Source of the DNA: Candidatus Methylomirabilota bacterium | Lineage (GTDB): Bacteria; Methylomirabilota; Methylomirabilia; Rokubacteriales; CSP1-6 | Reading direction: 5' to 3' | Assembly: GCA_036002345.1 (NCBI GenBank) | Contig: DASYTM010000060.1 | Location: forward strand, 1-19,561 | DNA length: 19,561 nt | Shown: positions 1 through 19,561 of the stretch, one piece after another | Layout of the letters: each line of letters begins with the position of its first letter | Position numbering within the stretch: position 1 is the first letter of the stretch | Notes under the pieces: model-generated | The model's input: the letters and a program-made list of their open reading frames with translations, nothing else | The model's database searches: none | Told to the model about the DNA's origin: nothing | Translations under genes and position numbers: made by a program

Positions 1-1
1 G

Positions 2-226
2 GACGCGGAGCTCTTCGAGATCCTGCGCGCGCTGCGGAGGAGGGTGGCCGAAGAGCGCGGCGTGCCGCCCTACCTGATCTTCTCCGATGCGTCCCTGCGC
101 GACATGGCACGCCTGCGCCCGCGCACGCTGGACGAGTTCCGCGAGGTGAAGGGCGTCGGCGACTGGAAGCTCGAGACGTTCGGCGACCGCTTCCTGACCG
201 CGGTGCGCCAGGCGGTCGCGGGCTAA
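2..226 (+). CDS. recQ: RecQ-family DNA helicase, C-terminal HRDC domain (partial; 5' end lies outside the window)
   Basis: The frame is open from the window edge. The translation DAELFEILRALRRRVAEERGVPPYLIFSDASLRDMARLRPRTLDEFREVKGVGDWKLETFGDRFL matches the HRDC pattern (VPPYxIFSDxxLxxMA ... GVGxxKxxxFG). TAA stop at 224-226. Confidence 0.8.
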   Translation, partial: DAELFEILRALRRRVAEERGVPPYLIFSDASLRDMARLRPRTLDEFREVKGVGDWKLETFGDRFLTAVRQAVAG

Positions 227-1101
227 CGGCCCTCGTCGGCCGCGCCGAGAGCGACGCCGCCGAGGATCAGCACGACCGCGACGAGCAGGGACGGGCTCGG
301 CCACTCGCCCAGCCACAGCGTGGCGACCACCACGCTGACGAGGGGCGTCGCGAGCAGGCCGAGCGAGACCGTGACGGCGGGCAGGCGCTGGCCGGCCATC
401 GCGCTGGCCCAGTACGCGAGCGCCGTCCCCGGGATTCCCGCGTAGGCGAGGAGCGCCACGAGCGTGGGCGTCGGCTCGAACACGAGCGGTCCCGCCCCGA
501 GGTAGGCGAGCGGCACCGTGATCAGGGCCGCCAGCAACATCTCCCACGGCAAGAGATCCAGCGGCGCGGACTGCCAGGCGTGACCACGGATGTGCAGGAT
601 CGCGCCCGCCCACAGGAACGCGCCGGCGAGGATCGCGACGTTGCCCCAGACCGCGCGCGGCTCCGACCAATCGAAGCCGGCGGGATTGAAGAGCACGACG
701 ACGCCGGCGAGGCCGACCGCGACGCCGAGCACGCGGCGCGCGGTGAGGCGCTCGCCGAGGAGGAGCCACGCCCCCGGCGTGACCCAGAGCGGCGTGGTGT
801 AGGCGAGCACCGCCGAGCGGCCGGCGGGAACCAGCGCGAGCCCGATGCTGGTGAGCACGGTGAAGCCGACCATGTGGAGCAGCGTGATCGTGAGCATCAC
901 GGGCAGGTCGGCGCGCGGCGGCAGGACGAGGCGCCCGCGCAGGATCGCCAGCGCGAAGAGCGCGCCGCAGCCGATCACGGTGCGCACCGCCACCGCCCAT
1001 ACCGGGGACATGGCGGCCACGATGACCTTGTTGATGGGCCAGGTGAGGCCCCACGCGAAGACGACCGTGACGAGGAGCGCGACGCCGGCGCGCCGCGACA
1101 C
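223..1101 (-). CDS. EamA/DMT-family permease (drug/metabolite transporter), 292 aa
   Basis: This is the C-terminal 292 aa of the 789-aa track ORF. It is highly hydrophobic with two EamA-like halves (GVALLVTVVFAWGLTWPINK..., ...GIPGTALAYWASAMAGQRLPAVTVSLGLLATPLVSVVVATLWLGE). I place the start at GTG 1101-1099, 11 nt after the MFS stop (TGA 1115-1113). Upstream of that point the ORF becomes Arg/Ala/Pro read-through in a different frame from the MFS gene. Confidence 0.85.
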   Translation of the reverse strand: MSRRAGVALLVTVVFAWGLTWPINKVIVAAMSPVWAVAVRTVIGCGALFALAILRGRLVLPPRADLPVMLTITLLHMVGFTVLTSIGLALVPAGRSAVLAYTTPLWVTPGAWLLLGERLTARRVLGVAVGLAGVVVLFNPAGFDWSEPRAVWGNVAILAGAFLWAGAILHIRGHAWQSAPLDLLPWEMLLAALITVPLAYLGAGPLVFEPTPTLVALLAYAGIPGTALAYWASAMAGQRLPAVTVSLGLLATPLVSVVVATLWLGEWPSPSLLVAVVLILGGVALGAADEGR

Positions 1102-1112
1102 GACGGACGGCG

Positions 1113-2408
1113 TCAGGACGCCCAGGGGCTCGGCTGGGCCGCGCGCGCGGCGAGCGCCTCGCGCTCGAGCCAGCTCACGGCCAGCGGCACGACGAGCAGG
1201 ACGGCGCCGACCGCGTTCAGCGCGCCGAAGCCCCACGCGCCGAGCACCACGCCGCCGAGCGCGCTGCCGACCGCGCCCATGAGGCCCATGACGAGGTCGG
1301 CGAGGCCCTGGATCGACGCGCGCTCTTCGGGTGAGAGCGCGTCGGTGAGGAGCGCGCTGGCGGAGACGAACGCCAGGTTCCAGCCGATGCCGTTGAGGCA
1401 GAGCCCGGCGAGCACGAGCCCGCTCGCGCTGCCCGGAGGCAGCCCGGCCAGCCCCAGCGCCAGCAGCAGCACGAGGCCGCCGGCGCCGATGATGGGCAGC
1501 CGGCCGAAGCGGTCGCAGAGCCAGCCCGAGAGCGGCGAGGTGATGTACATGCCGCCCAGGTGGAACGAGACGGCGAGGCCGATCGTCTGCACGCCGTGCC
1601 CGTGGTCGTGGAGGTAGAGCGGCGAGGTGGACGTGGTGCCGATCATCACGAGCTGGCTCACCATCAGCGTGCCGTAGGCCACGAACACGCGCGGCTCGCG
1701 CAGGATCGCGCCGAGCGCGCGGGCGGGACGGGCGGCGCCGCGCGCGGCGGCGGGCGCCTCGAGCTGGCGCGCGATCGCGAGCGGATCGGGCCGCAGGAGC
1801 GCCTGCACGAGCACGGCGGCGAGGGCGAACGCGGCGAGCGAGATCAGGAACGCGCTCGCCACGCTTCCCAGCCCGAGGGCCGCGCCCGCGCTGACGGCGG
1901 GCGTCATGAGCATGGGCCCGACGATGGAGCCGGCCGCCGAGCCCCAGACGATCAACCCCATCGCCCGGCCGCGCTGCGCGCCGGGGCTGATGTCGGCCGC
2001 CGCGTAGCGCGCGAGCAGGTTCGACGTCTGCGCGGTGCCGAAGAGGGCCATGCCCACGAGGAAGAGCAGGAAGCTCTTCTGGACCACGCCGAGCATCGCG
2101 AGCCCGGCGCCGGCGACGGCGAGCGCGTAGCCGACCGTGAGGCCGGGACGGCGCCCGAAACGCGCCATGAGCCGGGAGAGCGGATAGGCCGCCAGGGCCG
2201 TGCCGAGCGAGCCGATCCCGACGGGCACCCCGGACCACGTGTTGGTGCCGGTGATGGCGGCGGCCATGATGGCGCCGACGGCCATGGTCATGGAGAACCC
2301 GGTGCTGCCGCAGACCTGGGCCGCGAAGAGCGTCACCATGAGCGCGCCGCGCCGGCGCAGCGCGGCGCCGGCGGGCGAGGGGAGCGAAGTCACGCCGACA
2401 TAGTACAC
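1113..2408 (-). CDS. MFS transporter, 431 aa
   Basis: About 12 hydrophobic segments. An MFS loop 2-3 type motif is present (PLSRLMARFGRRPG; compare the D/G-R-x-G-R-R signature). GTG start at 2408 lies 12 nt after the upstream stop. Alternative starts are GTG 2393 and ATG 2339. Confidence 0.85.
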   Translation of the reverse strand: MYYVGVTSLPSPAGAALRRRGALMVTLFAAQVCGSTGFSMTMAVGAIMAAAITGTNTWSGVPVGIGSLGTALAAYPLSRLMARFGRRPGLTVGYALAVAGAGLAMLGVVQKSFLLFLVGMALFGTAQTSNLLARYAAADISPGAQRGRAMGLIVWGSAAGSIVGPMLMTPAVSAGAALGLGSVASAFLISLAAFALAAVLVQALLRPDPLAIARQLEAPAAARGAARPARALGAILREPRVFVAYGTLMVSQLVMIGTTSTSPLYLHDHGHGVQTIGLAVSFHLGGMYITSPLSGWLCDRFGRLPIIGAGGLVLLLALGLAGLPPGSASGLVLAGLCLNGIGWNLAFVSASALLTDALSPEERASIQGLADLVMGLMGAVGSALGGVVLGAWGFGALNAVGAVLLVVPLAVSWLEREALAARAAQPSPWAS

Positions 2409-2420
2409 ACAGCGCCCGCT

Positions 2421-3380
2421 CTACAGCGAGCGCGTGAGCCGCAGGAGATCGACGACACCGCGGATCGAGAGGGGCCGGGCGGCGAGATACTCGCGCTCGC
2501 ATAGGTCCGGGCCCCACTTGAGCTTGTAGCGGGCCTGGCTCGTGGCGGGATAGATCATGCTGCCGTGCCGTCCGAGCTGACGGATCAGCCACGCGGCGAG
2601 GCGGCTCGCGCCCGGTGGCTCGTCGCCGCCGACGATGAACGGCGTGAATCCGAAGTGCAGGAAGGGTGTGCCGTCGGCGCGCATGCGCTCGATGGCGTGG
2701 GCGTTCGTGAGCTCGATGGCGCCCGCGGGAGCGTCGGGCCGGCGCCGCGTGAGGTCGTGGAGGTAGCCCGGGGTCGTTCCCCAGACGGGGACGTACGTGA
2801 TGAATGCGACGGGGTGACCCCCGCCATCCAGCGCTGCGAACACGCGCCGCTGCGCGTCCTCGGGATGGCCCAGCTCCCCGACCATGAAGTCGAGCTCGTG
2901 ATGGCGCTTGGCCTCGAGCCAGCGCGCGCTGACGCCCGCCAGCGCGGCGAAGCTCCGTTCGTCACGCGGGACGTCGCGGCCCAGCTCGACGACGCGCAGG
3001 CCGGCGCGTCGCGCACGGCTGATCTTGTTGCGGAGCTGCATCTTGTCGCCGCCGCCCAGGCTGAAGCGCTCGAGGCCGAGCCCGAAGCTCGTGCCGAGCG
3101 CGTTCACGCGGAAGCCGCGCCCGCGAAACAGCTCCACCTGCGGCTCGCGGACCTGCACGGCGATGGCGCCGCGGCCGCGCGCGGTGGCGTGCGCCACGAA
3201 GTGATCCAGGAGCGGGCCGCGCGCCGCGGGCGGAGCGTGCACGCCGCCGAAGGCGACGAGGTGCCGGCCCTGCTCGCGGTAGGCGATGAAGCCCGGCGTT
3301 CCGTCGAGGGTGAGGCGGGCGTTGCGCGACGAAAGGGCGAGGAATCCCGACGGATGATCGACGAGCGCCGCGGCGTCCAC
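2421..3380 (-). CDS. Stand-alone DUF2156 / phosphatidylglycerol-lysyltransferase C-terminal-like domain protein (aminoacyl-tRNA-dependent transferase family, MprF-C / VlmA-like), 319 aa
   Basis: The sequence follows the DUF2156 pattern: FIAYREQGRHLVAFGG..., ERFSLGGGDKMQLRNKISRARRAGLRVVEL, HELDFMVGEL, VAFITYVPVWG..GYLHDLTRRRPDAPAGAIELTNAHAIERMRADGTPFLHFGFTPF. No N-terminal flippase or TM domain is present. The start is GTG 3380-3378, 2 nt after the upstream TAG (3385-3383). The 64 aa before it in the track ORF are Arg-rich read-through. Confidence 0.8.
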   Translation of the reverse strand: MDAAALVDHPSGFLALSSRNARLTLDGTPGFIAYREQGRHLVAFGGVHAPPAARGPLLDHFVAHATARGRGAIAVQVREPQVELFRGRGFRVNALGTSFGLGLERFSLGGGDKMQLRNKISRARRAGLRVVELGRDVPRDERSFAALAGVSARWLEAKRHHELDFMVGELGHPEDAQRRVFAALDGGGHPVAFITYVPVWGTTPGYLHDLTRRRPDAPAGAIELTNAHAIERMRADGTPFLHFGFTPFIVGGDEPPGASRLAAWLIRQLGRHGSMIYPATSQARYKLKWGPDLCEREYLAARPLSIRGVVDLLRLTRSL

Positions 3381-3382
3381 GG

Positions 3383-4711
3383 CTAGCCCAGACGGTCCAG
3401 GAGCGCCATGCCGCGCACCGTGGCCTGAAATCCGAGCCAGCGCAGCGGCTCCAGGGGCAGGAGCGGCGGATCGTCGCGAAACCAGGGCAGATCCTCGGGA
3501 ACGGCGCCGTCGCACAGGATGGACGCGATCCACGCGCCGGAAGCGACCGACAGCGCGACGCCGTGCCCGCACCAGCCGACCGCGTGCAGCACGGACGGAC
3601 GGCCGCGCAGCCGCTGGATCGCCGGGAGGCCGTCGAGCACGTAGTCGATCACGCCCGTCCAGCCGCCGGCCACCGGCGGCGCGACGGCGCCGAACGTCCG
3701 CCGGAGCTCGCCGGCGAGCGCGTCGAGGGCGGCGGCGCCGCGGCCGTCGTCCTCGGCGCCGCCGCCCCAGCGATATCGGGGCGCGCCCCCGCCGAAGACG
3801 ATGCGGTCGTCGGCGGTGAGGCGCGCGTAGCTGAAGATCCGGCGCGCGTCGAGCAGCGCCTCGCGACCCTTCCAGCCGAGCGCGTCGCGCGCGCCGTGGT
3901 CGAGCGGCGCCGTCACGAGCACCTGGAGATGCACGGGCAGGACGCGGCCGTGAAGGAGGCCGAGCCCCGGTGTATAGGCGGACGTCGCGACCACCACGTC
4001 GTCGGCGATCACGACGCGTTCACCATCGACGTCGAGGCGAACGGGCCGTCGATCTCCCAGGGCCCTGACGCGGCAGCCTTCGGCGATCGTGCCGCCGCGC
4101 GCGCTCACGCGCTCGGCAAGGCCGGCGACCAGCCGCATCGGGTGAAGCGTGCCCGCGGACGGGAGCCTGATGGCGGCGGGGCCGGCGCCGTCGTAGCGAC
4201 GCGCGCCGGGAAGACGAATCAGGCGCTCGAGCGCGTCGTCGTCGAGCATCTCCACGCCGAGGCCGAGGCGGGCATGGAGCGCGGCGAGGGCGGCGAGGCG
4301 GGCTCGGCTGGCGCGCTGTTCGCCCGCCACCGTGAGCTGGCCCGTCATCTCGAGATCGCAGGCAATCCGCTCGGCGGCCACGAGCGTCACGACGTCCTCG
4401 ACGGCACGGGTGGTGGCGAGATAGAGCGCCTTCGCGCGCGCGGGGCCGTGCCGGCGGACGAGCGCGCCGAGGGCCTGGCCGACTCCGGGACTCAGGATGC
4501 CCGTCGTGCGGCCCGAGGCGCCGGCGCCGAGGCGCCCGGCCTCGAGCACGAGCACGCGCGCGCCGGGGCGCCGCTCGAGGACGTGATAGGCGGCCGACAA
4601 CCCCGCGAAGCCGCCGCCGATCACGGCCACATCCGCGCGCGTCGTTCCCGCTGGCAGCGTCGGAAACGCGCGCCCGGCGCCGTCGGCCCACATCGGCGCG
4701 GTCGTGTTCAC
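3383..4711 (-). CDS. FAD-dependent oxidoreductase, DAO (glycine/D-amino-acid oxidase-like) family, 442 aa
   Basis: N-terminal Rossmann dinucleotide motif DVAVIGGGFAGLSAAYHVLER..VLVLEAGRLGAGASGRTTG. The C-terminal part (HAVGWCGHGVALSVASGAWIA) is typical of the DAO family. GTG start 4711-4709 overlaps the upstream TGA (4710-4708) as GTGA. ATG 4693 is an alternative start. Confidence 0.8.
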   Translation of the reverse strand: MNTTAPMWADGAGRAFPTLPAGTTRADVAVIGGGFAGLSAAYHVLERRPGARVLVLEAGRLGAGASGRTTGILSPGVGQALGALVRRHGPARAKALYLATTRAVEDVVTLVAAERIACDLEMTGQLTVAGEQRASRARLAALAALHARLGLGVEMLDDDALERLIRLPGARRYDGAGPAAIRLPSAGTLHPMRLVAGLAERVSARGGTIAEGCRVRALGDRRPVRLDVDGERVVIADDVVVATSAYTPGLGLLHGRVLPVHLQVLVTAPLDHGARDALGWKGREALLDARRIFSYARLTADDRIVFGGGAPRYRWGGGAEDDGRGAAALDALAGELRRTFGAVAPPVAGGWTGVIDYVLDGLPAIQRLRGRPSVLHAVGWCGHGVALSVASGAWIASILCDGAVPEDLPWFRDDPPLLPLEPLRWLGFQATVRGMALLDRLG

Positions 4712-5745
4712 GCCGCGGCTCGGGCGAGCGCCTGGGCGACCGCGGGCGATCGTCCCACGCGCCAGATGCGCCCGTCGACGAGGTAGTGATGAAACGCCAC
4801 GCCCCAGCCGAGGCCGATCAGGACGTTGCGCGTCAGCGTGGAGGGCGCGCTGGCGGCCCCGAGCACGCGCGCGCCGTACCACACGAGACCGAGGGCCAGG
4901 CCGAGGGCGAGATAGCGCGCCAGGCTGCCCGACGGTACGCGGCCGTGGCCGCGCTCGTAGTGCCACACGATCCGGTGGTACTGCAGATTGTGAAAGATCG
5001 TGAGGGTGGCGAGGATGGCCAGCAGGTCGTCGAGCGCCGCGAACACGACCGCGTGGAATCCGATCACGAGCGCGAGCAGGAGGTGCCGCTGGGCGAGGCG
5101 GCGCGGCTCGACGCGGCCGGAGAGGACGGTGACGAGCAGCGCCGTCATCGCCACGACGAAGCCCGCGTCGAGCGCGAGCCGCGCCAAGGGAATCAGCGCG
5201 GGCGGCGTCAGGCGAGGCAGCCCCGTGGCCGCGTAGCCGTCGGAGAGCGAGAAGCGGACGTACGGATAGAGGCAGCCGAGCCAGAGCAGCGCCGTGTCGA
5301 GCCGGGCGCCGTTCGCGTCGGCGGCGCCTTCGCGCCGCCGGTAGAGCCTCAGGAAGCCGTAGTGCTGGCGCACGAGATGCCAGTAGGCCCAGAGGTAGGC
5401 GAGCAGGAGGAACCAGGCGAACAGCCCGCCGGGCTCGGCGAGGCCGGCGTCGAGCAGCGCCACGGCGGGGCCGATCCCGAAGACCGCCCACGACCAGCGC
5501 CCGGGAAGCGCCGCGCGCGACGCGGCGTCGGGCGCCAGGTAGCTTCGCGCGTACGTGCCCCACACGTGCGTGCCGTCGAAGAGCACCCCCCACAGGAACA
5601 CCGCGAGCACGACGGCGGACGGCGGCGCCGTCACGAAGAAGGCGCACAGCGCGAGCCCGGCCACGACCCCGCCCTGAAGCCAGACCAGATCGTCGCGCCG
5701 CGAGATGATCCAGGGCCCCGACGCCGAGAGCACGCCCGCGCTCAT
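4708..5745 (-). CDS. Polytopic integral membrane protein with four conserved-looking histidine motifs (candidate membrane metallo/redox enzyme), 345 aa
   Basis: About 8 hydrophobic segments. His clusters: FDGTHVWGT, YWHLVRQHYG, FHNLQYHRIVWHYERGH, FHHYLVDGRIW. ATG 5745-5743 overlaps the upstream TGA (5744-5742) as ATGA. I do not recognise the family. The motifs do not match the canonical desaturase/AlkB HxxxH/HxxHH boxes. Confidence 0.7.
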   Translation of the reverse strand: MSAGVLSASGPWIISRRDDLVWLQGGVVAGLALCAFFVTAPPSAVVLAVFLWGVLFDGTHVWGTYARSYLAPDAASRAALPGRWSWAVFGIGPAVALLDAGLAEPGGLFAWFLLLAYLWAYWHLVRQHYGFLRLYRRREGAADANGARLDTALLWLGCLYPYVRFSLSDGYAATGLPRLTPPALIPLARLALDAGFVVAMTALLVTVLSGRVEPRRLAQRHLLLALVIGFHAVVFAALDDLLAILATLTIFHNLQYHRIVWHYERGHGRVPSGSLARYLALGLALGLVWYGARVLGAASAPSTLTRNVLIGLGWGVAFHHYLVDGRIWRVGRSPAVAQALARAAA

Positions 5746-6941
5746 GCCGGGCTCGTGGCGAAGCGGGACCACACCATGCGCTGGGCGACCCGCCCGAGCG
5801 AGGAGTTCGCCAGCCCGAAGACACCGCGGTGCAGCACGTCGGCGCCGGGGCCGCCGAGGGCGAAGCCGCAGCTCATCCAGTGCGACCAGCGGATGACGCC
5901 CGCGTTGATCGGCCTCCGCTCCCGCTCGTAGGCGTCGAGCGACCGGTCGACGTCCGTCGGGCCGGCGCCGCTCGCGAGCACGGGACCGAGGTGGCGCGCG
6001 AGCGCGGCGGCGTCCTCGATGGCCATGGTCATGCCCTGGGCCATCACGGGATTGATGACGTGGATCGCGTCGCCCAGCAGCACCGCGCCGCGCGCCGCGT
6101 AGCGCGGCGCGTGGCCGCGCCAGAGCTTGTAGAGGTGGACGCCGACGGGCGAGGCCCGGCGGCCCTCGAGCAGCGGCGAGCGATGGACGATGCGCGCGAG
6201 CTTGTCCGCCGGCGACCCGGAGCGGAAGAGCCGCTCGGCGCGCGCGTGGACGAGCGCGGCCAGCCCCAGGCGGTTCACGCCGGGGACGACGAGGATGCCG
6301 CCGTCCGGATGCAGCTCGGTGCGCAGCACGTCGGGATGTCCCGGTGGCCGATCGATGTCGACGATGAAGAGCGCGTGATCGTACGGCACGCGGGGCAGCT
6401 CGATGCCGAGGGCTCCGCGCACCTTGGACGCCGCGCCGTCGGCCCCCACGACGAGCCGGGCGCGAATCTCCTCCTCACCGCCGCGCGGCGTATCGAGGAC
6501 GACGCCGGTCACGCGGCCGCCGTCCTCGACGATGCGCGTGACGCGCCGGCCGTAGCGCATCTGCACCCGGCCCGTGGCCGCCGCGGCCTCGACGAAGACG
6601 CGTTCGATCTCGGGATGTGGAAGGACCAGATACGGATCCGTCACCCCCGGCAGCGTGAGCGGGACGTCGAGGAGCAGCCCGGCGCGATGGTGATGGAACT
6701 GCATTCGGGCCACGGTCAAGGCCCCGGCGGCGCGCACCCGGTCGAGCGCGCGCCACTCGGCGAGCAGGCGGGTGACGGGCGGCAGCAGGCTCTCGCCGCG
6801 GTTGATGTTGCCGGGGCCCTGGTGCCGGTCGATGACGAGCACGCGCAGGTCGTGCGCCCGCGCCAGCGCGAGCGCGAAGGCGGCGCCGCCGACGCCCGCC
6901 CCCACCACGATCACGTCGAACGCGGTCGTCGAATCTCGCAT
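5742..6941 (-). CDS. FAD-dependent monooxygenase (group A flavoprotein monooxygenase, UbiH/PHBH-like), 399 aa
   Basis: All three signatures are present: GxGxxG (FDVIVVGAGVGGAAFALALAR), the DG motif (LVVGADGAASKVRGALG) and the GD motif (LLGDAIHVINPVMAQGMTMAIEDAAAL). SD GGAG sits 6 nt upstream of ATG 6941. Confidence 0.85.
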   Translation of the reverse strand: MRDSTTAFDVIVVGAGVGGAAFALALARAHDLRVLVIDRHQGPGNINRGESLLPPVTRLLAEWRALDRVRAAGALTVARMQFHHHRAGLLLDVPLTLPGVTDPYLVLPHPEIERVFVEAAAATGRVQMRYGRRVTRIVEDGGRVTGVVLDTPRGGEEEIRARLVVGADGAASKVRGALGIELPRVPYDHALFIVDIDRPPGHPDVLRTELHPDGGILVVPGVNRLGLAALVHARAERLFRSGSPADKLARIVHRSPLLEGRRASPVGVHLYKLWRGHAPRYAARGAVLLGDAIHVINPVMAQGMTMAIEDAAALARHLGPVLASGAGPTDVDRSLDAYERERRPINAGVIRWSHWMSCGFALGGPGADVLHRGVFGLANSSLGRVAQRMVWSRFATSPA

Positions 6942-6954
6942 GGGCGGCTCCGGC

Positions 6955-7332
6955 TCAGGCCCGCGCCGCGAACGGCGCCGCCGAGGATTTGAACGAGTTG
7001 CCGAGCACGCCGCGGTCGCCCGAGAGGTGGATGGGCACGGCGAGCATCGCCCACTCCACGGCGCCGCACGCCAGCGCCCACAGGGCCACCGCGATCGCGG
7101 CGACGAGGTAGCAGTGCGCGAGGTTGTAGAGGCGGTGATAGGTCGGCGCGATGGGCCCGCCGCGGGCGCGCCGGGAGGCCAGGGCGCCGGGCAGGTAGCC
7201 CACCACGTCGATGAGGACGAAGGCCAGCACGAAGCGCGACCAGGCCACGTCCGGCCAGTGCGCCAGCACCAGTGCGACCAGGACGACGACGGCGCCGGCG
7301 TGCTCGGCGCGTGTCCAGCGCGTGGCGTCCAT
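6955..7332 (-). CDS. DUF4260-like small membrane protein, 125 aa
   Basis: Four hydrophobic segments. Motifs resemble DUF4260 as I remember it (FVLIDVVGYLPG, YNLAHCY, IHLSGDRGVLGNSFK versus H-x-G-x-DR-x-x-G-x-x-x-K). ATG 7332 lies 1 nt after the upstream TGA (7336-7334). Confidence 0.6.
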   Translation of the reverse strand: MDATRWTRAEHAGAVVVLVALVLAHWPDVAWSRFVLAFVLIDVVGYLPGALASRRARGGPIAPTYHRLYNLAHCYLVAAIAVALWALACGAVEWAMLAVPIHLSGDRGVLGNSFKSSAAPFAARA

Positions 7333-7333
7333 C

Positions 7334-8191
7334 TCAGTCGAGCCCCGCGCGCGCGATGAGCCGCGCGTGCTCACGCCGGATGCTGGCCTCGATGGCGGCC
7401 ACCTGGTCCTCGTAGGGCGTCTCGGCGATGAGCCGGCCCGGCGCGAGCTCCGCGCCCGCGAAGAGGGTGGGATGGAGCCGCGCGACGGCGTCGAAGAGTC
7501 CCACGAACTCCCGGATGTAGACGCTGAAGATCTCGCCCATCGCCCGCTCCGCGTCGCGACAGAGGGTCGCGACCTTTGCGCGCCGGCCGGGATCCTCGGC
7601 GAGGAGGCGGCGCACCAGGTCGGCGCCGAAGGCCACGTGGCGCGTCTCGTCGGTGAACGCGGCCCGGACGAGCCGCGCCAGGTAGGGATCGAGCGGCGCC
7701 CAGTACCGCTCTTCGTACGCGTAGAGGGGATGGGCCATGCCTTCCAGCACGAGATTCATCAGGACCATGCCCTCGATGAACGAGCCTCCGTCAGCCACCT
7801 CGTAGCAGCGGTCGATGAAGCTCCGGAGCGGAGGGATCAGGATCGGGGCCGTCGCGGCGGCGTCGTCGAGGCCGGCGGCGGCGCTGGCCGCGATGAGCCG
7901 CCGGCGGAACATCTCGTGATGCCGCGCCTCGTCCAGTGTCTGCTGGGCCGCGAAGTTCAGCGCCTCGAGCGTGGGCGCCAGGCGCGTGAGCGCGGCCGAG
8001 ACCCGCAGCGACGCGTCCTCGAAGACGACGAAGAGGGCGAGGTCGAGGCGGTGCACCTCGGCCAGCGGCGCCGAGGTCGCCACCACATCCGGCAGACCGT
8101 CTCCGAGACGGTCCAGATCCCGGCGCTCACGTGTCCACTGCCCCGCCGCGACGGTGTCAACCCAGCGTGAGATCGAAAAGTCGATCGGCAT
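7334..8191 (-). CDS. Ferritin-like di-iron carboxylate protein (four-helix-bundle oxygenase/oxidase type), 285 aa
   Basis: Ligand pattern E / ExxH / E / ExxH: FVVFEDASL, LDEARHHEMF, LVLEGMAHPLY, FTDETRHVAFG. A strong SD precedes the start (GGAGGGAGAG then ATG 8191). The upstream ATG 8206 in the track lies inside that SD. Confidence 0.8.
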   Translation of the reverse strand: MPIDFSISRWVDTVAAGQWTRERRDLDRLGDGLPDVVATSAPLAEVHRLDLALFVVFEDASLRVSAALTRLAPTLEALNFAAQQTLDEARHHEMFRRRLIAASAAAGLDDAAATAPILIPPLRSFIDRCYEVADGGSFIEGMVLMNLVLEGMAHPLYAYEERYWAPLDPYLARLVRAAFTDETRHVAFGADLVRRLLAEDPGRRAKVATLCRDAERAMGEIFSVYIREFVGLFDAVARLHPTLFAGAELAPGRLIAETPYEDQVAAIEASIRREHARLIARAGLD

Positions 8192-10628
8192 GATCTCTCC
8201 CTCCATGTCGGGACGGGACGGGAGCGCCGCGCGAGTCCGTGGGCGCGGGCGGCGCGAGGCGAAAGCCGTGCCGAGTGGCGAGCGCCATGAGGCGATCGAC
8301 GTCCCCGACGGGCACGTTGTCGCCGACGCCCCAGTCGCGCGGGTCGTGTTCGAGCGTCAGGAGGATCGTCTCCGCCAGGCAGGCGAGCTGCACGCCGTCG
8401 GGCAGGTGGCGGAGGTTGGACGGCCCGAAGCGGACGCGAGGGTCCGGCAGGGCGACGTGGCCGCCGTCGATGACCGTGAGGTCGGGCCGCCCCCGAAGAC
8501 GCGCCGAGGCGTCGGGGGGCTGGGCGACGTCGCAGACGAGCGTTCCCGGCGTGAGCGGCGCGTCGTCGAGGACGGCGCGCGCGGCGGCCGTGGCCGTGAT
8601 GACGACGTCGCAGTCCGCGAGCGCGGAGAGGCCGGTCGTGACGGCGACGCGGTTGCCGTCCCGCGCGAGCTCGCGGCGCAGGTGCTCGAGCCCGGCCACT
8701 CCCGTGGCAGGATTGCCGACGAGCACGAGCCCGCGCGGCCGCTCGCGCGCGATCAAGCGCGCGCAGAGGGCGCCGACCGAGCCCCGCGCGCCCACGATCG
8801 CCACGCGCGCGTCGCCGAGGGCCAGGCACAGCGCGCGGCCCGTCCGGATCGTCGCGGCGACGGCCATGCCGGCCGTGAGGGTATTGCCGGTCGTGATGGC
8901 CGGGCCTCGGCCCACGACAGCAAGGCCGCGGCGGCTGTAGGGCGCGGTGTAGCCGCCGAGGCCGACGCGGCGTACGCCGAGACGCGCGGCGAGATCGACG
9001 GCGTGCGCGATCTCTTCGCTCATGCGCCGCAGGCCCCGCCGCGCCATCTGCTCGGGGAGGAGCGGCAGCGCGATCACGATGCCGTCCGCGACGGCGCCCG
9101 TCCGCGAGCGGATGGTCGGGGCGGCCATCACCACGCCGGCGGGCAGCGCGGACGTGAAGGCGCACAAGCGCCGTCGCTCCACGGCGGTCAGGGTGGCCAG
9201 GCCGGGATCGGCGGCCGCCACGTCGTCGGGCTCGGTGAGGTGCACGAGGAACGCGTACGCGGGCCGCGGCTCGTTCGCGCTTCGCGCGGGCGGCAGCCCG
9301 GCCGGGCGCGACGCGTCGTCGGGGGCGACGGAGGGGCCCTCGTCGAGGGCGCCGATGCCGCGCACGATCGTCTCGACCGCGTTGGCTTCGAGACGCCGGC
9401 AGACGTCGCCGAGGCGCGCCACGGCGAGATCGAGCTCGTCGTCGGAGACCACGAGCGGCGGCGTCACGCGGAGGACGTGCGCGTCGCCCAGCGCGGGCAG
9501 GACGAGCACCGAGGCAGTCTCCGCCAGCGTCGCGGCGACGGCATAGGCGTGGAGTCCCTGGTGATCGAGGAACGAGAGCACGCCCCCGGCGCCTCGATCG
9601 GGGCCGCGGAGCTCGATGGCGGTCAGCAGGCCCACCCCGCGCACGGCGGCGATGGTGTCGGGGTAGCGCCGGGCGAGGTCGGCGAGGCCGGCCTGCAGGC
9701 GCGCGCCCTTTCGCGCGGCGGCCTCGGCGAGGCCGCCGGCCGTGAGCGCCTCGAGGACGGCGAGTCCCACGCGGCAGGCGACGTTGTTGTTGGCGAACGT
9801 CGAGGAGTGGCGCAGCGCGAAGGTGTCGTCCCACACGGCGGCGGAGGCGAGGCAGGCGCCGAGCGGAAAGAGCCCGCCACCGAGGGCCTTGGCCACCAGA
9901 AGCACGTCGGGCGCGACGCCCTCGTGCTCGCAGGCGAAGAGTCGCCCCGTTCGCCCGAGGCCCGTCTGGATCTCGTCGACGACGAGCGGGACGCCGTAGC
10001 GCGAGCACAGCTCGCGCGCGCGCCGTAGATAGCCGGCCGGCGGCAGGTGGACGCCCCGCTCGCCCTGCACGGGCTCCACGAAGAATGCGGCGATGCGATC
10101 ACCGTCCCGGGCAAGGCGGCCGGCCAGCGCCGCGGCATCGCCGAACGGGACGCGCTCGAAGCCGCCGGGCAGCGGGCCGAAGCCGGCCGCGTGATGGGGC
10201 TGTCCGGTGGCGGCGAGTGCGCCGAGGGTCTTGCCATGGAAGGAGCCATCGGCGGAGAGGATGATGGGACGGCCCGTGCGCGCGCGCACGAGCTTGATGG
10301 CGGCTTCGATCGCCTCCGCGCCCGACGTGGTGAACACGCAGTGCGTGAGCCGGCCCGGGGCCACTCGGGCGAGCGCGTCCGCCAGCGCCTCGGCGTGGGG
10401 GGCGCGATAGGGCTGCACCATGGCCGGCTCGCCGGCCGCGAGGGCCGCCTGGGCCGCGCGGGTCACGCACGGCGCGTTGTGGCCGAGGGCGACGGCGCCG
10501 TACTGCGCGTAGCAGTCGAGGAAGCGCCGCCCGTGCGCATCGGTCAGCCAGACGCCGTCGCCGTGGACCCACGTGCGGTTCATGCCGAGGAGCCCGAGGA
10601 GCCGGCCGAGCGTCGGATTGAGGGTCAT
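8157..10628 (-). CDS. Bifunctional fusion of a class-III PLP aminotransferase (aa 1 to about 425) and a long-chain acyl-ACP reductase (AAR)-like NAD(P)H domain (aa about 457-790), 823 aa
   Basis: N-terminal half: FTTSGAEAIEAAIKLVR, FFVEPVQGERG, VVDEIQTGLGRTG, and a PLP lysine in LLVAKALGGG. C-terminal half aligns block by block with cyanobacterial AAR as I remember it. The blocks (this protein / AAR) are YAFLVHLTEP / FGLIGHLTS, GLGGYTAP / ALGGFTSI, ITTGNTLTAG / FTTGNTHTAY, VAIVGARGSVGALCARL / VAVVGATGDIGSAVCRWL, LACLAETILLTLEH / MFACFAEAMLLEFEG (catalytic Cys retained), and ALATRHGF / ASVRHGF. ATG 10628-10626 overlaps the upstream TGA as ATGA. Confidence 0.85.
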   Translation of the reverse strand: MTLNPTLGRLLGLLGMNRTWVHGDGVWLTDAHGRRFLDCYAQYGAVALGHNAPCVTRAAQAALAAGEPAMVQPYRAPHAEALADALARVAPGRLTHCVFTTSGAEAIEAAIKLVRARTGRPIILSADGSFHGKTLGALAATGQPHHAAGFGPLPGGFERVPFGDAAALAGRLARDGDRIAAFFVEPVQGERGVHLPPAGYLRRARELCSRYGVPLVVDEIQTGLGRTGRLFACEHEGVAPDVLLVAKALGGGLFPLGACLASAAVWDDTFALRHSSTFANNNVACRVGLAVLEALTAGGLAEAAARKGARLQAGLADLARRYPDTIAAVRGVGLLTAIELRGPDRGAGGVLSFLDHQGLHAYAVAATLAETASVLVLPALGDAHVLRVTPPLVVSDDELDLAVARLGDVCRRLEANAVETIVRGIGALDEGPSVAPDDASRPAGLPPARSANEPRPAYAFLVHLTEPDDVAAADPGLATLTAVERRRLCAFTSALPAGVVMAAPTIRSRTGAVADGIVIALPLLPEQMARRGLRRMSEEIAHAVDLAARLGVRRVGLGGYTAPYSRRGLAVVGRGPAITTGNTLTAGMAVAATIRTGRALCLALGDARVAIVGARGSVGALCARLIARERPRGLVLVGNPATGVAGLEHLRRELARDGNRVAVTTGLSALADCDVVITATAAARAVLDDAPLTPGTLVCDVAQPPDASARLRGRPDLTVIDGGHVALPDPRVRFGPSNLRHLPDGVQLACLAETILLTLEHDPRDWGVGDNVPVGDVDRLMALATRHGFRLAPPAPTDSRGAPVPSRHGGRDHADRLFDLTLG

Positions 10629-11374
10629 GCGTGACAGGCCTCGTGGATCCTCACGAACATGTCGCGAATCTCGCCGCTGTTCGCGGCGAGGCGGTCGGGC
10701 GTCCAGCCCCGCGTCGAAATCGCCGGCTGCACGTGGACGCGGACGGTGCCGGGCAGGGCGTTGAAGCCCCGGCCGGGATCGATGTCGCGCGGAATCTCGA
10801 TGTAGAGGGGGACGATGGGCGCGCCGAGGCTTGCGGCGAGCTGAAAGTTGTCCGCGTTGAACGGCCCGAGCCGTCCCGTGGTCACGCGCTCGCCCTCGGG
10901 GCTCAGATAGATGGAATCTCCGGTCCGCCGGAGCAGGCCCTCGGTCGCGCCGAACCACCGCGCACGCTCCGCCGGCTTCGAGGGTGGCGGCGCCCAGCGC
11001 GTTCCCATCAGCGTCGTGAAGATGCCGAGGGGCGCCATCCACCGGAGGAATCCGTCGAGATCCTGGGCGCCGACGAAGCGCGTCCTGGGCAGGCCGAGGG
11101 CGACGAGGACGAACATGTCCAGCGTCGAGCTGTGATTGGAGACGTAGACCGTCTGCGTCTCGGCGAAGGGCTCCGTCTGGTACACCTCGAGCCGCACGCC
11201 CCACATCCGGAGCACCGCGCGGCTGAGCCGCCCGGCGATGACCTCGCTGTAGAGCCGCCGCGCGGTGAACGACGTCACGACCGCGACGGCGAGCAGGAGG
11301 ACCGCGGAGATGGTCAGGAGCGCCAGCGTGGCCGCGGCCAGGAGCACCGCGCGGATGGCCCGTCCGTTCTTCAT
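10625..11374 (-). CDS. PlsC/LPLAT-family acyltransferase (1-acyl-sn-glycerol-3-phosphate acyltransferase-like), 249 aa
   Basis: N-terminal TM anchor. Acyltransferase motif I is NHSSTLD (HX4D), motif III is YLSPEGERVTTG (PEGTR-like), and motif IV-like is APIVPLYI. No SD precedes ATG 11374. GTG 11347 is an alternative start. Confidence 0.85.
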   Translation of the reverse strand: MKNGRAIRAVLLAAATLALLTISAVLLLAVAVVTSFTARRLYSEVIAGRLSRAVLRMWGVRLEVYQTEPFAETQTVYVSNHSSTLDMFVLVALGLPRTRFVGAQDLDGFLRWMAPLGIFTTLMGTRWAPPPSKPAERARWFGATEGLLRRTGDSIYLSPEGERVTTGRLGPFNADNFQLAASLGAPIVPLYIEIPRDIDPGRGFNALPGTVRVHVQPAISTRGWTPDRLAANSGEIRDMFVRIHEACHA

Positions 11375-11388
11375 GGCGTTCGCGTAAT

Positions 11389-11404
11389 GGCAGGAGGCGT
11401 GCCA
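11389..11404 (-). promoter_or_regulatory. Candidate sigma-54 (-24/-12) promoter for the acyltransferase operon
   Basis: The minus strand reads TGGCACGCCTCCTGCC, with GG-N10-GC spacing matching the consensus TGGCACG-N4-TTGCW. It is the only intergenic TGGCAC with correct spacing that I found. It lies next to a divergent sigma-54 activator gene. Caveat: the predicted TSS is only about 4-6 nt from ATG 11374. Confidence 0.45.
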
Positions 11405-11458
11405 GAGGCGGGAGTGACGCCGTGACGGCTACTTGCGACCGGCGGCGCGGCGGGCCTC

Positions 11459-11496
11459 GCCCCTGGCTGAGCATCGGATGCCAGGGGCCGTACGTT
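11459..11496. promoter_or_regulatory. Conserved palindromic box, copy A (putative activator/operator site or RNA hairpin)
   Basis: The plus strand reads gCCCCTGGCTGAGCATCGGATGCCAGGGGCcgtacgtt. It forms a perfect 9-bp stem GCCCCTGGC / GCCAGGGGC (11459-11467 / 11480-11488) around a 12-nt loop. Positions 11461-11496 match 13185-13220 at 28 of 36 positions by my hand alignment. Confidence 0.55.
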
Positions 11497-13077
11497 TTAT
11501 GCCGTGACGAGGGCCTCGCTGAATCTGCGATACGCCTCGAGCGGGTCGCCGAACTTCTGATGCCCGGCCGTGTGGTGCGCGCACGCCAGCAAGAGCGTGT
11601 CGCGGTCGTGGGCGGTGCTCGTGGCCCAGTCCTCGACGAGGCCGAGGCCGATCTCCTGGTTGTGCGGATCGTTGCCTTCCTTGACGGCGGCCAGCGCCAG
11701 CGTCGCGGCGAGCGGCGCGCGATCGTGGCCCGCCTCGAGGTAGGCGCGGACCCACGCCACGCTCTCGTTCGGCGTGAGCGCCGTCTGCGCTTCGTCGAGC
11801 CGCTCCAGCAGCGCGCCCTGCGTCAGCCCGCGCGCCGTCGCGGGCGGCCGCGTGTCGGCCTCGCCGTTGCCGGGCGTGTGGCGCGTCCAGTGCGCAGTCT
11901 GGTTGATGAACGAGCCGGCCACGTAGAGCAGCTTGAGCCGGTGCGGGTGTGTGAACGTGTCGTAGAACCACTTCAGCGTGTTCGTGTACTCGAAACCGTG
12001 GTGGGGCATGGAGAAGTTCGCCGGGCTGCCGACCTCCAGCATCACCCGCGCCGCCGCGACCTGGATCACGTCGAGGATCCGGCGCGGATCCTTGCCGGCG
12101 AGCAGCAGCGCGGTGATCTCGTGGATGTAGGCGGGCTCGGGCTCGTCGAGGACCGCCCGCGTGAGACGGTCGGCTTCCGCCGGCATCAGCGGCGCCGAGT
12201 TGGCGAGCAGGCGCTGCTCCACGAGCCTCGACGGCGAGGGCTCCATCGACGACTTCGGCTTGGCGTCGTCCTCCGCGAGGTGCATCCAGCTCACCTGGCA
12301 GGCCATCTCGTACGCGGAGTGCCAGCGCGGGCCCACCGCCATGTCGAGGGCGCCCGCGTAGAGCACGTGGTGGGCGTCGCGCCAGCCCAGCGCGTCTCCG
12401 ATCTCGATCGTCGCGCGCGCGCGGTGCGCCTTGTGCCCGGTGGTGTAGGAGCGGTTGTAGAGCATGCGGTCCTGCACGTCGATGAGGCCCGCGAAGGCGA
12501 GATGCGACAGGAGCTCACGCCGGCGGTCGGGCTCCTGGAACATCCCGAGGAACACGCGGTAGGCCTCGAGCACCTGACCGCGCTGGACCAGCGTCAGCCA
12601 GTGGTCGAGACGCTCCTCGAACGGACCCTCGAGCGTGACCGGCTCCTGGTCCGGCCAGTGCCGCTCGGGAGGCGCGATCGGCTTGTTCGGATCGCGCTTC
12701 TGACCACGCCCGCCGTAGTGGCCGGGCATCTTGCCGAGGAGCTGGTTCCACGGGTCGAGCCCCGTGGGCACGTACCAGATGGTCTGCGCGAGGGCCAGGT
12801 ACTCGAGGGCCGGCGGCAGGAGCTTGGGGAAGCGCAGGCTCGTCCGCGCGCTGAGCAGGCAGTGGTCGTTGTTGACGAAGCGCACGAAGGCGTTGTCGAT
12901 CCGCTGGTGATACGGCACGTGCGTGTACGGCGCGTGCACGCGGACCGTCTCGCGCACGATCTCCGCCCGCGGGCGCCCGGCGCGCACGAGATCGTAATAG
13001 ACGGTGCTCGCTCCGATCTGATCACGCGCGAGGATCCGCTCTTCGAGCTTGCCGTAGAGGCCGCCTGCCTGGTCCAT
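11497..13077 (-). CDS. Conserved-looking hypothetical protein, 526 aa, soluble, family not recognised
   Basis: Long ORF with balanced, non-shadow composition (W, Y, H, K, N, F present). Good SD (GGAGCGGAAGC then ATG 13077) and a TAA stop. The complementary 590-aa plus-strand ORF is Arg/Gly/Val-rich shadow. Confidence 0.7.
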   Translation of the reverse strand: MDQAGGLYGKLEERILARDQIGASTVYYDLVRAGRPRAEIVRETVRVHAPYTHVPYHQRIDNAFVRFVNNDHCLLSARTSLRFPKLLPPALEYLALAQTIWYVPTGLDPWNQLLGKMPGHYGGRGQKRDPNKPIAPPERHWPDQEPVTLEGPFEERLDHWLTLVQRGQVLEAYRVFLGMFQEPDRRRELLSHLAFAGLIDVQDRMLYNRSYTTGHKAHRARATIEIGDALGWRDAHHVLYAGALDMAVGPRWHSAYEMACQVSWMHLAEDDAKPKSSMEPSPSRLVEQRLLANSAPLMPAEADRLTRAVLDEPEPAYIHEITALLLAGKDPRRILDVIQVAAARVMLEVGSPANFSMPHHGFEYTNTLKWFYDTFTHPHRLKLLYVAGSFINQTAHWTRHTPGNGEADTRPPATARGLTQGALLERLDEAQTALTPNESVAWVRAYLEAGHDRAPLAATLALAAVKEGNDPHNQEIGLGLVEDWATSTAHDRDTLLLACAHHTAGHQKFGDPLEAYRRFSEALVTA

Positions 13078-13184
13078 GCTTCCGCTCCGGCCGTGACGAA
13101 CATTCGCCGATACCGCGTCTCGCCGCGCCGAATGATCTCACATTCGGGGCCCGCGGGCGCGAGGCGGGGGAGGGGCCGCCCCGA

Positions 13185-13220
13185 CCCCGGTTGAGCATTC
13201 AATGCCAGGGGGTGTACATT
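13185..13220. promoter_or_regulatory. Conserved palindromic box, copy B, overlapping a possible sigma-70-type promoter of the activator gene
   Basis: The plus strand reads CCCCGGTTGAGCATTCAATGCCAGGGGGTGTACATT. It shares 28/36 positions with copy A and has the same CCCC(T)GG ... CC(A)GGGG arms with a one-base bulge. Read on the plus strand it gives TTGAGC-N18-TACATT, ending 10 nt before ATG 13231. Confidence 0.5.
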
Positions 13221-13230
13221 CGTCGCCGCC

Positions 13231-14790
13231 ATGGCGCTTTTCAGCGAGGCCGAGGCGAGCGTCGCCCGGGCTGTCTCGGGACTCGTCTACGGCAACCCGT
13301 TCGTGCCGGAGCGGATGGCGTACGAGCGCGCCGTCCTCGGATCGGACTTCGTCGCGGCCTATCCCGTGTGGCACGCGCCGGCAAGCCGATCCCAGAATCC
13401 CAACCTGCCTGCGCTCCACGCCCGCGTGGAGCAGCTGGCGGACGACGTCCTCAAGCGGCTCCTGTACGGCCCGGACCGCGCCCGCGCGGAGGCCGCGGAC
13501 CTGGCGCTCTACGAGGATCTGGTCCTCTACCTCGTGTTCTATCGCTACTTCGACGACTTCTACGTCCCCATCGGCGATCCGGCCGCGCGCGGGCGTCGCC
13601 TGGAGTGGTTCGAGCGCTTCCTCGCCGACCTCGAGCATTACCTCGCCGTGCCGCGCGGGCCCAGCGACTGGCTCGCCGCCGCGCCCCACCTGTTCGCGAT
13701 CTTCTTCCAGGTCCGTCGCGCGTTTCATTTCATCTACCGCAACATCGCCGGCGTCTCCATGCCCGCCGCCCGGCTGCGCGCCGCGGTGTGGCAGTCGGTC
13801 TTCACCCGGGACGTGAAGCGCTACTCTCGCGTGTTCTACGACCGCATGGGCGACATCACCACGCTCGTCACGGGGCCGTCGGGCACCGGCAAGGAGCTGG
13901 TGGCGAGCGCCATCGGGCTGAGCCGCTATCTTCCGTTCGACGCCAGGACGCGCCGTTTCGAGGAGGATTTCGCGGAGGGCTTCTACGCGCTGAACCTGTC
14001 GGCGCTGTCGCCGACGCTCATCGAGTCCGAGCTGTTCGGGCACCGCCGCGGCGCCTTCACCGGCGCGCAGCACGATCGGGCGGGGTGGCTGGAAGTCTGT
14101 CCCCCGCGCGGAACGGTGTTCCTCGACGAGATCGGCGAGGTGGACCTCGCGATCCAGGTCAAGCTCCTGCGGGTCATCCAGACGCGGACGTTCCAGCGGC
14201 TCGGGGACTCCCGCGACCGCAGCTTCCGGGGCAAGGTCGTGGCCGCGACCAACCGCGACCTCACGCGCGACATGAAGGCCGGCCGCTTCCGCGAGGATCT
14301 CTACTACCGACTCTGCGCGGACCAGGTCACGACGCCGTCCCTGCGCGAGCGGTTGCGGGATTCACCGGACGAGCTGGGCATCCTCCTGCGCTTCGTGGCC
14401 GAGCGCGTGAGCGGCGCGGACGAGGCGGAAACGCTGGCCGCGGAGGTCGCGCGGTGGATCGACGCCCACGTGCCGGCCGACTACGCGTGGCCGGGCAACG
14501 TCCGCGAGCTGGAGCAGTGCGTCCGCAACATCATGATTCGCGGGGAGTACCAGCCGTCCGCCGACTCCCGGGGCGTGCCGCGTGAGCGGCTCGCCGAGGA
14601 ATTCCTCGACGGCTCCTGCACGGCCGACGAGCTGCTCCGGCGCTACTGCACGCTCGTCTACGAGCAGACCGACAGCTATCAGGAAACCGCGCGCCGTCTC
14701 GAGCTCGACCGTCGCACGGTGCGCGACAAGATCGACGACGCGCTGCTGCGCGAGCTGCGCGGGGAGAAGAGCGCCCGCGACGATCCGTGA
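13231..14790 (+). CDS. Sigma-54-dependent transcriptional activator (bacterial enhancer-binding protein) with an unrecognised N-terminal domain, 519 aa
   Basis: AAA+ core: Walker A GPSGTGKE, GAFTGA loop (HRRGAFTGA), Walker B VFLDEIGE, ATNRDL..FREDLYYRL, WPGNVRELEQ. C-terminal Fis-type HTH: SYQETARRLELDRRTVRDKI. The first ~200 aa show no receiver, PAS or GAF signature that I can see. Confidence 0.9.
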   Translation: MALFSEAEASVARAVSGLVYGNPFVPERMAYERAVLGSDFVAAYPVWHAPASRSQNPNLPALHARVEQLADDVLKRLLYGPDRARAEAADLALYEDLVLYLVFYRYFDDFYVPIGDPAARGRRLEWFERFLADLEHYLAVPRGPSDWLAAAPHLFAIFFQVRRAFHFIYRNIAGVSMPAARLRAAVWQSVFTRDVKRYSRVFYDRMGDITTLVTGPSGTGKELVASAIGLSRYLPFDARTRRFEEDFAEGFYALNLSALSPTLIESELFGHRRGAFTGAQHDRAGWLEVCPPRGTVFLDEIGEVDLAIQVKLLRVIQTRTFQRLGDSRDRSFRGKVVAATNRDLTRDMKAGRFREDLYYRLCADQVTTPSLRERLRDSPDELGILLRFVAERVSGADEAETLAAEVARWIDAHVPADYAWPGNVRELEQCVRNIMIRGEYQPSADSRGVPRERLAEEFLDGSCTADELLRRYCTLVYEQTDSYQETARRLELDRRTVRDKIDDALLRELRGEKSARDDP

Positions 14791-14799
14791 GGGGAGAAA

Positions 14800-15173
14800 G
14801 AACGCCAGAGAAGATCTGTAAGCCGGGTCCTGTCCCCCGAGCGAAAAACCCAGGGCGACGGTCATTTCTCTAGGACGCCGGTTACCCGGCGTCTCGAGCG
14901 GCCGGACCCGAGAGCACGGACGGGCCGTCCGATCGCTCTCCTATTTGGCCTTGCTCCGGGTGGGGTTTGCCTAGCCGGCGCGGTCACCCGCGTCGCTGGT
15001 GAGCTCTTACCTCACCGTTTCACCCTTACCGCCTTGCGGCGGCGGTATGTTTCTGTGGCACTGTCCGTGGAGTCGCCCCCCCTGGCCGTTAGCCAGCACC
15101 CTGCCCTGCGGAGCCCGGACTTTCCTCCCGCCGTGTTGCCACGGCCGGCGACCGTCCGATCTTCTCTGGCGCA
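14800..15173 (-). ncRNA. rnpB: RNase P RNA, bacterial type A
   Basis: The minus strand contains the universal blocks GGGAGGAAAGTCCGGGCTCC, GGTAAGGGTGAAA, CCACCCGGAGCAAGGCCAAATAGG and ACAGGACCCGGCTTACAG, in E. coli M1 order. A 14-bp P1 helix is formed by 15171-15158 (CGCCAGAGAAGATC) with 14816-14803. Ends are approximate, within a few nt. Confidence 0.9.
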
Positions 15174-15179
15174 TCCATC

Positions 15180-15185
15180 AGTATA
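15180..15185 (-). promoter_or_regulatory. Candidate -10 hexamer (TATACT) for rnpB
   Basis: TATACT on the minus strand sits about 7-8 nt upstream of the first P1 nucleotide. It is an AT-rich hexamer in otherwise very GC-rich DNA. I found no convincing -35. Confidence 0.35.
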
Positions 15186-15197
15186 GCGGCGGCCGGC

Positions 15198-16100
15198 TCA
15201 GGCCGCGACCAGCGTCCGGCCGTCCCAGCGCCAGCCCGGCGCGCCGGGGCGCAGATGGACGCCACCGAGCCAGCGCTCGAGCGGTACCAGCGCGAGCCGG
15301 TCGGCGCGGCCGGCCAGGACGTCGGCCGCCGCGTCCGTTCGCGACACGCGCCAGCGGCCGAACGGCTCCGCGGCGGCCTCGATCCGCACCAGCGGGGTCG
15401 CGCCGGCGGTGAGGTCCCGCAGCGTGGCCGCGAACTGGACGTCGCCCAGGCCCATCTCGTCGTGCACCTCCGTCACCCGCCGGAACAGCGCGGCGAAGTC
15501 GAGAGGGCGCTCGAGGAACGCCAGCGTCTCGTACTCGACCTCGTCGAGGCCGTGGGCGACCGACGGAAAGCGGCCGACGTGCATCCGGACGGCGCCGAGA
15601 GCGAAGGGGAAGGCCGGCTCGAGACGCGCCAGCGCCGTCGGATCCGGCCCCGCGTAGGCCTGCCACACACGGCGCGCCTCCGCGATCTCGTCAGCGCTCA
15701 GCGGGTACCGGTCTTCGAAGAGCATCGGGAACTGCTCCGCGGCCAGCGTGCCCAGTCCGCGGACGTCCTGGTTCACCTCGGGGAAGACGAGCGACACGCG
15801 CGGGGCGTCCAGGCGAGCGAGCACGAACCAGAGGTTGGTCGCGCAGAACAGGTCGCGCTCGAACCACAGCACGACTTCGTCGTGCTCCCGCGCGCGCGCC
15901 AACGTCGCCTCGCCCTCTCGGAAGCGGCGCGCGTAGGTCTCCGCGGTGATGCCGAGGCGCGGCGCCAGCCACTGCGCGCGCGCCTCGGCGTCCCCGGATG
16001 CCGGGCCTTCCATCAGGATGTCGCGCCAGACCGCCCGCTCGCCCGGCAACTCGTCGGGAAAGACCGCGGCGGTGGCGTCGCCGTTCAGGAGGTGGAGCAT
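15198..16100 (-). CDS. DUF1835 domain-containing protein, 300 aa
   Basis: The N-terminus MLHLLNGDATAAVF... with VVLWFERDLFCATNLWFVL matches the DUF1835 pattern (hItnGdsaa ... lWf..dl.dq..L) as I remember it. Function unknown. Confidence 0.7.
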   Translation of the reverse strand: MLHLLNGDATAAVFPDELPGERAVWRDILMEGPASGDAEARAQWLAPRLGITAETYARRFREGEATLARAREHDEVVLWFERDLFCATNLWFVLARLDAPRVSLVFPEVNQDVRGLGTLAAEQFPMLFEDRYPLSADEIAEARRVWQAYAGPDPTALARLEPAFPFALGAVRMHVGRFPSVAHGLDEVEYETLAFLERPLDFAALFRRVTEVHDEMGLGDVQFAATLRDLTAGATPLVRIEAAAEPFGRWRVSRTDAAADVLAGRADRLALVPLERWLGGVHLRPGAPGWRWDGRTLVAA

Positions 16101-16125
16101 CCCGGGGGTACTGTAAACGGAGCGC

Positions 16126-16177
16126 GAGACCGGCGTGAACCGAGGGTGGCCTGAGATAGAGGCGCGGGGCTGCGCTC
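16126..16177 (+). repeat. 52-bp repeat, copy 1 (inverted partner at 18581-18632)
   Basis: GAGACCGGCGTGAACCGAGGGTGGCCTGAGATAGAGGCGCGGGGCTGCGCTC. It matches the reverse complement of 18581-18632 at 43 of 52 positions by hand alignment, with an identical 17-nt core GGGTGGCCTGAGATAGA (16144-16160). Confidence 0.7.
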
Positions 16178-16184
16178 GTCTCGG

Positions 16185-16610
16185 TCAGCGACGGTGCGTG
16201 TCGATCGCGGCGGCGCCGGGGCCGTTGCCCGCGAGGAACACGAAGATCAGCGCGAAGAGCAGCGCCACTTCGCCCCCGTTGGCGATCGGCAGGGCGCCGC
16301 GCGGCGCGTGGGCCATCAGGTACGCGATGAGCATCTCCGCGGCGAGCACCACGGCCACGGGGCGGGTGAAGAGGCCGAGGACGATCAGCAGACCGCCGAC
16401 CAGCTCGAGCACGCCGGCCACGCCCATCTGCGAGGCGAGGGGCACCGCCGCCTTGCCCCCGATCACGCCGAACTTCTGAAGGCCGTGCTGGAAGAACAGC
16501 AGGCCGGCGCCGATGCGAAGGACCGCGTGGGTGATGGGCCCGAGCGCGGGCACGGCGCGCAGGACGGGCACGGGGCGTTCGACCGGCGGCCGGTAGGCAA
16601 GCTTGGCCAT
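16185..16610 (-). CDS. DoxX-family membrane protein, 141 aa
   Basis: LRIGAGLLFFQHGLQKF ... GVLELVGGLLIVLGLFTRPVAVVLAAEMLIAYL is typical of DoxX. SD GGAGG sits 6 nt before ATG 16610, which I prefer over the track start at 16637. Confidence 0.8.
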   Translation of the reverse strand: MAKLAYRPPVERPVPVLRAVPALGPITHAVLRIGAGLLFFQHGLQKFGVIGGKAAVPLASQMGVAGVLELVGGLLIVLGLFTRPVAVVLAAEMLIAYLMAHAPRGALPIANGGEVALLFALIFVFLAGNGPGAAAIDTHRR

Positions 16611-16667
16611 GGCAACCTCCGGGGTGTCGCGGTGCACGCCGCGTACCGTCGAGATCGCGCTACGAGG

Positions 16668-17183
16668 CTAGAAGCCGAGGTCCTTGAAGAACTTCCGGAA
16701 GGGGCCGGGCTCGTCGGTGCTGACGGCCCGCACGACACGCGCGGGCGGACGCGGAATCAGCGCGATCGGGATCTCGGAGCGCTGCCCCGCGTGCACCTCG
16801 ACGTGGCGGACCTCGGTGGCGTAGGCGGGATGGGTCACGCGCACGCGGTAATGGCCTTCCTTGAGCCGCCGCGTGAGGCGGCCGCCCGGCTCGACGCTCA
16901 GCGCGGTGACGAGCGCGTCTTCGCGCGTGAGGATCTCGACGGTCGCGGTCATGACCGGCTTCTTCGAGGCGCGATCCTGCACGAGCGTGACGATCTCACC
17001 CTGCGGGGGCGGGCCGCTCGGGCCGCCGAACGACATGAACGCGCCGCCGATCGAGAGCATGCCGGCGAGGATACCGACCAGCGTCTGCACCAGCGTGAGC
17101 GGCTGGCGCAGCATGTTGGCCGTCCACGACGGCGGCGCGGGTGGGGGGGCGTCGAGCGTTTCGTGAGTCTGTTCGTCGGCCAT
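16668..17183 (-). CDS. Membrane-anchored protein with a carboxypeptidase-regulatory-like (CarboxypepD_reg) beta-sandwich domain, 171 aa
   Basis: One TM segment (LTLVQTLVGILAGMLSIGGAF) followed by GEIVTLVQD..ATVEILTRED..LKEGHYRVRVTHPAYATEVRHVEV, a CarboxypepD_reg-like pattern. The start is uncertain: ATG 17183 is chosen, and GTG 17237 is possible. Confidence 0.55.
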   Translation of the reverse strand: MADEQTHETLDAPPPAPPSWTANMLRQPLTLVQTLVGILAGMLSIGGAFMSFGGPSGPPPQGEIVTLVQDRASKKPVMTATVEILTREDALVTALSVEPGGRLTRRLKEGHYRVRVTHPAYATEVRHVEVHAGQRSEIPIALIPRPPARVVRAVSTDEPGPFRKFFKDLGF

Positions 17184-17294
17184 GGGGGGACGAACGGCAA
17201 GGATCACGCCAGCCGTAAGGTGGCGAGAATACGGCACGGCCGCGCTCCCGCGGGCGCCGTCGTGTCACGCCCGGCGCGCCAGAACGGCAACGCG

Positions 17295-17789
17295 TCAGCG
17301 CGGCAGGGTGGCGATGGCGGCGCGGGCGAGGGCGTCGACGCGGTTGTTGAGCGCGTCGTCGGCGTGGCCCTTCACCTTGTGCCAGACGACCTCGTGGCGG
17401 CGTGTCTCGGCGAGCAGCCGCTCCCAGAGATCGCGGTTCGCGACGGGCTGCTTGGCGACGCCGAGCCAGCCGTTCGCTTCCCAGCGCGCCCACCAGCGAT
17501 CGCGAAAGCAGTTCATCACGTACGACGAGTCCGTGAAGAGCTGGACGGTGCGCGGGCCGGCCACGGCGGCCAGGCCCTCGATGGCGGCCGTCAGCTCCAT
17601 GCGCTGGTTGGTGGTGTGGGGCTCGGCGCCGCTGACGACGCGCTCGCGGCCATCGTCGATGAGGAGCGCCGCCCATCCGCCGGGGCCCGGATTGCCGGAG
17701 CACGCCCCGTCGGTGTAGAGGAGCGTCACGGGTTTCCCGGGACGCGACGAACGCTGGGGGGTAGGGGGGGCCATTTCGGCGCCCCCCAT
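17295..17789 (-). CDS. rnhA: Ribonuclease HI
   Basis: LYTDGACSGNPGPGGWAALL ... TTNQRMELTAAIEGL ... LFTDSSYV ... WHKVKGHADDALNNRVDALA aligns with E. coli RNase HI catalytic motifs (D, E, D, D). The start is ATG 17789 or ATG 17774. Confidence 0.85.
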   Translation of the reverse strand: MGGAEMAPPTPQRSSRPGKPVTLLYTDGACSGNPGPGGWAALLIDDGRERVVSGAEPHTTNQRMELTAAIEGLAAVAGPRTVQLFTDSSYVMNCFRDRWWARWEANGWLGVAKQPVANRDLWERLLAETRRHEVVWHKVKGHADDALNNRVDALARAAIATLPR

Positions 17790-17799
17790 GAGAGGTCGG

Positions 17800-18507
17800 T
17801 CACTCCTGCCAGTAGAGGTAGCGGCCGCAGCTCTCGCAGAGCGTGAGCCCGCTCGCGCCGCGCAGCTCGAGCAGCGCCTGCGGGCGGATGCTCACCCGGC
17901 AGCCGCCGCAGATCGCCGCCGCGGAGACGGCGGCCACGGCCACGCCGCCGCGCGCCTTGAGGATGCGCTCGTAGCTGGCCAGGAGCCCGGCGGGCAGCTC
18001 CTTGGCGCGCGACGCGCGCTCGGCGCGGACGATCTCGAGCTCCTGCTGGACGGCGGTGAGCTTCTTCTTCACGACCGCCTCGTCCTGCCGCGCCTGCTCC
18101 TCGCGGGTCTTGAAGCGCTGCTCGGCGTCCTTGCTGTCGACGGCGAGCCGCTCCTGCATCTCCATGAGGCCCAGGATGTCCTCCTCCGTCTTCGCCTTCT
18201 CCTGCTTGGCTTCCTCGATCTCGAGGAGGACGGCGGAGTACTCCTTGTTGGTCTTGACCTCGTAGAGCCTGGCCTCGAGCTTCTGGCGCTTGACGTTGGC
18301 GACCTCGAGGTCCTTCTCCTTGGTGCGGAGATCCTTCTTGGTCGTGTCGGCCTTCGTCTTCACGGTCTCGACGGTCTTCTTCGCCTCGGCCAGGGCCGTC
18401 TGGATGGCCTCGATCTGCCGCGGCAGCCGGGCCGCCTCGGTCTCGAGGCCGGATATCTTCGCGTCGAACCCCTGCAAATCGATCAGCGTCTGGAGCTGTG
18501 CGTCCAC
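17800..18507 (-). CDS. Zinc-ribbon coiled-coil protein (DUF164 / C4-type zinc ribbon family), 235 aa
   Basis: A long heptad-rich coiled coil is followed by two CxxC pairs (ICGGCRV ... LCESCGRYL). I place the start at GTG 18507 (SD GGAG 5 nt upstream; N-terminus then reads DAQLQTLIDLQ as in the family). The track start at GTG 18594 has no usable SD. Confidence 0.8.
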   Translation of the reverse strand: MDAQLQTLIDLQGFDAKISGLETEAARLPRQIEAIQTALAEAKKTVETVKTKADTTKKDLRTKEKDLEVANVKRQKLEARLYEVKTNKEYSAVLLEIEEAKQEKAKTEEDILGLMEMQERLAVDSKDAEQRFKTREEQARQDEAVVKKKLTAVQQELEIVRAERASRAKELPAGLLASYERILKARGGVAVAAVSAAAICGGCRVSIRPQALLELRGASGLTLCESCGRYLYWQE

Positions 18508-18516
18508 GATGTCTCC

Positions 18517-18570
18517 ATTGGTGGAACGAAACCGTTTGATCGCGTCGGAACGATTGACGGCGTCGGAACG
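18517..18570 (-). repeat. Three tandem 18-nt units in the leader of the zinc-ribbon gene
   Basis: The minus strand reads CGTTCCGACGCCGTCAAT / CGTTCCGACGCGATCAAA / CGGTTTCGTTCCACCAAT. Units 1 and 2 are identical at 15 of 18 positions. Unit 3 is degenerate but retains CGTTCC. Confidence 0.6.
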
Positions 18571-18580
18571 GTCGTCCGGG

Positions 18581-18632
18581 GTGCGGAGCCACACCCTTCT
18601 ATCTCAGGCCACCCACGGTTCAAGCCGATCTC
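18581..18632 (-). repeat. 52-bp repeat, copy 2 (inverted partner of 16126-16177)
   Basis: The minus strand reads GAGATCGGCTTGAACCGTGGGTGGCCTGAGATAGAAGGGTGTGGCTCCGCAC. It lies between the tRNA 3' end and the zinc-ribbon gene and contains the small hairpin GGGTGT/GCACCC. Confidence 0.7.
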
Positions 18633-18649
18633 AACCTCCGATACAAAAG

Positions 18650-18721
18650 TGGGCCCACCTGGATTCGAACCAAGACCGTTCCGGTTATGAGCCGGGTGCT
18701 CTGCCGTTGAGCTATGGGCCC
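18650..18721 (-). tRNA. tRNA with CAT anticodon (annotated Met; could be the lysidine-modified Ile2 species); CCA not encoded
   Basis: Hand-folded cloverleaf. Acceptor stem GGGCCCA/TGGGCCC. D stem GCTC/GAGC. Anticodon arm CCCGG-CTCATAA-CCGGA, with a 27:43 C-A mismatch. T arm CTTGG-TTCGAAT-CCAGG. Discriminator A. It is not initiator-like: there is no 1:72 mismatch and no three G-C pairs closing the anticodon stem. Confidence 0.85.
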
Positions 18722-18739
18722 GGACGGGGAATCGCGTCG

Positions 18740-19561
<822 letters not shown>

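Follow-up and report, generated by a model that had tools for sequence, protein, structure and literature searches.

A ten-gene operon with a VlmA/VlmO/VlmB-type core in an uncultured soil Methylomirabilota bacterium, probably for building an N-N bond on a fatty amine

The minus-strand operon described here, from an uncultured soil bacterium (Methylomirabilota/Rokubacteria), is probably a biosynthetic cluster of the valanimycin/elaiomycin/azodyrecin type in which an N-N bond is built on a fatty amine, and its product is likely a long-chain hydrazine, azo or azoxy lipid. Judged by homology, the operon encodes a modified version of the aliphatic azoxy cascade known from VlmA, VlmO and VlmB. Like the valanimycin and azodyrecin gene sets of Streptomyces, it encodes VlmA-, VlmO- and VlmB-type enzymes, but it differs from the Streptomyces azoxy clusters in that its enzyme for making the fatty amine is a fusion protein and two further enzymes are substitutes. 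A first-pass annotation of this DNA had proposed a route from an acyl thioester via the aldehyde to a fatty amine and on through N-oxygenation, tRNA-dependent aminoacylation, N-N coupling and di-iron oxidation to a long-chain azoxy or hydrazine lipid, and the homology and co-occurrence of g3, g4 and g8 support this route. The term "functional analogues" used for these proteins was too weak, as they are homologues. Nor is the pathway undescribed, as had been thought, since a fatty amine combined with VlmA, VlmO and VlmB is the published logic of azodyrecin, elaiomycin and KA57-A. The pathway logic is thus already known, and only this cluster architecture is uncharacterised.

The ten genes, g1-g10, cover positions 223-11374 of the window, which is the whole stretch of 19,561 nucleotides that was analysed. 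All ten ORFs were found on the minus strand at the coordinates first assigned to them and every junction matched, which bears out the earlier picture of an operon with almost no intergenic space. Computed from the coordinates, the junctions from g1 to g10 are -4, -35, +1, +13, -4, -4, +2, +12 and +11 nt. The first of the 4-nt overlaps is an ATGA at 10625-10628, the second is also an ATGA and the third is a GTGA, while the 35-nt overlap is located at 8157-8191. The start codons of g3 (8191 or 8206) and g4 (7332 or 7374) are ambiguous, which leaves the picture of tight coupling unchanged. In every gene, GC3 is 0.90-0.97 and GC2 is 0.48-0.57 in a genome with a GC content of 74%, which marks each of the ten as a genuine coding frame. 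The family labels initially given to the genes hold for the PlsC, aminotransferase::AAR-like, ferritin-like, group A FAD, DAO, DUF2156, MFS and EamA proteins, but two were weaker than claimed. The DUF4260 match of the 125-residue g4 reaches only 15 bits (E=0.022), under the 27-bit cut-off, a weak match that has likewise been reported for Ady6, and the "poly-His membrane protein" g6 matches no family in Pfam or NCBIfam.

The g8 gene (2421-3380, minus strand) encodes a VlmA-type stand-alone DUF2156 (LPG_synthase_C) protein of 319 residues, an aminoacyl-tRNA-dependent transferase that matches PF09924 with 172 bits. Its identity to the cluster-linked VlmA-like protein of L073, a Streptomyces locus, is 42.6% (214 bits, E=4.5e-72), as compared to 58 bits for the MprF/LpiA structures, and the flippase domain is absent. 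By sequence, g8 is a member of the VlmA-like family. A natural VlmO-like::VlmA-like fusion protein is found in Aporhodopirellula aestuarii. The g4 gene (6955-7332, minus strand) encodes a small integral membrane protein of the VlmO type with 125 residues, or 139 if translation starts at the alternative GTG at 7374. Streptomyces, Kitasatospora and other actinobacteria encode proteins with 42-56% identity to it, with VlmA-, VlmH- and VlmB-like genes as neighbours. The g4 residues D42, H73, H102 and D106 are invariant and align exactly to D51, H82, H110 and D114 of the Streptomyces proteins, the residues that have been reported to be essential in VlmO (PMC11705231). Relatives of g4 are carried by 304 species genomes, and those in Streptomyces share their clusters with genes for LPG_synthase_C, SerRS and a SARP regulator as well as an acyl-CoA-dehydrogenase-type VlmH-like gene and a VlmB-like gene. 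The g4 protein, rather than the poly-His g6, is the VlmO counterpart and is predicted to be an iron-dependent hydrazine (N-N) synthase of the VlmO family.

The g3 gene (7334-8191, minus strand) encodes a 285-residue VlmB-type ferritin-like non-heme di-iron oxidase. Its best match among the solved structures is 6d9f/8wvr, "Putative VlmB homolog", with a full-length alignment (E=6e-26), while the match to R2lox has an E-value of 3e-6. It contains the conserved di-iron ligands E58, E88xxH91, E150 and E182xxH185, including two ExxH motifs. The identity to the VlmB-like gene product of locus L073 is 27.5% (83 bits), and the orthologues in non-actinobacterial loci are 55-85% identical. The enzyme is predicted to oxidise a hydrazine to the azo or azoxy compound. 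The structural match of g3, the four VlmO residues of g4 and the bit scores of g8 place all three proteins nearer to the Vlm-type enzymes than to lipid paralogues, in line with the initial interpretation.

The fatty amine would be provided by g2 (8157-10628, minus strand), a fusion protein with a class-III (PLP) transaminase at residues ~1-420 and an AAR/PigE-type thioester reductase at residues ~490-800. It matches Aminotran_3 with 309 bits and NCBIfam PigE with 534 bits, the latter in two stretches with the domain order swapped, and its PDB match is 4ppm (PigE). The C-terminal domain alone gives 99 bits to the N-domain of PigE and 63 bits (E=2e-16) to the cyanobacterial acyl-ACP reductase 6jzq, and the stretch LACLAE lines up with FACFAE, the catalytic-Cys motif of AAR. 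The PLP-Lys motif is located at K247, and the orthologues in related loci are 49-81% identical. TamH, which converts C12-ACP to the amine, has the same transaminase::thioester-reductase (TA-TR) order (PMC9594044). The domains are assigned by homology, and g2 presumably uses acyl-ACP/CoA to make a fatty amine via the aldehyde.

The canonical N-hydroxylase VlmH/VlmR is missing from this operon, and the best candidate for a fatty-amine N-hydroxylase in its place is g5 (5742-6941, minus strand), a group A FAD-dependent monooxygenase of 399 residues (FAD_binding_3, PF01494, 141 bits). Its nearest solved structures are those of PqsL (2x3n, 6fho, 6sw1 and 6sw2; 87.6 bits, with the next match at 72 bits), a group A flavoenzyme that N-hydroxylates an amine (PMC7248105). 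Non-actinobacterial loci contain g5 orthologues with 36-89% identity, and all 53 actinobacterial loci lack them. The sole pointer to g5 as the substitute for VlmH/VlmR is that PqsL tops several group A matches.

The g6 gene (4708-5745, minus strand) encodes a His-rich polytopic membrane protein of 345 residues from an uncharacterised superfamily. It has more than 422 close homologues, every one annotated as "hypothetical", and an exhaustive search extended the superfamily to 1147 clusters. Across members that are 24-38% identical, H60, H123, Q127, H252, Y256 and H320 are invariant and D57, H128, Q255 and D324 are near-invariant. The AF2 model is all-helical (pLDDT 87), and a Foldseek search with it found nothing in the PDB. 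Both g6 and g5 are present in 18 non-actinobacterial loci and in no actinobacterial locus. Distant relatives of g6 are found in unrelated gene contexts, and none of its homologues is informative. We suggest that g6 is a putative membrane metalloenzyme with a desaturase- or oxidase-like role. The g7 gene (3383-4711, minus strand) encodes a 442-residue DAO-family FAD oxidoreductase (PF01266, 195 bits). The matches to TIGR03329 (141 bits) and pipecolate oxidase (108 bits) are both under the cut-off, and those in the PDB are weak only, to sarcosine and glycine oxidases. Its orthologues in related loci are 42-75% identical, and in some loci of Streptomyces and planctomycetes, relatives with ~37-41% identity accompany the aminotransferase. 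The g7 protein may dehydrogenate a C-N or N-N bond of an amine or hydrazine.

The seven-gene core g2-g8 is kept, often in the same order, in 11 genome loci and in metagenome contigs, the hosts being Methylomirabilota, Myxococcota, Burkholderiales/Betaproteobacteria and Binatota (Binataceae) MAGs. Genes for the fusion, the ferritin-like protein, DUF2156 and the membrane protein thus occur together in many genomes of several phyla, as the first-pass annotation would lead one to expect, and this rebuilt form of the cluster is widespread in non-actinobacterial phyla. Sister clusters often carry an added VlmJ-like DAGK/YegS_C kinase and MMPL lipid transporters, while g1, g9 and g10 are not conserved beyond the closest relatives. 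Planctomycete loci contain g5 and g6 with a VlmH-like gene and lack g3 and g7, and therefore the split of labour among g3, g5, g6 and g7 may differ from the one assigned here. One cultured planctomycete has only the fusion, the DAO protein and VlmO::VlmA, and this minimal cluster suggests that the chemistry may not always reach the azoxy stage.

In the proposed pathway, g2 would turn a fatty acyl-ACP/CoA into a primary fatty amine by reduction to the aldehyde followed by transamination, and this amine the PqsL-like g5 would most likely N-hydroxylate in the stead of VlmH/VlmR. The g8 protein would move an amino acid from aminoacyl-tRNA to the hydroxylamine oxygen, with serine being plausible because most sister clusters have the VlmJ-like kinase. 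The membrane iron enzyme g4 would rearrange the O-aminoacyl hydroxylamine to a hydrazine, by which the N-N bond is formed, and g3 would oxidise the hydrazine to azo and then to azoxy. For these three steps, the predicted roles build on the family membership of g8, g4 and g3, on the catalytic residues of g4 and on the metal ligands of g3. The product may then be tailored by g6 and g7, for example by dehydrogenation or by a desaturation beside the azoxy group like that catalysed by AzdT/Ady9, a hydroxyl or amine may be acylated by g1, and the lipid may be exported by g9 and g10.

A pathway with the same N-N-forming front end (g2, an N-hydroxylase, g8 and g4) that ends elsewhere than in an azoxy lipid is unlikely. 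Here, g7 would oxidatively cleave a C-N bond beside the hydrazine, as the DAO-type oxidoreductases Spb39, Tri27 and Apy10 do with the hydrazine intermediates of the s56-p1, triacsin and actinopyridazinone pathways. The freed alkylhydrazine or hydrazino acid could receive an acyl group from g1 or be converted otherwise, by g3, g5 and g6, so that a different N-N functional group (hydrazide, azo or diazeniumdiolate-like) results. This would fit with g7 being part of the conserved core and the sole redox enzyme of the minimal planctomycete cluster, and with the PlsC acyltransferase that this operon has in place of the kinase of the sister clusters. However, the only database similarities of g7 are generic to the DAO family, and a bona fide VlmB-type oxidase is conserved, for which the only characterised role is hydrazine-to-azoxy oxidation. 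We give still less weight to a permutation of the roles, in which the fatty amine is N-oxygenated in an AurF/HamC-like manner by g3, either on its own or together with g7, and the g5/g6 pair performs the later hydrazine-to-azo/azoxy oxidation or a desaturation. Among the clusters with g5 and g6, the VlmH-like gene and g3 plus g7 appear mutually exclusive (L004, L017 and L021 versus all others), a pattern that is based on two or three independent planctomycete contigs. While g3 has a weak match to AurF, it is far nearer to the VlmB homologue structure (E=6e-26), VlmB homologues accept hydrazines of varied chain length, and the comparison to ham and AurF made at the outset is weak, with the AurF score of 15.9 bits being under the cut-off.

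The least probable reading, and a very improbable one, is the competing idea of the first-pass annotation, a new membrane aminolipid that has no N-N bond. The g8 protein would then form an amide by aminoacylating the fatty amine, or would aminoacylate a phospholipid in an MprF-like manner, and g1 would add an N- or O-acyl group, for membrane homeostasis. DUF2156 is indeed the catalytic domain of MprF, AzdA yields amide-linked alanyl fatty amines once N-hydroxylation is blocked, and g1 has PlsC-type and OlsA-like similarity. However, the conserved VlmO- and VlmB-type genes would be left without an explanation, g8 has no flippase domain and resembles the VlmA-like protein (214 bits) far more than MprF (58 bits), and g1 is located outside the conserved core.

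Upstream of the putative azoxy-type operon, a candidate sigma-54 (-24/-12) promoter, TGGCACGCCTCCTGCC, is tentatively placed at 11389-11404 on the minus strand, with its end 15 nt before the ATG of g1. It has the correct GG-N10-GC spacing, and no other site in the window matches TGGCACGNNNNTTGCW with two or fewer mismatches. As 2.2 such matches are expected by chance, TGGCACGCCTCCTGCC is within chance. A sigma-54 activator gene is present at 13231-14790 on the plus strand, and expression of the operon may depend on sigma-54. Neither this gene nor the 526-residue ORF at 11497-13077 is conserved alongside the cluster.

The g1 gene (10625-11374, minus strand) encodes a PlsC/LPLAT-type acyltransferase of 249 residues with an N-terminal TM helix, an HX4D motif (H81-D86), a match of 52 bits to PF01553 and weak matches to the OlsA/PlsC families in NCBIfam. 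The closest relative, contig L093, has an acyltransferase gene in the corresponding place, where it overlaps the fusion gene, and the other related loci have no counterpart. We regard g1 as an accessory gene, probably for O- or N-acylation of an intermediate or the product. The last two genes encode an MFS transporter of 431 residues (g9, 1113-2408, minus strand; MFS_1, 124 bits), in place of which related loci have MMPL or APC permeases, and an EamA/DMT transporter of 292 residues (g10, 223-1101, minus strand; EamA, 122 bits, two repeats), which is not conserved across these loci either. The NCBIfam matches of g9 are of the drug-efflux type, and both proteins are probable exporters.

The ten minus-strand genes of the operon (g1-g10, running from 11374 to 223) were all recovered as open reading frames, and the tight coupling described in the first-pass annotation was reproduced at every junction, with distances recomputed from the coordinates of -4, -35, +1, +13, -4, -4, +2, +12 and +11 nt from g1 to g10. 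GC3 is 0.90-0.97 in each of the ten genes, and the GC content of the window is about 74%. The window comes from an MAG contig at NCBI with the annotation Methylomirabilota bacterium, in which g4 has the locus tag VGT02_05520, and the nearest genome match is a “Candidatus Rokuibacteriota” MAG. Searches against Pfam and NCBIfam identified g1 as a PlsC-type acyltransferase with an HX4D motif, g2 as a class-III aminotransferase with a C-terminal NAD(P)-binding domain, g3 as a ferritin-like protein, g5 as a group A FAD monooxygenase, g7 as a member of the DAO family, g8 as a stand-alone LPG_synthase_C/DUF2156 protein, g9 as an MFS transporter and g10 as an EamA transporter. The family labels proposed earlier stood for these eight genes and were weaker for the other two. 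The small membrane protein g4 had been labelled DUF4260, but its match (15.2 bits, E=0.022) lies under the Pfam gathering threshold of 27 bits; the same weak relation to DUF4260 has been described for Ady6. The His-rich membrane protein g6 has no family match in Pfam or NCBIfam.

Aliphatic azoxy products share a conserved protein set, which consists of the two-component flavin N-hydroxylase VlmH/VlmR, VlmA, VlmO and VlmB. VlmA is an aminoacyl-tRNA-dependent DUF2156 protein, VlmB is a di-iron azoxy synthase (reviewed in PMC11705231), and VlmO is a small, membrane-bound and iron-dependent hydrazine synthase with the essential residues D51, H82, H110 and D114 (PMC11705231). In our comparisons, Streptomyces loci carrying the canonical genes stood in as proxies for the named Vlm, Ela and Azd sequences. 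The top PDB match of g3 is a “Putative VlmB homolog” (6d9f/8wvr, E=6e-26, full length), followed by R2lox at 3e-6, and the ligands aligned with those of 6d9f/8wvr are E58, E88xxH91, E150 and E182xxH185, which make up two ExxH motifs and two Glu. A connection to ham-type clusters through an AurF/HamC-like N-oxygenase is weak: with the AurF model of Pfam (cut-off 29.6), g3 reaches 15.9 bits, and it is far nearer VlmB.

Relatives of g4 were found in 304 species genomes by an alignment-based scan of one genome per species, and those from Streptomyces, Kitasatospora and other actinobacteria are 42-56% identical to g4. In S. viridochromogenes (locus L073), the relative sits among genes for a VlmA-like LPG_synthase_C protein, a VlmH-like protein with the acyl-CoA dehydrogenase fold and a VlmB-like protein, together with KAS genes, a seryl-tRNA synthetase and a SARP regulator, which is the gene set of a canonical azoxy-type cluster. 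The D, H, H and D that are invariant in the family correspond to residues 51, 82, 110 and 114 in the Streptomyces proteins and to D42, H73, H102 and D106 in g4. The 319-aa g8, encoded together with g3 and g4 in this operon, consists of the DUF2156 domain alone (PF09924, 172 bits) and has no multi-TM flippase. It is 42.6% identical to the VlmA-like protein of L073 (214 bits, E=4.5e-72), whereas it scores at most 58 bits against the MprF/LpiA structures in PDB and 70.9 bits against the NCBIfam MprF model, which has a cut-off of 600. The catalytic domain of MprF/LpiA has the same DUF2156/LPG_synthase_C fold and also uses aminoacyl-tRNA, but g8 is a stand-alone protein in an N-N cluster. Judged from sequence, g3, g4 and g8 are homologs of VlmB, VlmO and VlmA and are nearer to these than to lipid-homeostasis paralogs. 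The first-pass annotation would have been contradicted by a relation to Vlm-type enzymes no closer than that to the paralogs, and this was not seen.

The aminotransferase::AAR-like fusion was confirmed in g2, where both domains and the catalytic Lys and Cys are present in one polypeptide with a characterized precedent in TamH (tambjamine) and PigE (prodigiosin). The aminotransferase domain (Aminotran_3, 309 bits) contains the PLP-lysine motif at K247, and the PigE model of NCBIfam matches g2 in two stretches with 534 bits. The C-terminal 393 residues match the N-terminal domain of PigE (99 bits) and the cyanobacterial acyl-ACP reductase 6jzq (E=2e-16), both over the full length, and the “LACLAE” sequence is aligned with the catalytic-cysteine motif of AAR, with C750 present. 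PigE reduces a thioester and then transaminates the resulting aldehyde, while TamH, which has an N-terminal TA and a C-terminal TR domain, converts C12-ACP to the amine, dodecylamine (PMC9594044). The domain order of g2 is the same as in TamH and opposite to that in PigE, the substrate of which is a 3-acetyloctanoyl thioester. The window lacks a gene for a TamA-like adenylation-ACP partner, and the acyl donor is therefore probably an acyl-ACP or acyl-CoA from primary metabolism.

To examine the distribution of the cluster, the ten window proteins were compared with the neighborhoods of g4 homologs on metagenome contigs and, by tblastn, with the top 80 genome loci. All seven genes from g2 to g8 are present, usually in a similar order, in 11 of the 27 non-actinobacterial loci among these 80, and most of the other non-actinobacterial loci are on short contigs. 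The 11 full sets belong to Methylomirabilota, Myxococcota, Burkholderiales/Betaproteobacteria and Binataceae, and further metagenome contigs come from the same groups. None of the 53 actinobacterial loci contains g5 or g6; the only genes that they have in common with the window are g4, g8 and g3 (the latter at 25-32% identity), and they also contain a VlmH-like gene. Most of the non-actinobacterial clusters encode a DAGK_cat/YegS_C kinase of the VlmJ family (e.g. L001:13785-14720, L008:13715-14647 and L011:15067-15996), with no VlmK (MmgE/PrpD) partner alongside, and often MMPL or APC transporters. The kinase is absent from the window and from locus L020, and the window and its closest relative, L093, have the PlsC acyltransferase in its stead. 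The two enzymes may have been swapped and act on the same hydroxyl. Among the loci compared, a counterpart to g1 was found only in L093, in the same overlapping position, and g9 and g10 were not conserved in the related loci.

Two variants were seen in planctomycetes. Three loci from Planctomycetota MAGs (L004:7605-15568, L017 and L021) contain g2, g4, g8, g5 and g6 along with genes for a DAGK kinase and a VlmH-like protein, and lack the VlmB-like g3 and the DAO gene g7. Among the clusters with g5 and g6, the VlmH-like gene and the pair of g3 plus g7 look mutually exclusive. In Aporhodopirellula aestuarii ICT_H3.1 (NZ_JAMQBK010000032.1), a VlmO-like membrane domain and a VlmA-like DUF2156 domain are naturally fused into one protein of 482 aa (L057:9962-11410). 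The minimal cluster around it further encodes a TA::TR fusion of 947 aa, a patatin/cNMP-binding protein and a DAO enzyme, and has no VlmB, VlmH, g5 or g6. The strain is cultured and is thus usable for experiments.

The window has no recognizable Vlm counterpart for the N-hydroxylation of the amine. With the VlmH-like protein of L073 as the query in a tblastn search, neither the window nor the sister non-actinobacterial loci gave a match, while nearly all actinobacterial loci have a homolog, and no Acyl-CoA_dh or flavin-reductase Pfam domain was identified within the window. The best candidate for a stand-in for VlmH/VlmR is g5 (FAD_binding_3, 141 bits), because the closest solved structures are those of PqsL (87.6 bits, with a small margin over ring hydroxylases), a group A flavoprotein from the alkylquinolone N-oxide pathway of Pseudomonas aeruginosa that hydroxylates the nitrogen of a primary amine (PMC7248105). 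However, the similarity of PqsL to g5 amounts to only 87.6 bits, its substrate is an aromatic amine, and it depends on externally reduced flavin. Two observations in planctomycetes complicate such a replacement: the loci with g5 and g6 have kept the VlmH-like gene and are without g3 and g7, and the cultured planctomycete has only the TA::TR fusion, the DAO enzyme and the VlmO::VlmA protein. The product of g7 is a divergent DAO-family flavoenzyme. Other N-N pathways use DAO-type enzymes to cleave hydrazine intermediates, and the main rival explanation, a less likely one, builds on this: g7 would oxidatively cleave the C-N bond beside the hydrazine, and the pathway would not end in an azoxy lipid. 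The VlmB homolog encoded by g3 in the same operon is consistent with an azoxy product instead.

The protein g6 belongs to a large superfamily with more than 422 close homologs and, in an exhaustive search, 1147 clusters (about 1100, at 50% identity), in which no member has a Pfam match or a name. A set of invariant His, Gln, Asp and Tyr residues, including H60, H123, Q127, H252, Y256 and H320, is kept at 24-38% identity. The AF2 model is confident (pLDDT 87) and all-helical, and Foldseek gave no match for it in PDB. We read g6 as a putative membrane metalloenzyme, and a desaturase or oxidase role like that of AzdT/Ady9 would, by analogy, be a guess. A role as the VlmO counterpart was rejected, as hhalign detects no kinship of the g6 with the g4 family (probability 0.2%) and the VlmO residues are on g4. 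The distant relatives of g6 are located next to a GFO_IDH_MocA oxidoreductase, sulfatases, or radical-SAM and aminotransferase genes; these contexts are unrelated to one another, and therefore no function was deduced from them.

Taken together, the homologs of VlmA, VlmO and VlmB, the TA::TR fusion and the co-occurrence of the genes support the prediction that the operon belongs to the VlmA/VlmO/VlmB family of N-N (azoxy) pathways and builds on a fatty amine, as the first-pass annotation had suggested. Its description as an undescribed pathway went too far, since the logic is known from azodyrecin, elaiomycin and KA57-A. In these, the amine partner is a fatty amine, which is joined with an amino acid by VlmA/O/B homologs, and azodyrecin makes its amine with the reductase AzdP and the aminotransferase AzdQ. 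With the valanimycin cluster (vlm) of Streptomyces viridifaciens and Kitasatospora setae, the operon shares the clustered homologs g8, g4 and g3, and the order of the chemistry would be the same, from an N-hydroxylamine over an O-aminoacyl ester and a hydrazine to the azoxy group. However, the amine is predicted to derive from a fatty acyl thioester rather than from valine decarboxylation, and the window lacks VlmH/VlmR, the seryl-tRNA synthetase, VlmJ/VlmK and the SARP regulator, while g5, g6, g7 and g1 are additional, and the host is a Methylomirabilota MAG rather than an actinomycete. Transporters are present both in the window and in the azodyrecin (azd/ady), elaiomycin (ela) and KA57-A clusters of Streptomyces. 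The latter have membrane desaturase tailoring (AzdT/Ady9), and an NAD_binding_4 FAR and a separate aminotransferase correspond there to the single AAR-type fusion seen here. AzdH/AzdR, the FA_desaturase and the Ady1 methyltransferase are absent from the window, which has the PqsL-like g5, the His-rich g6, the DAO protein g7 and the PlsC protein g1 in their place. The identities to the actinobacterial counterparts are only 25-56%. As far as we found, it is thus the architecture that is new, with a TamH-like fusion, no VlmH/VlmR, the added g5-g7, a PlsC acyltransferase and a non-actinobacterial host, and a limited literature search gave no published description of it.

Natural azoxy compounds are rare and bioactive, with cytotoxic, antifungal and antibacterial activities, and to our knowledge they have so far been described almost only from actinomycetes. 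The genome surveys for azoxy clusters that we found in the literature cover only Streptomyces or actinobacteria. Here, the VlmA/VlmO/VlmB machinery is seen recombined with a one-protein fatty-amine module and other redox partners in at least half a dozen non-actinobacterial phyla, most of them uncultured, which makes the operon family a concrete target for new N-N lipids. Moreover, g5 points to a candidate alternative amine N-hydroxylase, g6 offers a first way into the function of a large “dark” family of membrane proteins rich in His, and the natural variants (the VlmO::VlmA fusion, the clusters without VlmB, and the possible kinase/acyltransferase swap) should be useful for dissecting membrane-bound hydrazine synthases. 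A broader reading, to which we give somewhat less than an even chance, is that these clusters represent a distinct lineage of N-N lipid pathways that has until now been surveyed in actinomycetes only and is widespread among soil phyla that are uncultured and Gram-negative (Methylomirabilota/Rokubacteria, Myxococcota, Planctomycetota, Burkholderiales, Binatota and Acidobacteriota). A PqsL-like flavoenzyme working with g6 would then replace VlmH/VlmR, g6 would be the first member with a function in a superfamily of His-rich membrane metalloenzymes, and the products would be a new class of long-chain azoxy or hydrazine lipids, possibly O-acylated by g1 or, in the sister clusters, phosphorylated by the VlmJ-like kinase. 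If so, these lipids might be associated with the cell envelope instead of being secreted as classical antibiotics.

A sigma-54-type site, TGGCACGCCTCCTGCC, with canonical spacing is located just upstream of g1 (11389-11404). It is kept only as a tentative sigma-54 promoter, because 2.2 such matches are expected by chance in the window and the site is thus within chance expectation. Two copies of a 43-nt element, 77% identical to each other, are located at 11454-11496 and 13178-13220. The first precedes the start of g1 by about 100 nt, and the second that of a 526-aa ORF (g0) by about 120 nt. The element contains an imperfect palindrome (CCCCTGGCAT...ATGCTCA..CC.GGGG, minus strand) and may be a regulator-binding site. 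The two “TGGCAT...TGCTCA” motifs were rejected as sigma-54 promoters, having a GG-to-GC spacing of 8 nt and not 10 nt, and the 43-nt elements are not sigma-54 promoters because of this wrong spacing. The ORF g0 (11497-13077, minus strand, GC3 0.94) encodes a His-rich soluble protein with no match in Pfam, NCBIfam or PDB, and divergent from it is a gene for a sigma-54-dependent activator (13231-14790, plus strand; Sigma54_activat, 159 bits), for which the best NCBIfam model is RtcR-like (203 bits, below the cut-off). Neither gene is conserved in any of the related loci compared, including the closest one, and both were rejected as members of the cluster.

The operon end is convergent with the 3' end of an HRDC-domain gene (2-226, plus strand), corresponding to the C-terminus of a RecQ-type helicase. 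On the other side, all on the minus strand, a full-length bacterial class A RNase P RNA (14803-15167; Rfam RF00010, 317 bits) is followed by a run of small genes unrelated to the cluster (15198-17237). They comprise a 300-aa ORF that matches no family, a gene for a DoxX membrane protein (16185-16637) and one for a CarboxypepD_reg/PEGA-domain protein (16668-17237). A tRNA-Met (CAT) gene (18649-18721, minus strand), where the local GC falls to about 0.65, is flanked on one side by a CT398-like/zinc-ribbon gene (17800-18594) and on the other by a gene of the sigma-70 family (18740-19492) that includes regions 2, 3 and 4.

Follow-up and report, generated by a model that had tools for sequence, protein, structure and literature searches.

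We analysed a window of 19,561 nucleotides (the whole stretch examined; contig DASYTM010000060.1, assembly GCA_036002345.1) from an uncultured Methylomirabilota bacterium, with a focus on a stand-alone DUF2156 gene that had been singled out from the sequence alone. Gene calling in the window relied on a sliding frame plot combined with Pfam. The DUF2156 gene belongs to an 11-gene operon on the minus strand, at whose junctions ATGA/GTGA overlaps or spacers of no more than 13 nt are found. The operon genes and the associated regulatory features are the following:

223..1101, minus strand: EamA/DMT transporter, the operon's last gene (PF00892, E=2e-35), 11-nt spacer after the MFS gene
1113..2408, minus strand: MFS transporter, probable exporter (PF07690, E=9e-36), 12-nt spacer after the DUF2156 gene
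2421..3380, minus strand: DUF2156/tandem-GNAT protein, candidate aminoacyl-tRNA transferase of the VlmA/AzdA type (319 aa, GTG start, PF09924)
3383..4711, minus strand: DAO-family FAD oxidoreductase, candidate C-N oxidase acting on a hydrazine or amine intermediate (442 aa from a GTG at 4711; PF01266, E=3e-57)
4708..5745, minus strand: His-rich polytopic membrane protein, candidate membrane di-metal oxygenase (345 aa)
5742..6941, minus strand: single-component FAD monooxygenase (FAD_binding_3; PF01494, E=5e-41), candidate N-hydroxylase in place of VlmH/VlmR
6955..7332, minus strand: VlmO-type small membrane protein, candidate hydrazine (N-N bond) synthase (DUF4260-like, about 3 TM, 125 aa from an MD... 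start)
7334..8206, minus strand: VlmB-type ferritin-like di-iron oxidase, candidate oxidase of hydrazine to azo/azoxy (assigned by PDB homology)
8157..10628, minus strand: fusion of a class-III aminotransferase (N-terminal; PF00202, E=5e-92) and a long-chain acyl-ACP-reductase-like domain (C-terminal), candidate fatty-amine synthase
10625..11374, minus strand: PlsC-type acyltransferase with an N-terminal TM helix, the operon's first gene (PF01553, E=7e-14)
11390..11404, minus strand: sigma-54 promoter-like site TGGCACGCCTCCTGC, upstream of the operon (motif scan)
13231..14790, plus strand: sigma-54-dependent transcriptional activator, divergent from the operon (PF00158, E=1e-46)

The DUF2156 gene and its operon

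The three DUF2156 blocks that the sequence-only reading had noticed in a soluble 319-aa protein, FSLGGGDKMQLRNKISRARRAG, DLTRRRPDAPAGAIE and FLHFGFTPF, are all present verbatim in the minus-strand ORF, and PF09924 (LPG_synthase_C) spans the whole protein (E=2e-50; profile positions 10-297 of 298). Its hydrophobicity peaks at a KD19 of 0.99, with no segment reaching TM strength. Frame and strand are backed by GC3 periodicity, and an identical 319-aa call exists in public data (P0001, 100% identity). A plus-strand reading of the same interval was ruled out by an internal stop and a nonsense translation. We also rejected a longer ORF of 383 aa (to 3572), which runs into the DAO gene at its 3' end; the periodicity signal changes near position 3380, and both public gene calls and homologues begin at or near the GTG instead. 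This GTG, at 3380, begins 2 nt past the TAG (3385-3383) of the DAO-family gene, exactly as had been described, and the proposed position between flavoenzymes and exporters likewise holds, with flavoenzymes preceding the gene and the MFS and EamA genes coming after it. The proposed lack of a membrane module stands for the polypeptide but not for the system as a whole: no flippase fusion was found, as the in-frame extension upstream shows no coding periodicity and runs into the DAO gene, yet a likely membrane partner, the VlmO-like protein, is encoded three genes upstream.

Upstream in the operon, an ATGA overlap joins the PlsC gene to the fusion gene, and the DAO gene shares a GTGA overlap with its own upstream neighbour. 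The PlsC gene is accessory and lies outside the conserved core; it is missing in three related loci (L002-L004), and a PlsC-type gene occurs again in the contig of P0192. The MFS gene is not conserved among relatives.

The operon is probably under sigma-54 control, as judged from promoter-like motifs and the neighbouring activator gene. TGGCACGCCTCCTGC is the window's sole site with at most one mismatch, against an expectation of 0.67 per window, and it falls on the correct strand in the 122-nt gap ahead of the first operon gene. Perfect sigma-54 sites occupy the equivalent place in L002 and L003, where a related activator is also divergent and upstream of the operon. Since the motif at two mismatches or fewer was not enriched in the window (13 observed vs 14 expected), weight is placed only on the position of the one-mismatch site and on the perfect sites in L002 and L003.

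Fold and clade of the DUF2156 protein

The AF2 model of the protein (pLDDT 90.3) predicts the DUF2156/tandem-GNAT aminoacyl-tRNA transferase fold with a basic acceptor-stem helix. In Foldseek comparisons it reached a TM-score of 0.77-0.80 to MprF soluble domains, after which its next structural neighbours were other aminoacyl-tRNA transferases, and a phmmer search against the PDB MprF domains gave E=7e-15. The protein keeps R117 of the basic helix together with S151, E162, D209, R212, Y277, K286 and K288; the residues invariant in MprF (S709, E720, D765, R768, Y831 and K840 by P. aeruginosa numbering) are likewise retained, and the residues R117/K119/R124 of the acceptor-stem helix are conserved. 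Fold, basic tRNA-binding helix, superfamily-invariant residues and the presumed aminoacyl-tRNA donor are thus shared with the C-terminal domain of MprF and aminoacyl-PG synthases (LysPGS and AlaPGS; 6LV0, 4V34, 4V36). Unlike MprF, the protein has no flippase or TM domain, it sits in a different genomic context, and its acceptor would be a hydroxylamine rather than PG. The fold has been recruited repeatedly to non-phospholipid acceptors, as in the fungal steryl-amino-acid synthases ErdS/ErgS, FemX, Sbb17/Orf11, DhpH-C and PacB; these act on other acceptors in other contexts, and ErdS is far from the protein in sequence (E ~2e-3), as are Sbb17 and FemX in structure (TM ~0.58).

Sequence comparison separated two groups of relatives. 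Identity of the protein was 38-44% to Streptomyces VlmA-type proteins, one of which sits in an apparent valanimycin cluster, and 24-27% to MprF; phmmer scores were 215-257 bits to VlmA-type proteins and 47-64 bits to MprF. By tblastn, identity was 39-45% to stand-alone proteins from Streptomyces, Embleya and Paraburkholderia, and 24-28% to annotated MprFs, which measured 860-985 aa in the set compared. NCBIfam bifunc_MprF scored 70.9 bits on the protein against a cutoff of 600. All 72 of 72 representatives at E<=1e-30 were stand-alone or fused to VlmO, and multi-TM forms appeared only below ~1e-27. As reference loci we used one with the valanimycin gene set (L023) and three of vlm type with NCBI-named VlmB-like proteins (L018, L022 and L024).

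In a neighbour-joining tree with 300 bootstrap replicates, few outgroups and no verified VlmA, Ady7 or AzdA sequences, the bipartition of MprF and stand-alone proteins received 99-100% bootstrap and was marked by a long branch. Asked whether it clusters with aminoacyl-PG synthases, the protein thus groups with stand-alone VlmA-type proteins, away from MprF. Its family branches next to the characterised actinobacterial VlmA clade, as its sister, and is not nested inside it; function is therefore transferred by context, not by orthology. In the target family S151, E162 and D311 are MprF-like, whereas they are replaced in the actinobacterial VlmA clade. One stand-alone DUF2156 protein (L013) clusters with MprF, so stand-alone status is not diagnostic by itself.

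Partner enzymes and their distribution

VlmA and AzdA O-aminoacylate N-alkylhydroxylamines, after which VlmO yields the hydrazine and VlmB the azoxy compound (PMC11705231, PMC9379638, bioRxiv 10.1101/2023.10.13.562208). Relatives of both downstream enzymes, whose presence is the defining mark of aliphatic azoxy clusters, are encoded in the operon. The VlmO-like protein is 42% identical (E=2e-29) to a small protein of a vlm-type cluster in S. lavendulae; the published metal ligands of VlmO are D51/H82/H110/D114 (PMC11705231), and these columns are conserved, with all four ligands present in the window protein. Its PF14079 match is weak, as was also reported for Ady6 (PMC9379638). For the VlmB-like protein, the top PDB match was 6D9F/8WVR, 'Putative VlmB homolog', over the full length (E=3e-26); it shares 31% identity (E=5e-25) with an NCBI-named 'VlmB-like protein', and its di-iron ligands E63, E93xxH96, E155 and E187xxH190 are invariant. 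Among window-type loci with adequate flanks, a VlmO-like gene was present in 15 of 16 and a VlmB-like gene in 12 of 16; neither occurred in any of five MprF loci. Six natural in-frame fusion proteins of VlmO and DUF2156 were also found.

The fusion protein and the FAD monooxygenase are candidates for the supply of the hydroxylamine. The C-terminal 397 aa of the fusion match the N-terminal domain of PigE (4PPM, E=2e-27) and, over the full length, a cyanobacterial acyl-ACP reductase (6JZQ, E=2e-16). NCBIfam likewise places the fusion near PigE, the prodigiosin enzyme that also combines an AAR-like reductase with a class-III aminotransferase, albeit in the opposite domain order; PigE and the cyanobacterial AAR serve pyrrole or alkane synthesis, whereas the context of the window fusion is an N-N pathway. 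The closest solved homologue of the FAD monooxygenase is PqsL (2X3N/6FHO, E=9e-24, full length), which N-hydroxylates a primary amine (PMC7248105). No VlmH/VlmR homologue was detected in the window or in any seven-gene window-type locus, and VlmH-like genes occur in some more distant relatives (L005, L008, L010, L019). With VlmH/VlmR absent, and with the PqsL-like enzyme missing as well from two related loci (L014/L015), the assignment of the N-hydroxylation step is tentative.

We looked in the window for a tRNA, a T-box or an aminoacyl-tRNA synthetase dedicated to the operon; the only finds, tRNA-Met and RNase P RNA, lie beyond its limits. A dedicated synthetase paralogue, which the sequence-only reading had thought worth seeking, was found neither in the window nor within 10 kb in relatives, and window-type loci contained no SerRS homologue.

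The His-rich membrane protein gave no match in Pfam and NCBIfam searches, and each of its more than 500 homologues is annotated 'hypothetical'. Its invariant motifs are D57xxH60, H123xxxxH128, H252xxxxH257 and H319H320xxxD324, and it is present in DUF2156 clusters of every context examined. A PDB fold search with its AF2 model (pLDDT 89.7) returned no match; the model is a confident prediction of a membrane-protein fold that is new and carries a His-box metal site. As an HxxxD motif is common to both, we compared it with VlmO/DUF4260 and rejected a distant or duplicated relationship (hhalign probability 0.1%, no better than controls). The published azoxy pathway contains nothing that corresponds to the His-rich protein or the DAO, and the end product may therefore be a different one.

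The core of seven genes is found repeatedly across uncultured lineages, among them Methylomirabilota, Binatia and Acidobacteria. Accessory genes recurring in relatives encode PlsC, a CDP-alcohol phosphatidyltransferase, a DAG-kinase-like protein, MMPL and, in L032, a separate LPG_synthase_TM protein. To our knowledge, descriptions of aliphatic azoxy and hydrazine products and of VlmA, VlmO and VlmB are so far confined to Streptomyces and its close relatives. The limited set of literature searched contained no report of vlm-type or azoxy clusters outside actinomycetes, and a published genome survey of azoxy clusters covers actinobacteria only (PMC9379638).

A candidate N-N pathway and its alternatives

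Based on these findings, we consider it likely that the DUF2156 protein is a soluble aminoacyl-tRNA transferase of the VlmA/AzdA type, acting in an operon that would build an N-N bond on a fatty chain. We infer the chemistry of this best explanation, because the data consist of homology and genomic context. The earlier proposal of a VlmA-like transferase rather than a phospholipid resistance factor gains support from the phylogeny, the VlmO/VlmB partners, the fatty-amine fusion, the PqsL-like candidate and the VlmO-DUF2156 fusions. In the proposed pathway, the acyl-ACP-reductase domain of the fusion would convert a long-chain acyl-ACP to the aldehyde, and its aminotransferase domain the aldehyde to a primary fatty amine. 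[quoted passage not shown] The DUF2156 protein would draw an aminoacyl-tRNA from the cellular pool, bind its acceptor stem through the basic helix (around R117) and move the aminoacyl group, by analogy most likely Ser or Ala, onto the oxygen of the N-alkylhydroxylamine. From the unstable O-aminoacyl ester, the VlmO-type membrane metalloenzyme would form an N-alkyl-N'-(carboxyalkyl)hydrazine, which the VlmB-type di-iron oxidase would convert to an azo or azoxy compound. The DAO, the His-rich protein and PlsC may tailor the product before export by MFS/EamA.

The characterised systems agree with this scheme in outline. VlmA of the valanimycin pathway and AzdA/Ady7 of the azodyrecin pathway are also stand-alone DUF2156 tandem-GNAT proteins of ~320-340 aa with VlmO/VlmB-type neighbours, and azodyrecin synthesis, like the window, derives a fatty amine via an aldehyde and a class-III aminotransferase without a dedicated aminoacyl-tRNA synthetase. 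These systems are from Streptomyces, whereas the protein described here comes from an uncultured Methylomirabilota bacterium, belongs to the sister clade and retains the MprF-like S151/E162/D311. Of the gene set of aliphatic azoxy clusters (those of valanimycin, azodyrecin, elaiomycin and KA57-A), the window has the triad and the amine-forming enzymes, along with a candidate N-hydroxylase. Compared with the VlmA/AzdA clusters, the window carries a PqsL-like single-component flavoenzyme instead of the two-component hydroxylase VlmH/VlmR; its amine-making enzymes (AAR-like reductase and aminotransferase) are fused, and it adds the conserved His-rich membrane protein, the DAO and putative sigma-54 control.

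An unlikely alternative to an azoxy end product is that the transferase, VlmO-type and VlmB-type triad leads to a hydrazine whose C-N bond is then cleaved by the DAO, giving a mono-substituted hydrazine (an alkylhydrazine or hydrazino acid) or a lipid-linked N-N head group elaborated by lipid-type enzymes. The DUF2156 step would be the same as in the azoxy scheme. In the pathways of s56-p1, triacsin and actinopyridazinone, which also form N-N bonds, hydrazine intermediates are cleaved by the DAO homologues Spb39/Tri27/Apy10 (PMC11705231), and the DAO gene adjoins the DUF2156 gene in most window-type loci; the recurring lipid-type accessory genes and the conserved His-rich protein, which goes beyond the published azoxy pathway, point the same way. 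However, the VlmB-type oxidase, which forms azoxy groups in known pathways, is conserved as well, with intact di-iron ligands. The DAO itself had no match among PDB sequences at 1e-5, its likeness to Spb39/Apy10 specifically is putative, and one locus (L016) lacks a DAO-family gene beside the core, where phmmer found none in the 10-kb flanks and a weak signal at the locus edge.

Two further readings give the transferase another acceptor. That the protein is a genuine aminoacyl-lipid synthase (for PG, DAG or a hydroxylated lipid that the operon itself produces) which lost or never had a flippase, with VlmO/VlmB-like neighbours unrelated to its function, strikes us as very improbable. The fold and all superfamily-conserved residues are common to aminoacyl-PG synthases, and the protein also keeps the MprF-like S151/E162/D311 set that is changed in actinobacterial VlmA; lipid-type genes occur in the window and in relatives (PlsC; LPG_synthase_TM in L032), and the stand-alone L013 protein groups with MprF. 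Against this stand the low identity to MprF and the strongly supported split from it, the tight and widespread linkage to VlmO-like genes including the six gene fusions, and an operon that would provide an amine together with a candidate N-hydroxylase, not a glycerolipid; moreover, the protein lacks a TM segment, and the isolated MprF catalytic domain was reported to be non-functional for aminoacyl-PG synthesis in vivo (PMC8131360). We give hardly any credence to a direct N-aminoacylation of the fatty amine to an amide (an N-aminoacyl fatty amine). [quoted passage not shown]

If the VlmA/AzdA-type assignment holds, the core chemistry of Streptomyces azoxy biosynthesis would be widespread, though rearranged, among uncultured phyla dominant in soils and aquifers, with the N-hydroxylase replaced by a candidate of a different enzyme class and two conserved genes added. 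More speculatively, and as a possibility that we do not favour at present, the loci may represent a large undescribed N-N branch spanning uncultured phyla of soil and groundwater (Methylomirabilota, Binatia, Acidobacteriota, Nitrospirota, Planctomycetota and others) as well as the cultured rhizobium Paraburkholderia phymatum. This branch would combine VlmA/VlmO/VlmB chemistry with a new His-rich membrane enzyme family, a Spb39-like DAO and recurring lipid-type enzymes and transporters (PlsC, CDP-alcohol phosphatidyltransferase, DAG-kinase-like, MMPL and a separate MprF-type flippase), and its product, unlike the azoxy antibiotics of Streptomyces, might be a new class of membrane lipid, or of signal derived from a lipid, that bears a hydrazine or azoxy group.

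The locus offers new candidate enzymes for N-hydroxylation and hydrazine processing. The cluster on pBPHY01 of P. phymatum STM815 (L019) provides a cultured entry point, and the natural VlmO–VlmA fusion could help in solving the structure of the membrane hydrazine synthase, an enzyme that is poorly understood. Genome annotation now names all these stand-alone DUF2156 proteins lysyl-PG-synthetase-like, a label that our finding corrects.

The DUF2156 gene and its operon

The window, one entire contig (19,561 bp) of a Methylomirabilota (Rokubacteria) metagenome-assembled genome, has a G+C content of 74%, and its codon-position frame plot backs the frame of the DUF2156 gene. The sequence-only reading had placed this gene at 2421-3380; the coordinates hold, but the strand is minus, the plus-strand translation giving a stop and nonsense. 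In the 319-aa minus-strand translation the three DUF2156 blocks that it had quoted are present verbatim. Its further statements, that the gene starts 2 nt past the stop of a DAO-type gene and encodes a soluble protein without flippase module, proved correct: the GTG at 3380 follows the DAO-family TAG by two bases, and the protein has zero membrane-spanning segments. PF09924 (LPG_synthase_C/DUF2156) covers it end to end (E=2e-50).

The operon comprises eleven minus-strand genes running from 11374 to 223, joined by ATGA/GTGA start-stop overlaps, 1-13-nt spacers or, between the aminotransferase (AT)-reductase fusion and VlmB-like genes (8157-8206), an overlap of 35-50 nt according to the ATG chosen. 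The C-terminal tail (~29 aa) of the fusion does not align to its relatives.

Features of the window, operon genes first and in operon order
10625-11374, minus: PlsC-type acyltransferase
8157-10628, minus: 823-aa class-III aminotransferase with C-terminal reductase (AT-reductase fusion)
7334-8206, minus: ferritin-like di-iron protein (VlmB-like)
6955-7332, minus: small three-helix membrane protein (VlmO-like)
5742-6941, minus: FAD_binding_3 monooxygenase (PqsL-like)
4708-5745, minus: 345-aa His-rich polytopic membrane protein
3383-4711, minus: DAO-type flavoenzyme
2421-3380, minus: DUF2156 protein
operon end, minus: MFS transporter, then EamA transporter
11390-11404, minus: sigma-54 promoter-like site in the gap ahead of the first operon gene
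11497-13077, minus: 526-aa soluble protein, between sigma-54 activator and operon promoter region
13231-14790, plus: sigma-54 activator, divergent, upstream of the operon
14803-15167, minus: RNase P RNA, bacterial class A (316.7 bits, full length), unrelated to the operon
18649-18721, minus: tRNA-Met (CAT), unrelated to the operon

The sigma-54-like site is the sole one-mismatch site in the window, and a perfect TGGCAC-N5-TTGC lies at the equivalent place in two Methylomirabilota-type loci (L002 2298-2312, L003 2295-2309). With only ~16 nt between it and the annotated PlsC ATG there is hardly room for a leader; either the site or the start codon is provisional. The 526-aa protein matched no Pfam family and was not found beside the operon in the comparison loci L002-L004. 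The RNase P RNA and tRNA-Met explain the stretches without protein-coding signal.

Affinity to VlmA and MprF

We compared the target with proteins of the type of VlmA and AzdA, the Streptomyces tRNA-dependent N-alkylhydroxylamine O-aminoacyltransferases, and with MprF, the flippase-fused aminoacyl-PG synthase. In a tblastn search of plasmid records the matches formed two clearly distinct sets. Free-standing DUF2156 proteins from Streptomyces, Embleya and Paraburkholderia are 39-45% identical to the target (E about 1e-58 to 1e-69), and annotated MprF proteins are 24-28% identical (E 1e-6 to 1e-12). The Streptomyces matches sit in textbook vlm-type clusters: locus L023 has every gene of the valanimycin set (decarboxylase, permease, VlmB, VlmR, VlmO, VlmH, VlmA, SerRS, VlmK, VlmJ), and L022 resembles a cluster of the long-chain azodyrecin/elaiomycin type. 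With phmmer, the target scored 215-257 bits to vlm-cluster proteins versus 47-64 bits to MprF domains.

The DUF2156 phylogeny that had been proposed as a check places the target outside the MprF group: in a neighbour-joining tree (300 bootstraps), MprF stands apart from the stand-alone proteins on a long branch (99-100% bootstrap, L013 excepted), and the target's family is sister to the actinobacterial and Paraburkholderia VlmA clade, which itself has 85% bootstrap support. The exception, a stand-alone 309-aa protein from a Deltaproteobacteria MAG (L013 20-928), groups with MprF at 99% bootstrap, so that a free-standing state alone does not mark a protein as VlmA-type; its gene lies at a contig edge, and truncation is possible.

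The AlphaFold2 model of the target (pLDDT 90.3) superimposes on MprF synthase domains with TM 0.77-0.80, followed by other aminoacyl-tRNA-dependent tandem-GNAT transferases. In the alignment it keeps the basic acceptor-stem helix and the MprF-invariant residues S709, E720, D765, R768, Y831 and K840 (P. aeruginosa numbering), which we take from the A-PGS mutagenesis literature to be functionally important. Owing to this conservation the target looks catalytically competent and tRNA-dependent. Its family resembles MprF in keeping S151, E162 and D311, which are changed in the actinobacterial VlmA clade: in the alignment the S151 position is D in all 9 actinobacterial/Paraburkholderia members, and the E162 and D311 positions vary, with P and H the commonest residues.

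Conserved partners and VlmO-DUF2156 fusions

Close homologues of the target (55-82% identity) are abundant in metagenomes, in Methylomirabilota, Binataceae, Thermoanaerobaculia and other Acidobacteriota, Nitrospiraceae, Thioploca and others. The core of seven genes (AT-reductase fusion, VlmB-like, VlmO-like, PqsL-like, His-rich membrane protein, DAO and DUF2156) recurs, in intact or rearranged order, in 12 other loci, nine of which have all seven. HMMs detected a VlmO-like gene in 15/16 and a VlmB-like gene in 12/16 loci with a window-type operon and adequate flanks, and neither in the five MprF loci, whose flanks are shorter.

A whole-library HMMER search, with 50% identity clusters as representatives, gave 72 representatives at E<=1e-30, each stand-alone or with a 150-180-aa N-terminal extension; multi-TM MprF-type proteins appear only below ~1e-27. 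Together with one protein from the first homologue search, the extended proteins make six in-frame VlmO-like/DUF2156 fusions, all metagenomic (P0076, P0243, P0244, P0250, P0255, P0267), in whose three-helix membrane domain the VlmO D51 and HxxxD motifs are intact. As classical Rosetta-stone evidence, these fusions indicate that the two proteins act together, and they make chemical sense because an O-aminoacyl hydroxylamine ester is unstable. The literature examined does not mention them.

A related cluster on plasmid pBPHY01 of Paraburkholderia phymatum STM815 (L019, about 871-882 kb) contains an AT-reductase fusion, VlmO-like, DUF2156 (44% identity), DAO-like and VlmH-like genes; this cultured, genetically tractable rhizobium offers a practical experimental model. 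In L011 (10001-10662) two overlapping HSPs put the DUF2156 homologue in two different frames, and partner genes were not found; either the gene is a pseudogene or the assembly is wrong.

Among the partners, the di-iron protein has as best solved relative 6D9F/8WVR ('Putative VlmB homolog'; E=3e-26, full length) and is 31% identical to proteins named 'VlmB-like' by NCBI; its E/ExxH/E/ExxH ligands are invariant throughout the family. The VlmO-like protein shares 42% identity (E=2e-29) with the small hypothetical protein encoded in a vlm-type cluster of Streptomyces lavendulae. In the protein from L023, the apparent valanimycin cluster, D, H, H and D stand exactly at the positions of the published VlmO metal ligands D51, H82, H110 and D114 (PMC11705231); the columns are conserved across the alignment with one exception at H82 (L030), and the window's protein has all four residues. 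PqsL (2X3N/6FHO, E=9e-24), which N-hydroxylates a primary amine (PMC7248105), is the nearest match to the FAD monooxygenase. The two-component hydroxylase VlmH/VlmR was absent from every window-type locus searched. The PqsL-like enzyme is the candidate replacement; in L014/L015 it is missing as well. No tRNA synthetase paralogue occurs in the window or near relatives, and the azodyrecin cluster likewise lacks one.

The His-rich membrane protein, seen in DUF2156 clusters of every context examined, has >500 homologues across many uncultured phyla, all annotated 'hypothetical', and matched no Pfam or NCBIfam family. It has the invariant motifs DxxH, HxxxxH, HxxxxH and HHxxxD, and Foldseek matched its confident AlphaFold2 model (pLDDT 89.7) to nothing in PDB. 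A new kind of membrane metallo-oxygenase is one possible identity.

The literature searched gave no vlm-type cluster from beyond the actinomycetes, and a published survey covers actinobacteria only (PMC9379638). Compared with known clusters, the window's predicted VlmA/VlmO/VlmB chemistry comes with a different candidate hydroxylase, fused amine-forming enzymes, two extra conserved partners and a new, broad taxonomic range.

Proposed pathway and its product

From the homology, linkage and residue conservation shown here we infer the substrates and every chemical step of the pathway. The C-terminal domain of the fusion matches the PigE N-terminal domain (4PPM, E=2e-27) and a cyanobacterial long-chain acyl-ACP reductase (6JZQ, E=2e-16); by this homology the fusion should convert acyl-ACP via the aldehyde to a fatty amine, a logic also proposed for azodyrecin (PMC9379638), and the acyl-ACP-reductase domain implies that the alkyl group would be long-chain. 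In the best-supported reading the target would do what VlmA and AzdA do, rearrangement of the O-aminoacyl ester by the VlmO-type protein would yield a hydrazine, and the VlmB-type oxidase would turn this into an azo/azoxy group (steps as in PMC11705231; PMC9379638; bioRxiv 10.1101/2023.10.13.562208).

The DUF2156 finding is real, and the earlier proposal of a VlmA-like transferase rather than a phospholipid resistance factor is supported and sharpened by the phylogeny, the VlmO linkage and the VlmO-DUF2156 fusions. The same evidence makes it unlikely that the target is a lipid aminoacyl synthase lacking a flippase, and isolated MprF catalytic domains are reported to be inactive in vivo (PMC8131360). 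That VlmO and VlmB genes are conserved makes it improbable that the amine is N-aminoacylated directly. A serious alternative, which leaves the DUF2156 step unchanged, concerns the end point, which may be hydrazine-releasing instead of azoxy-forming. The published azoxy pathway has no counterpart of the conserved DAO-type oxidase or the His-rich membrane protein, and the DAO relatives Spb39, Tri27 and Apy10 of other N-N pathways oxidatively cleave hydrazine intermediates (PMC11705231).

Lipid-type accessory genes, PlsC among them, differ between relatives.

Accessory genes in related loci
L032 14226-15287, plus: separate LPG_synthase_TM (MprF flippase-type, PF03706), in one related operon
L016 12066-14444 and L031 13403-15850: MMPL lipid exporters, in two related operons
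L009 501-1403; L016 11104-12015; L030 7858-8793; L031 11033-11968; L032 8765-9775; L034 11005-11949: DAG-kinase-family genes (DAGK_cat/YegS_C, VlmJ-like)

The LPG_synthase_TM and MMPL genes suggest a lipid-like product that is flipped or exported. In many relatives, but not in the window, a VlmJ-like gene lies directly 3' of the DUF2156 gene; its VlmK (PrpD-type) partner is absent there, a possible sign that a serine-derived hydroxyl is phosphorylated and not eliminated. A B12-binding radical-SAM enzyme and a CDP-alcohol phosphatidyltransferase adjoin the cluster in L014 (11031-13393) and on the P0192 contig, which also carries a PlsC-type acyltransferase and a fatty-acid desaturase; in L031 (16475-17068) the phosphatidyltransferase occurs without the radical-SAM enzyme, ~5.5 kb off and on the opposite strand. 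Because of these lipid-type genes in relatives, the product may be lipid-like and perhaps no simple azoxy antibiotic. In L014, 3 kb from the N-N cluster, a 1229-aa FG-GAP/Calx-beta protein (13952-17641, minus) matches the anammox hydrazine-synthase alpha domain (PF18582), probably through beta-propeller similarity only.

Follow-up and report, generated by a model that had tools for sequence, protein, structure and literature searches.

Gene content of the locus

The window analysed here, a contig of 19,561 nucleotides (DASYTM010000060.1) from the MAG of a Candidatus Methylomirabilota bacterium, carries on its minus strand an operon in which overlapping start and stop codons indicate tight coupling. 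Within it, a gene encoding 823 aa plus stop (8157..10628, minus) specifies a protein of the TamH/PigE type, here called TA-TR, predicted to be a bifunctional thioester reductase and omega-transaminase. Its start codon, the ATG at 10628, shares the sequence ATGA with the stop codon TGA of the upstream gene, which is translationally coupled to it and encodes a PlsC/OlsA-like acyltransferase with an N-terminal membrane anchor (10625..11374, minus; Pfam Acyltransferase, E 7e-14; TM segment). Weak NCBIfam matches relate this protein to AGP_acyltrn and lyso-ornithine-lipid acyltransferase. Just upstream of the PlsC-like gene lies a tentative sigma-54-like -24/-12 element, TGGCAC-N5-CTGC (11390..11404, minus; one mismatch); over the whole window such matches are no more numerous than chance predicts. 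A divergent gene for a sigma-54-dependent activator (13231..14790, plus; Pfam Sigma54_activat, E 1e-46) is a possible regulator.

On its downstream side TA-TR is overlapped by 35 nt by the gene of a VlmB-like ferritin-fold di-iron protein of 285 aa (7334..8191, minus; alternative ATG at 8206), whose start at 8191 is preceded by the Shine-Dalgarno sequence GGAGGGAGA. Among solved structures this protein is closest to the "Putative VlmB homolog" 6d9f/8wvr (E 3.4e-26, aa 6-284), and its ExxH motifs align, while matches to R2lox, Phenol_Hydrox and AurF are weak and the Pfam family of the aldehyde-deformylating oxygenase (ADO) is not matched even at E up to 10. The following gene encodes a small integral membrane protein of 125 aa from the ATG at 7332 (6955..7332, minus) that has hydrophobic segments and is VlmO-like. 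Its match to DUF4260 (E 0.02-0.03) lies below the Pfam cutoff, and the same domain is matched by 7 of 12 members of the family (best E 9.7e-5). D42, H102 and D106 are invariant and H73 is conserved in at least 90%, so that the four metal ligands published for VlmO (D51/H82/H110/D114; PMC11705231) are kept, with a spacing of 31/29/4. At the level of sequence, the VlmO assignment of this putative homologue is a weak one.

Two flavoproteins and a further membrane protein follow. The single-component FAD monooxygenase of the UbiH/FAD_binding_3 type (5742..6941, minus; Pfam FAD_binding_3, E 5e-41; NCBIfam Ubi-OHases) is kept in the cluster at 49-77% identity. The His-rich polytopic membrane protein (4708..5745, minus) has 345 aa as called by NCBI, or 354 aa from the GTG at 5772, and no match in Pfam or NCBIfam; it has 508 homologues, its residues H60, H123, H128, H252, H319, H320, D57, E264 and D324 are invariant, and its all-helical AlphaFold2 model (pLDDT 87.8) has no fold match in the PDB. 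The DAO-family FAD amine oxidoreductase of 442 aa (3383..4711, minus; Pfam DAO, E 3e-57), whose GTG start overlaps the preceding stop, matches NCBIfam models of the aminophosphonate oxidoreductase and pipecolate oxidase types.

The operon continues with a transferase of the VlmA/AzdA type, predicted to depend on aminoacyl-tRNA (2421..3572, minus). It belongs to the MprF C-terminal domain family (Pfam LPG_synthase_C, E 3.8e-50; E 1e-14 to 1e-12 against MprF and LpiA structures), in which AzdA has also been placed (bioRxiv 10.1101/2023.10.13.562208), and it is kept in the cluster at 54-64% identity. An MFS efflux-type transporter (1113..2408, minus; Pfam MFS_1, E 9e-36) and an EamA/DMT-family exporter (223..1101, minus; Pfam EamA, E 8e-34; NCBIfam 2A78; GC3 phase) complete the set.

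Integrity of the fused reading frame

A preliminary description of this DNA had reported an uninterrupted 823-aa frame comprising an aminotransferase, a Pro/Ala-rich linker and an AAR-like domain. Its coordinates are correct, the strand being minus (10628..8157), with the plus-strand translation interrupted; the frame itself is borne out by the minus-strand translation, Pfam and TIGR04058. The analysis confirms that one protein joins a putative aldehyde-making reductase to a putative amine-making transaminase.

We also looked for signs of two separate genes joined by frameshift or misassembly. The sole oddity is that the frame runs on upstream to 11474, giving an ORF of 1105 aa; nothing else in favour of an artefact was found. 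This longer ORF is itself a product of high GC content, because the phase of third-position GC changes at about 10620, the sequence upstream encodes the PlsC-like gene in a different frame, and TA-TR homologues begin at the position equivalent to M1-T-L-N-P. More than 120 independent homologues of about 800-850 aa, from many samples, span 96-98% of the query at 54-83% identity, which shows that the fusion is not an assembly error. Furthermore, the linker and both domains share one GC3 phase, and the same architecture is present in complete genomes. Together these observations refute an artefactual fusion, to which we assign a negligible probability.

Domain structure and catalytic residues

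The N-terminal half is a class-III aminotransferase domain (aa 21-408; 9405..10568, minus; Pfam PF00202, Aminotran_3, E 4e-92); the solved structures closest to it are those of PigE (4ppm) and putrescine aminotransferase (4uox). The motif DEIQTGLGRTG occupies aa 218-228 and VAKALGGG aa 245-252; the latter includes the PLP lysine K247 (codon 9888-9890), which is invariant in 24 homologues together with D218, E219, Q221 and T222. A Pro/Ala-rich linker (about aa 425-456; 9261..9356, minus) follows, defined by its composition (44% Pro+Ala over aa 430-456), by poor conservation in the homologue alignment and by low pLDDT at aa 434-444, the start of the AlphaFold2 model.

The C-terminal half is an AAR-fold thioester reductase domain (about aa 457-795; 8244..9260, minus), as assigned from NCBIfam, the PDB and AlphaFold2 with Foldseek. 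It contains GARGSVG (aa 613-619; GxxGxxG coded at 8772-8792) and LACLAET (aa 748-754), which includes the catalytic Cys750 (8379-8381). C750, E753 and T754, as well as G613, G616 and G619, are invariant among TA-TR homologues, so the catalytic residues named in the preliminary description are upheld. The model of acyl-ACP reductase (AAR), TIGR04058, matches this half over its full length (38-335 of 339; 69.8 bits, E 2.5e-19), and the solved AAR 6jzq matches it with the Cys and GxxGxxG aligned (E 1.8e-16). PDB 4ppm (PigE) does so at E 1.9e-27, and the N-terminal region of the NCBIfam PigE model scores 151.6 bits (E 3e-44). The AlphaFold2 model of aa 434-823 (pLDDT 90.2) finds AAR 6jzy as its top fold in Foldseek (E 4e-22, TM 0.84). 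A shikimate-dehydrogenase- or GluTR-like identity of this fold was considered and rejected: HemA scores 22.6 bits and Shikimate_DH 22.1 bits (sub-threshold), and the TM values for GluTR and AroE are 0.27-0.45. The earlier assignment to AAR thus stands.

Known relatives of the fusion

The preliminary description had regarded the fusion as uncharacterised and its transaminase-first order as unusual. Neither view holds: this type of fusion has already been characterised in TamH and PigE, and its architecture is common across phyla. All eight sampled long proteins with a C-terminal TR domain bear an N-terminal Aminotran_3.

PtTamH, from the tambjamine YP1 pathway of Pseudoalteromonas tunicata, was reconstituted in vitro in 2022 and converts C12-acyl-ACP through the aldehyde to dodecylamine (Richardson et al. 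2022, PMC9594044). By its published description it has the same order as TA-TR, an N-terminal class-III PLP transaminase and then, at the C-terminus, an AAR-like thioester reductase that bears GxxGxxG and a catalytic Cys, the two being joined by a linker of about 50 aa, although it is longer (941 against 823 aa). TA-TR would likewise make a primary fatty amine from an acyl thioester by way of the aldehyde. TamH belongs to a bipyrrole pigment cluster and needs TamA, its own ANL-ACP partner, whereas the TA-TR operon has neither an ACP nor an ANL gene and its neighbours are Vlm-like.

PigE, from the MAP pathway of prodigiosin synthesis in Serratia, reduces its thioester and then transaminates the product (Couturier et al. 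2021, PMC8341465). Both halves of TA-TR have PigE as their best match among families and in the PDB (4ppm), and the two proteins share the AAR-like reductase, the class-III transaminase and the reduce-then-transaminate logic; the chemistry proposed earlier, from acyl thioester through aldehyde to primary amine, is just that demonstrated for PtTamH and PigE. The PigE model (NCBIfam NF053554) is the top NCBIfam match of TA-TR at 534.5 bits, below its equivalog cutoff of 850, and aligns as two swapped stretches, the reductase being N-terminal in PigE. PigE also differs in its substrate, a 3-acetyloctanoyl-type thioester, and its partners PigB, PigC and PigD are absent around TA-TR.

Cyanobacterial AAR (TIGR04058; 6jzq/6jzy) resembles the reductase domain in fold, in full-length coverage and in the alignment of the nucleotide loop and the Cys of the xACxAE block, but the two are no more than about 24% identical, with a score far under the cutoff of 449.7. 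AAR docks to ADO, which the window lacks, whereas the TA-TR reductase is fused to a transaminase. The second-best structural relative is the terminal amidation domain (TAD) of carmabin (PDB 9e4s and others; E ~1e-17, TM ~0.7), an AAR-like domain with an invariant Cys beside NAD that acts on carrier-bound thioesters and has been linked to the installation of nitrogen (bioRxiv 10.1101/2024.10.28.620694). Unlike TA-TR, TAD is embedded in an NRPS as a terminal domain and has no fused transaminase, and it is proposed to yield an amide rather than an amine.

Conservation of the operon

The preliminary description had missed the operon context, which points to a use of the amine. We defined a close subfamily of 25 loci with a TA at least 55% identical; for 15 distinct loci among them the flanking DNA was long enough to be assessed. 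The VlmO-like gene is present in 12 of these 15, mostly with the genes for the VlmB-like, VlmA-like, FAD monooxygenase and 354-aa proteins. No other part of the cluster is co-conserved as consistently as the VlmB-like and VlmO-like pair with its conserved metal ligands, and a DAGK_cat kinase is also found in several related loci. Only the closest relatives (L090, 79%; L099, 31%) have the PlsC-like gene linked to TA-TR. Genes for PlsC, CDP-alcohol phosphatidyltransferase and MMPL proteins in related loci would also be compatible with a role in membrane lipids.

On the long contigs of three close relatives (L004, L166, L167) the fusion occurs with no Vlm-like gene at all, and the VlmO/VlmA pair is absent from all 30 distant fusion loci examined. 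The link between the fusion and the Vlm-like genes is therefore lineage-specific.

A proposed azoxy-type cascade and its alternatives

Beside the domain folds, conserved catalytic residues, operon conservation and homology to PigE, AAR and VlmB observed above, we infer every activity, which enzyme is the N-hydroxylase, what the product is and how long the substrate chain is. In the proposed cascade, a thioester, most likely acyl-ACP, would pass its acyl group to Cys750 of the C-terminal domain, where NAD(P)H would reduce it to the aldehyde, which the N-terminal transaminase, with PLP on Lys247, would convert to a primary alkylamine. The FAD_binding_3 monooxygenase is the candidate for N-hydroxylation of this amine. 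The VlmA-like transferase would then O-aminoacylate the N-hydroxylated amine from aminoacyl-tRNA; rearrangement of the product by the VlmO-like membrane protein would give a hydrazine, which the VlmB-like di-iron enzyme would oxidise towards azo or azoxy. The lipophilic product may finally be tailored and exported by the PlsC-like acyltransferase, the DAO and His-rich proteins and the MFS and EamA transporters.

The model for this scheme is the valanimycin/azodyrecin cascade of VlmA/AzdA, VlmO/AzdO, VlmB/AzdB and VlmH-R/AzdH-R (Shi et al. 2023, as relayed in PMC11705231), in which A, B, O and an N-hydroxylase form the azoxy core and the fatty amine comes from a separate reductase and transaminase (PMC9379638; bioRxiv 10.1101/2023.10.13.562208). 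The window operon shares the VlmB-like di-iron protein, the VlmO-like protein with D/H/H/D, the MprF-C-type transferase and, in TA-TR, a predicted enzyme for making alkylamine from a fatty acyl precursor; the DAGK_cat kinase of related loci is of the VlmJ type. There are also differences. The known azoxy clusters are actinobacterial (Streptomyces antibiotics), whereas this one comes from a Methylomirabilota bacterium. Their amine source is Ady2/AzdP with Ady4/AzdQ, or the decarboxylase VlmD, in place of a single TamH-type fusion, and the core here additionally holds the DAO oxidoreductase and the unannotated His-rich membrane protein. Their N-hydroxylase is the two-component VlmH/VlmR; this type is absent from the window operon, whose sole monooxygenase candidate is single-component, so that the essential N-hydroxylation step rests on a non-orthologous candidate. 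An ACP or acyl-activating gene is likewise absent from the operon, against the need of TamH for its dedicated carrier TamA.

The fatty amine might instead be made for a membrane aminolipid, being N-acylated by the PlsC-like enzyme or N-aminoacylated directly by the MprF-C-like enzyme, with the di-iron and flavin enzymes hydroxylating or desaturating the chain. The coupling of the PlsC/OlsA-like gene to TA-TR fits such a role, as do CDP-OH_P_transf, CTP_transf_1, DAGK_cat, FA_hydroxylase and MMPL genes in related loci, the wide distribution of the cluster in environmental bacteria, and the ability of AzdA to move alanine onto a non-hydroxylated fatty amine, giving an amide shunt product (bioRxiv 10.1101/2023.10.13.562208). 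We nevertheless regard an aminolipid as unlikely: the PlsC-like gene is restricted to the closest relatives, and the sole known role of the best co-conserved pair, VlmB with VlmO, is hydrazine/azoxy formation (PMC11705231).

It is still less probable that the reductase uses a non-fatty thioester or ester, either an amino-acid-derived acyl carrier or, as in GluTR-GSAM, aminoacyl-tRNA, to give a small polar amine or diamine. GluTR is remotely related to the reductase domain, the transaminase resembles putrescine and ornithine aminotransferases, the cluster contains an aminoacyl-tRNA-using enzyme and amino-acid permeases, and PigE itself takes a branched keto-thioester rather than a plain fatty acyl group (PMC8341465). 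However, AAR and PigE far outscore GluTR (69.8 and 151.6 against 22.6 bits; TM 0.84 against 0.27), membrane proteins and exporters are abundant in the cluster, and the distant fusion of Pseudomonas gingeri is accompanied by an acyl-activating enzyme, a fatty-acid desaturase and a ketosynthase. The 35-nt overlap of the AAR-fold gene with that of a ferritin-fold di-iron protein recalls the known partners AAR and ADO (6jzy) and could suggest that the aldehyde is passed on and deformylated to an alkane. This is very improbable, since the di-iron protein has VlmB, not ADO, as its nearest relative, the reductase is covalently joined to a fully conserved transaminase that would itself consume the aldehyde, and the making of alkanes involves no VlmA-like or VlmO-like partner.

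With the fusion type itself already characterised, the less ordinary point is its conserved azoxy-like operon context in an uncultured Methylomirabilota bacterium. In this lineage and its close relatives, a TamH/PigE-type enzyme probably supplies alkylamine to a conserved valanimycin/azodyrecin-like cassette for N-N bond formation.

Results

The preliminary description reported an open frame at 8157-10628 that fuses a class-III aminotransferase to a reductase resembling cyanobacterial acyl-ACP reductase (AAR). These coordinates hold, but the gene lies on the minus strand: a plus-strand reading is interrupted by a stop and was rejected, while the reverse complement of 10628..8157 translates without interruption into 823 residues. 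We refer to this gene as TA-TR, for its N-terminal transaminase (TA) and C-terminal thioester reductase (TR). Mechanical ORF calling extends the frame to 8157..11474 (-), giving 1105 aa with 282 open codons upstream of the true start. Because the DNA has a G+C content of 74%, this in-frame extension is an artefact, and the 1105-aa ORF was discarded on the third-position GC (GC3) phase and the N-termini of homologues. The GC3 phase switches at ~10620, a PlsC-like gene in a different frame occupies the stretch upstream, its TGA overlaps the TA-TR ATG at 10628 (ATGA), and the aligned homologues start at the equivalent of M-T-L-N-P.

Translation places every motif quoted in the preliminary description at the expected residues: DEIQTGLGRTG at aa 218-228, VAKALGGG at aa 245-252 with K247, GARGSVG at aa 613-619 and LACLAET at aa 748-754 with C750. 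Pfam assigns Aminotran_3 (PF00202) to aa 21-408 with an E-value of 4e-92, and in the proposed Pro/Ala-rich linker proline and alanine make up 44% of aa 430-456. In an alignment of 24 family members (54-83% identity), K247 and D218/E219/Q221/T222 of the transaminase are invariant, as are C750/E753/T754 and G613/G616/G619 of the reductase. The two-domain anatomy is confirmed, a class-III transaminase with Schiff-base lysine K247 followed by an AAR-like domain with its GxxGxxG loop and cysteine.

On the C-terminal half, Pfam yields only sub-threshold Shikimate_DH and Semialdhyde_dh matches. Over its full length the protein scores best in NCBIfam against PigE (NF053554, 534.5 bits), which matches in two stretches: the N-terminal 340 residues correspond to PigE positions 387-730, and the C-terminal half to positions 49-339 (151.6 bits, E 3e-44). 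TA-TR therefore has the same two domains as PigE in reversed order. Its score falls short of the PigE equivalog cutoff of 850 bits and, judged from its sequence, TA-TR is not a PigE orthologue. The second family for the C-terminal half is cyanobacterial AAR (TIGR04058), matched over the whole model length (38-335 of 339) at 69.8 bits, below the equivalog cutoff of 449.7 bits. The model for HemA, the glutamyl-tRNA reductase (GluTR), scores 22.6 bits, and Shikimate_DH scores 22.1 bits, under its cutoff of 24.3.

Structural comparison gave the same picture. Solved structures matched by the C-terminal half are PigE (4ppm, E 1.9e-27) and AAR (6jzq/6jzy, E 1.8e-16), and its nucleotide loop and the cysteine of the xACxAE block align with both 4ppm and 6jzq. 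For aa 434-823, AlphaFold2 with 60 homologues as input gave a model with a pLDDT of 90.2 and a pTM of 0.88, whose first residues are disordered, as fits a linker. The top Foldseek match of this model is AAR 6jzy (E 4e-22, TM 0.84 on the target), followed by the AAR-like terminal amidation domain of carmabin (E about 1e-17). Shikimate dehydrogenase (AroE; E 8e-6, TM 0.35-0.45) and GluTR (E 1.5e-5, TM 0.27) come far behind, and both identities are ruled out by the HMM scores together with the fold search. The AAR assignment thus withstands the comparison proposed for its refutation, in bits (69.8 against 22.6 and 22.1) as in TM (0.84 against 0.27-0.45). A preference for NADH or NADPH could not be read from the residues at the end of beta2.

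The fusion is genuine and common. That it is a single polypeptide rather than two genes is borne out by more than 120 full-length homologues in the database (~800-850 aa, 54-83% identity, query coverage 96-98%). A scan of genome contigs yielded, among the matches listed, distant fusions only (30-44% identity), and so informs on the breadth of the architecture, not on close context; these full-length proteins come from cultured Rhodococcus, Pseudomonas, Streptomyces, Tumebacillus, Metabacillus, Haematobacter and Undibacterium as well as from many metagenome-assembled genomes (MAGs). With the TR domain alone, an exhaustive HMMER search retrieved 2,355 cluster representatives at E up to 1e-3. Among the best 150 of these, ~39, as read from the table, are proteins of 780-1,400 aa with TR at the C-terminus; eight of eight long proteins sampled carry an N-terminal Aminotran_3 domain, and one of the eight adds a C-terminal AMP-binding domain. 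Also among the hits of this search were P0220, in which TA, TR and an AMP-binding adenylation domain are joined in 1406 aa, and P0176, in which a GAF domain and an AAR-like reductase form one protein.

Previous work describes two enzymes of this kind. [quoted passage not shown] 2021, PMC8341465). In PtTamH a class-III transaminase comes first, and ~50 linker residues separate it from an AAR-like thioester reductase at the C-terminus, which has both the GxxGxxG loop and a catalytic cysteine. Using NADH and L-Glu, the enzyme turns C12-acyl-ACP loaded by TamA into the aldehyde and then into dodecylamine; acyl-CoA is not accepted (Richardson et al. 2022, PMC9594044). TA-TR shares the domain order of PtTamH, TA then TR, and has the domains of PigE in swapped order. 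Hence neither the supposedly unusual domain order nor the lack of a characterised fusion can be upheld: PtTamH (PMC9594044) answers the former, and both PtTamH (2022) and PigE (2021, PMC8341465) the latter. By homology to these two enzymes, the suggested route from acyl thioester through aldehyde to amine is well founded, and TA-TR is very probably an acyl-thioester reductase and omega-transaminase of the TamH/PigE type. The bipyrrole (prodiginine/tambjamine) cluster context, with a dedicated acyl carrier or ANL partner, is absent from the TA-TR operon: Pfam and NCBIfam scans of its genes found no ACP, AMP-binding or pigment-pathway domains. TA-TR may instead draw on the general acyl-ACP/acyl-CoA pool.

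GC3 phase analysis and domain scans place TA-TR in a minus-strand array whose genes overlap or abut. A gene for a PlsC/OlsA-like acyltransferase (11374-10625) and TA-TR (10628-8157) are followed by those for a ferritin-fold di-iron protein (8191-7334), a 125-aa membrane protein (7332-6955), a UbiH-type FAD monooxygenase with an FAD_binding_3 domain (6941-5742) and an unannotated 345/354-aa membrane protein (5745-4708). Next come a DAO-family oxidoreductase (4711-3383), a protein with the C-terminal domain of MprF (LPG_synthase_C; 3572-2421) and, after it in the array, an MFS and an EamA transporter. Upstream, an ORF of 526 aa at 11497-13077 (-) gives a strong coding signal (GC3 0.93) and has no Pfam or NCBIfam match and no relative in any related locus fetched. 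A sigma-54-like -24/-12 element (TGGCAC-N5-CTGC, one mismatch) lies at 11390-11404 (-), 16 nt upstream of the PlsC-like ATG, but such matches are not above chance in the window and the implied 5' UTR would be only ~4 nt; a sigma-54-dependent activator is encoded divergently at 13231-14790 (+), ~1.8 kb away.

Several of these products resemble enzymes of the valanimycin/azodyrecin (Vlm/Azd) aliphatic azoxy pathway of Streptomyces. The best solved relative of the di-iron protein is a "Putative VlmB homolog" (6d9f/8wvr, E 3.4e-26, aa 6-284), with both ExxH motifs aligned. The 125-aa protein matches DUF4260 only weakly (E 0.02-0.03), but seven of 12 members of its family match it, the best at E 9.7e-5. 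VlmO/Ady6 is itself reported to be weakly homologous to DUF4260 (PMC9379638). The family of the 125-aa protein keeps ID..GY.PGA, YHHLYN.TH.Y and PIHLSGDR, with D42, H102 and D106 invariant and H73 at least 90% conserved. The metal ligands of VlmO, a small membrane hydrazine synthase, are given in PMC11705231, citing Shi et al. 2023, as D51/H82/H110/D114 (spacing 31/28/4); by these published residue numbers, and with a weak sequence match, the 31/29/4 spacing of D42/H73/H102/D106 mirrors that of VlmO. The MprF-like protein matches LPG_synthase_C at E 3.8e-50 (Pfam) and MprF-type structures at E 1e-14, a family-level match only, and AzdA/VlmA is the LPG_synthase_C-family, aminoacyl-tRNA-dependent transferase of azoxy pathways (bioRxiv 10.1101/2023.10.13.562208). 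The essential azoxy core comprises A, B, O and an N-hydroxylase. Domains of a VlmH/VlmR-type two-component flavin N-hydroxylase were found in no window gene by Pfam and NCBIfam scans; where the Vlm/Azd pathway has VlmH/VlmR, the operon has the single-component FAD_binding_3 monooxygenase and the DAO oxidoreductase. The fatty amine of azodyrecin is proposed to arise from a separate reductase or dehydrogenase and a PLP transaminase (bioRxiv 10.1101/2023.10.13.562208; PMC9379638), whereas the window encodes one fusion.

We then compared the gene context across a close subfamily, the 25 loci at which the transaminase half shares 55% identity or more with that of TA-TR. Fifteen distinct loci had enough flanking DNA to be informative, L002 and L003 being counted once as they encode the same protein. 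Twelve of the 15 carry a VlmO-like gene (L001, L002/3, L085-L089, L099, L165, L168-L170), usually accompanied by VlmB-like, VlmA-like, FAD_binding_3 monooxygenase and 354-aa genes and often by DAO. Four loci additionally carry a DAGK_cat kinase, the VlmJ type. In L004, L166 and L167 (56-65% identity), on long contigs with Planctomycete-like PSCyt/PSD1/DUF1501 neighbours, the fusion is solitary and no Vlm-like partners surround it; membership of the close subfamily thus does not always go with the Vlm-like cassette. Among the matches listed, none of 30 distant fusions (30-44% identity) has the VlmO/VlmA pair.

In several related clusters a 113-114-aa protein directly follows TA-TR, then an amino-acid permease (L001 12448-12789, L165 12436-12780, L168 12406-12750). 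In L001 this protein has a weak match to an SCP2 lipid carrier; both genes are missing from the window. CDP-alcohol phosphatidyltransferase, CDP-diglyceride synthase-type, radical-SAM/B12 or P450 genes adjoin the core in L001 (18917-21279), L003 (17008-17601) and L168 (6883-9874), a hint that further tailoring, or attachment to a phospholipid-type head group, may await the product. In Pseudomonas gingeri A8002 (locus L014, 5828-19485) a distant TA-TR lies with an AMP-binding enzyme, a fatty-acid desaturase, a Polyketide_cyc/lipid-transport-fold protein, a MacB-type ABC exporter, a LolA-like protein, a ketosynthase and a relative of the 354-aa protein. In this cultured bacterium the locus has the look of a separate pathway for fatty-amine lipids, and it shows that the fusion family has a place in more than one pathway.

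One core gene of the cluster encodes the 345/354-aa protein, a His-rich polytopic membrane protein that lacks any Pfam domain and has 508 homologues. H60, H123/H128, H252, H319/H320, D57, E264 and D324 are invariant, as are its HX4H, HX4H and HH boxes. The AlphaFold2 model is all-helical and confident (pLDDT 87.8), and the PDB holds no structural relative (best E 0.2). Its His-box-like pattern invites the speculation that it might be a membrane metallo-oxidase. The family accompanies TA-TR both in the Vlm-like clusters and in the lipid-type locus of P. gingeri (L014 13037-14167).

Discussion

The folds, motifs, homologies and gene linkage of the TA-TR operon are matters of observation. The explanation that accounts best for them overall, and which we consider moderately probable, combines a TamH/PigE-type enzyme with amine supply to a Vlm/Azd-like cascade. 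For its second part, that TA-TR in this lineage would supply the alkylamine for N-N bond formation, we see somewhat better than an even chance; its weak points are the lack of a VlmH/VlmR-type hydroxylase, the weak sequence evidence for VlmO and the absence of an ACP or ANL gene from the operon. From homology and context we infer the activities, acyl carrier, chain length, cofactor, amino donor, N-hydroxylating flavoenzyme and product.

A further weak point is that the lipid-metabolism genes would fit a membrane aminolipid as well, a reading that we consider unlikely. Other explanations are less likely. That the reductase acts on a non-fatty substrate is quite improbable, as the P. gingeri locus supports fatty substrates for the wider family. 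An alkane route, in which an AAR-like reductase would work with an aldehyde-deformylating oxygenase (ADO), is very improbable: the di-iron protein downstream of TA-TR has no match to the ADO Pfam family at E up to 10 and has VlmB as its best relative, and an ADO identity was rejected. An assembly artefact as the source of the fusion has a negligible chance, given the many full-length homologues.

Fusions of a reductase and a transaminase that make amines from acyl thioesters have been characterised before and are of biocatalytic interest, and TA-TR as an enzyme adds little, being one more divergent member; its interest lies rather in the conserved Vlm-like context outside actinomycetes. To our knowledge, descriptions of aliphatic azoxy biosynthesis have until now come from actinomycetes. 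We found no description of a conserved Vlm-like context outside them in the searchable literature, but the coverage of that literature is incomplete and the absence is no proof of novelty.

Tentatively, and at a little less than an even chance, the close TA-TR subfamily may mark a lipid pathway that forms N-N bonds and is widespread among uncultured Gram-negative lineages (Methylomirabilota, Acidobacteriota, Burkholderiales, Deltaproteobacteria-type MAGs and Thioploca). The VlmA/VlmO/VlmB azoxy chemistry of Streptomyces would there be reused on a fatty amine from one fused enzyme, with a non-orthologous N-hydroxylase and with a new His-rich membrane metalloprotein and DAO as extra conserved core parts, and lipids of a new class, containing hydrazine or azoxy groups, could result. 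If this is true, the conserved Vlm-like cassette headed by TA-TR would carry enzymatic N-N bond formation far outside Streptomyces into several uncultured phyla, would give a function to two large "hypothetical" membrane families, the VlmO-like and the 354-aa His-rich proteins, and would suggest that bacteria of soil and sediment make hydrazine or azoxy lipids that are bioactive or associated with membranes.
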